From Planctomycetes bacterium UBA4800 (lineage in GTDB: Bacteria > Planctomycetota > UBA8108 > UBA8890 > UBA8898): 38,599 nucleotides of DNA. The stretch lies in contig DHGK01000125.1 of assembly GCA_002402755.1 (NCBI GenBank), forward strand, positions 7,822 to 46,420. Reading direction: 5' to 3'. The translations under genes and the position numbers were made by a program. How positions within the stretch are numbered: position 1 is the stretch's first letter; each line of letters opens with the position of its first letter. This document shows, one piece after another, positions 1 through 38,599 of this stretch. The notes under the pieces are model-generated. The model searched no databases, was not told the DNA's origin, and was given only the letters and a program-made list of their open reading frames with translations.

Positions 1-1643
1 TCGGGCGTGGAGTCGAATCCCGAGGGGAACGTGAGGTTGAGCGTGTCCATCTCCTTCTTGAGCGCGGCAAGCTGCTCCGGGATGTTATCGGCCCCTCTCG
101 GGAACGCCACGCTGACGACCGCGAAGGGGCCCGCGTCCTGCCCGTACTTCTCGTACTGCTGCTGGAGATAGAGGAGCGCGGGCTCGGCGCGCGGAGAGTT
201 GTAGGTGCGGAAGATGATGGCGATGACCTTGCCCTGGTTCTCCGCAAGGGAGAACGCCCGGTCGCCGGCCCAGTGTTTCGCGAGGGCAAGCTCGGGGGCC
301 GGATTCATGATCCTGGCCTGCAGGACGTCGAACAGGTACTGGCTGCGCTGGGCGTGGACCTGGAGCGGCGGCGGCAGCGGCTTCCCGTAGTCCTTGACGA
401 ACTCCAGGTGCTGCCTGAAGTAATCCTTGGCCTGCTCGTAGCGCAGCAGCGCGAAGGTCACGTACCCGAGCCTGAAGAGGGCCCATTCGGCGTAGGTGCG
501 GTAGCCGTTGCGCTCGAATTCGCCGCGCGCCGGATCGTTCCCGCGCTGCGTGAAGATCGGCATGTACTTGAGCCACAGGGCCTCGGCGTCCTCGAGCTTG
601 CCGGTCGCGACCAGCGCCTTGAAGTGAAAGTCGGCGATGTGCGGAAAGAACTTGGTGTTGTCGCACGCGGCCATGCCCCGGCGGCCGAGCGCCTGGGCCT
701 TCTCGGGAAGCTCGGCGTACAGGTAGTGCTGGATCGCGGCCATGTACGAGAGGCCGCTCTTGACGTCATCGGAGCCCGGCCACGCGGCGATGTGCGCCGC
801 GTAGAGATCCGCGGCCTTGGCCGGCTGGCCCACGGACGAGAACGCATCGGCCTTGATCTTGAGCGTGCGCTCCTTGAAGGTCTCGGGGAGGGCCGCGTCC
901 TTCTCGAGCATCTCGAGGAGCCCGAAGATCCGCTCGAAGAAGGCATCGCGGAACGCGTCGCGTTCCTGGATCGTCGGCTTGGCGCCGTGCGTGCGCTCGA
1001 AGGCGTCCGCCCAGTCCTTCGCCGCGACGTCGACGTTGAGGAAAAGGAGCCGCATCAGGTAGAAACGCGCCTCGCTGATGTCCTTCGACTGCGGGTAGGC
1101 CGCGGTGAAGCGCTCGGCTTCCTCGATGCCGATCGCGACGTTCACCTTGAGCATCTCGATCTTCTCCCTGGAAAGGTCCTGGAGCGCGGAGGGAACGCCT
1201 CCGAGCAGCGCCCGCAGGTAGGCGATGCCGATCGGCTCGCGCCGCAGCGCGATCGTCTTCAGGATGTCCTCCAGCTCGGCCTTCTGCACGGAGTCGACCG
1301 CGGACCCCAGGAGACGTTGCGCCGCGGCGTGCGCGCCGCGCGCCTTGGCGCGCAGCGCGTCGCACGCGCGGAAGGGATCTCCCCCGTCCGGGGATGGCGC
1401 GAACGCAGGCGGGATCTCGGCGAGCGTCCGCTTCAGCTCGTCCAGGGTGTCGATGCGGGGCTCCGGCGGAGGCACGGTCTGGGCGGCCGAGTCCGCCGCG
1501 GCCGGCGCGGGCGAGGCCGATGCAGGGGCCGCGGCGGCCGCCGCGGGCGCGGGGGCTTCACGCGGGGCTTCGGCGCCGGACGCCGAGTTGTTCCAGCAGG
1601 CAACGACCAGCAACGCCGACAGCGCGAGCACGAATCGACACAT
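1..1643 (-). CDS. Predicted lipoprotein with TPR-like helical region and C-terminal thioredoxin-fold (TlpA/redoxin-like) domain lacking CXXC; 3' end runs off the window
   Basis: Absent from the supplied ORF track, presumably because it is edge-truncated. My own minus-strand translation from the ATG at 1643..1641 gives MCRFVLALSALLVVACWNNSASGAEAP... (signal peptide with a lipobox-like VVAC). The frame stays open to position 1 with GC3-rich codons. It ends ...WAGDRAFSLAENQGKVIAIIFRTYNSPRAEPALLYLQQQYEKYGQDAGPFAVVSVAF...LNLTFPSGFDSTP, which has the spacing of TlpA/ResA-type redoxins. Confidence 0.75.
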   Translation of the reverse strand, partial: MCRFVLALSALLVVACWNNSASGAEAPREAPAPAAAAAAPASASPAPAAADSAAQTVPPPEPRIDTLDELKRTLAEIPPAFAPSPDGGDPFRACDALRAKARGAHAAAQRLLGSAVDSVQKAELEDILKTIALRREPIGIAYLRALLGGVPSALQDLSREKIEMLKVNVAIGIEEAERFTAAYPQSKDISEARFYLMRLLFLNVDVAAKDWADAFERTHGAKPTIQERDAFRDAFFERIFGLLEMLEKDAALPETFKERTLKIKADAFSSVGQPAKAADLYAAHIAAWPGSDDVKSGLSYMAAIQHYLYAELPEKAQALGRRGMAACDNTKFFPHIADFHFKALVATGKLEDAEALWLKYMPIFTQRGNDPARGEFERNGYRTYAEWALFRLGYVTFALLRYEQAKDYFRQHLEFVKDYGKPLPPPLQVHAQRSQYLFDVLQARIMNPAPELALAKHWAGDRAFSLAENQGKVIAIIFRTYNSPRAEPALLYLQQQYEKYGQDAGPFAVVSVAFPRGADNIPEQLAALKKEMDTLNLTFPSGFDSTP

Positions 1644-1800
1644 GGGCGGCAACGGCTCCTTTCCGGAAGCAGGACATACGCAGGAACTCGCCGCGGGCGG
1701 CGCCCGCGGCCCGAGAGCCCCCGCGGCGGCTGCAACCGCCGCGCGCTCCTCGGGTCCAGACCCGAGAAGTATACAACCTTGCGCGCGTGCGGCCTCGGCT

Positions 1801-1806
1801 ATTATA
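1801..1806 (-). promoter_or_regulatory. Candidate -10 box (TATAAT on minus strand) for the lipoprotein gene
   Basis: The plus strand reads attata at 1801-1806, which is a perfect TATAAT on the minus strand. It lies about 150 nt upstream of the ATG at 1643, in the divergent intergenic region. The -35 region is only weakly consensus (CTTACC/TTACCT). Confidence 0.35.
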
Positions 1807-2028
1807 GTCGCCGCCCGGGTGCAGGTAAGTTTCATGGCTTTTTTTGCGCGGAAGGCCCGCCGGGCGGCGCATGCGGGAGCCCCGCGCGGGGAGCGCGCGC
1901 GTGCGGGGCGCGACGCCGCGGCAGGCATCCTTTCTTGACGGCGGCGGCGCGGGCACTGGCAACCGGACCGCATACCGGTAAAATTCGTGACGGCGCGGGG
2001 CACGGTCGCCGCGCGCCGGGAGGTGGCG

Positions 2029-2577
2029 ATGGGAGCCTGCCGCCGCAGAGCGCTTTTTCCCGGAACGTTCGATCCGCCGACGTGCGGGCACCGCGAGATC
2101 ATCGTGAAGGCGGCGCCGCTGTTCGACGAGCTGATCGTCGCGGTCGCGGTGAATCCCGGCAAGCGGCCGTTGTTCACGGCGAAGGAGCGCGTACAGATGC
2201 TGGAGCGCATCGCGGCGCCGCTCGGGTGCGTGCGCGCGGCCTCGTACGCCGGGCTCACGGCGGACTTCGCCCGCGCCGAGGGCGTGCAGGCGCTCGTCCG
2301 CGGCCTGCGGTCCTGCGAGGACCTCGCCGCCGAGCGGGAGCTTGCGCTCGGCAACGAGGCGCTGGGCTCGGGGCTCCCGACGATCTTCCTCCTGGCGTCG
2401 GGCGCCGGCGCGCAGGTACGCTCGCATCTCGTCAGGGAGATGATCGCCGCGGGCGAGCTGGAGGCCGCGGAAGCGTTCGTGCCCGAGGAAACGCGCGATC
2501 TCCTGCGCGCGTTCGTGACGCGCCGGCTGCGGCGGGCCGGCGGCCGGAGACGCGCGCGGCCGCCCCGCCGGGGATGA
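2029..2577 (+). CDS. coaD: Phosphopantetheine adenylyltransferase
   Basis: ALFPGTFDPPTCGHREII matches the nucleotidyltransferase (T/H)xGH signature of PPAT, and the rest of the protein also reads like PPAT. I prefer the ATG at 2029 (GGAGG 5 nt upstream) over the GTG at 1987. The protein has an Arg-rich C-terminal tail. Confidence 0.9.
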   Translation: MGACRRRALFPGTFDPPTCGHREIIVKAAPLFDELIVAVAVNPGKRPLFTAKERVQMLERIAAPLGCVRAASYAGLTADFARAEGVQALVRGLRSCEDLAAERELALGNEALGSGLPTIFLLASGAGAQVRSHLVREMIAAGELEAAEAFVPEETRDLLRAFVTRRLRRAGGRRRARPPRRG

Positions 2578-2603
2578 GGACGCCGAGGAGACGGAGATTC
2601 GCC

Positions 2604-2981
2604 ATGCGCGAGATCGCGACTGACAAGGCCCCGAAGGCGATCGGCCCGTACAGCCAGGCGATCGACGCGGGCGCGCTCGTGTTCCTGTCGGGCCAGATTG
2701 CGCTGGATCCCGCGACGGGGCAGCTCCGGAGCGGCGGTATCCGCGCGCAGGCGGCGCAGGTCCTCGCGAACATCGACGCGGTGCTCGCGGGCGCCGGGCT
2801 GGCGCGGCGCAACGTCGTCAAGACGACCGTGTTCCTGGCGGACATGGCGGACTTCGCGGCGCTGAACGAGGCGTACGCCGAGTTCTTCGGCGACGTGCGG
2901 CCCGCCCGGAGCACGGTGCAGGCGGCGGCGCTGCCCAGGGGCGCGCTCGTCGAGATCGAGGCCGTGGCCTCGCGCGCGTGA
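2604..2981 (+). CDS. ridA: RidA/YjgF family reactive-intermediate deaminase
   Basis: MREIATDKAPKAIGPYSQAIDAGALVFLSGQIALDP...VKTTVFLADMADFAALNEAYAEFF...ARSTVQAAALPRGALVEIEAVA is a textbook YjgF/RidA sequence. It is the only real coding part of the 902-aa track ORF 273..2981. Confidence 0.92.
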   Translation: MREIATDKAPKAIGPYSQAIDAGALVFLSGQIALDPATGQLRSGGIRAQAAQVLANIDAVLAGAGLARRNVVKTTVFLADMADFAALNEAYAEFFGDVRPARSTVQAAALPRGALVEIEAVASRA

Positions 2982-2985
2982 CGCG

Positions 2986-4251
2986 ATGGCCGCGGACCCG
3001 GCGGAGATGCCCCTTGACGGCGAGCCGCCGGCGTTCGCCGTGCGGTCGCTCGGGTGCCGCGTCAACCAGTACGAGAGCCGCGCGCTTGCCGGCGCGCTGG
3101 CCGGGGCCGGCTGGCGGGAGACCGATGCGGCCGCCGCATCGCACGTGATCGTCAACGTGTGCGCCGTGACGGAGAAGGGCAGCCGCAAGGCGCGCAGGCT
3201 CGTTCGGTTCCTGTGCCGCGCGGCGCCGCGGCGGCGCGTCTACGTCATGGGTTGCGCGACGGCGCACGACCGGGCCGCGTATCTCGCGCTGCCGCAGGTG
3301 CGCGCGGTGGTCCCGCCGCCGGCGCGCGACGCGATGGCGAGGATCATCGCGGGGTGCGCGGGCGGGGATGCGCTCCGGTCGTTCGGGGCCAGGACGCGCG
3401 CGTACGTGAAGATCCAGGACGGCTGCAGCCGCGCGTGCACGTACTGCATCGTGCCGCTCCTGCGCGGCCCGTCGCGCAGCCGTCCCGCCGGCGACGTCGC
3501 GGCCGAGTGCCGCGCGCTGCTCGCGGGCGGCGCGCCCGAGATCTGGATCGCCGGCACCCACCTGGACGAGTGGGCGGGCGGCCTCCCCGCGCTGCTGGAC
3601 AGCATCGGGCCGCTGTTCGACGGCGTGTCGGCGCGGGCGCGGCTGGGGTCGATCGGCATCGAAGCGCTCACCGAGCCGCTGCTCGCCGCGGCGGCGCGCC
3701 ACGCCGGCATCTGCCGCCACTTCCACATCTCGCTCCAGAGCGGGTCGGCGCGGATCCGCCGCCGCATGGGCAGGCGCTGCGGGCCCGACGAGATCCGCGC
3801 GCGCATCGCGCGGTGCCGCGAGGCGCTTCCCGGAGCGACGTTCACCGGCGACATCCTCGTCGGGTTCCCGGGCGAGGAGGAGGAGGATTTCGCCGCCACG
3901 GCCGCGCTGTGCCGCGAGATCGGGTTCGTGAAGATGCACGTGTTTCCGTTCAGCCCGCGGCCCGGCACGCCGGCGGCAGGTTTTTCCGGCCGGCCGGCCG
4001 CCGCGGAGACGGCGTCGCGATGCGCGCGCCTCGCCGCGCTCGAGCGGGAGCTCTTCGCGCTGCAGGCCGGCGCGCTGGTCGGGCGGACGCTCGCGGTCGT
4101 CGTCGAACGCGCGGGCGCGGCCGCGGAGGGCTTCTCCGAGGAGTACGTGCGCGTGCGGTTCGCGCCGGGGGCGGTCCGGAAGGGCGCGATCGCGCGCGTG
4201 CGGGCGGCGGACTTGCGCCCGGGGTTCCTGTGGGGTGAAATCGTGGCGTGA
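2986..4251 (+). CDS. mtaB: Radical-SAM methylthiotransferase, MiaB/RimO family, MtaB-like
   Basis: N-terminal LGCRVNQYESRAL (MTTase N-domain, MtaB-like spelling). Radical-SAM cluster motif CSRACTYC within QDGCSRACTYCIVPLLRG. The TRAM-like C-terminus reads GRTLAVVVER...EEYVRVRF. Confidence 0.8.
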   Translation: MAADPAEMPLDGEPPAFAVRSLGCRVNQYESRALAGALAGAGWRETDAAAASHVIVNVCAVTEKGSRKARRLVRFLCRAAPRRRVYVMGCATAHDRAAYLALPQVRAVVPPPARDAMARIIAGCAGGDALRSFGARTRAYVKIQDGCSRACTYCIVPLLRGPSRSRPAGDVAAECRALLAGGAPEIWIAGTHLDEWAGGLPALLDSIGPLFDGVSARARLGSIGIEALTEPLLAAAARHAGICRHFHISLQSGSARIRRRMGRRCGPDEIRARIARCREALPGATFTGDILVGFPGEEEEDFAATAALCREIGFVKMHVFPFSPRPGTPAAGFSGRPAAAETASRCARLAALERELFALQAGALVGRTLAVVVERAGAAAEGFSEEYVRVRFAPGAVRKGAIARVRAADLRPGFLWGEIVA

Positions 4252-5033
4252 ACGGAGCGCCGCGGCGAACGGCGGCGCGGGCGAGGGACGGCGGCGGCTT
4301 CTCGCGAGGCTCGGTGCGAAGCATGGTGACGCGCAGGTTGCTCGACAGGTTGTGGGCCGAGGGCGCGGCGGGGCGGTCGTGGTGCCGCGTGCGGCGGGCG
4401 GTGCGGCCGGCGGCGCCGGAGCGGCGCGGGGAGCCGGCGCCCGAGCAACGCGCCGTGCCGCCGCCCGCGGGCGCCGAGCCTTCCGATTCGCTCGAGGCCA
4501 TTGCCGCCGAGGCGGCCGCGTGCACTCGGTGCAGGCTGGGGGCGCTGCGAACGCATGCGGTGCCGGGCGAGGGCGCCCGCTTCCCGCGCATCGTCTTCGT
4601 GGGCGAGGCGCCCGGGGAGGACGAGGACCGGCAGGGGCGTCCGTTCGTCGGCCGCGCCGGCGCGCTCCTCACGCGAATGATCGCCGCGATGGGCTTCTCG
4701 CGTGAACAGGTATTCATTGCCAACGTGCTCAAATGCCGGCCGCCCGGAAATCGGTCGCCGGAGCCCGACGAGATCGCGGCCTGCAAGGACTATCTGCGGC
4801 GGCAGCTCGCGCTGCTTGCCCCCGAAGTGATCGTGCCGCTCGGCGCGCACGCGGCGCGGTGGATGCTCGGGGACACGGTGACGATCAGCCGGGTGAGGGG
4901 CCGCGTCCATGTGTATGGGGCGGCGAAGGTTGTTCCCACGTTCCACCCCAGCTATCTCCTCCGCAAGCCCGAGGAGAAGGGGAAGGCCTGGGAGGACCTC
5001 CAGACTGCAATGCGGCTCCTCGGATTGCGGTGA
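4248..5033 (+). CDS. Uracil-DNA glycosylase, family 4, with Arg-rich N-terminal extension
   Basis: CTRCRL...VPGEG...IVFVGEAPGEDEDRQGRPFVGRAGALL...FIANVLKCRPPGNRSPEPDEIAACKDYL...PTFHPSYLLR are the family-4 UDG motifs. The GTG at 4248 overlaps the mtaB stop (GTGA). An internal ATG at 4323 is an alternative start. Confidence 0.85.
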   Translation: MNGAPRRTAARARDGGGFSRGSVRSMVTRRLLDRLWAEGAAGRSWCRVRRAVRPAAPERRGEPAPEQRAVPPPAGAEPSDSLEAIAAEAAACTRCRLGALRTHAVPGEGARFPRIVFVGEAPGEDEDRQGRPFVGRAGALLTRMIAAMGFSREQVFIANVLKCRPPGNRSPEPDEIAACKDYLRRQLALLAPEVIVPLGAHAARWMLGDTVTISRVRGRVHVYGAAKVVPTFHPSYLLRKPEEKGKAWEDLQTAMRLLGLR

Positions 5034-5119
5034 TTTCGGCGCCTCCGGGCGCGTTTCCGGTGCCGCCGGCCGAGCCCGGACTTACGTGCGCGCGGCCGCC
5101 GGCCCGCGCAACTGCCGGC

Positions 5120-5148
5120 TTGACCCGCAACTCCTGACGGCTTATAAT
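5120..5148 (+). promoter_or_regulatory. Sigma70-type consensus promoter (TTGACC-17 nt-TATAAT)
   Basis: TTGACC at 5120-5125, an exact 17-nt spacer, then TATAAT at 5143-5148. It sits in an AT-richer island in an otherwise GC-rich sequence, about 275 nt upstream of the pilM-like start. Confidence 0.65.
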
Positions 5149-5423
5149 CGAAACTCGTATTGACCGAGCCGCAGTACACTGTTCGAGAGAAGCAAGTAAC
5201 GGAGGAAAAGCCCAATGGGTTCGATCCCGATGCCGCGCGCTCGGCCGGGATGATCAGTTGTTGACTCCTTCCCCGATGCTTGCCCTCGCGGACGTATAGT
5301 GTACTGCGCCGGGGTGCGATTGTGCACCGAGCACTCTCGCCCGGCGAATGAGCGACGATGGCCCGCGCGCGCCGGGCGCGCGAAGGCGGAGAGCGAGACG
5401 AAGCCCAAGCAGTCGAGGTACTC

Positions 5424-7586
5424 ATGGCGGGTTTCAGCGCGGTCTGGAGCATCGATATCGGCAAGTTCGCCCTCAAGGCGGTCCACCTGCGCCGCGTCGG
5501 CATGCAGGTGGTTGTCCAGGGGACGGAGCGCATTGAGTACGACATCGGTCCGGAGGGCGTCGATTCCATCGGGGGCGCGAGGGAGGCCCTGCAGATCTTC
5601 ACCTCCCGCAATTCGATCCGCGACCCGTTCGTCGTCTGCCTGCCCGGGCAGGATACCCTCCCGCGGTTCATAAAGATCGTCGCCGACGACGAGAAGAAGC
5701 TCGAGGAACTGGTCAACTTCGAGGCGCGCCAGCAGATCCCGTTCGACATCCAGGAGGTCGTGTGGGACTGGCAGCTCGTGCCGCGCGACTACGCGGCCGG
5801 CCAGGAGCGGGAGATCGGCATCTTCGCCGCCCGGCGCGAGACCGTGGACGATCTCCTGCTGGAGCTCGGCGGCCACGGGATCCGCGGCCAGCAGGTGATC
5901 TGCGGCGACCTGGGGCTGCTCAACTTCGTCCTGTACGAGCTGAGGCCGAAGGCGCCGAGCGTGATCCTCGATGTCGGCGCCGACCACACGGCCCTGATCC
6001 TGGTCGACAACGGCGCGTTCTGGATCCGCGCGCTGCCGTTCTCGGGCAACCAGATCACCCGCGACCTGAGCCAGCGCTTCCGGCTCACGTTCGCGGAGGC
6101 CGAGCGCGTCAAGCGCCAGGCCGCCAAGAGCCCGCAGAAGGACAAGATCTTCGCGGCGCTGCAGAAGGTGCTCGGGGACTTCACGACCGAGGTGCAGCGC
6201 TCGGTCGCGTTCTACAGGCGCCAGATCGCCGAGACGAACTTCGAGACGGCGTACCTGCTCGGGCAGGGAAGCTTCACGCTGGGGCTCGGCCAGGTCGTCC
6301 AGGAGCGGCTCGGGTGGAAGGTGCAGCGCGTGGCGTCGCTGGCTCGGATGCGGCCCGCGGACGGCCTCGATGTGGCGGAGCTGAGGACGCAGCTCTCGTC
6401 GCTGGCTCCGGCGCTCGGCGCGGGGCTGCAGGGCCTGGGACTCGCCGCCACGAACGTCGACCTCATGCCGCACGAGCAGCAGGTGCAGCTCGCGTTCACG
6501 CGCAAGCGCAAGATGGTCTTCGTTGCCGGGGGCGTGCTCCTCGGCGCGCTCCTCGTGCTCGGCCGGGGGTACTCGAACAAGGCGGACGCGGCCAAGGAGT
6601 CGAACAGGGAGAGCGACAAGATCGTTGCGCAGCTCGACGGCGCCAGGAAACAGCTCGTCAAGACGAACGACATTCCGCTGCTGAAGGCCAAGATCGAGAC
6701 GCTCGCGCAGATCGGGCAGGAGCGCCAGTACTTCTCGGAGTCGCTGGCCGAGGTCAACAAGCTCTTCGCCGCCATCGAGAAGAGCGCGTACGATCGTCAG
6801 GCGCCGGGCAGGGTCACCACGCCCCTTGGGACCGAGAAGCCGCGCGCGCGCACGATCTTCATAGCGAAGCAGGAAGACGAGAACGACGCCCAGGCCGAAG
6901 CGCTGAACCGCATGGCGTCCGTGCACAAGCACATGGCATGGATGCTCTCGCTCGATGCGGCGCTGAAAGGCATCGAGACCGAGCGTACGGGCGCCGCCGC
7001 CGCGCGGGCGGCCGACGCCAGGGCGGCCGACAAGGCCAAGGCCGCCCCGCCGGCCCTGTCGTACGTCTTCACGCTCACGGGCGCCGTGCTCGCCCGCGAG
7101 ACCCCCGACGAGAGCCGCCGGTTCGTGGACTCCGTGGTGGTGGCGCCCTTGACGGCGGCCTTGCGCAAGAATCGGATTCTCGCCGGGCATGTCACGGCGG
7201 CGCCGAGGCTCCAGGTGCTCGACCAGACGGCGCTCGCCGAGCCCGCGTTCGATGATGACCGCCTGTTTGCGAAGAACTGGCTGCTCGTCGATCCGAAGCT
7301 GCTGCGCGATCAGGAGAAGGACAAGCGGGAGTCGCAGGCGGCCAGAGACGTCGGCCTGGCCGACGACGACAAGTACTACATGTTCAGCCTCAAGTGGACG
7401 GTCAGCGAGAAGGCGGCGGCGAAGGCCGCCGCCGCGGCGCCGGACGATGCCGCGGTCGCGCCGCCCGAGGAACCCGAAGAATCGCCCGCGGAGGGCCCGG
7501 CGGAGATTCCCGAGGAGGCCGCCGAGCCGGAGGCGCTCCTGCCGGAACCTCCCATGGAGGAGGCGGACGGCGCCGCCGAGGAGTAG
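5424..7586 (+). CDS. pilM: PilM-like actin-fold ATPase domain fused to a TM helix and PilN-like periplasmic domain (GspL-like topology), with acidic Pro/Glu/Ala tail
   Basis: N-terminus WSIDIGKFALKAV (phosphate-1), VILDVGADHTALILV (phosphate-2) and FEARQQIPF...VWDW are typical of PilM. Then comes the basic stretch plus TM helix RKRKMVFVAGGVLLGALLVLGRGY, a coiled-coil-like segment and a roughly 300-aa periplasmic part. The tail reads PPEEPEESPAEGPAEIPEEAAEPE. I prefer the ATG at 5424 over 5358. Confidence 0.8.
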   Translation: MAGFSAVWSIDIGKFALKAVHLRRVGMQVVVQGTERIEYDIGPEGVDSIGGAREALQIFTSRNSIRDPFVVCLPGQDTLPRFIKIVADDEKKLEELVNFEARQQIPFDIQEVVWDWQLVPRDYAAGQEREIGIFAARRETVDDLLLELGGHGIRGQQVICGDLGLLNFVLYELRPKAPSVILDVGADHTALILVDNGAFWIRALPFSGNQITRDLSQRFRLTFAEAERVKRQAAKSPQKDKIFAALQKVLGDFTTEVQRSVAFYRRQIAETNFETAYLLGQGSFTLGLGQVVQERLGWKVQRVASLARMRPADGLDVAELRTQLSSLAPALGAGLQGLGLAATNVDLMPHEQQVQLAFTRKRKMVFVAGGVLLGALLVLGRGYSNKADAAKESNRESDKIVAQLDGARKQLVKTNDIPLLKAKIETLAQIGQERQYFSESLAEVNKLFAAIEKSAYDRQAPGRVTTPLGTEKPRARTIFIAKQEDENDAQAEALNRMASVHKHMAWMLSLDAALKGIETERTGAAAARAADARAADKAKAAPPALSYVFTLTGAVLARETPDESRRFVDSVVVAPLTAALRKNRILAGHVTAAPRLQVLDQTALAEPAFDDDRLFAKNWLLVDPKLLRDQEKDKRESQAARDVGLADDDKYYMFSLKWTVSEKAAAKAAAAAPDDAAVAPPEEPEESPAEGPAEIPEEAAEPEALLPEPPMEEADGAAEE

Positions 7587-7592
7587 GTCACC

Positions 7593-8654
7593 ATGGAGAG
7601 CTTGAAGAAGAACGGATTCCTGGTCGGCGTGATCGCCATGGTCATCGGGATCGGGGTCTTCGCCTACTTCGTCAGTTGGAGCTGGGGCATCAGCAAGTAC
7701 CACAGCCTTCAGCGCGAGGTCTCGAAGAACGAGAGCTCGCTCGGCGCCTACGCCAAGATGAAGCCCGAGGATCTTCCCACCGATCGCAAGCTCGAGAACG
7801 ACACCGAGCTTCAGACGGCGCTGCGGGGGATTCTCGCCGACGTCGAGCGGTTCTACACCGAGCGCGTCGAGAAGCTTGTACGCCTGCAGCTCGTCAAGGG
7901 CGGCGAGACGTTCACGGCGAGGGATGACGCGGCGTTCGGCTCCGCGTTCAACACGGCGCTCGACGAGCTGAACAAGAAGTACGCCGAGGTCCGCGCCGAG
8001 TACGTGAAGCGCGTGTACCCGGCGCACGTGGCCGCGAATCCCGAGGCGGCGCAGGCGCAGCCGAGGATCTCGTTGAGCCCGACGATCTCGAGCAACGAGG
8101 CCGATCTGGTCGAGGCGGCGCAGATGTGCCGCGTGACGACCGCGCTCATCGCGGCGGCGACCGAGGCGCGGTGGGGCGGACTCACGTCCGTCGTCTTCGA
8201 GAAGAAGAAGACGACGAAAGCGGCGGAGGAGAGATCCAGGACCCCGCGCGCGGCGGAAACCGCGAAGAAGGGCCCCGCGATGACCGGCAAGGGGGGCAAA
8301 TCCGCGACAAAGGAGGAACCGCCCCCCGTCGTTCCCGAGTACAGCGCCCGGGACCTGTACGAGCGCGTGAAGCTGACGGCGGCGGGCGAGATCCGGTTCG
8401 AGGACATCGGCCCGTTCCTGCACGCCCTGGAGCTGCGCGCGCAGGATGCGGACGACCCCGTGTTCTTCGTCGTCGATGAGTGCGTGCTGACCAAGCAGAA
8501 GGATCGGCTGCTCAAGCCGCTCTACAAGGCGCAGGAGCCGTTCCAGAAGCTCGACGATGCGAAGCAGGCGCCGCCGGACTTCGAGGTCAAGCTGCCCACG
8601 GCCACGATGCGGCTCACCCTGAGCGTGTTGAAATACAGAGGATTCGCCCAGTAG
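7593..8654 (+). CDS. Bitopic membrane protein, positional analogue of PilO/GspM
   Basis: GAGGAG lies 9 nt upstream of the ATG. The N-terminal TM helix is FLVGVIAMVIGIGVFAYFVSW, followed by a helical and then a mixed periplasmic domain. There is an internal Lys/Thr/Ala-rich basic stretch (EKKKTTKAAEERSRTPRAAETAKKGPAMTGKGGKSATK). The functional call rests on position and topology only. Confidence 0.55.
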   Translation: MESLKKNGFLVGVIAMVIGIGVFAYFVSWSWGISKYHSLQREVSKNESSLGAYAKMKPEDLPTDRKLENDTELQTALRGILADVERFYTERVEKLVRLQLVKGGETFTARDDAAFGSAFNTALDELNKKYAEVRAEYVKRVYPAHVAANPEAAQAQPRISLSPTISSNEADLVEAAQMCRVTTALIAAATEARWGGLTSVVFEKKKTTKAAEERSRTPRAAETAKKGPAMTGKGGKSATKEEPPPVVPEYSARDLYERVKLTAAGEIRFEDIGPFLHALELRAQDADDPVFFVVDECVLTKQKDRLLKPLYKAQEPFQKLDDAKQAPPDFEVKLPTATMRLTLSVLKYRGFAQ

Positions 8655-8676
8655 CGTACGAGCGTGAGGAGCAAGC

Positions 8677-9912
8677 ATGGCGTCGGTTAAGGAGCAACTT
8701 TCAGCCCACTGCGACAAGCTGGCGTTCGGCATCGTGGCGGTCATGGTGATCGCCATGATCGCCGTCACCTGGACGGGCGAGGACAAGATCTCGATCAGCC
8801 AGGACCGGATCGTGCAACACCTCAAGGCCATCGACGATCACAAGAAGGATGCGGAGCTGCTGCCCCCCGCGGAACCCCTCGATCCGAGGACGGACATCGC
8901 ACGGCGTTCGTCCAGGGCCTCGATCCCGAAGGATGCGTGGACGCCCTTCGCCATGGATGTCCAGCCTGCGGTCGTGCGCATCTACAGCAGGGCGGCGACG
9001 TTCGACTCCGTGCACGGGGAGCCGGCGATCACGAGCGTCGCCATAACCCGCGACGCGGAGAAGAAGAAGCCCGTCATCACGGTGACCTTCCGGTTCGGCG
9101 AGCTGATCGAGGTCGGCGACGCGGCGGCGCGCGTTGAGCGCCGGGCCGCCGGCACGACCGCGTGGCGGGTCGTCGCGACGATTCCGCATGCGGAGGGCAC
9201 GGACGTCTACACGTGCGTCGACGCCGATGTGGAGGCGGGCGCGAGCTACATGTACAAGGTGACGTCCACGGCGACTCGGCTGAAGTCGAAGTGGCGGGCG
9301 GATTCGGGCCCCACGAAGACGTGCAGGGAGCCGGCGCCGCCCGAGGCCGACCTCGGCAGCTACGCGGTTCCCGCGGACCTGCGGATGATGTTCGTCCAGG
9401 GGAAGGTCACCGACCTGTCCGGCCCGGGAGAGGGGTACTTCAACGTCGAGGCGTACGAGTACGCGGCGGGCGCGTCCGTCGTCGAGCGCATGATCAAGCG
9501 CGATGAGGTGCTCGGCCTGAACCGGAAGCCGGATGCCGCGAAGGATCTCCTTCCGCGCACGAGGTACTACCTGAACGTCGTCAAGCAGGGGGAGAAGGGC
9601 CTCGTGGCGGTGCTGAAAGACATCGACACGCGCAGGGAGATCCAGCTTCCGCAGGGCTCCTGGGTGCCGGGGTCGATCGAGTGCCCCAAGGCCTGGGAGG
9701 CGGCGGCCCCGCCGCCGCCGGCGGCGGAGGATGAGACCATCGCGCCGGAGGACGCGCCTCCGGCGGAGGCGGCGCCCGCGCCGCCGGAGTCCGAACCGGC
9801 GGCGCCCGACGAGCCCCCGGCCGAGGAAGAAACCGATCCCAAGGACGAACCGTCGGAGGATGAAGCAGGTGGGGCCGCCGAGGGCGATGCCGGCGGCGGT
9901 CCGTTCAAGTAG
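8677..9912 (+). CDS. Bitopic membrane protein with FN3-like beta-sandwich and PilP/GspC-HR-like segment, acidic Pro/Ala/Glu tail
   Basis: GAGGAG lies 5 nt upstream of the ATG. TM helix LAFGIVAVMVIAMIAVTW. FN3-like signature ...VITVTFRF...WRVVATIP...YTCVDADVEAGASYMYKVTS. A later beta-rich segment reads YYLNVVKQGEKGLVAVLKDIDTRREIQL. The roughly 70-aa C-terminal tail reads AAEDETIAPEDAPPAEAAPAPPESEPAAPDEPPAEEETDPKDEPSEDE. The PilP-like role is inferred from position. Confidence 0.55.
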   Translation: MASVKEQLSAHCDKLAFGIVAVMVIAMIAVTWTGEDKISISQDRIVQHLKAIDDHKKDAELLPPAEPLDPRTDIARRSSRASIPKDAWTPFAMDVQPAVVRIYSRAATFDSVHGEPAITSVAITRDAEKKKPVITVTFRFGELIEVGDAAARVERRAAGTTAWRVVATIPHAEGTDVYTCVDADVEAGASYMYKVTSTATRLKSKWRADSGPTKTCREPAPPEADLGSYAVPADLRMMFVQGKVTDLSGPGEGYFNVEAYEYAAGASVVERMIKRDEVLGLNRKPDAAKDLLPRTRYYLNVVKQGEKGLVAVLKDIDTRREIQLPQGSWVPGSIECPKAWEAAAPPPPAAEDETIAPEDAPPAEAAPAPPESEPAAPDEPPAEEETDPKDEPSEDEAGGAAEGDAGGGPFK

Positions 9913-9921
9913 AAGGAGAGC

Positions 9922-12528
9922 GTGCCTGTGTTGCAGACGAGGATGACAGCAGCGTGGCATGGGCTTTTGGGGCGCGTGTCCCGGAGAGAGGTTGCGACGA
10001 TGAACGCACATGAGCATCTGGGCGGAGGGAGGTTCTCCCGGACCGGCGGGAGGACGATCGCGCTGGCAGTGGCGGCGCTGCTTGCCTGGGGCGCCGCGGC
10101 GCAGGCGGCGGCGGCCGAGCCTTCGGCGCCCGGCGGCGTTGCGGCGGCGGGCGCGGAGGCCGCGCTCGCGTTCGAGGTGCGCCAGGAAACCGCCCGCGCG
10201 CTCCTGAAGGAGGCTCGCGCGTTGAAGGATGAGCTGCGGTACGGCGAGGCCGAGAAGAAGCTCGAGCAGGCGCTCAGGTACGATCCGGCGCTGACCGATG
10301 CGCAGGTCGAGCTGGATTCCGTGCGGTTCCTCCTGGGACGGCTCGTCGGCGAGCGGGCGGAGACGATCGGCAAGATCCGGGACGATCAGATGCTGCTCGT
10401 CGAGCAGGCGCAGGCGCAGCTCAAGCGGCTCTTCGCCGATGGCGAGGCCTTGATGGCGCAGAAGAAGTACGAGCAGGCCCTCGAGAAGTTCTCCCGCGCC
10501 GTGGAGATCGACAGCTACTACCCCTGGAGCCTCAACATGCCCGAGCTGGTCAAGGCCGCGCGCGTGCAGATCGATACGTGCACGCGCCTGCTGGCGGACC
10601 AGAAGGCCGAGGAGCGGCGGCAGATCGAGGCCGAGCTCCGGGCCCGCGCCGAGGGCGACCGCGTGCGGGAGGTCAAGTACACCGAGACCCGCATCAGGCT
10701 GTACAAGACCCAGGCCGAGGAGGCGCTCCTGGAGAGCAGGTTCGACAAGGCCGAGCAGCATGCGCTGCAAGTGCTCGAGCTCGATCCCCGAAACGCCGAC
10801 GCGCAGTCGATCCGCGCGCGGGCGAGGTATCTCCGGCACCTGTTCGCCAGGGACCGAATCGAGCGCGAGACCCGCAGGAACTGGGATCTGGTGCTGCGCG
10901 GCATCCTGGAGACGACGGTGTCCTACCACCACATCTTCCAGTTCCCGCCGCGGAAGGTCTGGGAGAAGCTGGGCGAGGAGCGCATCTCGCTGGAGGAGCA
11001 GGTCGCGGCCGAGGAGCCCATCGCGAACCGCGACGTGCGCAGAATCCTGGAGACGACCAAGATCCAGCGGATCAGCTTCGAGGACCGGCCGCTCCACGAG
11101 GTGCTCGACTACCTGAGCCAGATCGCGGGCGTCAGCTTCGTGCCGAACAAGTCCGCGCGCGAGGCCATGGAGTCCGATGATCTCAAGGTCAACCTGCCGG
11201 AAGTCCAGAGCCTCATGCTCAAGAACGTGCTCGACATCGTGCTGGAGGCCGTCGGCGAGGGCTACGGCTACCAGATTCAGAACGGCGCCGTCATCATCGG
11301 GCCGAGGAGCTCGCTCGCCGAGAAGATGCACCTGGCCTTCTACTCGGTCGAGGACATCGCCAACCAGCATCCGGACTATCCGGCGCCGCCCATGTCCGTC
11401 AACCTGACGGGCGGGCAGGACCAGGGCGGGAGCGTCCTCCTGGATATCGCGGATACGGCGGACACGACCAAGACCGGACTGCCCGGCGAGCAGCTCCTGG
11501 AGCTGATTCGCAAGCGCATCTTCGTCGACGATGAAAAGAACGGCACGGTCGAGATGCAGACCGGCAAGCTCGTCGTCAGGACGTCGCTGGAGAACCATCG
11601 CAAGATCAACGAACTGCTGGAGAGCCTGCGCAAGCTGTCCGGCGTGCTCGTCGCGAGCGAGGCGCGCTTCATCGACATCCAGGACAACATGCTGGAGGAG
11701 ATCGGCGTGAACATCGGCGGGACGGTCGAGAGCGCCCTGGAGTATCCGATCCCCGACGTGAACGGCCTGGGCACCTCGGTGGCATCCGGGTACGTGTTCC
11801 TCGACCGGCGCATGCGGTACGAGTCGCGCGCCGCGAACATCTCCGACTACAGCGGCGTCATGGGCACCGAGATCACGCCGTTCAACATCACGGCCCAGGG
11901 CGGCATGGCGCTGCAGTGGAACGTGCTGGAGGACTACCAGCTCGAGGCCATCCTCACCATGGTCCAGAAGAAGCAGAAGACGCGCTCGCTGGATGCGCCG
12001 CGCGTGCTCGCGTTCGATTCGCAGACGGCGCACACCATGGTGATCGACCAGATCGCGTACATCAAGGACGTCGATGTCAATCAGACCGGCGTCAGCCCCG
12101 TGATCAACCCGCTGATCGGGTCGTTCCGCGTGGGGTCGCTGCTCGAGATCCGCCCCACGGTCACGCACGACCGCAAGTTCGTCATCCTGGAGGTCAAGCC
12201 GACGACGGCCAAGCACATCGATTCGAAGTACGCGGACCTGAGCCTCGCCCAGGGCTACACCATGGTGCAGGTCGAGCTGCCCGTGATCCTGCTCTCGCGG
12301 ATCCAGACGACGATCACGATTCCGGACGGCGGATCCGTGCTCGTCGGCGGCTTGAAGAAGGTGATCGAGCAGGACAAGAGCATCAGCGTCCCGATCATCC
12401 AGCGGATCCCGATCCTCAACATAATGTTCGGCCGGCAGGGCCAGTCGCGGCTCCGCAACAGCCTGTTCGTGATGATCAAGGCGGACATCGTGATCGTGAA
12501 GGAAGAGGAGAAGCTCAACTTCCCGTAG
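9922..12528 (+). CDS. Secretin (GspD/PilQ family) with N-terminal TPR-like region, paralogue 1
   Basis: C-terminal secretin core: ARFIDIQDNMLEEIGVNIGG ... ITIPDGGSVLVGGLKKVIEQDKSISVPIIQRIPILNIMFGRQ...LFVMIKADIV. N0-like domain: IQRISFEDRPLHEVLDYLSQIAGVSFV...GYGYQIQNGAVIIGP. TPR-like units: YGEAEKKLEQALRYDPALTDAQ, KKYEQALEKFSRAVEID and SRFDKAEQHALQVLELDPRNADAQ. Signal peptide: RTIALAVAALLAWGAAAQAAAAEP. The start is uncertain: GTG 9922, GTG 9928 or ATG 9991. Confidence 0.9.
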   Translation: MPVLQTRMTAAWHGLLGRVSRREVATMNAHEHLGGGRFSRTGGRTIALAVAALLAWGAAAQAAAAEPSAPGGVAAAGAEAALAFEVRQETARALLKEARALKDELRYGEAEKKLEQALRYDPALTDAQVELDSVRFLLGRLVGERAETIGKIRDDQMLLVEQAQAQLKRLFADGEALMAQKKYEQALEKFSRAVEIDSYYPWSLNMPELVKAARVQIDTCTRLLADQKAEERRQIEAELRARAEGDRVREVKYTETRIRLYKTQAEEALLESRFDKAEQHALQVLELDPRNADAQSIRARARYLRHLFARDRIERETRRNWDLVLRGILETTVSYHHIFQFPPRKVWEKLGEERISLEEQVAAEEPIANRDVRRILETTKIQRISFEDRPLHEVLDYLSQIAGVSFVPNKSAREAMESDDLKVNLPEVQSLMLKNVLDIVLEAVGEGYGYQIQNGAVIIGPRSSLAEKMHLAFYSVEDIANQHPDYPAPPMSVNLTGGQDQGGSVLLDIADTADTTKTGLPGEQLLELIRKRIFVDDEKNGTVEMQTGKLVVRTSLENHRKINELLESLRKLSGVLVASEARFIDIQDNMLEEIGVNIGGTVESALEYPIPDVNGLGTSVASGYVFLDRRMRYESRAANISDYSGVMGTEITPFNITAQGGMALQWNVLEDYQLEAILTMVQKKQKTRSLDAPRVLAFDSQTAHTMVIDQIAYIKDVDVNQTGVSPVINPLIGSFRVGSLLEIRPTVTHDRKFVILEVKPTTAKHIDSKYADLSLAQGYTMVQVELPVILLSRIQTTITIPDGGSVLVGGLKKVIEQDKSISVPIIQRIPILNIMFGRQGQSRLRNSLFVMIKADIVIVKEEEKLNFP

Positions 12529-12655
12529 ACGGGACTTCAGGAGAACGCAGGGAGGAACGAGGCGGCGCCGCGGCGCGCGGACGCGGATTCCCGCGGGGCG
12601 CGCCGGCCGCAGCGAGGAGCATATGAGCGGACGAAGCAATCCAAAGGAGACGGGC

Positions 12656-15328
12656 ATGAGAAGGATCACTTCCGTTCTTGCGATCGGAGCACTCGTCGCG
12701 GCGGCCGGTTGCATGCAGCCGCAGAGGACGCGGCCGGCGCAGGCCGACGCCCCGACGAGATCATCGCAGCTCCGGGAGATCGACGAGCTGGAGCGCGCGA
12801 TGGAGATCGACGCGGCCGTGACGACGTCCGACGCGGCCCCGGCGCCGGACGCGGCTCCCATGCCCGCGCCGGCCCCGGCCGGGACGCTCCGGGCGGCCGA
12901 GGCCGCGGTCGCCGGGGCGGCCGATGAGAAGAAGAGCCTCAACCGCCAGATTGCAGCCGACTACATCGCGCGCGGCGACAAGAAGCGCGAGGGCGCGGAT
13001 TACCAGGCCGCGGCGGCGCTGTACGAGCAGGCGGTGAAGGCGGACGCGGAGAACGTCGAGGCGCGCGAGAAGCTGCGTCTGTCCGAGATGATGCTCGGCA
13101 AGCGCGACGCGTCCGTCGCGGCGGTCATGCAGGAGTGGAGCGCCGAGATGAACGTCGAGCGCGAGGCGCGCCTGAACGAGGTCGACCGCCTCATCGAGGA
13201 ATCCCTGAAGGCCATGACGGAGTACCGGCTCCAGGAAGCCCAGTTGATGCTCCAGCAGGCGAAAGCCCGGCTGGCGCTGTTCGAGGCCTCGACCGAGACG
13301 CAGGGCCGCCAGGCGCGCCTGGAGAACCTCCTGGTCCAGGCGAACGATCTCCTGCGGCGGCGCGCGGTCGAGACCCGCGAGCAGCAGGAAGCGGCGATCC
13401 GCACGGCGATCGAGAAGGACGCGGCGTTCCGCGACGAGCAGAAGAAGGAGCGGATCAGGGTGCTGGTCGAGGCCGCGAGCGAGGCCTACCGCCTGCAGGA
13501 TTACGCGCAGTGCGTGCAGATCTGCGAGGTCGTCCTGAAGGAGAATCCGCGCCAGATCCAGGCGCGCGCGCTCCTGAAGAAGTCCAGGGACATGGAGAAG
13601 TCCCTCTGGGAGCGGGAGCACGACGCGGCGCTCAAGGAGCACTCGAAGCTGACGTGGGAAGGGCTCGAGGATGCGGCCAAGCCGCCGTCGACCGCCTTCG
13701 AGTTCCCCGGCGAGGAGCGCTGGAACATCGTCAGGAAGCGCGAGGCCGATGTGCAGATCGGCATGATCGAGGAGTCCGAGGAGGTCAAGGAGATCAAGCG
13801 GCGCCTGGCGACCGCGCGGATCACGATCGACTTCGACAACAAGCCGCTCGCGGACGCCATCGACTACATCAAGAAGATCACCCAGATCAACATTCACATC
13901 GACAAGGACGTGGACCCCGAGGAGACGAAGGTCAAGCTCAACCTGACGCAGGTGAAGCTCCAGGATGCCCTCGAACTGATGATGCTGAACACGGGGCTGG
14001 CGTACACCTTCAGGAACAACGTCCTGACGATCACGGTGCCCGAGAAGGCCCGGGGCCTCGTTATCCTGAAGATCTACACGGTGACGGACATCCTGAGCAG
14101 GATCAGGGATTTCCCCGGCCCGAAGCTGGAGATCACGACTCCCGACGAGGAGACCGAATCCGGCGGCGGCCCCGGCGGCACCGGCTTCCAGTTCGAAGAG
14201 GGCGAGGAATCCAAGACGCTCGAGCCCGAGCAGCTCCAGAAGCTGGTGCAGGAGAGCACGGGCGGCCAGGACGTCTGGGACGGGGAGATCAACCGCATCC
14301 AGGTGCACCGCGGACAACTGCTCGTCGAGGCGAGCCCCGAACTGCACGCGAGGGTGGCCCGCGTGCTCGATGAGCTGCGCCAGGACGCCGACCTCTTCGT
14401 GGTCGTCAAGGCGCGGTTCGTCGACATCACGAACGATTTTCTGGAGGACATCGGCGTCGACTACCGCAATCTCAGCCAGCGCAACACGCCGTGGCGCAGC
14501 ACGTACAGCGGGCGCATCCACGACAGCCGGACGGGCGGGCAGGATCCGGGCTTCACCGACGCGCTGGGCGTGGAGAATCCGGAGCTGGTCGGGCGCATGC
14601 AGAACACCCTCGACGGCTACGCGAGCCTGATCCGCGGCGACCGCGTCTTCGGCGGCCCCGGCGGGCTGAGCGGCCTGAGCCTGCAGTTCATGATGGTCGA
14701 TCCGTACCAGATCAACGCGATCGTGCGCGCGGTCCAGGAGGAGAGCGGCGTCAAGTCGGTGATCGCGCCCGAGGTCACGGCGCACAACGGCCAGCGCGTG
14801 TACGTGTCGGTGATCACGCAGCGCTCGTACATCGCGGACTACGAGCTGGTGTCCGGCGGCACGACGTACACCCTGACGGAAGTCGCGGACCCGATCGTGC
14901 GCGTCAACGAGGAAGGCGTGGTGCTCGATGTGCGGCCGAGCGTGAGCGCGGACCGCAAGTACATCACGATCGATGTCCAGCCGACGCTCGCGACCCTCAT
15001 CGGCGGCGTGATCTCCACCGTGCTCATCAACCTCGGCACGGTCATGGCCGCGGCCATGCAGGTCCCGATCGGGCTGCCGAAGATGTCGATCCAGCGGACG
15101 TGGACGTCGGTCACCGTGCCGGACGGCGGCACGGTGCTCCTGGGCGGCTTCCGGAGCCTGGAGGAGCGCAAGTACCATTCCTCGATCCCGATCCTCGGGG
15201 ATATCCCGGTGCTGAACCTGCTCGTGAGCCGCAAGGCCGAGCTGCGGGAGAAACGCAGCCTGATCATCCTGCTGACGGCGAAGCTGGTCGACCTCCGGCA
15301 GGAGGAAATCGAGCGCTTCGGCCAGTAG
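12656..15328 (+). CDS. Secretin (GspD/PilQ family) with lipoprotein signal and N-terminal TPR-like region, paralogue 2 (putative liposecretin)
   Basis: AAGGAG lies 6 nt upstream of the ATG at 12656. MRRITSVLAIGALVAAAGC is a signal peptide with a lipobox. TPR-like units: GADYQAAAALYEQAVKADAENVEAREKL and YRLQDYAQCVQICEVVLKENPRQIQARALL. N0-like domain: ITIDFDNKPLADAIDYIKKITQINIHID...GLAYTFRNNVLTITVP. Secretin core: ARFVDITNDFLEDIGVDYRN ... VTVPDGGTVLLGGFRSLEERKYHSSIPILGDIPVLNLLVSRK...LIILLTAKLV. It is collinear with paralogue 1. Confidence 0.9.
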   Translation: MRRITSVLAIGALVAAAGCMQPQRTRPAQADAPTRSSQLREIDELERAMEIDAAVTTSDAAPAPDAAPMPAPAPAGTLRAAEAAVAGAADEKKSLNRQIAADYIARGDKKREGADYQAAAALYEQAVKADAENVEAREKLRLSEMMLGKRDASVAAVMQEWSAEMNVEREARLNEVDRLIEESLKAMTEYRLQEAQLMLQQAKARLALFEASTETQGRQARLENLLVQANDLLRRRAVETREQQEAAIRTAIEKDAAFRDEQKKERIRVLVEAASEAYRLQDYAQCVQICEVVLKENPRQIQARALLKKSRDMEKSLWEREHDAALKEHSKLTWEGLEDAAKPPSTAFEFPGEERWNIVRKREADVQIGMIEESEEVKEIKRRLATARITIDFDNKPLADAIDYIKKITQINIHIDKDVDPEETKVKLNLTQVKLQDALELMMLNTGLAYTFRNNVLTITVPEKARGLVILKIYTVTDILSRIRDFPGPKLEITTPDEETESGGGPGGTGFQFEEGEESKTLEPEQLQKLVQESTGGQDVWDGEINRIQVHRGQLLVEASPELHARVARVLDELRQDADLFVVVKARFVDITNDFLEDIGVDYRNLSQRNTPWRSTYSGRIHDSRTGGQDPGFTDALGVENPELVGRMQNTLDGYASLIRGDRVFGGPGGLSGLSLQFMMVDPYQINAIVRAVQEESGVKSVIAPEVTAHNGQRVYVSVITQRSYIADYELVSGGTTYTLTEVADPIVRVNEEGVVLDVRPSVSADRKYITIDVQPTLATLIGGVISTVLINLGTVMAAAMQVPIGLPKMSIQRTWTSVTVPDGGTVLLGGFRSLEERKYHSSIPILGDIPVLNLLVSRKAELREKRSLIILLTAKLVDLRQEEIERFGQ

Positions 15329-15352
15329 CGCGCCGCGCGCGCGGCCGATATC

Positions 15353-15391
15353 ATCCGGGGAGGCGTTCGCGCCTCCCCGGATGTTTTTGTT
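15353..15391 (+). terminator. Rho-independent terminator (13-bp GC-rich stem, UUCG loop, T-tract)
   Basis: atccggggaggcg (15353-15365), ttcg loop, cgcctccccggat (15370-15382), then gtttttgtt. The 13 base pairs are perfect. It begins 25 nt after the second secretin stop. Confidence 0.9.
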
Positions 15392-15430
15392 GCCGGCGCG
15401 GGTGCGGCCGCCGGCGCCGCCGATGAGGAG

Positions 15431-16231
15431 ATGCCCGTGTCCACGCTGCGCGCGATCTTCTTCGACCTGGACGATACGCTGTACTCGACGAGCGAGTTCG
15501 CCGAGCGCGCGCGGCGGAACAGCGTCGAGGCCATGATCAAGATGGGGCTGCGCGCCGACCCCGCCGTGCTCGCCGCGGAGCTCGGCGAGGTCGTCGAGGA
15601 GTTCTCGTCGAACTACGAGCGCCACTTCGACCAACTGCTCCGGCGGCTGCCCCGGCGCCTGTACCGCGGCGTGAATCCCGCGATCATCGTCGCGGCCGGC
15701 GTGGCGGCGTACCACGACACGAAGTTCCGGTATCTGTGCCCGTACGAGGACGCGTACGAGGCGCTGCGGGAGCTGGCGCGGACCGAGCTCGTCCGCGGCG
15801 TGATCACCGCGGGCCTCGCCGTCAAGCAGGCCGAGAAGCTCGTGCGCCTGCGCATCGCGCCGTTGCTGTCGCCCGGGGCCATCTTCATCTCCGACCAGCT
15901 CGGCGTCAACAAGCCGAACGTGAAGATGTACCAGCGCGCGTGCTCGGACCTGAATCTCAAGCCGGCGGAGACGATGTACGTCGGCGACAACGCGGCGATG
16001 GATATCGATCCCCCCAAGCGCATCGGAATGCAGACGGTCCATGTCGTCCGCGGCGGCAAGCACGCCGGCGAGGGCGCGGAGTGCGCGCCGGACTGGACGG
16101 TCGGCAACTTCTGGGAGCTTCTCGACGTGCTCCGCGATCACCTGGGGGTGGCGATGCCCCCGCGTACGGCCGAGGGCGGCCCCGAGCAGCATGCACACCA
16201 GGCTTCTGGTACTGACCGCGGCGTGGCCTAG
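15431..16231 (+). CDS. HAD-superfamily hydrolase (subfamily IA-like phosphatase)
   Basis: Motif I IFFDLDDTLY. Motif IV-like YVGDNAAMDIDPPKRIGMQTV. The GTG at 15437 (GAGGAG 6 nt upstream) is an alternative start. The 3' end overlaps the next gene by 41 nt. Confidence 0.85.
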   Translation: MPVSTLRAIFFDLDDTLYSTSEFAERARRNSVEAMIKMGLRADPAVLAAELGEVVEEFSSNYERHFDQLLRRLPRRLYRGVNPAIIVAAGVAAYHDTKFRYLCPYEDAYEALRELARTELVRGVITAGLAVKQAEKLVRLRIAPLLSPGAIFISDQLGVNKPNVKMYQRACSDLNLKPAETMYVGDNAAMDIDPPKRIGMQTVHVVRGGKHAGEGAECAPDWTVGNFWELLDVLRDHLGVAMPPRTAEGGPEQHAHQASGTDRGVA

Positions 16232-17312
16232 CCGGCGGTTCCCGCGCACGGGCGGGTTCATCCGCATTCTCACGGATGGAATGCGCGAGGAGGGCTTCGA
16301 TGTCCGCGTCGTTGCGCCCGGCGCGCGCGGGGGGGCCGAGAGCGCCGCCGGCTTTCCCGTGCCGGCCGTGCGGCTCAAGACCGCCGCGCCGTCCCGCGTG
16401 CTGCAGTTCCTGTACATCGTGTCCGCCGCGAGCGCGTGCGTGCGCGAGGGATGCCGCCGGCGGCCCGATGCGCTGCTCGTCCACTGGGTGCTGCCGGCCG
16501 GACCGGCGGCGCTGTGGGCGGCGCGGAAGCTCGGGATTCCGCTGTTCGCCTGGGCCCACGGGTCGGACCTGGAAGTGTACGCCGCCCGCGGCGGCATCAT
16601 GCGTGCGGCGGCGCGGGCCGTCGTGCGCGGCGCCTCGGGCGTGTTCGCGGCGTCGGGGAGCCTGTGTCGAAGAGCGGCTGCGCTCGGCGCCGCCGCCGTC
16701 GCGCACCTTCCCGTGGGGGTTGCGTCCGTGTTCAAGGACGCGCCGCCGGCGCCGCGCCCCGCCGGTCCCTTCACGATCCTGTTCTGCGGCGACTTCATCC
16801 CCGAGAAGGGCGTGCGCGAGCTTGTCGCCGCGCGGAGGCTGCTGGGGCCCGGCCGGCCCGCGCGGTGGGTGTGCGCCGGCGCCGGGCCGCTCGGACCGGC
16901 GCTCGCGCGCGCCGGCTTCGATGTCCGCGGGGCCCTGGACGCGGCCGATGTGGCGGCACTGATGGATGCAAGCCGCGTGCTCGTCCTGCCGAGCAGGTCC
17001 GAAGGAACCCCGCTCGTCATCCAGGAGGCGCTCTGCCGGGGGCTTCCGGTGATCGCATCTTCGGTGGGAGGCGTCGGGGAGGTGGTGCGGCCGGGCCGCG
17101 AGGGGCTGCTGCTCGCGCCGCCCGTGCGCGGGCGGACGCTGGCGCGGGCGATCGCGGAGCTGTACGATACGCCCTCGCTGTGCGACACGCTGGCCGCGTA
17201 CGCGCGCGCACGAGGCGCCGAGGTGCGGACGGCGCGGGAGACCGCGGCGTCGTTTCGGCGCACGCTCGCGGCCTGGGAATGCGCCCGAGGAGGCCCGCCA
17301 TCGACGCCGTGA
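16191..17312 (+). CDS. Glycosyltransferase, GT4 family (GT-B fold)
   Basis: N-terminus TRLLVLTAAWPSRRFPRTGGFIRIL...EGFDVRVV. C-terminal EX7E motif in LPSRSEGTPLVIQEALCRGLPVIASSVGGVGEVV. The upstream 50 codons of track ORF 16041.. are Arg/Ser-rich read-through of the HAD gene region. Confidence 0.85.
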   Translation: MHTRLLVLTAAWPSRRFPRTGGFIRILTDGMREEGFDVRVVAPGARGGAESAAGFPVPAVRLKTAAPSRVLQFLYIVSAASACVREGCRRRPDALLVHWVLPAGPAALWAARKLGIPLFAWAHGSDLEVYAARGGIMRAAARAVVRGASGVFAASGSLCRRAAALGAAAVAHLPVGVASVFKDAPPAPRPAGPFTILFCGDFIPEKGVRELVAARRLLGPGRPARWVCAGAGPLGPALARAGFDVRGALDAADVAALMDASRVLVLPSRSEGTPLVIQEALCRGLPVIASSVGGVGEVVRPGREGLLLAPPVRGRTLARAIAELYDTPSLCDTLAAYARARGAEVRTARETAASFRRTLAAWECARGGPPSTP

Positions 17313-17980
17313 CGACGTACGAACGCTACTGGAAGGCCCGTGAGGGCGCCGTTCGGGAGCGCCTCCGCCGGCGAAGCCTTCAGCGGGCGCGCGCCGCGCA
17401 TGCGATGCTGGCGATCCGGAGCGGCACGTTGCTCGACGTGGGATGCGGCCCGGGCTTCGCGGCCGAGTTCTTCGCGGCGCGGGGATTCGCCGTGACGGGC
17501 GTCGAGCCCGCGCCGTCGGCGGCGCAGGACGCGCGCACGCGCGGGATCACGGTCGTGGAAGGCGATCTGTCGGCGGGCGCGCTGCCGCCGGGGCCGTTCG
17601 ATGTCGTGCTCGCGCTGGAGGTGCTCGAGCATCTCGCCGACCCGATCGCGGCCCTCGGCGCGCTCATGCGCGCGGCGCGGCCGGACGGCGAGGTCGTGGT
17701 GTCGCTGCCGAACGAGTGGCACATCCTGCGGCGGCTCGCGTTGCTCCTCGGCGCGGAGCCCCTAGGGGGCGCCGAGGATCCCCACATCCGGCACTTCGGC
17801 CTGCGCGCGGCGCGGCGGCTCTTCGATGCGGCCGGCGTGCCCGTGCGCGTCGAGCGTGCGGTCGCGATCATCCCGCCCTGGTGCGGCGCCGCCGATGCCG
17901 CGGGCCGGGTGCTCGCGCGGGCCGCGCCGCGGCTTTTCGGCCTGAGCTTCCTTTTCCTGGCGCGCAAGGAGGGGCGGTGA
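17279..17980 (+). CDS. Class I SAM-dependent methyltransferase
   Basis: Motif I LLDVGCGPGFAAEFFAARGFAVTGVE. Post-I/II motifs FDVVLALEVLEHLADP and PDGEVVVSLPN. The ATG at 17279 overlaps the GT4 3' end. Only the last 233 aa of track ORF 16436..17980 look like real protein. Confidence 0.8.
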   Translation: MRPRRPAIDAVTTYERYWKAREGAVRERLRRRSLQRARAAHAMLAIRSGTLLDVGCGPGFAAEFFAARGFAVTGVEPAPSAAQDARTRGITVVEGDLSAGALPPGPFDVVLALEVLEHLADPIAALGALMRAARPDGEVVVSLPNEWHILRRLALLLGAEPLGGAEDPHIRHFGLRAARRLFDAAGVPVRVERAVAIIPPWCGAADAAGRVLARAAPRLFGLSFLFLARKEGR

Positions 17981-20811
17981 GAATACCGGCGCGCCTCGCG
18001 ATCCTGAGCATCCCGGCGGCGGCGCTGCTCCTGTACTGGGGCATGCTCGCCGTGAAGGACGGCGCGCGCCCGGAGTTCGTCTTCGACGACGTGAAGCTGA
18101 TCAAGGAGAACCCGTGGGCGGGCTCGCTCGCCGACAACGCGGCGGCGTTCGACATCTTCTCGGACAGGTGGGAGCAGGAGAGCGTTCGCATCAACTACCG
18201 TCCGCTGCGATTTCTCTCGTACGCGATCGACTGGCGCCTGACGCGGTGGTTGTGGCCGGACGAGCAGGAGCTGCGCACCACGGTGTTTCACGCCCACAAC
18301 ATGCTCTTGCACGCACTGAACGGAGTGCTACTGCTGCTCGTGCTCGCACGCCTCCTGCCCGGCAGGGGCGGGCTGCCGCTCTTCCTCGCCCTCGTGTGGG
18401 TCGTCCATCCCCTTGCGACCGAGTCGGTGGCATACGTGTCGGGGCGCCGCGACGTGCTGTTCGCGGCGTGCTACCTCGGCGCGCTCGCGGTGTACCTGCA
18501 CGGCGCGCGCGAGTGGTGGCGGATTGCGCTGGCGGGGCTCCTGTACGTGCTCGGCATGCTGACCAAGGAGATGGCGGCGACGCTGCCCGCAGCCATGGCG
18601 CTGAGCGATATGTTTCTGCGCAGGCGGATCGATCGCCGCGCGGCGGCGTGCTATGCGCTTCTCGGCGCGGCGGGCGCCGCGTACATCGCCTTCAAGCTCG
18701 GCGTGAAGAACCCGGGCGGCGGCGCGCCGTACTGGGGCGGCACCCTGTGCACGGCGCTTCTCACGGAGGCGCGCGCGGTCTTCAGGTACATCTACCTGGC
18801 CCTCGTTCCGCTGGAGCTTTCTGCGGACTGGTCCTACGCCGCGATCAGGCCCTCCTCGGGCCTGATCGATCCCTGGACGACGCTGCCCGCCGCGGCCGTC
18901 GCGTCGGCGTGCGCGGCGGCCGCCGCATGGACGTTCATCCGGCGGCGGTCGTGCTGGGCGTTCGGCGCGTGTCTCTTTCTCGTGATGCTGTCGCCGGTCA
19001 TGCAGATCGTGCCGCACCCCGAGCGCTTCGCCGAGCGGTACATGTACCTTCCGCTCGCGGCCCTTCTGCTCGCGGGCGCCATGGCGTGCAACGCGCTCCG
19101 CCCGCTCGTGACCGGGAAGATCCTGGCCGCGGCCGTGCTCATCGTGTTTGCCGCGAGGACGTACGTGAGGACCGACGACTGGAGGTCCTCGATGTCGCTG
19201 TGGAAGAGCGCCGTCGCGGTCAATCCGGAGTGTGCCCGCGCGCGCCTCGGCCTTGCGTTCGCGCTGTCCGGCGCGAAGCGCTGGCAGGACGCCGGCACGC
19301 ATCTGGACCGCGCGATCGAGATTCTCGCGACGCTGCCGTCGCCGAGCCCGCTCGAGCGCGGGCACGCGCTCCAGGCGCGGGCGTTCCGCGCGCAGGCCGA
19401 CGCGGCGTACGGGGATGCGCTCAAGGCCGAGCTGGCGGGCCTCGCGCCCGACGACCCTCGCCGCGGCACCCTCAGGGACGGCGCGCGCATGCGCTACTCC
19501 CGGGCCGCCGCGGACTACGAGCATCTGCTCGGGAGCGTCGATGTCGATGGCCGCCCGTTCGCCGCGGGCCCGGGCGCGATCGCCACCTACGGGCTCCTGG
19601 GGGCGGTGTGCTTCAGGCTTGAGCGGTACGACCGGGCCGATGCCGCGTACCGGCACGTGCTCGCGCTGAGCGAGGGGTCGGGTTCGGCCGCGCGGCCCGC
19701 GCGGGAGGCGCGCTTCTGGCTGGGCATGATCGCGCTCGCGGGCGGGAAGACCACGCTCGGGACGCGGCAGATCCTCAGGGCGGCGCAGGACGCCGGAGAT
19801 GTGCGCGAGGCCTTTGCGTACAAGGCCCAGCTTGCGGAGATCCTCCGGAAGGTGGGGAGGTGGAGTGCGGCCCTCGACATCTACGATGAGATCAGGCCGC
19901 ACGCCGAGGGACAGGAGCGCCTGGCGGTGGATTACGCCCGGGCGGAGATCTTCGACCGGCTGGGGAAGCGCAGCGATGCGATCATGCTGCTGCGAGAGCT
20001 GCTCGAGCGGCAACCCGACCTGGTTCCCGCCGAGATCAGTCTCATCGACCTCGAGCTCAAGGATGGGCGCTGGCGGGAGGTCAGAACGCGCCTGGCCGCG
20101 CTCAAGGCGCGCCACGGAAGGCTGCCCGTGCTCGCGGCGTACGAGAAGCAGATCGCGCTGCAGGAAGAGCTGGCGGCCAAGGCGCCGTCGCAGGTACGGC
20201 GGGCGCTCGATGCCGAGACGCTGCTCGCCGCCGGCCGCGAGAACATGGACGCGGGCGCGTGGGGATTCGCAGTCGAGGCCTTCAAGGATGCGTTCGTCGC
20301 CGCGGAGGCCGCGGGGAGCAAGGAAACGGCGCTTCGCGCGCTCAGGTACCTCGCGCGGAGCCTGCAGCGCGCCGGAAGGCCGATCGAAGCGCTTCCGGTG
20401 CTGCAGAAGGCGCTGGCGGCGTCGCCCGACGACCCGCGGTTCCTGAAGGATCTGGGCGACCTGCATGCCGGCAGCCTCGAGAACATGCAGGAGGCGCTCG
20501 CGGCCTACACGCGCCTCGCGGCGGCGGCTGGCGATGGCGCCACGCGCGTCGAGGCCAACCTGGCGATGGGCGGCCTGCTGGAGAAGAACGGCGCCGGCGA
20601 GGAGGCCGCGATGTGCTACGACCGTGCCGCGCAGGCCGGCAGCGTGCCGCCCGCGATTCACAGGCGGCGGGGCGAGCTGTGGGAGGCTGCCGGCGACGTT
20701 GCCAGGGCCCGCGCCGCCTACGATGCCTACCTGGAATGCGAGGAGGATCCGGAGACGCGCCGTGCGGTCGAGGAACGGCGGCGGGCGCTGCCGAGCGGGG
20801 AGACGCCGTGA
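17977..20811 (+). CDS. Polytopic GT-C-like membrane protein (PMT/TMTC-like, loop-1 FDD motif) with C-terminal TPR array
   Basis: The GTG at 17977 overlaps the methyltransferase stop (GTGA), with AAGGAGG upstream. The N-terminal half has many hydrophobic helices (LAILSIPAAALLLYWGML, LLHALNGVLLLLVLARLL, LPLFLALVWVVHPL, IALAGLLYVLGML ...). EFVFDDVKLIKENP follows the first helix. The C-terminal half is about 450 aa of TPR-like repeats (e.g. ARLGLAFALSGAKRWQDAGTHLDRAIE and EANLAMGGLLEKNGAGEEAAMCYDRAAQ). Confidence 0.7.
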   Translation: MRIPARLAILSIPAAALLLYWGMLAVKDGARPEFVFDDVKLIKENPWAGSLADNAAAFDIFSDRWEQESVRINYRPLRFLSYAIDWRLTRWLWPDEQELRTTVFHAHNMLLHALNGVLLLLVLARLLPGRGGLPLFLALVWVVHPLATESVAYVSGRRDVLFAACYLGALAVYLHGAREWWRIALAGLLYVLGMLTKEMAATLPAAMALSDMFLRRRIDRRAAACYALLGAAGAAYIAFKLGVKNPGGGAPYWGGTLCTALLTEARAVFRYIYLALVPLELSADWSYAAIRPSSGLIDPWTTLPAAAVASACAAAAAWTFIRRRSCWAFGACLFLVMLSPVMQIVPHPERFAERYMYLPLAALLLAGAMACNALRPLVTGKILAAAVLIVFAARTYVRTDDWRSSMSLWKSAVAVNPECARARLGLAFALSGAKRWQDAGTHLDRAIEILATLPSPSPLERGHALQARAFRAQADAAYGDALKAELAGLAPDDPRRGTLRDGARMRYSRAAADYEHLLGSVDVDGRPFAAGPGAIATYGLLGAVCFRLERYDRADAAYRHVLALSEGSGSAARPAREARFWLGMIALAGGKTTLGTRQILRAAQDAGDVREAFAYKAQLAEILRKVGRWSAALDIYDEIRPHAEGQERLAVDYARAEIFDRLGKRSDAIMLLRELLERQPDLVPAEISLIDLELKDGRWREVRTRLAALKARHGRLPVLAAYEKQIALQEELAAKAPSQVRRALDAETLLAAGRENMDAGAWGFAVEAFKDAFVAAEAAGSKETALRALRYLARSLQRAGRPIEALPVLQKALAASPDDPRFLKDLGDLHAGSLENMQEALAAYTRLAAAAGDGATRVEANLAMGGLLEKNGAGEEAAMCYDRAAQAGSVPPAIHRRRGELWEAAGDVARARAAYDAYLECEEDPETRRAVEERRRALPSGETP

Positions 20812-21512
20812 GACGCGTGCGCGTCCACATCCCCGGCGCCGCCGCGGGGTCGCGCATCATGCTTCCCGCGGGCGAGGCGCACCACGTCCGCGACGTGCTC
20901 AGGCTGGGGGAAGGCGCGATCCTCGAGGTCATCGATGGGGAGGGGCGCCGCCGCGGAGCCGTCATCGTCGCCGCCGCCGGAGGGCGCGTCGAGGTGGCGG
21001 TGGCCGCGGATTCGGAGGAGACATGCGCGCCGGCGCCCGTCACCGTGGCCGCGGCGCTCGTCAAGAAGGGACTGGATGATGCGGTTCGCGGGATCGTCGA
21101 GATCGGCGCCGCGCGCTTCGTGCCGCTCGTCACCGCACGCACCGTCAAGGGGCTGGAGCCCAGGACGGAACGGTGGACGCGAATCGCCGCGGAGGCCCAG
21201 AAGCAGTGCGGCCGTTCCCGCCGGCTGGAGATAATGCCGTGCCGCTCCTTCGAGGACTTCCTCGCGGCCGTTCCGCCGGGGACGCGCTTTGTTGCGGACG
21301 TTGCGGCCCCGGGCCTGCTCGCGACCCGCGCCGCAGGCGCGCCGCCTCCGTATGAGATCCTTATCGGCCCTGAGGGGGGCTTCACGGGGGAAGAGCTTTC
21401 CGCCATGGCGGCGGCGGGGTGCCGCCCGGCAAGCCTCGGCGCCTACACGCTGAGAACGGAAACCGCAGTCGTGGTCGCAGCCGCGGTGCTGGTGCAGGCG
21501 GCGGGCCCTTAG
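20808..21512 (+). CDS. rsmE: 16S rRNA (uracil1498-N3)-methyltransferase
   Basis: VRRVRVHIPG...GEAHHVRDVLRLGEG (PUA-like N-terminus). AAALVKKGLDDAVRGIVEIGAARFVPL, ERWTRIAAEAQKQCGR and ILIGPEGGFTGEE are RsmE signatures. The GTG at 20808 overlaps the upstream stop (GTGA). Confidence 0.88.
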   Translation: MRRVRVHIPGAAAGSRIMLPAGEAHHVRDVLRLGEGAILEVIDGEGRRRGAVIVAAAGGRVEVAVAADSEETCAPAPVTVAAALVKKGLDDAVRGIVEIGAARFVPLVTARTVKGLEPRTERWTRIAAEAQKQCGRSRRLEIMPCRSFEDFLAAVPPGTRFVADVAAPGLLATRAAGAPPPYEILIGPEGGFTGEELSAMAAAGCRPASLGAYTLRTETAVVVAAAVLVQAAGP

Positions 21513-21515
21513 CCC

Positions 21516-21584
21516 CGAAGGCACGAAGGGTCTCGGGTGCATCCCGAGCGCGCGGTGATTCTGCGCCGATCCCTGGTGCCTTCG
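21516..21584 (+). other. Predicted three-way-junction RNA structure immediately 3' of rsmE
   Basis: Outer 9-bp stem: cgaaggcac (21516-21524) pairs with gtgccttcg (21576-21584). It encloses hairpin ctcggg-tgcat-cccgag (21532-21548) and hairpin gcgcgg-tgatt-ctgcgc (21550-21566, one G-U pair). It starts 4 nt after the rsmE stop, and no T-tract follows. Confidence 0.35.
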
Positions 21585-21751
21585 TGGCGTTCATTGGCGT
21601 GGAAGGCCCTCCGAGTGTCCAGCGGGATCCGACATGAGCGGTCTCTCACGCACGGGAACTGGAGCTACAGACCTGGACCTTGTCTAAAGCCGCGGGCCCC
21701 CGCGCCCGACGTACTGTCAAGACAGGGTCGCCGGCGCCGCGGCGATCGCCC

Positions 21752-21780
21752 TTGACAGCCTGCCGCGCGCGGGCTAATAT
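21752..21780 (+). promoter_or_regulatory. Sigma70-type promoter for rplM-rpsI (TTGACA-17 nt-TAATAT)
   Basis: Perfect -35 TTGACA at 21752-21757, a 17-nt spacer, then TAATAT at 21775-21780. It lies 48 nt upstream of the rplM ATG, which has an AGGTGG SD. Confidence 0.7.
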
Positions 21781-21827
21781 CGTTCCTTTTCCCTGGTCTT
21801 CATTGCAATCATGCTGACAGGTGGAAT

Positions 21828-22268
21828 ATGCGCACCTACTGGCCGAAGAAGGAAGAAGTGGTGCACAAGTGGTACCACGTCGACGCCGAGGGCAAGATCC
21901 TGGGCCGCCTTGCGGTCAAGATCGCCCGCGTGCTCATGGGCAAGCACAAGCCGATCTTCTCGCCGCACGTTGACACGGGCGATTTCGTCGTCGTGACCAA
22001 TGCCGAGAAGGTCAAGGTCACGGGCCGGAAGCTGACGCAGCGGCTGTACTGGCGCGATTCGCGCCACCACAGCAGCCTCAAGTCGCAATCCATGGCCGAG
22101 ATCCTCGCCTCCAGCAAGCCCGAGCGCGTGCTGTACCTGGCGGTCAAGCGCATGCTTCCCAAGCGCGTGCTCGGACGCCAGATGCTGCGGAAGCTGAAGG
22201 TGTATGCCGGCCCGGACAACCCGCATGCCGCGCAGAAGCTCGAGAAGCTCGATGCGGCGGTACGCTGA
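21828..22268 (+). CDS. rplM: 50S ribosomal protein L13
   Basis: KWYHVDAEGKILGRLAVKIARVLMGKHKPIFSPHVDTGDFVVVTNAEKV..TG.K is canonical L13. Confidence 0.97.
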   Translation: MRTYWPKKEEVVHKWYHVDAEGKILGRLAVKIARVLMGKHKPIFSPHVDTGDFVVVTNAEKVKVTGRKLTQRLYWRDSRHHSSLKSQSMAEILASSKPERVLYLAVKRMLPKRVLGRQMLRKLKVYAGPDNPHAAQKLEKLDAAVR

Positions 22269-22286
22269 ACGATCGGAGGTTGATAC

Positions 22287-22676
22287 ATGGCGACGTTGTA
22301 CGTGGGCACCGGACGCAGGAAGAACGCCGTCGCGCGCGTGCGCATGGTCGATGGCACGGGCCGCATGTTCGTCAACGACCGCGAGGCGACCGAGTACTTC
22401 CGGCTCCTGAAGTACCTGGAGTTCGCCCGCGCGCCGCTCGTGACCACCAAGACCGAGAAGAGCTTCGACATCACGATCAACGTCGACGGCGGCGGGCTCC
22501 ACGGCCAGGCGGGCGCCGTCCGCCTCGGTATCGCCCGCGCGCTCGCGAAGATGAGCCCGGACAACGAGAAGCTCATGCGCGATGGCAAGTTCCTCACCCG
22601 CGATGCGCGCTCCAAGGAGCGCAAGAAGTACGGGCGGCGCGGCGCGCGGCGCGGCTTCCAGTTCTCGAAGCGCTGA
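22287..22676 (+). CDS. rpsI: 30S ribosomal protein S9
   Basis: YVGTGRRKNAVARVRM..G.G...VN... and GGGLHGQAGAVRLGIARAL...LTRDARSKERKKYGRRGARRGFQFSKR are canonical S9. Confidence 0.97.
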   Translation: MATLYVGTGRRKNAVARVRMVDGTGRMFVNDREATEYFRLLKYLEFARAPLVTTKTEKSFDITINVDGGGLHGQAGAVRLGIARALAKMSPDNEKLMRDGKFLTRDARSKERKKYGRRGARRGFQFSKR

Positions 22677-22706
22677 TGCCGGCCCCGTGGGGGGCCGCTC
22701 CGCGAC

Positions 22707-24296
22707 GTGGCGCTGATTCTCCGGCAGCTCACACGCCCGCTCGACGAGCGGGAGGACGATTTTCTCGCCCGGGTCGGGCGCATGCTCGCCGCCCGCGGGT
22801 GTCCTCCCCGTTCGTTGCGGCCCTACCGCCGATCCATCGATGCCCGTCCGGGCCGCCCGCTCGCGTTCGTCTATCACGTCGAGGTCGAGGTCCAGGACGA
22901 ACGGCGTCTCAGGTCGCGGTTTCGCGGCATGACCGCCGCGGCGGATGACGAGCGCGTCGAGGAGCCGCGGCCCGGGAAGACGCCGCTCGAAGGCCGGGTG
23001 CTGGTCGTGGGGGCCGGCCCCGCGGGGCTGTATGCCGCGCACTGCTTGGCCGCGGCCGGCTACCGGCCGCTCCTCTGCGAGCAAGGCCTGCCGCTCGGCG
23101 ACCGCGTGGCCGCCGTCAGGCGGTTCTTCCGCGATCGCATCCTCGACCCGGATGGCAATCTTCTCTTCGGCGAGGGCGGCGCGGGAACCTACTCCGATGG
23201 GAAGCTGCTCACGAGGACCAGCCGCCCCGGGGTGCGCGCGTGGTACCGGCTGCTCGTCCGCTGCGGGGCGCAGGAAGACATCCTCATCGACGCCCAGCCC
23301 CACATCGGCACCGATCGGCTGCGGGCCGTCGTGGAGGGCATGCGCGCGCGCATCCTCGCGGCGGGAGGCGAGATGCGCTTCCGTTGCCGGGTCGATGGGC
23401 TCAAGGTCGAGGAGGGACGCCTTCTCGCGGTCAGGGCCGGGGGGGAGTGGATCGCGGCGGGGGCCGTCGCATGGGCGCCCGGCCAGCATGCCGACGAGAC
23501 GTACGACCTCGTGGCCCGCGCAGGCGGATGCATCGAGCCGCGGCCCTACCAGCTCGGCGTACGGATCGAGCACGACCAGGAGGCGGTCGACAGGTGGCGC
23601 TACGGGGCGCACGCCGGCCACCCCGCACTGCCGCCGGCAAGCTACCAGATCACGTGGCATGCGCGCGAAGAGCGATTGCGCGGGGTGACCACCTTCTGCA
23701 TGTGTCCGGGAGGCGAGGTCGTGCCGATCGCGCCGTGCCAAGGGAGGCTCGGCACCAACGGCATGAGCTACTCGTTCAGGCGGAGGCGCTTCGCCAACAG
23801 CGCGCTGATCACGACGCTGGAAGCGCCCGGGGCCTCGTACGAGGAGGTGCTCGCCTTCCGGGCGCGGCTGGAGGCGCGCGTGTTCGAGGCGGGGGGCGGG
23901 GACTGGAGCGCGCCCGCGCAGCGCGCCGCGGATTTCACGGCGGGGATGTCCTCGGCCGCGATCCCCGCCGCGTCTTCCTACAGGCTCGGGCTGCGCGCCG
24001 CGCCCGTCGCGGAGCTGTTGCCCCCGGCGGCGGGCGCCTCGATCGGCGCCGCGCTGGCGCACTTCGACACGCTGCTCCGCGGGTTCGCGACGGGCGACGC
24101 CGTGCTCATCGGCGTGGAGTCGCGCGTGTCGTCGCCGCTGCGGATCAGGAGAACCGCGGCCGGGGAGAGCGCGGGCATCGCCGGGCTGTATCCCTGCGGG
24201 GAAGGCGCGGGGTATGCGAGCGGCATCACGAGCTCGGCGCTGGACGGGAAGCGCGCGGCGGATGCGATCATCGCGCGTTTCGCGCCGCCGCCCTGA
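22707..24296 (+). CDS. FAD-dependent oxidoreductase (uncharacterised FAD-dependent dehydrogenase, COG2509-like)
   Basis: Rossmann motif VLVVGAGPAGLYAAHCLAAAGY. FGEGGAGTYSDGKL. C-terminal GLYPCGEGAGYASGITSSALDG. The start is a GTG at 22707. Confidence 0.75.
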   Translation: MALILRQLTRPLDEREDDFLARVGRMLAARGCPPRSLRPYRRSIDARPGRPLAFVYHVEVEVQDERRLRSRFRGMTAAADDERVEEPRPGKTPLEGRVLVVGAGPAGLYAAHCLAAAGYRPLLCEQGLPLGDRVAAVRRFFRDRILDPDGNLLFGEGGAGTYSDGKLLTRTSRPGVRAWYRLLVRCGAQEDILIDAQPHIGTDRLRAVVEGMRARILAAGGEMRFRCRVDGLKVEEGRLLAVRAGGEWIAAGAVAWAPGQHADETYDLVARAGGCIEPRPYQLGVRIEHDQEAVDRWRYGAHAGHPALPPASYQITWHAREERLRGVTTFCMCPGGEVVPIAPCQGRLGTNGMSYSFRRRRFANSALITTLEAPGASYEEVLAFRARLEARVFEAGGGDWSAPAQRAADFTAGMSSAAIPAASSYRLGLRAAPVAELLPPAAGASIGAALAHFDTLLRGFATGDAVLIGVESRVSSPLRIRRTAAGESAGIAGLYPCGEGAGYASGITSSALDGKRAADAIIARFAPPP

Positions 24297-24604
24297 GCGC
24301 GGGGCCTGCATGGGCGTCGCTCCCGTGGACGCGAAGAACGAGGATTGCCGCGAAGGCGCCAAGACACCAAGGGCGCGCATGTCGCCCGATACCGCAGGAT
24401 GACGCCGCGATCGCGATCGCGCGGCGTGTCTCCGGCTGCCGGCGAGGCCGTTCCGTCGTGGTCTTCGTGCCCTCGCGGCCAGCGGGCCGCCGGCGCGGGT
24501 TGCGGCGGCGCGGCGCGTAGGCTACACTCCGCCGGGCGAGGCGCTCGGCCGGTTCGCGCCGCGCACACTCCCCCGTCTCGATCCCTTGCCGGAGAACGCC
24601 GCTC

Positions 24605-25354
24605 ATGAAGTCGTCGTGGACGATCATCTTCGATTTCGGCAACACGCTCGCGCCCTTCAACGAGCGCGAGGCCGCGGCGATCACCGCGGACATCGCCGCA
24701 TGCGCGGAGCGGCGGGCCGGCATCGGCGCCGCGTCGTTCACGGCCTCGTGGCTCGCAGAACGCGATGCGGATTTCAGGAGGTCGGCGGTGTCGGGCGAGG
24801 AACACGATTTCGGCGCGCGCCTGTCGCGCGTGCTCGCGGGCGCCGGCCGTGCGCCGGAGCCCGCGCTGTGCGCCGAGATCGAGGCGTGCGCGGTCGAGAG
24901 CTTCGTCAGGCACGTGCGGGTGGACGCCGAAATCGGCGCGGCGCTGCCGGCCCTCGCGGCGCGCTGCAGGCTGGGCGTGCTCTCCAACTACCTGCTGTCC
25001 GAGCCGATTCACCGGGTGCTTGCGCGCGACGGGGTGCACGGGCTGTTCGCGAAGGTCATCGTTTCGAAGGAAACGGGCTTCGCCAAGCCGGATCCGCGAT
25101 GCTTCGATGCCATCGTGCGTGCGCTCGCGCTGCAGAGGGAGCGGACGGCGTACGTGGGCGATGATTACCGGATCGATGTCGAAGGAGCGCTGAGGGCGGG
25201 GCTGCGGCCCGTGTGGACATGGGCCTTGCGGACGCCCCTTCCGGCGGAACCGGACACGCCGCATGCGGCCGTCCGGCGCCTCCGGACGCGCGGCGAATAC
25301 CTCCGGTTCCTGGGCGATCCCGACGCGGTGCTCGACGCCGCCGCGAGTTCCTGA
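24605..25354 (+). CDS. HAD-superfamily hydrolase with variant motif I (DxGNT)
   Basis: IIFDFGNTLAPF has Gly in place of the second Asp of motif I, as in YihX-type HAD-IA members. GVLSNY (motif II), KETGFAKPDPRCF (motif III Lys) and YVGDDYRIDVEGALRAGL (motif IV). Confidence 0.8.
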   Translation: MKSSWTIIFDFGNTLAPFNEREAAAITADIAACAERRAGIGAASFTASWLAERDADFRRSAVSGEEHDFGARLSRVLAGAGRAPEPALCAEIEACAVESFVRHVRVDAEIGAALPALAARCRLGVLSNYLLSEPIHRVLARDGVHGLFAKVIVSKETGFAKPDPRCFDAIVRALALQRERTAYVGDDYRIDVEGALRAGLRPVWTWALRTPLPAEPDTPHAAVRRLRTRGEYLRFLGDPDAVLDAAASS

Positions 25355-25406
25355 ATCCCCCCCGGCCTCCTTGCCGTGAACGCGTGCGGGGCGAACGCAG
25401 GGCAAT

Positions 25407-25427
25407 CAGCCTACAGCCTACAGCCTC
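25407..25427. repeat. Tandem heptamer (cagccta x2, then cagcctc)
   Basis: Read directly: cagcctacagcctacagcctc. It lies between the convergent genes and overlaps the first two plus-strand bases of the minus-strand stop triplet (25426-25428). Confidence 0.7.
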
Positions 25428-26793
25428 ACGGTCCGCACTCGTAGGTGCTGACCGCGCAGGACAGCGCATCGGCCGTCGGGTCGGCGCCGCAGTCGATCGA
25501 GGGCGCCGGCAGGGGCGGGCCGGCGGGGATGAACAGCAAGCCGAGCAGCCGTATGCCGTCCGCGATGTTGACCTTGCCGTCGTCGTTGGTGTCGGCCGCC
25601 TTGAGGCAGCCGGGCTCCCTGGCGCCGGCGAACAGGAATCCGAGCAGGGCGATCGCGTCGCCGATGTTGCGGCGGTCATCCTCGTTGACGTAGCCGCGCC
25701 GGAACGGCGCGTCGTCTCCGACAACGATGATCGCGCCGTGCTCGAGGCGCGGGGCGATGCTCACGACGTCCAGGACGCGGCCGTCGTCATCGCGAAGCGC
25801 CGTGAGCACCTTGTTGTCGATCGGAGGCTGGCCGAGCCCGTCCGTGAACATCACGGGGATGCGCGCGCCGGCCTGCGCGCCGCCGGCGACGAGGAAATGC
25901 GCGGCCAGAATACGCTGCGCCGTGCCGGCGGGAAGCACGTGATCCTGGTAGGGGAAGATGTAGTCGAAGACCATGCCGCAGCCCGCCCAGCCGCGGCCGG
26001 GCAGAAGCTCGTTCTCGACGTGCAGCACGAACTGCTCGACGACCTGCGGGGCGAGCAGCGCCTCGATCGGGAGGCCGCAGTAGTTGATGGAGCGGACGCA
26101 CGGGTTCTCCGAGTACGGCGCATCCTCGCGCAGGCGCAGGACGTCGTTCTCGAACGCGAGCGCCATCTGGATCCCCGCGAGCGGTTGCGCGTGATCGACC
26201 TCGACGAGCATGCGGGCCGCGTCGCCCGGCCGCGCGTAGACGGTGCTCAGGCGCACGACGTTGTGATTGCGCACATCGACCACGCCGGCCGTCAGCGCCG
26301 GCAGCACGCTGTAGCCGCCGTTCACGGCGAACGTGTTGCTGACCGGGGGATCGCCCATGTTGTTGCGCGGGAGAATCGTGTACGGCGCCGGCTGCATCGC
26401 CTCGGTGCTGCCGAAGACGATCCACCCGATGCAGCGCTCTTCCCCGTTCGGCGCCGGCGGGAATCCCGAGGATGTCGAGGGAGCGTCCCACATGAACAAG
26501 ACGGCGATCACGGCGTGGTCCTCGGCGGGGACATCGACCACGCGGACGTACTCGACGGCGCTCGCGGGAACGTACTGCTCGTTGACGGCGAAACGGAGCA
26601 CGCGGAGGTGCCTGCCCTCGTACGAGAACGCGAGGGACAGGCCGTGGATGGTCTCGGCGTTGTGCACCCAGACGGGGAGGGCGGCTTCATCGCCGGGATC
26701 GATGGCGACCGAGCCGAAGCGCAGCGTGTCTTCCGCGCACAGCGGGGCGGACCACAGGACCGCGCCGAGGACAACGAGCATCTCTCGCATCAT
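25426..26793 (-). CDS. Secreted protein with two cohesin-like beta-sandwich modules and a C-terminal dockerin-like double EF-hand module
   Basis: Signal peptide MMREMLVVLGAVLWSAPLCAED. Cohesin-like pattern LRFGSVAIDPGDEAALPVWVHNAETIHGLSLAFSYEGRHLRV, and a second copy VYARPGDAARMLVEVDHAQPLAGIQMALAFENDVLRL. Dockerin-like repeats YVNEDDRRNIGDAIALLGFLF and DTNDDGKVNIADGIRLLGLLF. The cohesin assignment comes from motif pattern only. Confidence 0.6.
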   Translation of the reverse strand: MMREMLVVLGAVLWSAPLCAEDTLRFGSVAIDPGDEAALPVWVHNAETIHGLSLAFSYEGRHLRVLRFAVNEQYVPASAVEYVRVVDVPAEDHAVIAVLFMWDAPSTSSGFPPAPNGEERCIGWIVFGSTEAMQPAPYTILPRNNMGDPPVSNTFAVNGGYSVLPALTAGVVDVRNHNVVRLSTVYARPGDAARMLVEVDHAQPLAGIQMALAFENDVLRLREDAPYSENPCVRSINYCGLPIEALLAPQVVEQFVLHVENELLPGRGWAGCGMVFDYIFPYQDHVLPAGTAQRILAAHFLVAGGAQAGARIPVMFTDGLGQPPIDNKVLTALRDDDGRVLDVVSIAPRLEHGAIIVVGDDAPFRRGYVNEDDRRNIGDAIALLGFLFAGAREPGCLKAADTNDDGKVNIADGIRLLGLLFIPAGPPLPAPSIDCGADPTADALSCAVSTYECGP

Positions 26794-26873
26794 GCCTGTT
26801 CCCCATCACTCATGCACACACGACCGGCCTGCGCGCGCCGCGCCCGGCACGATGGGCTGCGGCAGATCCGCGC

Positions 26874-28961
26874 TCAGCACGACAGCTCATCGGCGAGCGT
26901 CGGATCCGTGCCGGGCGCCGGAAACGGCGCCGGCGGAGGCGGTCCGCTGCCGAAAAGATAGAAGAGCAGATACACCGGATCGGATATGTCGATCCTCCCG
27001 TCGTCGTTCACATCCGCGGCGTCCAGGCAGGTGATGTCGGGACCCTTCTCGAAGAGGTACATGAGGATGAAGACGACGTCGGCGACATTGACGGATGCAT
27101 CGCCGTCGGTGTTGCCGCGCACGAAGGGCCTCCCGGTCGGGAATGCGAGGATGCGGAAGATCGCGTTGTTGGCGGGGCTCGCCGCGTACACGATGTGCTC
27201 GCGGTAGGCGAAATCCTTGATCTGGTCGGCCTGCCGGTAGCCGGCGGGAACGTACGCCTGGAGGTCGAAGGTGGTGACGTTGCAGAGGGCGTCGACCTCG
27301 CGGATCGCCGCGCCGGCCACGCCGAAGTGGAAGTGTCCGCTCTGGGGGCAGCGATCGAGCCCGCGCGCGGGCGTCGCCTGGTACAGCCCCGACGGGGTGC
27401 ACAGGCGGCGGACGAGCGTGTTGTCGGGTCCGGGGGGGAAGCCGTAGCGGTCCACCCAGACGATCCGATGGAGGTTGTCATCCAGCACGCCCAGGAAGTA
27501 GTCGCCGTTGGCCGGGTCGAAGGCCAGCGATCCGACCTTGGGCGATGGATCATCCGCGCCGCCTGCCGGGAGCTGCAGCGGCACGGCTCCGCCCACGGCC
27601 GTTCCGTTCCGGCGCAGCTTCTGCACGACGTTCGTCGCGTCGTTGCCGAGCATGAGAAGGGTCTCGGGCGGATCGACGATCGGCGCGTTCGGCCAGAAGG
27701 TCAGCCCGTACGGCGCGCCCGATTGCAGGGTCACATCGAAGTACCCGACCGGCGCGAGATCGGGGGTGAAATGCCGCACGCGGTAGAGCTTCGTGTCGAC
27801 CGCCTTGGCGTCGGTCACCCAGATGTCGCCCGTCTCGGGATCGACGGCGATGCCGGAGACGGTCCCGCCGGCGAACGGAATCCAGCTCAGCACGGCGCCG
27901 CGACGGTTGCGCAGCGTGCGGCTCCGGTCCAGGCCGCGCACGAGCCCCTGCTTGGGGCGCACGGTGTACGTGAGCACCCCGGCAGGCGCATCGATGTCGG
28001 TGTACGTGACGGCGTTGCCGCCGAGCTGCGCGATGGCGGTGCCGTTCCTCAGGATGGACAGCTCCGTGTACGCGCCGAGGAGCCCGCTGCCGTTGTTCCG
28101 CCACGCCAGCACGACGGCGCCGTTCTCCTGGGGCCTGCAGGCGAGCTCGGAGACCGGCAGGAACGAGGGCCAGACGCCGCTCAGCTTCGCGAGCGCCGTC
28201 TCGTTCGTGCGCGAGAGCAGGACGAGGATCGTATCGGCGGCGACCGCGATGCCGCGGATCACGCCGTCGCCCGCGGCGCCGATCGGGATCTCGAACGGAT
28301 ACTGCGCGCCGTCCACGGAGTTGAGGATCACGACCGTGTCGGCGCGGCCTGCGAAGATGTCTCCCCAGGGAACGTACAGGAGTTGACCCTCGGCGCGCGA
28401 CGCGTAGGCGAGGCCCGTCCCGTGGAGATAGGTCTCCGCGGGCACGTCGCCCGGGAACGGAGCGGTCTTGAGCAGCGCGCCGCTCGATGGATCGAAGCCG
28501 AGCACTCGGTCGTTCTCCGAGTCGACCGACCAGAGCACGTTGCCCGAGGCATCGAACGCGAGGCCGGCGAGCGCGGCGCCCGCGGGCGCCTGGAGCAGGA
28601 CGAACGCGCCGATCCCGTCGCCGCTGGCCGGATTGACGCGCACGATCTCGAACGTGCTGCCGTTGAGCACGATGAGATTCGATTGCGCGCCATCGTACGC
28701 GATGCCGCGGCACGCCGGCTTGAACGGAGGCAGCGGCGCAGCCGCGCCGAACGGGTGCGGAATCGTCCCCGAGAGCACGAGCGCCGCGGACAGGCGGTGG
28801 ATCAGGCCGTCCGCCTCGCCGAGCGCCCAGACGGTGCCGTCGGGTGCGAACGCGATGTCGCTCCACCGCTGGTCCGGGAAGGACGCCGTTCCGAGCAGAT
28901 CGCCCGCGGCGCCCGATGCAATCGAGGCGCCGACTACGAGACACAGCAAGGCTTGCTTCAC
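26874..28961 (-). CDS. Secreted beta-propeller (NHL/YVTN-like repeats) + FN3-like + dockerin-like module protein
   Basis: GTG start at 28961 with AGGAG 8 nt upstream. Signal peptide VKQALLCLVVGASIASGAAG. Repeated blade-like units: DIAFAPDGTVWAL, GIAYDGAQSNLIVLN, GLAFDASGNVLWSVDSENDRVLGFD, GIAVDPETGDIWVTD and SLAFDPANGDYFLGVLD. FN3-like AVVLAWRNNG...YTELSILRNGTAIAQLGGNAVTYTDIDAPAGVLTYTVRP. Dockerin-like GNTDGDASVNVADVVFILMYLF and DVNDDGRIDISDPVYLLFYLF. Only the 3' 695 codons of track ORF 26874..31259 are coding. Confidence 0.75.
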   Translation of the reverse strand: MKQALLCLVVGASIASGAAGDLLGTASFPDQRWSDIAFAPDGTVWALGEADGLIHRLSAALVLSGTIPHPFGAAAPLPPFKPACRGIAYDGAQSNLIVLNGSTFEIVRVNPASGDGIGAFVLLQAPAGAALAGLAFDASGNVLWSVDSENDRVLGFDPSSGALLKTAPFPGDVPAETYLHGTGLAYASRAEGQLLYVPWGDIFAGRADTVVILNSVDGAQYPFEIPIGAAGDGVIRGIAVAADTILVLLSRTNETALAKLSGVWPSFLPVSELACRPQENGAVVLAWRNNGSGLLGAYTELSILRNGTAIAQLGGNAVTYTDIDAPAGVLTYTVRPKQGLVRGLDRSRTLRNRRGAVLSWIPFAGGTVSGIAVDPETGDIWVTDAKAVDTKLYRVRHFTPDLAPVGYFDVTLQSGAPYGLTFWPNAPIVDPPETLLMLGNDATNVVQKLRRNGTAVGGAVPLQLPAGGADDPSPKVGSLAFDPANGDYFLGVLDDNLHRIVWVDRYGFPPGPDNTLVRRLCTPSGLYQATPARGLDRCPQSGHFHFGVAGAAIREVDALCNVTTFDLQAYVPAGYRQADQIKDFAYREHIVYAASPANNAIFRILAFPTGRPFVRGNTDGDASVNVADVVFILMYLFEKGPDITCLDAADVNDDGRIDISDPVYLLFYLFGSGPPPPAPFPAPGTDPTLADELSC

Positions 28962-29075
28962 GGTGTGCGCTCCTGTGCGGTACACACTCTTCAAGTGCAG
29001 GTGTCCATCGCTGCCTGCCGCCGTGCGAGCAGGGGAATCGCGACTGTACAACAGACCCGTGGGCGGCAAGCGTCC

Positions 29076-29104
29076 ATTATAAAGGCGCCGGCCGGGACTG
29101 ACAA
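29076..29104 (-). promoter_or_regulatory. Sigma70-type promoter on minus strand (TTGTCA-17 nt-TATAAT) for the dockerin-module gene pair
   Basis: The minus strand reads TTGTCA (29104-29099), a 17-nt spacer, then TATAAT (29081-29076). It lies about 115 nt upstream of the GTG at 28961. Confidence 0.65.
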
Positions 29105-29289
29105 CGTTCCGCATCGGCGCGCCGGTGCGTCGCTGATCTAAGGCCAAGACGCGCGGAGGGTTAGCGGGGGCGGCCGCGGCGGTCTCGGGTGCGCGGCGCG
29201 CGCGCCCCGCAGTGCGGTCCGCCGCGACGGCGCGACGGCGGGAAGATGACAGGATATCAAGGAAGATCGGGGCGTCGATGCGCGGCCCC

Positions 29290-29346
29290 GTGCGACACCG
29301 CTCGCGGCGCGACGGCGCGCATCCGGCGCGCGGCGAGCGGTGTCGC
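29290..29346. repeat. Long perfect inverted repeat (15-bp arms, 27-nt GC-rich spacer)
   Basis: tgcgacaccgctcgc (29290-29304) is the exact reverse complement of gcgagcggtgtcgca (29332-29346). The spacer itself contains a gcgcgc...gcgcgc palindrome. It sits in the divergent intergenic region between the dockerin operon and the DUF2203-like gene. Confidence 0.85.
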
Positions 29347-29396
29347 ATGCCGCCGCGGGACAGCCGGTAGAAAACGGGCGGCGGGCTGAAAAAGGC

Positions 29397-29425
29397 TTTG
29401 CTTTTTTGCCCCGGTCCCTCTACGA
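29397..29425 (+). promoter_or_regulatory. Candidate promoter for DUF2203-like gene (TTGCTT-17 nt-TACGAT)
   Basis: TTGCTT at 29397-29402, a 17-nt spacer, then TACGAT at 29420-29425. It lies 35 nt upstream of the ATG at 29460. The match to consensus is only moderate. Confidence 0.4.
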
Positions 29426-29459
29426 TGGCACGTAGTGCCCGTGAGCATCGAGGTTCCGC

Positions 29460-29963
29460 ATGAAAAAAAGGCACCGCCTGGAGATTCTCTCCTCCGTCGA
29501 GGTCAACAATCGGCTGCCGTTGGTGAAACGCATCGTGCGCGACATACGCACGGTCCATCGCGAGCGCAAGCGCAACGAGAAACGGTTCGCATACTTCAGG
29601 AACTGCTTCCGGAAAGTCGTGTCCCGCGAGGTCGAGGAGACCGTCGAGAAGATACGGATGGAACTCGGCGCCATGGACAGCGATCTGGACGAGCTCAGGC
29701 GCGAGATCTCCTCTCTGGGGGGCATCCTGAAGGATTCGGAGCGCGGATGGGTCGATTTCTTCTCGGAGAAGGACAACCGCCTCGTGTTCCTGTGCTGGCG
29801 TCCCGGCGACAAGGAAGTCCTGTACTGGCACGAGATCGACAAGGACCACAACGACGAGGACATGGCCCGCTACCCCCTCCAGCACGATCATTGCCGCGGC
29901 GAGCACGGCGCGGGCGAGCACGAGCCCCGCAGCGAGCACCACAGCACGCCGGAGAACGTGTAG
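29460..29963 (+). CDS. DUF2203-family protein with His-rich C-terminal tail
   Basis: The N-terminal helical part and the segment GGILKDSERGWVDFFSEKDNRLVFLCWRPGDKEVLYWHE resemble the DUF2203 consensus as I recall it (G..lKd...GLvDFp...g.ev.LCW..GE..i..WH). The tail reads HNDEDMARYPLQHDHCRGEHGAGEHEPRSEHH. The region is visibly less GC-rich than its neighbours. Confidence 0.6.
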   Translation: MKKRHRLEILSSVEVNNRLPLVKRIVRDIRTVHRERKRNEKRFAYFRNCFRKVVSREVEETVEKIRMELGAMDSDLDELRREISSLGGILKDSERGWVDFFSEKDNRLVFLCWRPGDKEVLYWHEIDKDHNDEDMARYPLQHDHCRGEHGAGEHEPRSEHHSTPENV

Positions 29964-30107
29964 CGAGTTCAGCGCGCCGCGCGCGCTTCCGGCCTCGGCA
30001 CCCTTCCGTCCCATGGCGTCGAATCCCCCGCCTGAGGTACAATCGCCGCGCCGCCGCCGCGGGCGGCGGCATGGTCGCGGGCCGGGCCCGCGGTGGGAGA
30101 CGCCGCA

Positions 30108-31034
30108 ATGACGCACAAACTCGTCATCCTCGGCAGCGGGCCCGCGGGCCTCACGGCCGCGCTGTACGCGGCCCGCGCCGACCTGGCGCCCGTGGTGATC
30201 TCGGGCATGATGGCCGGCGGCCAGCTCACGCGCACGAGCGAGGTCGAGAACTTCCCCGGCTTTCCCGACGGCATTCTCGGGGGCGAGCTGATGGAGAAGT
30301 TCCGCGCCCAGGCCGCGCGCTTCGGCGCCGTGTTCATCGACGGCAAGGACGTGACTTCGGTCGACGTGCGCGCGCGGCCGTTCGCGGTCGTGCTGGATGA
30401 CGAGCGCATCGAGGCCGGCGCGCTCATCATTGCCACCGGGGCATCCCCGCGCATGCTGGGCCTGCCGAACGAGGAGCGCCTCTTCGCCCGGGGCGTGAGC
30501 ACGTGCGCCACCTGCGATGGCGCCTTCTTCCGCGGCAAGAACCTCGTCGTCGTGGGCGGCGGCGATTCCGCGGCGGAGGATGCGGTATTCCTCACGCGGT
30601 TCGCAACGGCGGTCACGCTGGTGCACCGGCGGGGCGAGCTGCGGGCGAGCAAGATCATGCAGCACAAGGTGCTCTCGCACCCCAAGATCACCGTCCAGTG
30701 GCACACCGTGATCGCGGATATTCTCGGCGCCGATGCCGGCAGGGTGACGGGGGTGCGCATGAAGGATGTACGCACGAACAGGGAGTGGGACGCGCCCTGC
30801 GACGGCGTCTTCGTCGCCGTCGGGCACACGCCGAACACGGCGCTCTTTGAGGGCCGGCTCGAACTGGACCAGGGCGGCTACATCGTCACGCGCGGCGGGA
30901 CGGCCACGAGCGTCGAGGGCGTCTTCGCGTGCGGCGATGTCCAGGATCACGTGTACCGGCAGGCCGTCACGGCGGCGGGCTCGGGCTGCATGGCGGCCAT
31001 CGATGCCTCCCGGTACATCGAGCAGCACGAGTAG
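30108..31034 (+). CDS. trxB: Thioredoxin-disulfide reductase
   Basis: [19 protein letters not shown] (FAD site), redox-active [25 protein letters not shown] (NADPH site) and FACGDVQD...[15 protein letters not shown] prefer the ATG at 30108; the GTG at 30093 is an alternative. Confidence 0.95.
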
Positions 31035-31041
31035 GGGGCGC

Positions 31042-31392
31042 ATGCGCGTCAGCAGGGAGTTCACGTTCTCGGGCGCGCATCGGCTTCCGGAGTACCGGGG
31101 CAAGTGCGAGCGCCTGCACGGGCACACGTGGCGCCTGCGGGTCACGGTGCGTGCGCCCGTCCAGCCGCACGGCATCGCGTTCGACTTTGCGGAGCTGGAC
31201 CGCGTGGTCGGCGAGCGCGTCCTGTCGGCGCTCGACCACTCGGACCTGAACGCGCTCATGCCCGATCCCTCCGCGGAGCGGATCGCCCAGTGGGTGTGGC
31301 GCGCGCTCGCCGGTCTTCCGCTGGAGGAGGTGCGGGTGTGGGAGAGCGAGCGGTGCTTCGTCGCGTACCGGGGCGAGGGCGACGATGCGTGA
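31042..31392 (+). CDS. queD: 6-carboxy-5,6,7,8-tetrahydropterin synthase (PTPS family)
   Basis: FTFSGAHRLP..., the QueD signature CxxxHGH in KCERLHGHTW, FDFAELDRVV and LDHSDLN. The protein is 116 aa. Confidence 0.88.
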   Translation: MRVSREFTFSGAHRLPEYRGKCERLHGHTWRLRVTVRAPVQPHGIAFDFAELDRVVGERVLSALDHSDLNALMPDPSAERIAQWVWRALAGLPLEEVRVWESERCFVAYRGEGDDA

Positions 31393-31993
31393 GGAGGAGC
31401 TCAAGTACCGGGTGCCCGATCTGCGCGCACTCGATGCGGTCGCCGCGCTTCTGGGCGAGCCGGCGCGCATCGAGCGCCAGCGCAACCGCTACTACGACAC
31501 CCCGGAGCTGGCGCTGAACGCACGGGGCGTGCTCGTGCGTCTTCGGGTCATGGAGGGCGCGGGGCGGGCGGTGCTGGCGATCAAGATCGCGGAGCGCATC
31601 GAGGCGGGGCTGATCGTCGCGGACGAGGAGGAGCGCGAGCTGACGGGCGCCGAGACCGCGGCGCTCCGCGCCGATCCGGGCGCATTCCTCGCGGCGTTGC
31701 CCATGGCCCTCGCGCGCACGGCGCTGGCCGGGGTCGCGACCGCGCGCCTCGCCTGCGCGGGCGAGCTCGTCACGCGCCGGCGCTGCTACGCGGTCCCCGC
31801 GGGGCTCCTGGCGCTCGATGCGGTGTCCCTGCCCGGCGGCGGCGAGTTCGAGATCGAACTGGAGACGGCGGACGCCGCCGCGGGCCGGGTGTTCCTGGAG
31901 GACCTGTGCGCGCGGGCGGGCGTCGAGGCGTGGAAGGAGGCGGAACCCAAGAGCGCGCGCCTCTTCCGGCGGCGGGCGCGTTCGGTAGAATAG
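31385..31993 (+). CDS. CYTH-domain protein (triphosphate tunnel metalloenzyme family)
   Basis: N-terminal EEELKYRV matches the ExExK CYTH signature. Then ERQRNRYYDTP...VLVRLRV, LAIKI and EFEIELE beta-strand motifs. The ATG at 31385 overlaps the queD 3' end by 8 nt (ATGCGTGA). Confidence 0.75.
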   Translation: MREEELKYRVPDLRALDAVAALLGEPARIERQRNRYYDTPELALNARGVLVRLRVMEGAGRAVLAIKIAERIEAGLIVADEEERELTGAETAALRADPGAFLAALPMALARTALAGVATARLACAGELVTRRRCYAVPAGLLALDAVSLPGGGEFEIELETADAAAGRVFLEDLCARAGVEAWKEAEPKSARLFRRRARSVE

Positions 31994-32027
31994 ATGCTCC
32001 CATCGCGGCACGAAGAGAGGTGCGCAC

Positions 32028-32897
32028 ATGCTTGTTCGCGCGGCGCTTCCGAAGGGAAGCCTGGAAAAACCGACGTTCGCGCTGCTGGCGCAGGCCGGCT
32101 ACAACCTCACGATCGGCTCGCGGTCGTACGTCCCGGCCGTCGATGACGAGGAGCTGCACGTGCGTCTCGTGCGGGCGCAGGAGATCCCGCGCTACGTCGC
32201 GCAGGGCGTCTTCGACATCGGCATCACGGGCCACGACTGGGTTCTGGAGACGAACGCCGATGTGGAGGAGGTGCTGGAGCTCGTCTACAGCAAGGCGAGC
32301 ATGAACCCCTGCAAGTGGGTGCTCGCGGTGCCCGAGGACTCGCCGATCCGCGCGCCGGAGGATCTCCGGGGGAAGCGCATCGCGACCGAGCTCGTCAACG
32401 TCACGAAAAGGTACCTGGCGGCGCGGCGCATCGAGGCGGAGGTGGAGTTCTCGTGGGGCGCGACCGAGGCGAAACCGCCCGACCTGGTCGACGCGATCGT
32501 CGACATCACCGAGACGGGCCGGTCGCTCGCCGCCAACAAGCTCAGGATCGTCGACGTGCTCCTGGAGACGACCACGCGCCTCATCGCCGGCAAGGAGAGC
32601 CTGAAGGATCCGTCGAAGCGCCGGAAGATCGAGAACTTCGCCATGCTGCTTGAGGGGGCCCTCGTCGCGCAGGGCATGGTGGGGATGAAGATGAACGTGA
32701 GCGCGGCGGATCTTCCCAAGGTGCTCGCAGTGCTTCCCGCGATGAAGGACCCCACGGTGAACCACCTGCGGGACAAGGACTGGTACGCGGTCGAGACGGT
32801 GCTCAAGGAGCGCCAGGTGCGCGATCTGGTGCCCGACCTGAAGCGCGCCGGGGCGCGCGACATCATCGAGTACCCGTTGAACAAGGTGATACTGTAG
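32028..32897 (+). CDS. hisG: ATP phosphoribosyltransferase, long form
   Basis: AALPKGSLEKPTFALL..AG, RAQEIPRYVAQGVFDIGITGHDW and DAIVDITETGRSLAANKLRIV. The C-terminal regulatory domain is present (289 aa). AGAGAGG SD lies 7 nt upstream. Confidence 0.92.
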   Translation: MLVRAALPKGSLEKPTFALLAQAGYNLTIGSRSYVPAVDDEELHVRLVRAQEIPRYVAQGVFDIGITGHDWVLETNADVEEVLELVYSKASMNPCKWVLAVPEDSPIRAPEDLRGKRIATELVNVTKRYLAARRIEAEVEFSWGATEAKPPDLVDAIVDITETGRSLAANKLRIVDVLLETTTRLIAGKESLKDPSKRRKIENFAMLLEGALVAQGMVGMKMNVSAADLPKVLAVLPAMKDPTVNHLRDKDWYAVETVLKERQVRDLVPDLKRAGARDIIEYPLNKVIL

Positions 32898-32925
32898 CCC
32901 GCGCGCGCGCGGGAAAGGTGCGCGG

Positions 32926-34137
32926 ATGGACGGGGAGCGCGAGCGTCAGGTTGCGTCGATACTCGATGCCGTGCGCCGCGAGGGCGATGCGGCCGTCCGG
33001 CGGTACACGCGGCAGTTCGACGGCGTGGAGATCGCCGGCCTGCGCGTTGCGCGCGACGTCCTCGCGCGCGCGGAGGCCGCGCTGCCGGCGGAGCTTCGCG
33101 AGGCCATGCACGAGGCCGCGGCCCGCATCCGGCGCTTTCACGAGGAATCGCGCCCGCGCGATCGGTTCTTCACGGGGCCCGATGGGGAGCTTCTGGGCGA
33201 GCAGTGGACGGCCCTGGACAGCGTCGGCATCTACGCCCCCGGCGGGCGCGCCGCCTATCCCTCGACCGTGCTCATGGCGGCGATCCCGGCGGGGGTCGCC
33301 GGCGTGCCGCGGATCGCCGTGACGAGCCCTCCGGGCGCGAAGGGCGTGTCGCCGCTCGTCTGCGCGGCGTGCGCCATCGCGGGCGTCGAGGAGCTGTACC
33401 AGGCCGGCGGCGTCCAGGCGATCGGCGCGCTCGCCTACGGCACCGAGTCGATTCCGGCGGTGGACAAGATCGTCGGCCCGGGCAACGCGTACGTGACCTG
33501 CGCCAAGAAGCTCCTGTACGGCACGGTCGGCATCGACTTTCTGGCCGGCCCGAGCGAGGTCGTCGTCATCTTCGACGCGACCGCGCCGGCAGACGCCGTC
33601 GCGGCGGAATTGCTCGCCCAGGCGGAGCACGATCCCGATGCGCGCGTCTTCTGCTTCGCGGCCGGCGATGCGTCCCCCGCGGAGGTCCAGGCTGCCGCCG
33701 GCCGTCTCGGGGAAGGGCTGCCGCCGCATGTCGCGCAGGTTCTCGAGAAGCCGGGGACGTTTCGGAGCTTCCCCGACATCGCATCGGCCGTCGAGGCGTC
33801 GAACGCGGTCGCGCCCGAGCATCTCGCGCTCAAGGTACGCGACCCGCGCGCGGCGCTCGCCCTCGTGCGGTGCGCGGGCGCCGTGATGCTCGGCGGTACG
33901 ACGCCGGTGTGCTTCGCGGACTACTTCGCGGGCCCGAGCCACGTGCTGCCCACGGGCGGCACGGCGCGCTTCAGTTCGGGCCTCGGCACCGCGGACTTCA
34001 TGCGCTGCACGCACGTCGTGCAGGCGCCGGCCGCGTACGCGCGGCGGTGGGGGAAGGTCGTGGCGGCGTTCGCCAGGGCCGAGGGGCTCGAGGCGCACGC
34101 CCGCAGCGCGGAGCGCGCGGCGGAGGCCGAACCATGA
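32926..34137 (+). CDS. hisD: Histidinol dehydrogenase
   Basis: [69 protein letters not shown] and [15 protein letters not shown]. Confidence 0.93.
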
Positions 34138-35204
34138 AGCCATCGGATCTCGTGCGCCGCGCCGTCGCCGCGGTTCCGGCGTACCGCCTGGTCGAGGAGG
34201 CCGCCGCGGTCAAGCTCAACCAGAACGAATCGCCGTGGGACGTGCCGCCCGACGTCAAGGAGGAGATCTTCGCGCGTCTTCGGGCGCGGCCGTGGAACCG
34301 ATACGCGCAGGAGGCGCCCGGGCGGGTCGCGGCAGCGCTGGCCGAGCTCAACGACTGGCCGGTCGAGGGCATCGTGCTCGGCGGCGGCTCGAACCTGCTG
34401 CTGGAGGCGGCGACGTTCGCGGCGGTGCGGGAGGGGCAGGCGGTCTGCGCGCCGCGCCCCGGGTTCGCCTTGTACGGGCTGCTTGCCGGTCTCGCGGGCG
34501 CGCGGGCGGTGACGATTCCATTCGGGCCGGGTTTCGCCTACGACGCGGATGCCTGGTGCGCGGCCGTGGCGTCGGTGCGGCCGGCGCTCACCTTCCTGTG
34601 CACGCCCAACAATCCGACCGGTTCGTTCATGAACCGCGACGGCGTCCGGGCGGTGGCGGATGCGTGCCCCGGCATCCTCGTCATCGACGAGGCGTACCGG
34701 GAGTTCGCGGGCGAGGATCGCCGCGATGTGCTCGGCGCGTACGACCGCGTGATCCTCTCCAGGACGTTCTCCAAGGCCTTCAGCGCCGCGGGGGTCCGCC
34801 TGGGATACCTGCTCGCGGATCCGGGCCTGGCGGCCGAGATCCGCAAGCTCGTGCCGCCGTTCAACATCAGCATCCTGACGGCGACCGCGGCCGAGGTGAT
34901 GCTCGAGCGTCGCGACCTCTTCAGCGGGCGCGTGGGGGTGCTGTGCGCGGAGCGCGAGCGCGTGCAGGCCGCGCTCGGCGGCATGGCCGGGGTGGCGACG
35001 TTTCCGTCGCGGGCCAATTTCTTCCTGGTTGAAACACCCTACGACGCGGAGGCGCTCGCAGCCGAGATGAAGGCACGGGGGATTCTCGTCCGCACGGGAA
35101 GCGACGAGGAATTACGGCACATGGTCCGGGTGAACGTCGGGACGCGCGAGGAGAACGACCGCTTCCTGGCGGCGCTCGGCGAGCTCATGGGAGGACGGCC
35201 GTGA
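34134..35204 (+). CDS. hisC: Histidinol-phosphate aminotransferase
   Basis: VKLNQNESPWDVP, TPNNPTG, VIDEAY.EF, and the PLP lysine context LSRTFSKAFSAAGVRLGY. The ATG at 34134 overlaps the hisD stop (ATGA). The upstream 310 codons of track ORF 33204.. are shadow sequence over hisD. Confidence 0.92.
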   Translation: MKPSDLVRRAVAAVPAYRLVEEAAAVKLNQNESPWDVPPDVKEEIFARLRARPWNRYAQEAPGRVAAALAELNDWPVEGIVLGGGSNLLLEAATFAAVREGQAVCAPRPGFALYGLLAGLAGARAVTIPFGPGFAYDADAWCAAVASVRPALTFLCTPNNPTGSFMNRDGVRAVADACPGILVIDEAYREFAGEDRRDVLGAYDRVILSRTFSKAFSAAGVRLGYLLADPGLAAEIRKLVPPFNISILTATAAEVMLERRDLFSGRVGVLCAERERVQAALGGMAGVATFPSRANFFLVETPYDAEALAAEMKARGILVRTGSDEELRHMVRVNVGTREENDRFLAALGELMGGRP

Positions 35205-35794
35205 CGACACCGGAACGTACGCGCGATGCCGAGGCGGCGCGCGCCACGAAGGAGACGACGATCAAGGTGCGCCTGCGCCTGGGCAGCCGCGAGACGCGCG
35301 CGGCGACGGGTGTGGGCTTCTTCGACCACCTGCTCACGGCGGCGAGCTTCCACGGCCGCTGGGGCCTGGTCATCGAGGCGGCGGGCGACATTCACGTCGA
35401 TTACCACCACCTGGTCGAGGATGCCGGCCTGGTCATTGGCGGCGCGTTTCGGGACCTGGCCGCCGCGTCGCCGGCGATCGCCCGCTTCGCGAGCGCCTGC
35501 GTGCCCATGGACGAGGCGCTCGCGCACGTGGCGGTGGACGTCTCGGGCCGCGGCGGCGCGCATGTCGATCCCGCGATCGCCGAGGGCGCGGCGCGCGATT
35601 TCGACGCGGGCCTGGTGCGGGAGTTCCTCATCGGGTTCGCGCGCGCCGCGGGGATCACGCTGCACGCGCGCCTGCTCGCCGGCGAGGATACGCACCACCG
35701 GCTCGAGGCGCTCTTCAAGGCGCTCGGCATCTGCATGGCCCGGGCGTTCGAGCCGGCGGAGGGCGGCGTGCCCTCGACCAAGGGCGCGCGGTGA
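35201..35794 (+). CDS. hisB: Imidazoleglycerol-phosphate dehydratase (monofunctional)
   Basis: TKETTIKVRL, TGVGFFDHLL, DYHHLVEDAGLVIG, EDTHHRLEALFKALG and VPSTKG. The GTG at 35201 overlaps the hisC stop (GTGA). Confidence 0.92.
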   Translation: MTTPERTRDAEAARATKETTIKVRLRLGSRETRAATGVGFFDHLLTAASFHGRWGLVIEAAGDIHVDYHHLVEDAGLVIGGAFRDLAAASPAIARFASACVPMDEALAHVAVDVSGRGGAHVDPAIAEGAARDFDAGLVREFLIGFARAAGITLHARLLAGEDTHHRLEALFKALGICMARAFEPAEGGVPSTKGAR

Positions 35795-36528
35795 CGCACG
35801 GCATGCGGTTCATTCCCGGGATCGACCTGCGCGGCGGGCGCATGATCCGCCTGCTGCGCGGCGAGCTCGCCAGGGAGTTCGATTACGAGCCGAGCCCTGT
35901 CGAGTACGCGGCGGCGCTCGTCGAGGCCGGGGCGCGGTACCTGCACGTCATCGACCTGGGCGCGGCGTTCCAGGAGCCGCCGAGCACCGCGGCGATCCGC
36001 GCGATCGTCGCGCGCGCGGGCGTGCCCGTGCAGGTGGGGGGAGGGATCCGGAGCGAGGAGCGGCTCAAGGAGGTGCTCGATGCCGGCGCGGACCGGGTCA
36101 TGCTGGGCACGCGGGCGCTCGCCGATCCGGAGTTCCTGGAGCGCGCGGCGGCGATCGCCGGGCCCGCGCGCGTGATGCCGGGGCTCGACTTCAAGGGCGG
36201 CAAGCTCGCCGTCGACGCGTGGCGCACGACGATCGATGCCGACCCCGCGGCGCTGGGAGCGCGTTTCCGCGCGCAGGGCCTGGAGCGGCTGCTCGTGACG
36301 GCGATCGATCGCGACGGGACGTTCCTGGGGCCGGACGTCGAGCTGTGGCGGGCCGCGGCGGCGATGACGGGAATGCGAGTCATCGGCGCGGGCGGCATCG
36401 GGTCGATGCAGGACCTGGAGAAGATCATCGCCGCGGACATCCCCGGCCTGGAGGGCGTCGTCGCCGGGAGGGCGCTCCTGGAGGGGCGGATCGATCCGGC
36501 CGCGGCCCTGCGGCTGTTCGCGGAGTGA
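35791..36528 (+). CDS. hisA: ProFAR isomerase (HisA)
   Basis: FIPGIDLRGGRMIRLLRG, LHVIDLGAAF, VQVGGGIRS, LGTRAL, LDFKGGKLAVDAW, TAIDRDGTFLGPD and VIGAGGIGS. The GTG at 35791 overlaps the hisB stop (GTGA). Confidence 0.88.
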   Translation: MTHGMRFIPGIDLRGGRMIRLLRGELAREFDYEPSPVEYAAALVEAGARYLHVIDLGAAFQEPPSTAAIRAIVARAGVPVQVGGGIRSEERLKEVLDAGADRVMLGTRALADPEFLERAAAIAGPARVMPGLDFKGGKLAVDAWRTTIDADPAALGARFRAQGLERLLVTAIDRDGTFLGPDVELWRAAAAMTGMRVIGAGGIGSMQDLEKIIAADIPGLEGVVAGRALLEGRIDPAAALRLFAE

Positions 36529-36549
36529 CGCGCGCGGCGGCCGGGCCCG

Positions 36550-37389
36550 TCACGCCATCACGGCGCCGCCGTAACCCACTATTCGGCCGGCCGGATGCTC
36601 CGGAAGGCTGTCGTGGCTCGTGCGGTACTCGATGACGAGGCCGGCCCTCGCGCCCATGGCCCGCGCGGCGGCGACCGCGGCGGCGATCGCGCCGCTCCCG
36701 CAGGCGTTCTGGTGCGCGCGCGCTTCGGCGAGGATCGCGTCGTCCCGCAGCCCGCGCACGAGCGCGAGCATGCGTTCGTCGTTCTCGCGGACGAACCGCA
36801 GCACCTGCGCGGGGTCGCCGGCGGCGGGAGCGAAACCGTAGGACGCGCCGTAGTGCGTCAGGTCGCTGGACGCAACGACGACGGCGCGCAGTCCCGCGAG
36901 CGCCGCGCCGAGCGCGGCGCCGAACGCAGGTGCGCCGGGAAACGGCGGGCAGGCAATCGGCACGATGCGTGCCTCCGGAAAGAAGTGCCGGACGAAGGGA
37001 AGCGACACCTCGATGGAGTGCTCGCCCTCGTGCGCGCCGGGGTCCTCCTCGATGCCGATGCCGGCCCGGCGGAGCTCGTCGAGGAGGACCGCATCGACGG
37101 AGATCGGGCCGAGCGGCGTGTCCCATGCCTCGGCGGTATCGACCGCCGGCGCGTCGAGCGGACGGCGGTGCACGGCGCCGAGGAACACGAACGTCGCGGG
37201 GGCGGCCGGCGCGAGCGCGAGGAAGACTCTCGCGGCGGTGCGTCCCGAGAAGCACCAGCCGGCGTGGGGCACGACCGCGGCGCAGGCGCCGGGAAGCGGC
37301 GGCGGCGCGAAGCCGCGCACGTACTCGTCGATCGTCGCGGCCGAAGCCTCGGGATAGAAGCTCCGCGCGCAGGTTTTTCGCGTCGTCAT
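36550..37389 (-). CDS. MEMO1-family protein (AmmeMemoRadiSam system protein B)
   Basis: ARSFYPE..., VVPHAGWCFSGRTAA, EGEHSIEVSLPFV, SSDLTHYG and NACGSGAI. I prefer the ATG at 37389 (MTTRK...) over 37446. Confidence 0.8.
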   Translation of the reverse strand: MTTRKTCARSFYPEASAATIDEYVRGFAPPPLPGACAAVVPHAGWCFSGRTAARVFLALAPAAPATFVFLGAVHRRPLDAPAVDTAEAWDTPLGPISVDAVLLDELRRAGIGIEEDPGAHEGEHSIEVSLPFVRHFFPEARIVPIACPPFPGAPAFGAALGAALAGLRAVVVASSDLTHYGASYGFAPAAGDPAQVLRFVRENDERMLALVRGLRDDAILAEARAHQNACGSGAIAAAVAAARAMGARAGLVIEYRTSHDSLPEHPAGRIVGYGGAVMA

Positions 37390-37480
37390 GGCGTGCGCTC
37401 CGGCGCCGTTCGGATCGAGTCCGGACCGGCGCACGCCAGGATACATCGCCGCGCCCGATGACGCGAGCCCGCGCGGCGCG

Positions 37481-38104
37481 TCACCCGGGTCCTCGCCGCG
37501 CGACGTACTCCTTGAGGTTGGACCGGTGGCGGTACAGGACCAGCGCGGACAGGAGCACGCACAGTCCGCCCACGAGCGCCGTCTCGTCCGCCGGACGGCC
37601 GCGGCAGAGGAAGAACGCGGGCGGGAGCGCCGCCGCGGCGGCCGAGGATGCGACGCCCACGGTGCGCGTCAGCGCGAACACGGCGAACCACACGGCGGCG
37701 GCGACCGCAGTCTCCAGGGGCAGCAGCGCGCTCAGTGCGCCGGCCGTCGTTGCCACGCCTTTGCCGCCGCGGAACCCGAGGAAGGGGCTGTAGAGATGAC
37801 CTGCGACCGGCGCGAGCGCAAGCAACACCGTTGCCGCGAGCACCGAGGCCCGTCCCATCGGCGCAACGGCGAGCGCCGGCGCCGCGAACATGAGCGGCGC
37901 GAAGCCCTTTGCGAAGTCCAGCGCGAACGCGAGAGGGAAGTAGCGCCAGCCGCACACGCGGCCGAGATTCGTGGCGCCGACGTTGCCGCTGCCTCGCGTG
38001 CGGATGTCGATGCCCTTGAGGACGAAGCCCAGGAGCAGGCTGAAAGGAACGCCGCCGAGCGCGTAGGCGCCCAGGACGGCAAGGCCCGCGGCGAGGGGGG
38101 TCAT
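37481..38104 (-). CDS. plsY: Glycerol-3-phosphate acyltransferase PlsY
   Basis: GAYALGGVPFSLLLG, GSGNVGATN, DFAKG and GFRGGKGVAT. I prefer the ATG at 38104; an in-frame GTG at 38113 is an alternative. Confidence 0.9.
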   Translation of the reverse strand: MTPLAAGLAVLGAYALGGVPFSLLLGFVLKGIDIRTRGSGNVGATNLGRVCGWRYFPLAFALDFAKGFAPLMFAAPALAVAPMGRASVLAATVLLALAPVAGHLYSPFLGFRGGKGVATTAGALSALLPLETAVAAAVWFAVFALTRTVGVASSAAAAALPPAFFLCRGRPADETALVGGLCVLLSALVLYRHRSNLKEYVARRGPG

Positions 38105-38125
38105 CGACCGCACCCGGCGCCGGCG

Positions 38126-38599
38126 CTACGCGTCCGAAAGCCCCTCGTCATCCCCGGCCTTCTTCTTTTTCTTCTTCATCCACGAGAGCTGCTTGACCGT
38201 GAACAGCCAGCGAATCTCTCCCGGGGGGGCTTCGCGCCAGTCGTCGATGTCGATGCGGGCCAGCCCGCCCTTCTTGATGCCGACCCTGCCGCGCGCGCCG
38301 GCGGTGATCAGGAGGCCGGCGAGCTGTCCGAGGTAAGGCTGATGGCCGATGAGCAGCACCTGCTCGTGCGCGAGGGACTTGAGCACCTCGGCCATGTCCT
38401 CTGGCGCGGCGGTCGGGGCAAGCTCCTCGACGGCCTCGACGTCGCCGGTGAACCCCAGCTCCTCGGCGATGATGCGCGCGGTCTGGACCGCGCGCGCGAG
38501 GGGGCTCGTGAAGATGCGCTCCGGGAACACTTCCAGGCGCCGGAGCCCGCGGCACGCCTTGTGGAGGCGTGCCGCGCCCTTGTCCGTCAAGGCGCGATC
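38126..38599 (-). CDS. sixA: Histidine-phosphatase-family protein, SixA-like; 5' end outside window
   Basis: The frame is open to the window edge (...DRALTDKGAARL...). IFTSPLARAVQTA and LLIGHQPYLGQL match the SixA layout. The unusual C-terminal tail reads WMKKKKKKAGDDEGLSDA. The track start at 38590 is a TTG and probably internal. Confidence 0.7.
   Translation of the reverse strand, partial: DRALTDKGAARLHKACRGLRRLEVFPERIFTSPLARAVQTARIIAEELGFTGDVEAVEELAPTAAPEDMAEVLKSLAHEQVLLIGHQPYLGQLAGLLITAGARGRVGIKKGGLARIDIDDWREAPPGEIRWLFTVKQLSWMKKKKKKAGDDEGLSDA

What the first reader, a model, noticed from the sequence alone, without database searches (positions are those of the whole stretch)
5120..15391. 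Self-contained five-gene envelope operon: PilM-PilN fusion, two bitopic proteins and two secretins, with no pilin, ATPase or platform gene
A near-perfect promoter (TTGACC-17-TATAAT) and a strong UUCG-loop terminator bracket exactly five co-directional genes with 6-127 nt gaps and good SD sites. The content resembles a pilMNOPQ alignment-complex operon but differs in three ways:
- The PilM-like actin-fold domain is covalently fused to the TM and periplasmic PilN-like part, giving a GspL-like topology.
- The next two genes are much larger than typical PilO/PilP. I recognise them only by bitopic topology, an FN3-like fold and position.
- The operon ends in two paralogous TPR-bearing secretins rather than one.

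The flanking genes are housekeeping, so whatever fibre or substrate this machine serves is encoded elsewhere. It could be a divergent type IV pilus, T2SS-like or other secretin-dependent system.
Basis: partly seen in the sequence, partly recalled or inferred. Interest (0 to 1): 0.75.

Follow-up and report, generated by a model that had tools for sequence, protein, structure and literature searches.

The report
Planctomycete pilus-scaffold operon with two secretins
This is a real five-gene operon for the membrane-spanning scaffold and outer-membrane pores of a type IV pilus-like machine, a variant widespread in Planctomycetes and related to the Akkermansia Amuc_1098-1101 cluster, and its only unusual feature is a second, divergent pore gene.

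Summary
A promoter match that is unique in the window (5120-5148), a conserved ~270-nt leader, five co-directional genes (5424-15328) and a 14-bp hairpin terminator (15352-15383) form one unit. No pilin, ATPase or platform gene lies in the 38.6-kb window.

- **g1** is a genuine PilM-PilN fusion. It has a PilM fold (TM-score 0.84), a PilN-type xLLP motif, a transmembrane (TM) helix, a coiled coil and a predicted alpha-beta-beta repeat domain.
- **g2** is not an orphan. Profile and fold evidence place it in the Amuc_1100/PilO/GspM superfamily.
- **g3** is a bitopic protein with only weak FN3 signals. It has no link to PilP or Amuc_1099 beyond its position.
- **g4** is the orthologue of the single TPR-secretin found in relatives.
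- **g5** is 26% identical to g4, is not its sister, and occurs only in this lineage. It keeps a lipobox that g4 has lost.

The order long-PilM, g2, g3, secretin recurs across Planctomycetota. More than 541 species encode the long PilM, and 26 of 56 loci have an adjacent secretin.

This is a planctomycetal variant of the PVC-type pilMNOPQ-like module known from Akkermansia. Lacking pilin and ATPase genes is normal for pilMNOPQ operons. I rate it a new variant of a known kind, of moderate interest.

The parts
5120..5148 (+). Sigma-70-type promoter-like site, TTGACC-17-TATAAT
   Evidence: It matches 11 of 12 consensus positions. At one mismatch or fewer the pattern finds only one other site in the window, with 0.01 expected. 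It is conserved in L001 and L002, and an equivalent site occurs in L006. Function is inferred, not shown.
5149..5423 (+). Conserved ~270-nt 5' leader with an SD-ATG mini-ORF at 5216-5254 and a predicted long-range helix
   Evidence: The leader is 88-91% identical among W, L001 and L002, against 47-71% upstream of the -35 hexamer. The alifold structure has 3 compensatory pairs. The folding z-score is -2.0. There is no Rfam hit. A ~30-nt motif is shared with L006/L007.
5424..7586 (+). g1: PilM-PilN fusion of 720 aa. It comprises a cytoplasmic PilM actin-like domain, a DLMP (PilN-type xLLP) motif, a TM helix, a periplasmic coiled coil, a predicted alpha-beta-beta repeat domain and an acidic Pro/Glu-rich tail.
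   Evidence: Pfam PilM_2 scores 3.9e-25. NCBIfam Amuc_1101_fam scores 4e-59 (201 bits, below its cutoff), ahead of TIGR01175 pilM at 119 bits. The AF2 model has pLDDT 74. Foldseek gives TM-score 0.84 to 2ych and 0.80 to 5eou and 3jc8_M. The start at 5424 follows.
6459..6470 (+). DLMP motif (aa 346-349), the counterpart of the PilN N-terminal INLLP peptide
   Evidence: An xLLP motif, mostly NLLP, lies 12-26 aa before the TM in 71 of 81 long-PilM homologues. L347 and P349 are invariant in alignment A5.
6513..6575 (+). g1 transmembrane helix (aa 364-384)
   Evidence: It was found by hydropathy scan. It lies within helix 362-410 of the model.
7593..8654 (+). g2: bitopic protein of 353 aa in the Amuc_1100/PilO/GspM superfamily. 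It has an N-terminal TM, long helices and a ferredoxin-like C-terminal domain interrupted by a Lys/Ala/Pro-rich linker.
   Evidence: It has no direct Pfam or NCBIfam hit. An exhaustive profile search found 39 relatives. Of 32 scanned, 5 hit Amuc_1100_fam (best 1.6e-8) and 7 hit GspM (best 5e-5). hhalign against an alignment led by an Amuc_1100-family protein gave probability 100 and E 4.5e-40. Foldseek's top 10 PDB hits are all Amuc_1100 structures, followed by PilO, although the model is low confidence.
8677..9912 (+). g3: bitopic protein of 411 aa in the PilP/Amuc_1099 position. It has an N-terminal TM, an FN3-like region (~aa 125-195), a second beta-rich region and an acidic Pro-rich tail.
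   Evidence: Family alignment A8 carries a Y.D..VEPG..Y.YRV motif. PDB profile hits to FN3 domains are weak (E 0.008-0.1). Pfam fn3 matches 2 of 14 members at 0.008. There is no PilP or Amuc_1099 hit.
10000..12528 (+). g4: TPR-secretin of 842 aa (the ORF opens at GTG 9922). It has a Sec-type signal peptide without a lipobox Cys and is the orthologue of the single secretin in relatives.
   Evidence: Pfam Secretin scores 5.9e-23, with TPR hits. It is 54% identical to the L006 secretin and 34-39% identical to those of L010, L012, L013, L015, L019 and L084. The N-terminus is shown.
12656..15328 (+). g5: second TPR-STN-secretin of 890 aa (the ORF opens at ATG 12623). It has a lipoprotein-type signal (LVAAAG|C).
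   Evidence: Pfam Secretin scores 2.8e-21 and STN 7.9e-8. It is 26% identical to g4 over about 690 aa. Among 56 loci it occurs only in W, L001 and L002. It is not sister to g4 in the NJ tree. Its dN/dS is 0.19-0.33. The lipobox is shown.
15352..15393 (+). Intrinsic terminator-like hairpin with a 14-bp stem, a TTCG loop and a TTTTTGTT tail

Best explanation
The operon encodes the trans-envelope alignment-plus-secretin module of a type IV pilus-like (type IV filament) machine, in the form typical of the PVC superphylum. Its motor ATPase, platform protein, prepilin peptidase and pilins are encoded elsewhere.

The proposed mechanism below is inferred by analogy with PilMNOPQ.
- **g1 inside the cell:** the cytoplasmic PilM domain docks the ATPase and platform. 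It is tethered to the membrane covalently, because PilN is fused to it. The PilN INLLP-type peptide survives as DLMP just before the TM.
- **g1 and g2 in the periplasm:** the coiled coil and ferredoxin-like domain of g1 pair with the PilO-like g2 (Amuc_1100 family).
- **g3:** this bitopic, FN3-bearing protein takes the PilP/GspC role of linking the inner-membrane ring to the secretin N0 (STN) domain.
- **g4:** it forms the outer-membrane channel.
- **TPR domains:** the N-terminal TPR domains of the secretins may act as built-in pilotin or peptidoglycan-spanning modules.
- **g5:** this anciently diverged secretin of the same planctomycetal family was added downstream in this lineage only. It either forms a second channel type served by the same inner-membrane scaffold, or it co-assembles with or pilots g4. 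g4 has lost the lipoprotein anchor that g5 and most relatives' secretins keep.

All five genes appear to be transcribed from one sigma-70-like promoter, through a conserved structured leader, to one intrinsic terminator.
For: **Shown here**
- The operon anatomy and its conservation are established.
- g1 has a PilM domain by Pfam, PDB sequence search and fold comparison.
- g1 scores best against the Akkermansia Amuc_1101 family: 201 bits, against 119 bits for canonical pilM.
- The PilN-type xLLP motif lies before the TM in 71 of 81 homologues.
- The g1 model shows a TM, a coiled coil and alpha-beta-beta repeats.
- g2 is linked to Amuc_1100, PilO and GspM by three independent routes.
- The bridging locus L004 carries a long PilM, an Amuc_1100_fam protein (5e-16), a weak Amuc_1099 match (E 0.084) and an Amuc_1098_fam secretin (5e-66), in the same order.
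- A secretin lies downstream on the same strand in 26 of 56 Planctomycetota loci. The iterated g2 and g3 profiles both find genes between it and the long PilM in 14 of those loci, counting W.
- More than 541 GTDB species encode the long PilM.
- Both secretins have complete Secretin domains and are under purifying selection.

**From the literature**
- The Akkermansia cluster Amuc_1098-1102 is abundant in the envelope fraction and is regarded as a type IV pili cluster (PMC5332112, PMC10688800).
Against: - No pilin, ATPase, platform or peptidase gene could be examined, because only 38.6 kb is available.
- g1, g4 and g5 all score far below the NCBIfam equivalog cutoffs. g2 and g3 give no direct hit to any PilO, PilP, Amuc_1100 or Amuc_1099 model.
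- The g2 structural model is low confidence (pLDDT 51), and its TM-scores to Amuc_1100 are only 0.37-0.51.
- The periplasmic domain of g1 has no Pfam PilN hit and no detectable profile similarity to g2 beyond the TM.
- The PilP-like role of g3 rests on gene position and topology alone.
- No experiment shows pili made by this cluster in any planctomycete. Even in Akkermansia the function is inferred.
- In 30 of 56 loci the long-PilM triad has no secretin within 9 kb.
Confidence: 0.65

Rival explanations
1. The module belongs to a T2SS-like protein-secretion machine that uses a short endopilus rather than a surface pilus. In this reading g1 acts as GspL, g2 as GspM, g3 as GspC and g4/g5 as GspD-type secretins.
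For: - g1 has GspL-like fused topology.
- Seven of 32 g2-family members hit the T2SS GspM model, best E 5e-5.
- g3 is bitopic like GspC, not a lipoprotein like PilP.
- The secretins also hit TIGR02517 GspD at 8e-18 and 6e-16.
Against: - The g1 cytoplasmic domain is a full PilM. Its TM-score is 0.80-0.84 to PilM but 0.54-0.60 to the GspL cytoplasmic domains.
- The gene order M-N-O-P-Q is that of T4aP, not gspC-M.
- The secretins score better against MshL and PilQ than against GspD.
- No gspE, gspF or gspG-K genes are adjacent, whereas T2SS genes usually cluster (my own knowledge).
- g3 has no PDZ or HR-domain hit.
Confidence: 0.12
2. The module is a PilMNO-derived envelope scaffold co-opted for a structure that is not a pilus, for example a press-stud-like junction between inner and outer membranes or a cage around another machine. 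In this reading the secretins act as outer-membrane anchors or pores, not filament conduits.
For: - There is a precedent. H. pylori PilM, PilN and PilO homologues, in a genome with no other pilus genes, form the flagellar motor cage (PMC10823254).
- In 30 of 56 planctomycete loci the long-PilM triad has no adjacent secretin.
- No filament genes lie in the window.
- Planctomycetal crateriform structures link the two membranes and their components are unknown (PMC5394234, PMC12673574).
Against: - Secretins are co-transcribed here and lie downstream on the same strand in 26 of 56 loci. Every characterised secretin serves a filament or secretion conduit (my own knowledge).
- PilM domains normally couple to PilB/PilC-type motors.
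- Separation of pilMNOPQ from the pilin and ATPase genes is common (my own knowledge).
Confidence: 0.13
3. The operon is composite. g1-g4 are one machine, and g5 is the secretin of a different type IV filament, T2SS or competence system that merely rides on the same transcript.
For: - g5 is only 26% identical to g4.
- It is not sister to g4.
- It is absent from all other sampled loci.
- It is separated from g4 by the largest gap, 127 nt, and has its own strong SD.
Against: - No + strand promoter-like or terminator-like site lies between g4 and g5.
- g5 belongs to the same TPR-STN-secretin family as the cluster-linked secretins of other planctomycetes, not to the short canonical secretins seen elsewhere in these genomes.
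- The arrangement is conserved in all three genomes of the lineage.
- The lipobox is lost from g4 only where g5 is present, which suggests functional coupling. This is a single evolutionary event.
Confidence: 0.25

Closest known systems
Akkermansia muciniphila Amuc_1098-Amuc_1102 'type IV pili-like' gene cluster (NCBIfam Amuc_1098_fam, Amuc_1099_fam, Amuc_1100_fam, Amuc_1101_fam)
   Same: - The order matches: long PilM-like protein with a TM (Amuc_1101), Amuc_1100-type bitopic protein, a third small envelope protein, then a large TPR-bearing secretin.
- g1's best family hit is Amuc_1101_fam at 4e-59, and the match covers the PilM domain, the TM and the start of the periplasmic part.
- The g2 family connects to Amuc_1100 by profile and by fold.
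- The bridging locus L004 carries recognisable Amuc_1100 and Amuc_1098 family proteins in the same order.
- Both organisms belong to the PVC group.
   Different: - All scores lie far below the equivalog cutoffs: 201 against 650 bits for g1, and 64 or 87 against 750 bits for the secretins.
- g2 and g3 give no direct hit.
- No Amuc_1102 equivalent lies upstream.
- g3 has an FN3-like region and no Amuc_1099 similarity.
- There are two secretins instead of one.
- The secretins score better against MshL and PilQ than against Amuc_1098_fam.
Canonical T4aP alignment subcomplex operon pilMNOPQ (P. aeruginosa, M. xanthus, T. thermophilus)
   Same: - The gene order and logic match: actin-like PilM, bitopic PilN and PilO, a connector, then the secretin.
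- g1 has the PilM fold, with TM-score 0.80-0.84.
- The INLLP-type motif is present.
- PilO appears among the structural hits for g2.
- The operon lies apart from the pilin and ATPase genes, as in P. aeruginosa (my own knowledge).
   Different: - PilM and PilN are one polypeptide.
- The periplasmic parts are about twice as long, with long coiled coils and low-complexity tails.
- The PilP position holds a bitopic FN3-like protein, not a lipoprotein with the PilP beta-sandwich.
- The secretins carry N-terminal TPR arrays rather than AMIN domains, and they are typically lipoproteins.
- There is a second secretin.
T2SS GspL/GspM/GspC/GspD, and T4bP PilO2/BfpC-type fused actin-like proteins
   Same: g1 shares the GspL-like topology of a cytoplasmic actin-like domain, a TM and a periplasmic ferredoxin-like domain. 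Some g2 relatives give weak GspM hits. PilO2Bp of the R64-type T4bP is reported to be a PilM-fold protein (PMC3984277, listed).
   Different: The cytoplasmic domain is a complete PilM rather than the reduced GspL fold. The gene order is not T2SS-like. No GspE-K genes are adjacent.
H. pylori flagellar-cage PilM/PilN/PilO
   Same: It is a PilMNO-type operon without pilin or ATPase genes. Its neighbourhood also includes a MiaB gene (PMC10823254 Fig. 1A legend), and a MiaB-like gene lies upstream of g1 here.
   Different: H. pylori has no secretin in the operon, its PilM and PilN are separate proteins, and the organism lacks T4P altogether. Here two secretins are co-transcribed.

Membership tests
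T4aP PilMNOPQ alignment/secretin module | PilM: cytoplasmic actin-like (FtsA/MreB-fold) protein | tested here: met
   Pfam PilM_2 scores 88.9 bits, above its 27-bit cutoff. PDB PilM hits reach 1.8e-21. Foldseek gives TM-score 0.84 to 2ych. TIGR01175 scores 118.9 bits, just below its 133-bit cutoff.
T4aP PilMNOPQ alignment/secretin module | PilN: N-terminal INLLP-type peptide that binds PilM, one TM, then a periplasmic coiled coil and ferredoxin-like domain | tested here: inconclusive
   The motif is met: xLLP occurs in 71 of 81 homologues and as DLMP here, 12-26 aa before the TM. The TM and coiled coil are predicted, and alpha-beta-beta repeats appear at moderate pLDDT. There is no Pfam PilN hit at E<=1, and the periplasmic fold could not be searched separately.
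T4aP PilMNOPQ alignment/secretin module | PilO: bitopic protein with a coiled coil and ferredoxin-like domain, paralogous to PilN | tested here: inconclusive
   There is no Pfam PilO hit. PilO structures 3jc8_O, 5uvr and 2rjz follow Amuc_1100 in the Foldseek list, at low probability and from a pLDDT-51 model. hhalign of the g1 periplasmic part against g2 matched only the TM.
T4aP PilMNOPQ alignment/secretin module | PilP: inner-membrane lipoprotein with a beta-sandwich domain that binds secretin N0 | tested here: not met
   g3 has an uncleaved N-terminal TM and no lipobox. It has no PilP hit in Pfam, NCBIfam or the PDB. Only weak FN3 signals appear. A PilP-like role is inferred from gene position alone.
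T4aP PilMNOPQ alignment/secretin module | PilQ: outer-membrane secretin with N0/N1 domains and a C-terminal secretin domain | tested here: met
   The Secretin domain scores 81.7 and 76.3 bits, above the 27.5-bit cutoff, and g5 has an STN (N0) domain. TIGR02515 PilQ hits lie below cutoff at 70 and 94 bits against 284.
T4aP PilMNOPQ alignment/secretin module | Partner PilB/PilT ATPases, PilC platform, PilD peptidase and pilins in the same genome | not testable with these tools
   Only the 38.6-kb window and 10-kb flanks of related loci are available. None of these genes is present there.
PVC Amuc_1098-1102 cluster | Amuc_1101-family long PilM-like protein | tested here: inconclusive
   It is the best-scoring NCBIfam family for g1 (4e-59, 201 bits, residues 79-472 on profile positions 59-463 of 608). 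It lies well below the 650-bit equivalog cutoff.
PVC Amuc_1098-1102 cluster | Amuc_1100-family protein encoded next to it | tested here: inconclusive
   There is no direct hit. Homology is transitive: the g2 profile reaches proteins that hit Amuc_1100_fam at 1.6e-8, and hhalign gives probability 100. Foldseek's top 10 hits are all Amuc_1100 crystal structures, at probability 0.77-0.98 and low TM-score.
PVC Amuc_1098-1102 cluster | Amuc_1099-family protein | tested here: not met
   None of 14 g3-family members hits Amuc_1099_fam. hhalign against the L004 third-gene product aligned only the TM-proximal 22 residues, at probability 23%.
PVC Amuc_1098-1102 cluster | Amuc_1098-family secretin | tested here: inconclusive
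   The hits are weak and partial (1e-17 and 6.5e-25, against a 750-bit cutoff), and weaker than the hits to MshL and PilQ. L004's secretin hits the family at 5e-66.
PVC Amuc_1098-1102 cluster | Amuc_1102 gene upstream of the PilM-like gene | tested here: not met
   The 390 nt between the UDG gene (4248-5033) and g1 hold only the promoter, the leader and a 12-codon mini-ORF.
T2SS (GspC/D/L/M) | GspL-type reduced actin-like cytoplasmic domain, with adjacent gspE-K genes | tested here: not met
   TM-scores to the GspL cytoplasmic domains are 0.54-0.60, against 0.80-0.84 to PilM. No Gsp genes lie in the window.

The most novel reading that the evidence does not exclude
The phylum-wide module of long PilM-PilN fusion, Amuc_1100-like protein, FN3 protein and TPR-liposecretin could be the molecular basis of the planctomycetal crateriform structures and their fibres. 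These are press-stud-like links between inner and outer membranes that have been implicated in macromolecule capture, and their components remain unknown. In this lineage the two divergent secretins would then specify two pore or fibre classes on one inner-membrane scaffold, or form a heteromeric secretin.
Probability: 0.1. Interest if true: 0.85.

Novelty: new variant of a known kind. Interest (0 to 1): 0.4.

Why it matters
The main gain is annotation. In Planctomycetota MAGs, g2 and g3 are currently labelled hypothetical and g1 is labelled plain PilM. Here they are tied to the Amuc_1100-type cluster of Akkermansia, which shows that the cluster is one end of a PVC-wide family of pilMNOPQ-like modules built on a natural PilM-PilN fusion.

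That gives a concrete, conserved gene set to delete or tag in tractable planctomycetes. Such experiments could ask which surface fibres, and possibly which crateriform structures, depend on it. It also offers a natural fused PilM-PilN for structural work.

The tandem of two distantly related secretins, with the lipobox kept in one and lost in the other, could be a case of secretin subfunctionalisation or heteromer formation. If confirmed, that would be unusual. None of this is categorically new, and the function is inferred.

Tried and rejected
- **Direct scans of g2 and g3.** Pfam, NCBIfam and PDB sequence scans gave nothing usable.
- **Wide g2 profile against PDB sequences.** This found only coiled-coil noise and not Amuc_1100. 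The link came from family scans, hhalign and Foldseek instead.
- **hhalign of the g1 periplasmic part against the g2 family.** This was meant to test PilN/PilO paralogy. Only the TM aligned.
- **g3 against Amuc_1099.** There was no family hit. hhalign against the third-gene product of L004 aligned only 22 TM-proximal residues.
- **Structure prediction of g3.**
- **Fold search of the g1 model.** The PilM domain dominates the results, so the periplasmic domain could not be compared on its own.
- **First local secretin count.** My iterated full-length secretin HMMs also picked up proteins without a secretin domain: a TPR protein in L018, a PQQ/BamB-type beta-propeller protein in L078 and a protein with no Pfam hit in L020. 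I therefore redid the count with an HMM of the secretin domain alone.
- **Horizontal transfer.** The operon's lower G+C (0.65-0.70, against 0.72-0.76 in the flanks) reflects codon positions 1 and 2. GC3 is 0.89-0.93, like the flanks. I rejected transfer as the explanation.
- **Rfam search of 4800-15700.** It gave only a sub-threshold chance hit on the terminator.
- **Downstream TPR proteins.** The 1122-aa TPR protein downstream (17443-20811) is not homologous to the TPR protein that follows the secretin in L006.
- **Literature searches.** Searches for natural PilM-PilN fusions and for the composition of crateriform structures found no paper that settles either.

Full report
**1. The observation**

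The window has about 70% G+C. Its closest relatives are Planctomycetota MAGs:
- ADurb.Bin069 (L001), at 83% amino-acid identity for g1
- PPR_0510 (L002), at 87%

Between 5120 and 15393 lie, in order:
- the only exact TTGACN-18-TATAAT match in the window, with one other site at one mismatch (11 of 12 to the sigma-70 consensus, 0.01 matches expected by chance)
- a leader of about 270 nt
- five + strand genes with GC3 of 0.89-0.93
- a 14-bp G+C-rich hairpin with a TTCG loop and a T-run

The ATG at 5358 is not conserved in L002. Gene callers on identical contigs start g1 at 5424, g4 at 10000 and g5 at 12656. With these starts the gaps are 6, 22, 87 and 127 nt, and every start has a GGAG/GAGG motif.

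The promoter is conserved in L001 and L002. The more distant L006 has its own TTGACC-17-TATAAT.

All five genes show dN/dS of 0.18-0.44 against L001 and L002.

The rest of the window is housekeeping: MiaB-like radical SAM, UDG, HAD, GT4, a TPR protein, L13/S9, his genes, TrxB-like and PlsY. There is no pilin, ATPase or platform gene.

**2. Gene 1 is a true PilM-PilN fusion**

- **Family hits.** Residues 1-340 match Pfam PilM_2 (3.9e-25) and PDB PilM chains (1.8e-21). The best NCBIfam family is Amuc_1101_fam, the 'PilM-like pilus complex protein' of Akkermansia. It scores 4e-59 and 201 bits, against 119 bits for canonical TIGR01175 pilM, but lies below its 650-bit equivalog cutoff.
- **Model.** An AF2 model built on 20 homologues (pLDDT 74) gives a PilM domain with TM-score 0.84 to T. 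thermophilus PilM and 0.80 to the P. aeruginosa and M. xanthus proteins. TM-scores to the GspL cytoplasmic domains are only 0.54-0.60. After the PilM domain come a TM helix, about 95 residues of coiled coil, and a helix-strand-strand pattern repeated twice (residues 483-661, moderate confidence). This is the pattern expected of PilN, PilO, GspL and GspM periplasmic domains. That last point is an inference from secondary structure, not a fold match.
- **Motif.** Just before the TM, 71 of 81 distinct homologues carry xLLP. It is NLLP in 54 of them and DLMP here, and it lies 12-26 residues upstream of the TM. This is the signature N-terminal peptide of PilN that PilM binds (my own knowledge; PDB 2ych and 5eou are PilM:PilN-peptide complexes).

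The fusion is therefore real. It occurs in more than 541 GTDB species, almost all of them Planctomycetota.

**3. Gene 2 belongs to the Amuc_1100/PilO/GspM superfamily**

Direct scans are empty. An exhaustive profile search with six close homologues found 39 proteins. Among 32 of these, five hit NCBIfam Amuc_1100_fam (best 1.6e-8) and seven hit T2SS GspM (best 5e-5).

hhalign of the close g2 family against the distant set gives probability 100% and E 4.5e-40 over 305 columns. The distant set is led by the L004 protein, which carries Pfam PF28028 Amuc_1100 and hits Amuc_1100_fam at 5e-16.

The AF2 model of g2 is poor (pLDDT 51). Even so, it shows a TM, long helices and a split beta-alpha-beta domain. 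Its ten best PDB matches are all Amuc_1100 crystal structures (probability 0.77-0.98, TM-score 0.37-0.51), followed by M. xanthus and P. aeruginosa PilO.

These are three independent but individually modest lines of evidence, and they agree with gene position.

**4. Gene 3 remains unassigned**

g3 is bitopic, with an N-terminal TM and no lipobox. It carries a conserved Y.D..VEPG..Y.YRV motif and an acidic Pro-rich tail.

- The family profile weakly matches FN3 domains in the PDB (E 0.008-0.1).
- Two of 14 members hit Pfam fn3 at 0.008.
- Nothing links it to PilP, GspC or Amuc_1099.

Its connector role is inferred from position only.

**5. The secretins**

Both have complete Secretin domains and N-terminal TPR repeats, and g5 also has an STN (N0) domain. 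They are only 26% identical.

g4 is the orthologue of the single secretin in related clusters: 54% identical to L006's and 34-39% to several others. g5 has orthologues only in L001 and L002.

I counted secretins with an HMM restricted to the secretin domain. Of 56 non-redundant loci with at least 7 kb downstream, 26 have a same-strand secretin within 9 kb of the long-PilM gene. Only W, L001 and L002 have two.

In an NJ tree without bootstraps, g5 sits inside the planctomycetal TPR-secretin family but is not sister to g4. It is therefore an old paralogue or a transfer within the phylum, not a recent tandem duplicate.

Most single secretins of relatives, and g5, have a lipobox Cys. The g4 proteins of the three two-secretin genomes have lost it. 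This is a single evolutionary event, so it is suggestive only.

**6. Context in relatives**

The order long-PilM, g2-like, g3-like, secretin is seen in many Planctomycetota classes, including Brocadiia, Phycisphaerae and Planctomycetia.

The bridging locus L004 has recognisable Amuc_1101, Amuc_1100 and Amuc_1098 family members, with a weak Amuc_1099 match, in the same order.

In Akkermansia, the products of Amuc_1098-1102 are abundant envelope proteins. The cluster is described as a type IV pili cluster, with Amuc_1098 as PilQ (PMC5332112, PMC10688800).

**7. Interpretation**

The operon is the alignment-plus-secretin module of a PVC-type type IV pilus-like machine. The motor, platform and pilins are expected to lie elsewhere, as is usual for pilMNOPQ operons (my own knowledge). 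The mechanism is by analogy and is not shown here:
- PilM docks the motor.
- The PilN part pairs with the PilO-like g2.
- g3 bridges to the secretin N0 domain.
- g4 forms the channel.
- g5 forms a second channel, or it partners or pilots g4.

I weighed three rivals:
- a T2SS-like secretion role
- a co-opted non-pilus scaffold, with the H. pylori flagellar cage as precedent (PMC10823254)
- a composite operon in which g5 serves another system

**8. Novelty**

However, 'self-contained, no pilin or ATPase' is not unusual. g2 is not an orphan, and the architecture is a widespread planctomycetal variant of a cluster already modelled by NCBI for Akkermansia.

What is new relative to that is:
- the documented PilN motif in the fusion
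- the FN3-like third gene
- the TPR-liposecretin pattern
- the lineage-specific second secretin with complementary lipobox loss

I found no paper on this module in Planctomycetes. The composition of crateriform structures is still unknown. That leaves a low-probability but interesting reading open.

Verdict: a new variant of a known kind, with interest 0.4.

Noticed in passing
window 5149-5423 (also L001 9733-10000, L002 3615-3883, L006 ~9700-10000): The ~270-nt leader between the promoter and g1 is 88-91% identical among three genomes whose synonymous sites differ by 0.3-0.6. Sequence upstream of the -35 hexamer is only 47-71% identical. The predicted structure has a long-range helix (CAGTACACTG at 5172-5181 pairs with CAGTGTACTG-type sequence at about 5296-5305) and a hairpin with two compensatory pairs. 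The folding z-score is -2.0 and there is no Rfam match. The leader holds an SD-ATG mini-ORF (MGSIPMPRARPG*, 5216-5254). The start region of that mini-ORF, GAAGCAAGT...GGAG...ATGGG, is also conserved in the distant L006/L007, where the ORF is 65 codons long.
   Followed up: partly
window 10000-10150 (g4 N-terminus) versus 12656-12750 (g5 N-terminus); secretin N-termini of L006, L010, L012, L013, L015, L017, L018, L030 and L079: Most single cluster-linked secretins of relatives have a lipoprotein signal ending in Cys, and so does g5 (LVAAAG|C). The g4 proteins of the three genomes that also have g5 end their signal peptide without a Cys (AWGAAAQA|A). This could reflect subfunctionalisation or dependence of g4 on g5. 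It is a single evolutionary event.
   Followed up: partly
window 2986-4251 (+); L006 7456-8712; L003 8538-9884 (-); L088 8514-9878 (-): A MiaB-like gene (UPF0004 + Radical_SAM) lies next to the long-PilM gene in distantly related planctomycete loci, in either orientation. The H. pylori pilMNO neighbourhood described in PMC10823254 also starts with MiaB. This is probably coincidental synteny. I did not test it.
   Followed up: no
window 7400-7583 (g1 C-terminus), 8200-8340 (g2 linker), 9690-9909 (g3 C-terminus): g1 and g3 end in long acidic Pro/Glu/Ala-rich low-complexity tails. g2 has a Lys/Ala/Pro-rich linker that interrupts its C-terminal domain. Homologues keep these regions in kind but not in sequence, and they are modelled with pLDDT below 50. 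They could be periplasmic spacers or peptidoglycan-crossing segments.
   Followed up: no
L003 12439-15806, L088 12393-15740, and 30 of 56 loci: In many Planctomycetia and Phycisphaerae loci, including Gemmataceae and Pirellulales, the long-PilM gene is followed by two larger genes with no Pfam hit (about 420-620 and 670-690 aa). There is no secretin within 9 kb. The g1-g2-g3 triad therefore seems to be the conserved core, with the secretin linked only facultatively.
   Followed up: partly
L004 13806-16889 and L079 14121-16973: In these two loci the cluster secretin is split or overlapped by a second ORF that carries the C-terminal secretin domain (244 and 241 aa). This suggests frameshifts, assembly errors or pseudogenisation.
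   Followed up: no

Follow-up and report, generated by a model that had tools for sequence, protein, structure and literature searches.

How secretins are delivered to and inserted in the outer membrane, whether by pilotins or by self-piloting, is still being worked out. In the self-piloting liposecretins, HxcQ of P. aeruginosa and the type IVb pilus proteins BfpB and R64 PilN, the secretin carries its own lipoprotein signal with a long linker behind it, and each is single-copy in its system; we know of no ~290-aa TPR-like helical arm between anchor and N0 in any of them and, to our knowledge, every characterised secretin is a homo-oligomer. The rhizobial type III system has its secretin split in two, RhcC1 being the N-terminal part and RhcC2 the C-terminal part. 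Passages of PMC4311626 describe these two secretin-related genes and a TPR helper, Y4yS, as belonging to one system, and passages of PMC10499894 describe the outer-membrane TPR lipoproteins PilF, Tgl, and TadD as pilots of secretins. The PilQ of Akkermansia (Amuc_1098) has an N-terminal TPR region, likened to pilotins in 2016, and a C-terminal secretin domain, and has been located to the outer membrane by immunogold (PMC4960237).

The locus analyzed here lies in a 38,599-nt window, the whole stretch of DNA under study, from Planctomycetes bacterium UBA4800 (GCA_002402755.1 DHGK01000125.1:7822-46420). It encodes two secretin paralogues, S1 (10000..12528) and S2 (12656..15328; a predicted liposecretin), which, like all features given below, are on the plus strand. 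A sequence-only reading of this DNA had described two collinear paralogous secretins of about 868 and 890 aa, each with a TPR-like N-terminal module. The paralogy, the collinearity, and the 890 aa of S2 are borne out; the ATG of S2 at 12656 has an AAGGAG 6 nt upstream. The most likely start of S1 is ATG 10000, which gives it 842 aa, not the 868 aa of the mechanical ORF from GTG 9922; orthologs 76-90% identical to it are called at 833-844 aa, with the N-termini MNAHE or MNAQA. Both proteins match Pfam Secretin (PF00263; gathering cut-off 27.5) over nearly the whole model, S1 with E 5.9e-23 and 81.7 bits (aa 681-857 of the 868-aa ORF) and S2 with E 2.8e-21 and 76.3 bits (model positions 1-169 of 169). 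BLASTP aligns the pair at 26% identity over 688 positions (E 1e-57), and an alignment that includes orthologs is collinear across the entire N-terminal module. Shared motifs are ARFIDIQDNMLEEIGV in S1 and ARFVDITNDFLEDIGV in S2, and IPDGGSVLVGG and VPDGGTVLLGG, respectively; the motif pairs quoted earlier are present in both paralogues.

Each secretin consists of a signal, a variable linker, a helical arm of ~290 aa, N0, a linker, N1, and the secretin barrel. The N0-like domain of S1 (approximately 11071..11319), which aligns with the STN/N0 domain of S2, is covered by the PilQ model from its position 6 and, in a PDB search, by the N. meningitidis PilQ chains 4av2 and 9sh1; that of S2 (approximately 13811..14065) matches Pfam STN PF07660 (E 7.9e-8, 32.4 bits; cut-off 28.4). 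The N1-like domain and secretin core occupy 11548..12492 in S1 (Pfam Secretin, 11962-12492; TIGR02519 MshL model positions 3-290 of 290) and 14306..15292 in S2 (Pfam Secretin, 14729-15292; positions 6-289 of 290), the putative N1-like region being delimited by MshL and PilQ profile coverage. The repeated Secretin_N domain (PF03958) finds no match in S1 or S2 at E <= 0.1, and neither has a Pfam match to AMIN.

Both proteins score far under the cut-offs of the curated PilQ, MshL, GspD, and Amuc_1098 models. Against TIGR02515 PilQ (cut-off 284.35), S1 reaches 70.3 bits (E 1.5e-19, model positions 6-426 of 428) and S2 94.1 bits (E 9.2e-27); against TIGR02517 GspD (cut-off 351.35) they reach 64.2 and 58.1 bits. 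The match of S2 to MshL (NCBIfam TIGR02519) has E 6.3e-30, below cut-off, and that to the TIGR02520 PilN family E 0.0024; in sequence S2 is no closer to HxcQ-type liposecretins than to other secretins. The Amuc_1098 family model (NF042912; cut-off 750) is matched in its C-terminal part only, by S1 with 63.5 bits (E 1e-17) and by S2 with 87.3 bits (E 6.7e-25). In the PDB search, S1 matches PilQ, and S2 matches PilQ and GspD.

S1 and S2 are the last two genes of a five-gene operon extending from ~5120 to 15383. On its 5' side lies a promoter-like site (5120..5148; TTGACC-17 nt-TATAAT, a consensus match at 11/12 positions), one of two such sites found against 0.6 expected from shuffles. The first gene (5358..7586) encodes an Amuc_1101-like PilM/PilN-like fusion, in which a PilM-like actin fold (Pfam PilM_2, E 3.9e-25; TIGR01175 pilM, E 2.4e-34, below cut-off) is followed on its C-terminal side by a single transmembrane stretch, the hydrophobic segment MVFVAGGVLLGALLVLG, and then by ~330 aa of periplasmic domain; its score against NCBIfam Amuc_1101_fam is 201 bits (E 4e-59), below the cut-off of 650. 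Then come two single-pass membrane proteins, each with one N-terminal hydrophobic helix and neither with a family match in the profile scans. The 353-aa protein (7593..8654) has a PilN/PilO-like topology, a position conserved among relatives, and dN/dS of 0.33-0.44; it stands in the position of Amuc_1100, and no Amuc_1100 or Amuc_1102 model matches it at E <= 0.1. The 411-aa protein (8677..9912) has a Pro/Glu/Ala-rich tail, an ortholog in locus L001 that is 34% identical, and dN/dS of 0.34-0.37. Directly 3' of S2 is an intrinsic-terminator-like hairpin (15352..15383; a T run behind a 14-bp stem with 11 G-C pairs), and no terminator-like site was found on the plus strand between S1 and S2.

This arrangement resembles the Akkermansia Amuc_1098-1102 cluster, in which the PilM-like gene Amuc_1101 and two small genes likewise precede a PVC secretin with a TPR N-terminus. 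Two distant relatives with Akkermansia-type loci (L008, L009) have the gene order of the window's operon; they carry Amuc_1102, PilM, Amuc_1100, one unnamed gene, and then the secretin, with one cluster secretin each. Among the scanned window ORFs there is no match to the PilO, PilP, PilB, PilC, or pilin families, no further pilus gene, and no PilF-like lipoprotein, and the window's cluster contains no separate pilotin gene. Neither the window nor the DNA adjoining the cluster in relatives has a pilin or a PilB/PilC/PilT-type ATPase or platform gene, so the label "pilus-like" is drawn from PilM and secretin homology only. The other genes identified in the window are mostly housekeeping genes (L13, S9, HisG, HisD, TrxB-like, PlsY, HAD, UDG, and MiaB-like), and several ORFs have no family match.

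The tandem pair remarked on earlier is a property of the window but not of most relatives, in which five or six genes separate S1 from S2. There, S1 follows the PilM-like genes, and the interval contains two helical/TPR proteins, ExbB, and two or three ExbD genes, so that S2 follows a periplasmic TPR and ExbB/ExbD module. Judged from these gene orders, direct adjacency of S1 and S2 is a derived state.

The two paralogues carry different kinds of signal, as had been proposed. S2 has a predicted lipoprotein signal, MRRITSVLAIGALVAAAG-C (12656..12712; Cys19 codon 12710-12712), which passes a PROSITE PS51257-like rule; its N-terminus reads MRRITSVLAIGALVAAAGC|MQ. All 47 S2 orthologs whose 5' end is intact retain the lipobox Cys, as do 12 of the 13 single-copy relatives; 42 of the 47 pass the strict regex, and the other five have Pro near the box or an n-region without K/R. 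S1 has an SPase-I-type signal (10000..10107) ending in ...TIALAVAALLAWGAAAQA|AAAEP (…LLAWGAAAQA|AAAEP), without Cys and so without a lipobox. The asymmetry between a lipidated and a non-lipidated paralogue is therefore true of the window but lineage-specific, since ~9 of 29 S1 orthologs keep a canonical lipobox. A 78%-identical ortholog has the lipobox Cys at the place where Trp stands in the window's S1, and where the latter reads LLAW the ortholog L003 reads LLAC. The ancestral form is a predicted lipoprotein with a helical arm, and the lipobox has been lost several times in S1, in the window's lineage via a Cys-to-Trp change. The losses are phylogenetically clustered (roughly three or more independent events), and the Fisher P of 9e-12 overstates the evidence. 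Compared with S2, the verrucomicrobial-type homologues differ: a lipobox is present in none of the four read and an SPase-I signal is clear in three (P0008, P0010, P0012). None of the orthologs read has Asp at position +2 after the Cys, which by the E. coli rule fits outer-membrane sorting, although that rule may not be the one followed in Planctomycetota. From the lipid anchor, a presumably disordered linker (12713..12940; Ala/Pro/Asp/Glu-rich, poorly conserved, and variable in length among orthologs) leads to the helical module.

The helical modules (S1, 10174..11049; S2, 12941..13780) have the same helix pattern and align with each other in a two-sequence alignment without a gap over 290 columns, at 18% identity. 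Their AlphaFold2 models are all-helical, with pLDDT 84.3 for S1 (aa 59-382) and 88.0 for S2 (aa 96-385); the underlying alignments are shallow (14 sequences) because the word-indexed protein searches yielded few homologues (13, 6, and 12). S1 also matches Pfam TPR_11 (E 3.1e-8) and TPR_2 (E 5.8e-8) above cut-off, and the TPR-like character assigned to these regions from sequence thus holds. A specific relationship to the pilotins PilF/PilW/Tgl does not, and the arm as a PilF/PilW/Tgl or BamD homologue was rejected in favor of generic TPR similarity. Foldseek returned only generic, weak TPR matches for both arms (TM ~0.2), and phmmer against the PDB matched CTPR and MamA with the S2 arm. PilF ranks 8th and 14th among the matches (E 3.5e-3 to 5.8e-3, TM 0.15-0.26), behind designed TPRs, and TIGR02521 (PilF/PilW/Tgl; cut-off 154) matches one repeat of S1 at 18.8 bits and does not match S2. 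A pilotin-secretin fusion, as proposed from sequence, is not special to S2: S1 has the same arm, and so do planctomycetal secretins that are single-copy and the Amuc_1098-like PilQ of Verrucomicrobia. A profile of the arm searched against 1.84 billion representatives matches 158 representative clusters (50% identity) at E <= 1e-10, and the family members seen are nameless or labelled "hypothetical protein". The ten matches read are full-length and secretin-type, or fragments that enter N0 or stop within the module, with no complete stand-alone arm protein among them. A stand-alone ancestor of the arm was considered and rejected, as the nine short matches read look like truncated gene calls (most end in N0 and three within the module).

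The explanation toward which we lean, with modest confidence, is that the operon codes for the envelope scaffold of a type IV pilus-like system of PVC type with an old, maintained pair of secretins, of which S2 is lipid-anchored with a built-in arm, and that the two form separate rings with divided roles. S2, predicted to be acylated, would be sorted by Lol to the outer membrane and assemble there without a separate pilotin, and by analogy its lipid-tethered arm may act as a built-in pilotin or as a ring-bracing element. Each paralogue would most likely build its own homo-oligomeric ring, because every characterised secretin does so, and the S1 and S2 rings would divide roles within one system. 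That S1 has tolerated loss of the anchor and S2 never has suggests that the insertion or stability of S1 relies on something else, possibly S2.

The sequence-only reading had envisaged a hetero-oligomeric or stacked channel, or piloting of S1 by S2. In its stronger form, the alternative is that S1 and S2 co-assemble, in a mixed ring or with lipidated S2 piloting or docking S1 in trans, as an obligate two-component channel. The two genes share one operon with no internal terminator, and they have been strictly co-inherited: across 30 Planctomycetota loci, the S1 and S2 distance matrices correlate with a Mantel r of 0.988 (equalled in none of 2000 permutations) and a slope of 1.08, that is, at near-equal rates. 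Repeated loss of the lipobox in S1 but never in S2, with one exception among single-copy relatives, is circumstantial support as well, for relaxed constraint on S1 would be expected to look like this if S2 supplied the targeting. However, same-locus S1 and S2 are just 25-32% identical in these 30 loci, barrel region included, and characterised secretins are homo-oligomers; our literature searches found no heteromeric secretin ring and no paired or tandem secretins in one locus. RhcC1 and RhcC2 form a split secretin, whereas S1 and S2 are two full-length paralogues. Moreover, the ~9 S1 orthologs with their own lipobox mean that dependence on S2 cannot be general, and one locus (L065) has the S2 unit without S1 directly upstream. 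We regard co-assembly as unlikely on this balance. The TPR-like front end is already known from Akkermansia PilQ; the stable pairing of S1 and S2 appears to be undescribed.

A further, similarly doubtful alternative is that the arm, instead of being the equivalent of a pilotin, spans the periplasm as a spacer or serves as a docking scaffold. S1 and S2 would then be two independent channels for different cargo, their arms would bind partners that sit in the inner membrane or are associated with peptidoglycan, for instance the PilM/N-like complex or, in relatives, the TPR/ExbBD module, and the lipid anchor would simply fasten the far end of the arm to a membrane. The modelled shape of the arm lends itself to this. 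In the AlphaFold2 models, about three hairpins are split by single helices of ~38, 65, and 40 residues (range 38-67; the S2 model has helices at 2-17, 21-34, 39-51, 55-93, 97-111, 118-184, 188-201, and 206-246), and pTM is 0.43-0.45 despite the high pLDDT. As modelled, then, the arm is elongated and not a compact TPR superhelix or cup, and "TPR-like" needs qualifying to that extent. PilF/PilW/Tgl and TadD resemble S2 in combining a lipid anchor with TPR-type hairpins and in their link to a PilQ- or RcpA-type secretin, but they are separate proteins with a compact superhelix, whereas the window's arm is fused, broken by very long helices, and no nearer to PilF than designed consensus TPRs are; BamD is likewise no nearer than other TPR proteins. 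The non-lipidated versions in S1 and Verrucomicrobia, and the different gene sets that S1 and S2 flank in most relatives, also fit a spacer. Against it stand the lack of Asp at +2, which points to the outer membrane if the E. coli rule applies, and the precedent of the outer-membrane TPR lipoproteins PilF, Tgl, and TadD, which pilot secretins according to passages of PMC10499894.

More speculatively, and in our judgment quite improbably, S1 and S2 could be parts of one envelope machine in which S2 docks or pilots S1 in a mixed or double ring and which, in most members, is coupled via the two periplasmic TPR proteins to a proton-motive-force motor of ExbB and two or three ExbD proteins. The window itself has no homologue of ExbB/ExbD or of the 938-aa and 352-aa TPR proteins by tblastn, and literature searches on secretins and ExbBD in Planctomycetes returned nothing relevant. 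If true, an ExbBD-type motor would drive or gate this secretin system, instead of or besides a PilB-type ATPase, and the machine could be the basis of the fibre and the crateriform uptake structures seen in Planctomycetes.

The preferred explanation presupposes that both genes are maintained. In an NJ tree of secretins (capped distances, 300 bootstraps), S1 and S2 are each monophyletic in 300/300 replicates; a joint S1 and S2 clade appears in only 67/300, so any placement of the single-secretin lineages relative to the two is tentative, as is the choice of either paralogue as ortholog of the single gene, in position or in sequence. Values of dN/dS are 0.19-0.25 for S1 and 0.19-0.33 for S2, similar to neighbouring genes (0.21-0.22 for the HAD gene), and both genes are under purifying selection. 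By sequence comparison, S1 and S2 go back to a single ancient duplication that took place in a lineage of uncultured Planctomycetota, and they have been co-inherited since. That one of them is a redundant, recent, or decaying duplicate without a role of its own is hardly credible and is refuted by phylogeny and dN/dS, for nothing beyond their adjacency speaks for it, and the separate clades, the low same-locus identity, the selection on both, and ORFs intact in ~30 species-level genomes speak against it.

For the window, the practical yield is a corrected annotation. More broadly, the lipidated helical-arm secretins form a large family in metagenomes, with the 158 clusters noted above, and this clade is a natural experiment in which full-length paralogues have long been kept together, one always anchored and the other repeatedly not; the contrast between S1 and S2 lets one ask if a secretin can support another. 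The linkage to ExbB/ExbD could bear on how the Planctomycetota, with their unusual envelope, bring fibres or large molecules through the outer membrane.

The window has a G+C content of about 70%, and both secretins appear as mechanical ORFs on the forward strand: the first paralogue (S1) at 9922-12528 and the second (S2) at 12623-15328, with matches to the Pfam Secretin domain at E 5.9e-23 and 2.8e-21, respectively. Because orthologs of 76-90% identity are called at 833-844 aa with the same initial methionine, S1 probably starts at the ATG at 10000, giving a protein of 842 aa; S2 probably starts at the ATG at 12656 (890 aa), which has an AAGGAG 6 nt on its 5' side. The two proteins align over 688 positions with 26% identity (E 1e-57), and the motifs quoted in the sequence-only reading are present in this alignment. 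The S1 signal is of the SPase-I type (…LLAWGAAAQA/AAAEP), and the N-terminus of S2, MRRITSVLAIGALVAAAGC, satisfies a PROSITE PS51257-like lipobox rule. The initial observation of paired secretins with TPR-like modules, the second bearing a lipobox, was confirmed. The nearest curated models for both proteins are type IV pilus secretins (MshL, PilQ and the Akkermansia Amuc_1098 family), with all scores far under the family cut-offs, and their PDB sequence matches are PilQ, GspD, the phage pIV export protein, and RcpA.

Three genes lie upstream of S1 in the window: a PilM-like gene and two single-helix membrane-type genes. The PilM-like protein (Pfam PilM_2, E 3.9e-25; Amuc_1101 family, E 4e-59) consists of a PilM domain, then a membrane segment, then a periplasmic domain of ~330 aa; the other two proteins, which received no family assignment, each have one N-terminal hydrophobic helix. 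A strong promoter-like site (5120-5148) is found upstream of the five genes and a strong terminator-like hairpin (15352-15383) directly 3' of S2, while no promoter-like or terminator-like site was found on the forward strand between S1 and S2; therefore, the five genes from PilM-like to S2 look like one operon. Low-complexity sequence rich in Ala, Pro and Glu makes up the C-terminal tails of the PilM/N-like protein (7400-7586) and of the operon's 411-aa protein (9700-9912), as well as the linker that follows the S2 lipobox (12830-12940), which in some relatives (L050, L051) is expanded to long (A/E/P) repeats.

S2 is followed by a block (15431-20811) that is kept in nearly all relatives whose sequence reaches that far. 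It encodes a HAD hydrolase, a GT4 glycosyltransferase (~16191-17273), a methyltransferase (~17318-17956), and a large protein that is hydrophobic in its N-terminal half and carries TPRs at its C-terminus (~18010-20754); its retention may reflect a functional link, such as glycosylation, or merely conserved gene order. The remaining identifiable genes are mostly housekeeping, alongside several ORFs without a family match, and none of the window ORFs scanned encodes a pilin, PilB/PilC/PilT, or a separate PilF-like lipoprotein. Some long ORFs (273-2981 on the forward strand; 5142-8831, 8701-12942 and 12761-17722 on the reverse strand) were rejected as mechanical ORFs of high-G+C DNA. The first of these (902 aa) has a family match, to RidA/L-PSP, in its last ~120 aa only, and relatives have separate small genes at this position, one cytidylyltransferase-like and one for RidA.

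The word-indexed protein database contained few homologues of the window secretins; scanning one genome per GTDB species yielded 71 loci, nearly all from uncultured Planctomycetota MAGs. Neighbour joining of 104 sequences places the S1 and S2 orthologs in two clades with mirrored internal branching, each recovered in 300/300 bootstraps. Within a locus, S1 and S2 share 25-32% identity (30 loci), and the distance matrices of the two clades are correlated with r 0.988 (slope 1.08), a value reached in 0/2000 permutations. In comparisons with close relatives, S1 has a dN/dS of 0.19-0.25 and S2 one of 0.19-0.33, values like those of the flanking genes. Together, the clade support, low mutual identity, matrix correlation and dN/dS indicate that the pair arose by a single old duplication and has since been inherited jointly, under selection. 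The proposal of an ancient, co-inherited pair accordingly held: the tree, the correlation and dN/dS do not fit relatives carrying one gene with the other a recent, decaying duplicate. A clade of S1 plus S2 that leaves the single-copy lineages outside is recovered in only 67/300 bootstraps.

Gene order was mapped by tblastn across the 71 loci and by gene calls on fetched contigs. Most often, S1 is followed by a helical protein of ~940 aa and a TPR protein of ~350 aa, then by ExbB, two or three ExbD, and S2, with HAD hydrolase, glycosyltransferase, often methyltransferase, and membrane/TPR protein genes 3' of S2. The insert of five or six genes between S1 and S2 occupies L001:4240-9978 and L002:3754-9977 and is found in most of L014-L062; in L001, both extra helical proteins carry SPase-I signals. 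Directly adjacent S1 and S2 are confined to the window's subclade (L006/L011, L007/L012), L043, and L064. Since the insert is present in the outgroups and in the sister lineages L001 and L002, adjacency is most simply explained as its derived loss or relocation. The family's most unusual trait is that most relatives link the secretins to ExbB/ExbD; the module is absent from the window, which contains no homologues of the inserted helical, TPR, ExbB or ExbD genes.

More distant Planctomycetota (L067-L079) have a single secretin, with ExbB and ExbD genes ~6 kb downstream of it in L069-L071, L073, L075, L076, L078, and L079; in L069, a 1332-aa ORF and the gene for a 439-aa TPR protein span the interval. 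The Verrucomicrobia-type loci L008 and L009 comprise Amuc_1102, PilM, Amuc_1100, one unnamed gene, and one secretin, 1013-1022 aa long, that has an SPase-I signal and faint matches to TPRs. A basal lineage of the S2 clade (L065:1-12388) has the helical/TPR, ExbB, ExbD, ExbD, S2 unit; directly upstream are genes for a TPR protein and a SpoIIE-type phosphatase, with S1 and PilM absent there, so the two halves of the cluster are separable. Locus L066, from a more distant planctomycete, has its own secretin pair (L066:197-2173 and L066:10001-11848; 48% mutual identity), which lies on either side of ExbD genes; its grouping with single-copy lineages suggests that a cluster of this kind underwent a second, younger duplication.

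The lipobox cysteine is kept in 47/47 S2 orthologs with an intact 5' end (42 of which pass the strict regular expression) and in 12/13 single-copy planctomycetal relatives; by manual curation of the regular-expression output, about 9/29 S1 orthologs have a canonical lipobox (L001, L002, L003, L030, L041-L043, L054, and L059). In the other S1 orthologs the cysteine is gone, or position -1 is Val or Leu, and an SPase-I site then follows. Judged from this distribution across sequences, the ancestral secretin was lipidated and had a helical arm, a state that S2 conserves and S1 has lost at least about three times; a raw Fisher test on these losses overstates their significance, as they are phylogenetically clustered. 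Window S1 (10085-10090) and its L006 counterpart have a Trp at the Cys position of the 78%-identical ortholog in L003 (L003:10001-10110), LLAW(GA) versus the canonical LLAC(GV). A one-base change from TGC or TGT to TGG would account for this substitution, by which the lineage appears to have lost lipidation recently.

The ~290-aa N-terminal arm preceding the N0 domain matches Pfam TPR_11 and TPR_2 above cut-off in S1, and has weak TPR-like matches in S2. AlphaFold2 models, which rest on a 14-sequence alignment, have a mean pLDDT of 88.0 for S2 (aa 96-385) and 84.3 for S1 (aa 59-382); both modules are predicted to be entirely helical, with an identical order of elements in which short TPR-like hairpins are separated by single helices of ~38, 65, and 40 residues, and they align without gaps over 290 columns. 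Foldseek searches of the PDB return weak, generic TPR matches (E >= 4e-4, TM about 0.15-0.2), the best being designed consensus TPRs, P58IPK, Hop, and MamA; PilF ranks 14th for S2 and 8th for S1, and BamD 45th for S2. PDB sequence searches agree. The description of the arm as helical and TPR-like is supported by these data; its identity as a PilF/PilW/Tgl-type pilotin is not borne out, because the structural and sequence matches are those of generic TPRs. A profile of the two window modules, run against 1.84 billion representative proteins, matched 652 at E <= 1e-3 and 158 at E <= 1e-10; full-length matches in a single stretch are mostly proteins of ~830-960 aa in which the module begins at around residue 60-170. 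No stand-alone arm was seen among ten matches read: one (P0029) is an S1-like secretin, complete at 848 aa, whose signal is of the SPase-I type, and the nine short ones are fragments, most extending into the N0 domain and three ending inside the module, with a lipobox in seven.

The fusion of TPRs to a secretin is not new in the PVC superphylum, since it was described in 2016 for Akkermansia PilQ (Amuc_1098), the most abundant outer-membrane protein of that organism, in which three TPRs 'resembling the pilotin proteins' form part of the N-terminal domain and a secretin domain lies at the C-terminus; Verrucomicrobia and Lentisphaera share this architecture (Ottman et al. 2016, PMC4960237). The version in the window differs in its predicted lipidation and its stable duplication. 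In searches of open-access papers and bioRxiv, no account turned up of loci with two secretins, of TPR-secretins from Planctomycetota that are lipidated, or of a linkage between secretin clusters and ExbB/ExbD.

The window operon thus encodes a PilM/N-like scaffold and two PilQ-like secretins of old origin, which have homologous helical arms and have been co-inherited under selection. The overall interpretation first placed on it survives in part, namely in the old pair and the S2 lipobox, and not in the PilF/PilW/Tgl-type pilotin. S2 would be acylated and sorted to the outer membrane. Each paralogue most likely forms its own ring, with roles divided inside one system; less probably, S1 and S2 could share a mixed ring. 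S1 may have become dependent on another factor, possibly S2, as hinted by its repeated loss of the anchor; piloting of S1 by S2 in trans is a further, less probable alternative. The tethered S2 arm would replace a separate pilotin or brace the ring; less probably, the arm could serve as a spacer or docking element. The system is a PVC-type TPR-secretin, stably duplicated and predicted to be lipidated, rather than a new kind of system, and it would be of high interest if the two secretins co-assemble or if the coupling to ExbBD is functional.

Follow-up and report, generated by a model that had tools for sequence, protein, structure and literature searches.

Cellulosome adaptor scaffoldins combine one or several cohesins with a dockerin of their own, e.g., ScaC of Ruminococcus flavefaciens and ScaA/ScaB of Acetivibrio cellulolyticus. 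Cohesin and dockerin modules outside cellulosomes are already known, Planctomycetes included. Such non-cellulosomal cohesin-like and dockerin-like modules (Peer et al. 2009, FEMS Microbiol Lett 291:1) include the Archaeoglobus fulgidus cohesin 2xdh. For freshwater Planctomycetes, the "Planctosome" hypothesis proposes a cohesin-dockerin complex outside cellulose degradation (Andrei et al. 2019, ISME J, PMC6461901). This model includes a protein of 2,210 aa anchored by a lamin tail, P domains of the proprotein-convertase type, an adaptor with hyalin repeats and peptidases that bear dockerins; its adaptor protein carries both a dockerin and a cohesin (PMC6461901).

The two genes considered here, A and B, belong to an uncultured planctomycete and are located on the minus strand of the window, i.e., the whole 38,599-nt stretch of DNA that was analysed. 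The literature search found no paper describing such a pair. Nevertheless, the novelty is smaller than the preliminary description implied, since non-cellulosomal planctomycete cohesin-dockerin systems have already been discussed.

Arrangement and conservation of the gene pair

A candidate sigma-70-like promoter (29076..29104, minus strand) precedes gene A. Read directly, it consists of TTGTCA (29104-29099), a 17-nt spacer and TATAAT (29081-29076). It is the only sigma-70-like site given by the scan of 25200-29500 (11/12 matches; shuffles expect 0.1 +/- 0.4), and both hexamers are kept in the related loci L003 and L001, where the spacer sequence differs. The promoter initially proposed ahead of the gene pair is thus retained. 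The 5' leader of gene A (28962..29075, minus strand) holds a conserved block, CACGGGTCTGT (29061-29051), and a Shine-Dalgarno AGGAG (28974-28970), 8 nt upstream of the GTG start.

Gene A (26874..28961, minus strand) encodes 695 aa, as defined by GC3 frame analysis, orthologue alignment and the structure model. Its GTG start at 28961 is kept in relatives, whose proteins begin there. The mechanical ORF extends to 31259 because DNA of ~70% G+C has few stop codons; that upstream start was rejected in favour of the conserved one. Gene B (25426..26793, minus strand) encodes 455 aa. The gap between A and B (26794..26873, minus strand) is exactly 80 nt, as first described, and contains neither a promoter-like site nor a terminator-like hairpin; in relatives it measures 14 nt (L015) or 71 nt (L013). 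A and B are most likely transcribed as one bicistronic messenger from the single sigma-70-type promoter.

An A-like gene followed by a B-like gene, adjacent and on the same strand, is found in related loci (L001, L003-6, L013/14, L012, L015/16, L017, L021) in which A is 30-47% identical and the neighbourhoods differ, DUF2203 and HAD being replaced by a tRNA synthetase and metK. An independent metagenome scan was run from the A side, with 69 loci carrying the dockerin type of A as controls. A cohesin-dockerin gene lies directly downstream in 7/7 loci with a full-length A relative vs. 15/69 controls (Fisher p = 8e-5). The A-then-B order is preserved wherever a full-length A relative occurs, at ~30% identity and across many planctomycete lineages. 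B relatives are also found without an A-like neighbour (L009 and the P0005 contig). The strong conservation of this order supports a functional link between A and B.

Domain organisation of the two proteins

Both N-termini are hydrophobic and signal-peptide-like, in line with the two secreted-type proteins described initially. The predicted signal peptide of A, read from the sequence (~aa 1-19, VKQALLCLVVGASIASGAA; 28905..28961, minus strand), shows no lipobox, and a hydrophobic N-terminus is present in all orthologues of the alignment. Profiles and structure modelling support a protein made of two beta-propellers and a C-terminal dockerin, although the AlphaFold model of the whole protein is moderate only (pLDDT 63). 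Propeller 1 (aa 23-262; 28176..28895, minus strand; pLDDT ~85) has profile matches to the NHL-derived Pizza6 propellers (E = 1e-10) and Foldseek matches to tandem propellers, e.g., LRP6 E1E2. Propeller 2 (aa 347-605; 27147..27923, minus strand; pLDDT ~80 for aa 370-510, lower after) has profile matches to WD40/WRAP-T propellers and a weak Pfam NHL repeat match (19.9 vs. 20 bits). Between them lies a tentative FN3/Ig-like beta module (aa 268-340; 27942..28160, minus strand) with six predicted strands and pLDDT ~50-60; it matches the YesW N-terminal domain weakly (E = 0.014) and gives no match to fn3 in the Pfam scan. Of the double beta-propeller/FN3 organisation claimed at first, the tandem propellers are confirmed by profiles and Foldseek, while the FN3 part is reduced to a ~70-residue beta module of low confidence. 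The metal-ligand sets that SGL or phytase-like enzymes would be expected to show do not appear among the invariant columns. A has no conserved catalytic residues; it is therefore more likely to bind something than to catalyse.

B has the organisation of a mini-scaffoldin or adaptor, i.e., signal peptide, cohesin, cohesin and dockerin. Its predicted signal peptide, read from the sequence (~aa 1-20, ending PLCA|ED; 26734..26793, minus strand; pLDDT <50), is kept in homologues. Cohesin module 1 corresponds to aa 22-178 (26260..26730, minus strand; pLDDT ~90-96, Foldseek cohesin matches) and cohesin module 2 to aa 179-360 (25714..26259, minus strand; pLDDT ~75-94, Foldseek cohesin-dyad matches to 3l8q), the latter containing an insertion with Cys-Cys (aa 226-250). 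The cohesin-like pattern reported twice in B is indeed present in the sequence. B itself has no match to Pfam Cohesin at E <= 1, and 13/57 members of its family pass the Pfam scan at E <= 0.01. AlphaFold gives two beta-sandwiches (pLDDT ~90), the best PDB matches of which are almost all cohesins: the type II dyad 3l8q (E = 2e-12), single type I cohesins (target-normalised TM-score ~0.8, rmsd 2.4-3 A), 3ul4_A, 6kgd_A and 1aoh_A (target-normalised TM-score 0.78-0.82) and 2xdh of A. fulgidus (target-normalised TM-score 0.70). A fold other than a cohesin-type sandwich, which would have spoken against the preliminary description, was thus not obtained.

Sequence comparison leads in the same direction. 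The B-family profile matches PDB cohesins, with 3ul4_A at E = 6e-4 over module 1, and an HMM built from B-type modules alone matches proteins that contain between 6 and 12 Pfam Cohesin domains, the starts of which coincide with those of the matches. The modules group by position across lineages (1-1, 31%; 2-2, 27%; 1-2, 23% identity), and 90 of the 149 best B-family representatives have the signal peptide-cohesin-cohesin-dockerin layout. Models and profiles together support the conclusion that the N-terminal modules of B are genuine cohesins. B itself lacks an anchor to the membrane or the cell wall.

Translated in six frames, the window shows no double EF-hand modules other than the two at the C-termini of A and B. 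That of A (aa 613-695; 26877..27125, minus strand) has the loops NTDGDASVNVAD and DVNDDGRIDISD and the tail PPPPAPFPAPGTDPTLADELSC; that of B (aa 364-455; 25429..25704, minus strand) has the loops YVNEDDRRNIGD and DTNDDGKVNIAD and the tail CGADPTADALSC(x6)C. Asp or Asn occupies positions 1, 3, 5, 9 and 12 in both loops of A and in loop 2 of B; loop 1 of B has Tyr at calcium-ligand position 1. Pfam Dockerin_1 scores 22.0 bits for A and 15.4 bits for B, both just below the 22.9-bit gathering threshold, and matches 9/9 A orthologues (best 7e-9). The A-family profile matches PDB dockerins (E = 6e-5); the B module matches them weakly and is modelled with three predicted helices (pLDDT 50-68). These loops and profile matches support the identification of both modules as dockerins, as proposed. 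On the contrary, it does not hold that A and B end in the same module: two conserved subtypes are present, with 2 cysteines in A and 4 in B, and the signature of the B subtype is kept in the paired loci. Within A, conservation is highest in the dockerin (~56-58% identity between distant lineages vs. ~32% for the propellers). In the dockerins, a disulfide clasp might join the invariant cysteine of the linker to the C-terminal one.

Proposed assembly and rival explanations

The most likely reading, which we consider somewhat more probable than not, is that of a non-cellulosomal two-gene cassette, unrelated to cellulose breakdown, in which A docks on B. One sigma-70-type promoter would drive the A-B transcript, and both products would be exported by means of their signal peptides. 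B would be a small scaffoldin of the adaptor kind, offering two cohesin sockets and a dockerin plug, and A its cargo, with two NHL/YWTD-like propellers and, at its end, a highly conserved dockerin of a different subtype. With calcium, the A dockerin would plug into a cohesin of B. The B dockerin would engage cohesin 2 of a further B, so that chains form, or else a cohesin of an unseen anchoring protein. By either route several copies of the propeller protein would be presented together, either in the cell envelope or extracellularly. If true, the plug-and-socket parts of cellulosomes join here a beta-propeller protein that is not an enzyme to a small adaptor with two sockets.

A weak co-divergence signal bears on the choice of sockets. 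With propeller divergence as control, r = 0.46 for the A dockerin vs. cohesin 1, r = 0.45 for the B dockerin vs. cohesin 2 and ~0.05 for the cross pairs, values obtained from partial Mantel tests, which are known to be over-optimistic on related sequences. With one representative per close group, one subset loses the signal (all r ~0.2) and another retains it. It is thus a hint, not a robust one, that the A dockerin pairs with cohesin 1 and the B dockerin with cohesin 2. Moreover, hundreds of further proteins carry this dockerin type, which occurs in at least 493 metagenome stretches; the cohesins of B may therefore serve partners other than A.

The same abundance on unrelated proteins, together with the 69 dockerin-only loci, favours another view: A and B would both be passengers on a third, unseen multi-cohesin anchoring scaffoldin, the cohesins of B would recruit other dockerin proteins, and the genes would lie together through a shared larger system. 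Large multi-cohesin proteins do occur in the cohesin family of B, the lack of an anchor in B fits, and further cohesin-dockerin genes after A in L017, L027 and L030 suggest a larger network. However, co-membership does not need so strict an A-then-B order in distant lineages and different neighbourhoods, and the co-divergence of the A dockerin with cohesin 1, though weak, points to direct pairing; this view is regarded as unlikely, if the most serious rival. Less likely still, the dockerin-like module would not be a cohesin plug in this phylum but a C-terminal module, stabilised by calcium and disulfides, that serves in export, in attachment to the surface or in folding, and the cohesin-like sandwiches would bind, e.g., glycans or the cell envelope. 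Its constant C-terminal position, the conserved cysteine-bearing tail (absent from classical dockerins) and its large excess over adjacent cohesin genes in the control loci agree with this, and the literature gives no known function for cohesin/dockerin modules outside cellulosomes (PMC5244752). Yet the two EF-hand loops and the two helices of a dockerin are all intact, the cohesin family of B is truly homologous, in sequence and in fold, to cohesins that bind dockerins, and the stereotyped, abundant cohesin-cohesin-dockerin proteins fit a plug-and-socket network best. Finally, dockerin-bearing genes are common in these genomes, so that two unrelated secreted proteins sharing a common C-terminal module could be neighbours by chance; the recurrence of the pair, well above controls, at ~30% identity and in different contexts, makes this very improbable.

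Comparison with described systems

The propellers of A resemble the secreted six-bladed NHL/YWTD propellers (the "Pizza" designs derived from the PknD sensor, LRP6 E1E2) by profile and by fold; this is a similarity of fold class only, and A has no EGF linker. The putative clasp recalls the intramolecular one reported for the ScaA dockerin of R. flavefaciens (PMC3821032), which also holds the dockerin ends together for stability; that of A and B differs in being deduced from conserved cysteines only.

Like cellulosome adaptor scaffoldins, B is predicted to be secreted and has cohesin beta-sandwiches ahead of a dockerin with two EF-hand loops, and its expected role is to bridge a dockerin-bearing partner to another cohesin. 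It differs from them by its host, a diderm planctomycete, by its proposed cargo, a propeller protein, and by cohesins below Pfam detection. Unlike those of cellulosomes, the dockerins combine 2 or 4 conserved cysteines with a proline-rich tail. The window searches gave no signal of a glycoside hydrolase, CBM, X-module, SLH or sortase; the preliminary remark on glycoside hydrolases, limited to the vicinity of the genes, thus extends to the whole window.

The Planctosome is likewise a proposed cohesin-dockerin complex of Planctomycetes without a part in cellulose degradation, with an adaptor bearing both modules (PMC6461901). Its lamin-tail anchor, P domains, hyalin-repeat adaptor and dockerin-bearing peptidases are all absent at the A-B locus, where a tandem propeller would be the cargo and the adaptor bears two cohesins. 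As with the non-cellulosomal modules of Peer et al., cohesin and dockerin occur here in an organism and a gene context with no cellulose link, and their function has no experimental assignment. A-B is distinguished from them as a two-gene cassette of fixed order, present in many planctomycete lineages and equipped with two dockerin subtypes.

The two-gene locus and its surroundings

The G+C content of the window is about 70% and the codon-position G+C delimits two minus-strand genes flanked by plus-strand housekeeping genes. Gene A (26874-28961, minus strand) encodes a predicted secreted tandem beta-propeller protein of 695 aa with a C-terminal dockerin. Gene B (25426-26793, minus strand) lies 80 nt downstream and encodes a protein of 455 aa. 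Gene A starts at a GTG codon (28961), eight bases past AGGAG; the start and the ribosome-binding site are kept in the relatives, whose proteins start at the same residue in the alignment. The mechanical ORF of A reaches upstream to 31259 because stop codons are scarce in this DNA, and the 1461-aa ORF so obtained (26874-31259, minus strand) was rejected as an artefact of high G+C, the conserved GTG being at 28961. Very long spurious ORFs are found on both strands; the 1461-aa one, for instance, extends over gene A as well as the divergent genes for DUF2203 and thioredoxin reductase. Such ORFs are typical of DNA with 70% G+C, thus ORF length alone is misleading in the window. The public annotation of three related loci (L003, L004 and L005) makes the B homologue (P0002) 29 residues too long (484 aa, start VLNAAPRK). 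As annotated, P0002 extends into the end of A, and the alignment puts the conserved start at an MM codon pair, as in the window.

A sigma-70-like promoter, TTGTCA-17-TATAAT (29104-29076, minus strand), precedes gene A. It is the sole match of this type in 25200-29500, vs. 0.1 expected. Two related loci have retained both hexamers (-35 and -10) but differ in the spacer sequence, i.e., the pattern expected of a working promoter. The arrangement given in the preliminary description, two secreted-protein genes 80 nt apart behind this promoter, is confirmed. No terminator-like hairpin was found in 25200-29500. The 5' leader of gene A contains a conserved block, CACGGGTCTGT (29051-29061, minus strand), about 15-25 nt downstream of the -10 hexamer. 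The block is kept in the window, L003 and L001, with variable leader sequence on its flanks, and may be an operator or leader element. It has no match in Rfam, and the Rfam and tRNA scans of the window found nothing. RNA-seq runs were sought for the region; the only runs containing the window are DNA runs (hydrocarbon metagenome).

Both N-termini are signal-peptide-like. Lipoprotein anchoring of A and B was rejected: their early cysteines are outside any lipobox and are not conserved. Across all six reading frames of the window, the double EF-hand module is encoded just twice, once at the C-terminus of A and once at that of B.

The other genes scanned in the window all belong to housekeeping functions or to a pilus/secretin cluster. 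This pilus or secretion cluster (5358-15328, plus strand) comprises a PilM/FtsA-like ATPase-fold protein (5358-7586), two ORFs without Pfam match (7593-8654 and 8677-9912) and two consecutive large secretins, with TPR repeats (9922-12528) and with an STN domain (12623-15328), all on the plus strand. This cluster is a candidate pathway by which secreted proteins, A and B among them, could be exported. A histidine biosynthesis run (31385-36528, plus strand), preceded by a CYTH-domain gene, contains hisG, hisD, an aminotransferase gene, hisB and a HisA/HisF-family gene; in L001, L003 and L013 this run is likewise syntenic with the A-B pair.

Cohesins, dockerins and propellers

A cohesin (Pfam PF00963) folds as a beta-sandwich with a characteristic jelly-roll topology and spans about 140-150 residues. 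The AlphaFold model of B, built on ten homologues, shows one all-beta module at aa 22-178 and another at aa 179-360 (pLDDT about 90), followed after aa 360 by three helices of lower confidence. The matches of this model in the PDB (Foldseek) are almost all cohesins, i.e., the modules are beta-sandwiches of the cohesin type. They include a type II cohesin dyad (3l8q, E = 2e-12), the Archaeoglobus non-cellulosomal cohesin 2xdh and the type I single cohesins 3ul4_A, 6kgd_A and 1aoh_A, with a target-normalised TM-score of about 0.8 (up to 0.82) and an rmsd of 2.4-3 A.

The Cohesin HMM search proposed in the preliminary description gave no match for B at E <= 1, and the gathering score was not reached. 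NCBIfam had no match for B either, its sole match being A, via the dockerin of CelK. A profile built from residues 1-363 of B together with five homologues has seven PDB matches in all, among them 3ul4_A (E = 6e-4) and five further cohesins. The same profile retrieved 1101 cluster representatives (E <= 0.001) from 1.84 billion proteins. Among the 57 B-family members scanned, 13 have a Pfam Cohesin match at E <= 0.01 (best 3e-8) and 25 a Dockerin_1 match. Pfam Cohesin domains are present in all five long matches scanned; four of these proteins have 6 to 12 copies each (E = 1e-67 to 1e-116). Moreover, an HMM built from B-type modules only gives the same domain starts as Pfam Cohesin in multi-cohesin proteins, and two cohesin modules plus a C-terminal dockerin are present in 90 of the 149 best B-family representatives. 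The evidence from fold, profile, register and architecture leads to the conclusion that B is a divergent but genuine signal peptide-cohesin-cohesin-dockerin protein, from a large family with a fixed layout; its two modules had been called cohesin-like from a sequence pattern.

Cohesin module 2 of B carries, in the region of aa 190-235 (window about 26226-26090, minus strand) and of aa 232/239, an insertion with conserved C232 and C239 and a short helix. It is common to B and its close homologues and is missing from the distant relatives. Three of the B-profile matches (P0099, P0158 and P0102) are giant proteins, 1600-3200 aa long. They combine 6 to 12 Pfam Cohesin domains with SprB, cadherin or PKD repeats and have a C-terminal sorting domain for type IX secretion. 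By their domain content they look like non-cellulosomal multi-cohesin surface proteins, and their hosts are presumably Bacteroidota-like organisms.

A type I dockerin (Pfam PF00404) is built from two segments in tandem, each with a loop plus a helix in about 22 residues; the 12-residue, EF-hand-like loop has D/N at positions 1, 3, 5, 9 and 12. These positions are D/N in both loops of A (NTDGDASVNVAD and DVNDDGRIDISD) and in loop 2 of B (DTNDDGKVNIAD); loop 1 of B (YVNEDDRRNIGD) has Tyr at position 1. A helix is predicted after each loop in both models, so that the two loop-helix segments are present in A and in B. The Dockerin_1 scores, 22.0 bits for A and 15.4 bits for B, both lie under the gathering score of 22.9 bits. 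All nine A orthologues match Dockerin_1 at E <= 0.1 (best 7e-9) and the A-family profile matches PDB dockerins with E = 6e-5. The identity of the double EF-hands at both C-termini as dockerins is supported.

The two proteins had been said to end in the same module. The alignment of the dockerins of paired loci separates two subtypes. The A-type has two cysteines and the terminus P-x-P-[FYH]-P-x-x-G-x-DPT-x-x-D-x-[LF]-x-C. The B-type has FRRG at its start, four cysteines and a cysteine-containing C-terminal tail, which is CG-x-DPT-x-D-x-L-x-C-(5-6)-C in the eight lineages aligned first and more varied in further metagenome lineages. The linker cysteine and one C-terminal cysteine are invariant in the dockerins, which suggests that they may form a disulfide clasp. 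The dockerin is also the best-conserved part of A, with about 56-58% identity between distant lineages vs. about 32% for the propellers.

The model of A is moderate (pLDDT 63). It contains propeller 1 (aa 23-262), a beta module (aa 268-340) and propeller 2 (aa 347-605). The double beta-propeller of the preliminary description is supported; the module between the propellers is indeed a beta module but poorly predicted, and the FN3 label it had received is only tentative. Tandem propellers, e.g., LRP6 E1E2, rank best in Foldseek (E = 1e-14). A nine-sequence profile of A matches NHL-derived Pizza6 propellers (E = 1e-10) and WD40-type propellers. In Pfam, the NHL repeat reaches 19.9 bits (cut-off 20) and is matched in four of nine A orthologues. 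These matches place the predicted propellers of A in the NHL/YWTD type, which is defined by repeated four-stranded blades closed into a propeller and by a match to NHL-type repeats. A word-indexed search for homologues of A gave five relatives only, and its repetition with the nine-sequence profile added none.

Weak SGL and phytase-like matches are also found in A. As an SGL or phytase-like enzyme it was rejected: these matches are sub-threshold, and no conserved metal-ligand set occurs among the invariant columns of the family, which are mainly Gly, Pro, Trp and blade aspartates. From the lack of a conserved catalytic set we infer a binding or structural role. The domain identifications in A and B are sound.

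Conservation of the pair and putative assembly

With the propeller region alone as query, an A-like gene was detected directly upstream of the B relative, on the same strand, in L001/2, L003-6, L013/14, L012, L015/16, L017 and L021, although the identity of A across these paired loci is only 30-47%. In four distant lineages (L012, L015, L017 and L021) the pair immediately follows a gene for a class II (Asp/Asn-type) tRNA synthetase in the same orientation, with metK also close in L012 and L015. In the lineage of the window the pair lies between DUF2203 and a HAD hydrolase, which is not the case in these four loci. The different neighbours indicate that the pair moved as a unit. The cassette adjoins core genes wherever it is found. 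In a metagenome scan from the A side, a dockerin gene with two or three cohesins is immediately downstream in 7/7 loci with a near-full-length A relative; among control loci carrying only this dockerin type, any cohesin-module ORF is nearby in 15/69 (Fisher p = 8e-5). From the B side the exceptions are L009 and the P0005 contig, without A-like neighbour; the contigs of L018, L019, L020 and L022 are too short to reach the upstream gene.

Several lineages have extra cohesin-dockerin genes past A (L017 4449-5693; L027 7584-8504; L030 5930-9884). The one in L017 lies between A and B and encodes a cohesin-cohesin-dockerin protein of 414 aa, whose dockerin tail is A-like (2-cysteine); L030 has three cohesin-bearing genes after A, one with three modules. 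These genes suggest a hierarchical network.

A functional coupling of A and B is well supported by comparative genomics, and a putative physical assembly of the two proteins is the most likely mechanism. As to which module binds which, co-divergence (mirror-tree, partial Mantel) was calculated on 13 paired loci with the propeller divergence as control. The A dockerin correlates with cohesin 1 (r = 0.46) and the B dockerin with cohesin 2 (r = 0.45), the cross pairs being near zero. This pattern is robust to leaving out any one locus (jackknife) but is lost in one of two subsamples keeping one locus per close group. It is only a hint of a reciprocal pairing, A dockerin with cohesin 1 and B dockerin with cohesin 2. 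The evidence that the cohesins of B bind a dockerin is indirect and consists of the conserved pairing of the genes and this fragile signal. In a further, rather unlikely reading, B would be a self-polymerising linker, its 4-cysteine dockerin entering cohesin 2 of the next B and cohesin 1 holding A. This would imply (i) a head-to-tail chain or lattice displaying many propellers; (ii) a conserved structure of the envelope or surface in these Planctomycetota, housekeeping-linked; (iii) a cohesin-dockerin pair used structurally, not enzymatically.

Interest of the pair and comparison with known systems

Non-cellulosomal cohesin and dockerin modules are widespread, but a partner or role has been assigned to hardly any of them. 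As a test case the A-B cassette is unusually clean: a single small adaptor is encoded next to a single cargo, the pairing is kept across distant planctomycete lineages, and the two distinguishable dockerin subtypes reduce the question of partners to a simple four-combination answer. The interest of A-B is moderate and comes mainly from this unusual tractability for assigning partners to such modules. If confirmed, the assembly of A with B would show that a diderm bacterium uses cohesin-dockerin assembly to display a protein with a binding or structural role. Protein engineering would also gain new, orthogonal plug-and-socket pairs stabilised by disulfides. A failure of binding would be informative on the real job of the abundant planctomycete «dockerins».

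The pair differs from a cellulosome by its cargo and by its scaffold. Cellulosomal cargo consists of dockerin-bearing glycoside hydrolases and other CAZymes, whereas A has no CAZyme domain; as first noted, no glycoside hydrolase is present among the genes scanned in the 38.6-kb window. A cellulosomal scaffoldin has a carbohydrate-binding module and a cell-surface anchor (SLH, sortase signal), whereas B has only a signal peptide, two cohesins and a dockerin. For freshwater Planctomycetes, a «planctosome» with other components has been proposed (PMC6461901): its lamin-tail-domain anchor, hyalin-repeat adaptor and dockerin-bearing peptidases are all absent from A, B and their neighbours in the window. 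Non-cellulosomal cohesin and dockerin modules have been catalogued across the three domains of life, and their function is described as unknown (PMC5244752); a cellulosome survey mentions a planctomycete with a two-cohesin scaffoldin. The literature search found no paper describing the A-B gene pair. The closest reference genome is an anaerobic-digester MAG, «Planctomycetes bacterium ADurb.Bin069» (MWEK01), whose B is 78% identical; anaerobic digesters containing this lineage include JGI 3300009666 and related ones. A-B is a non-cellulosomal cohesin-dockerin system, i.e., of a kind already known, and the gene pair is a new variation of it.
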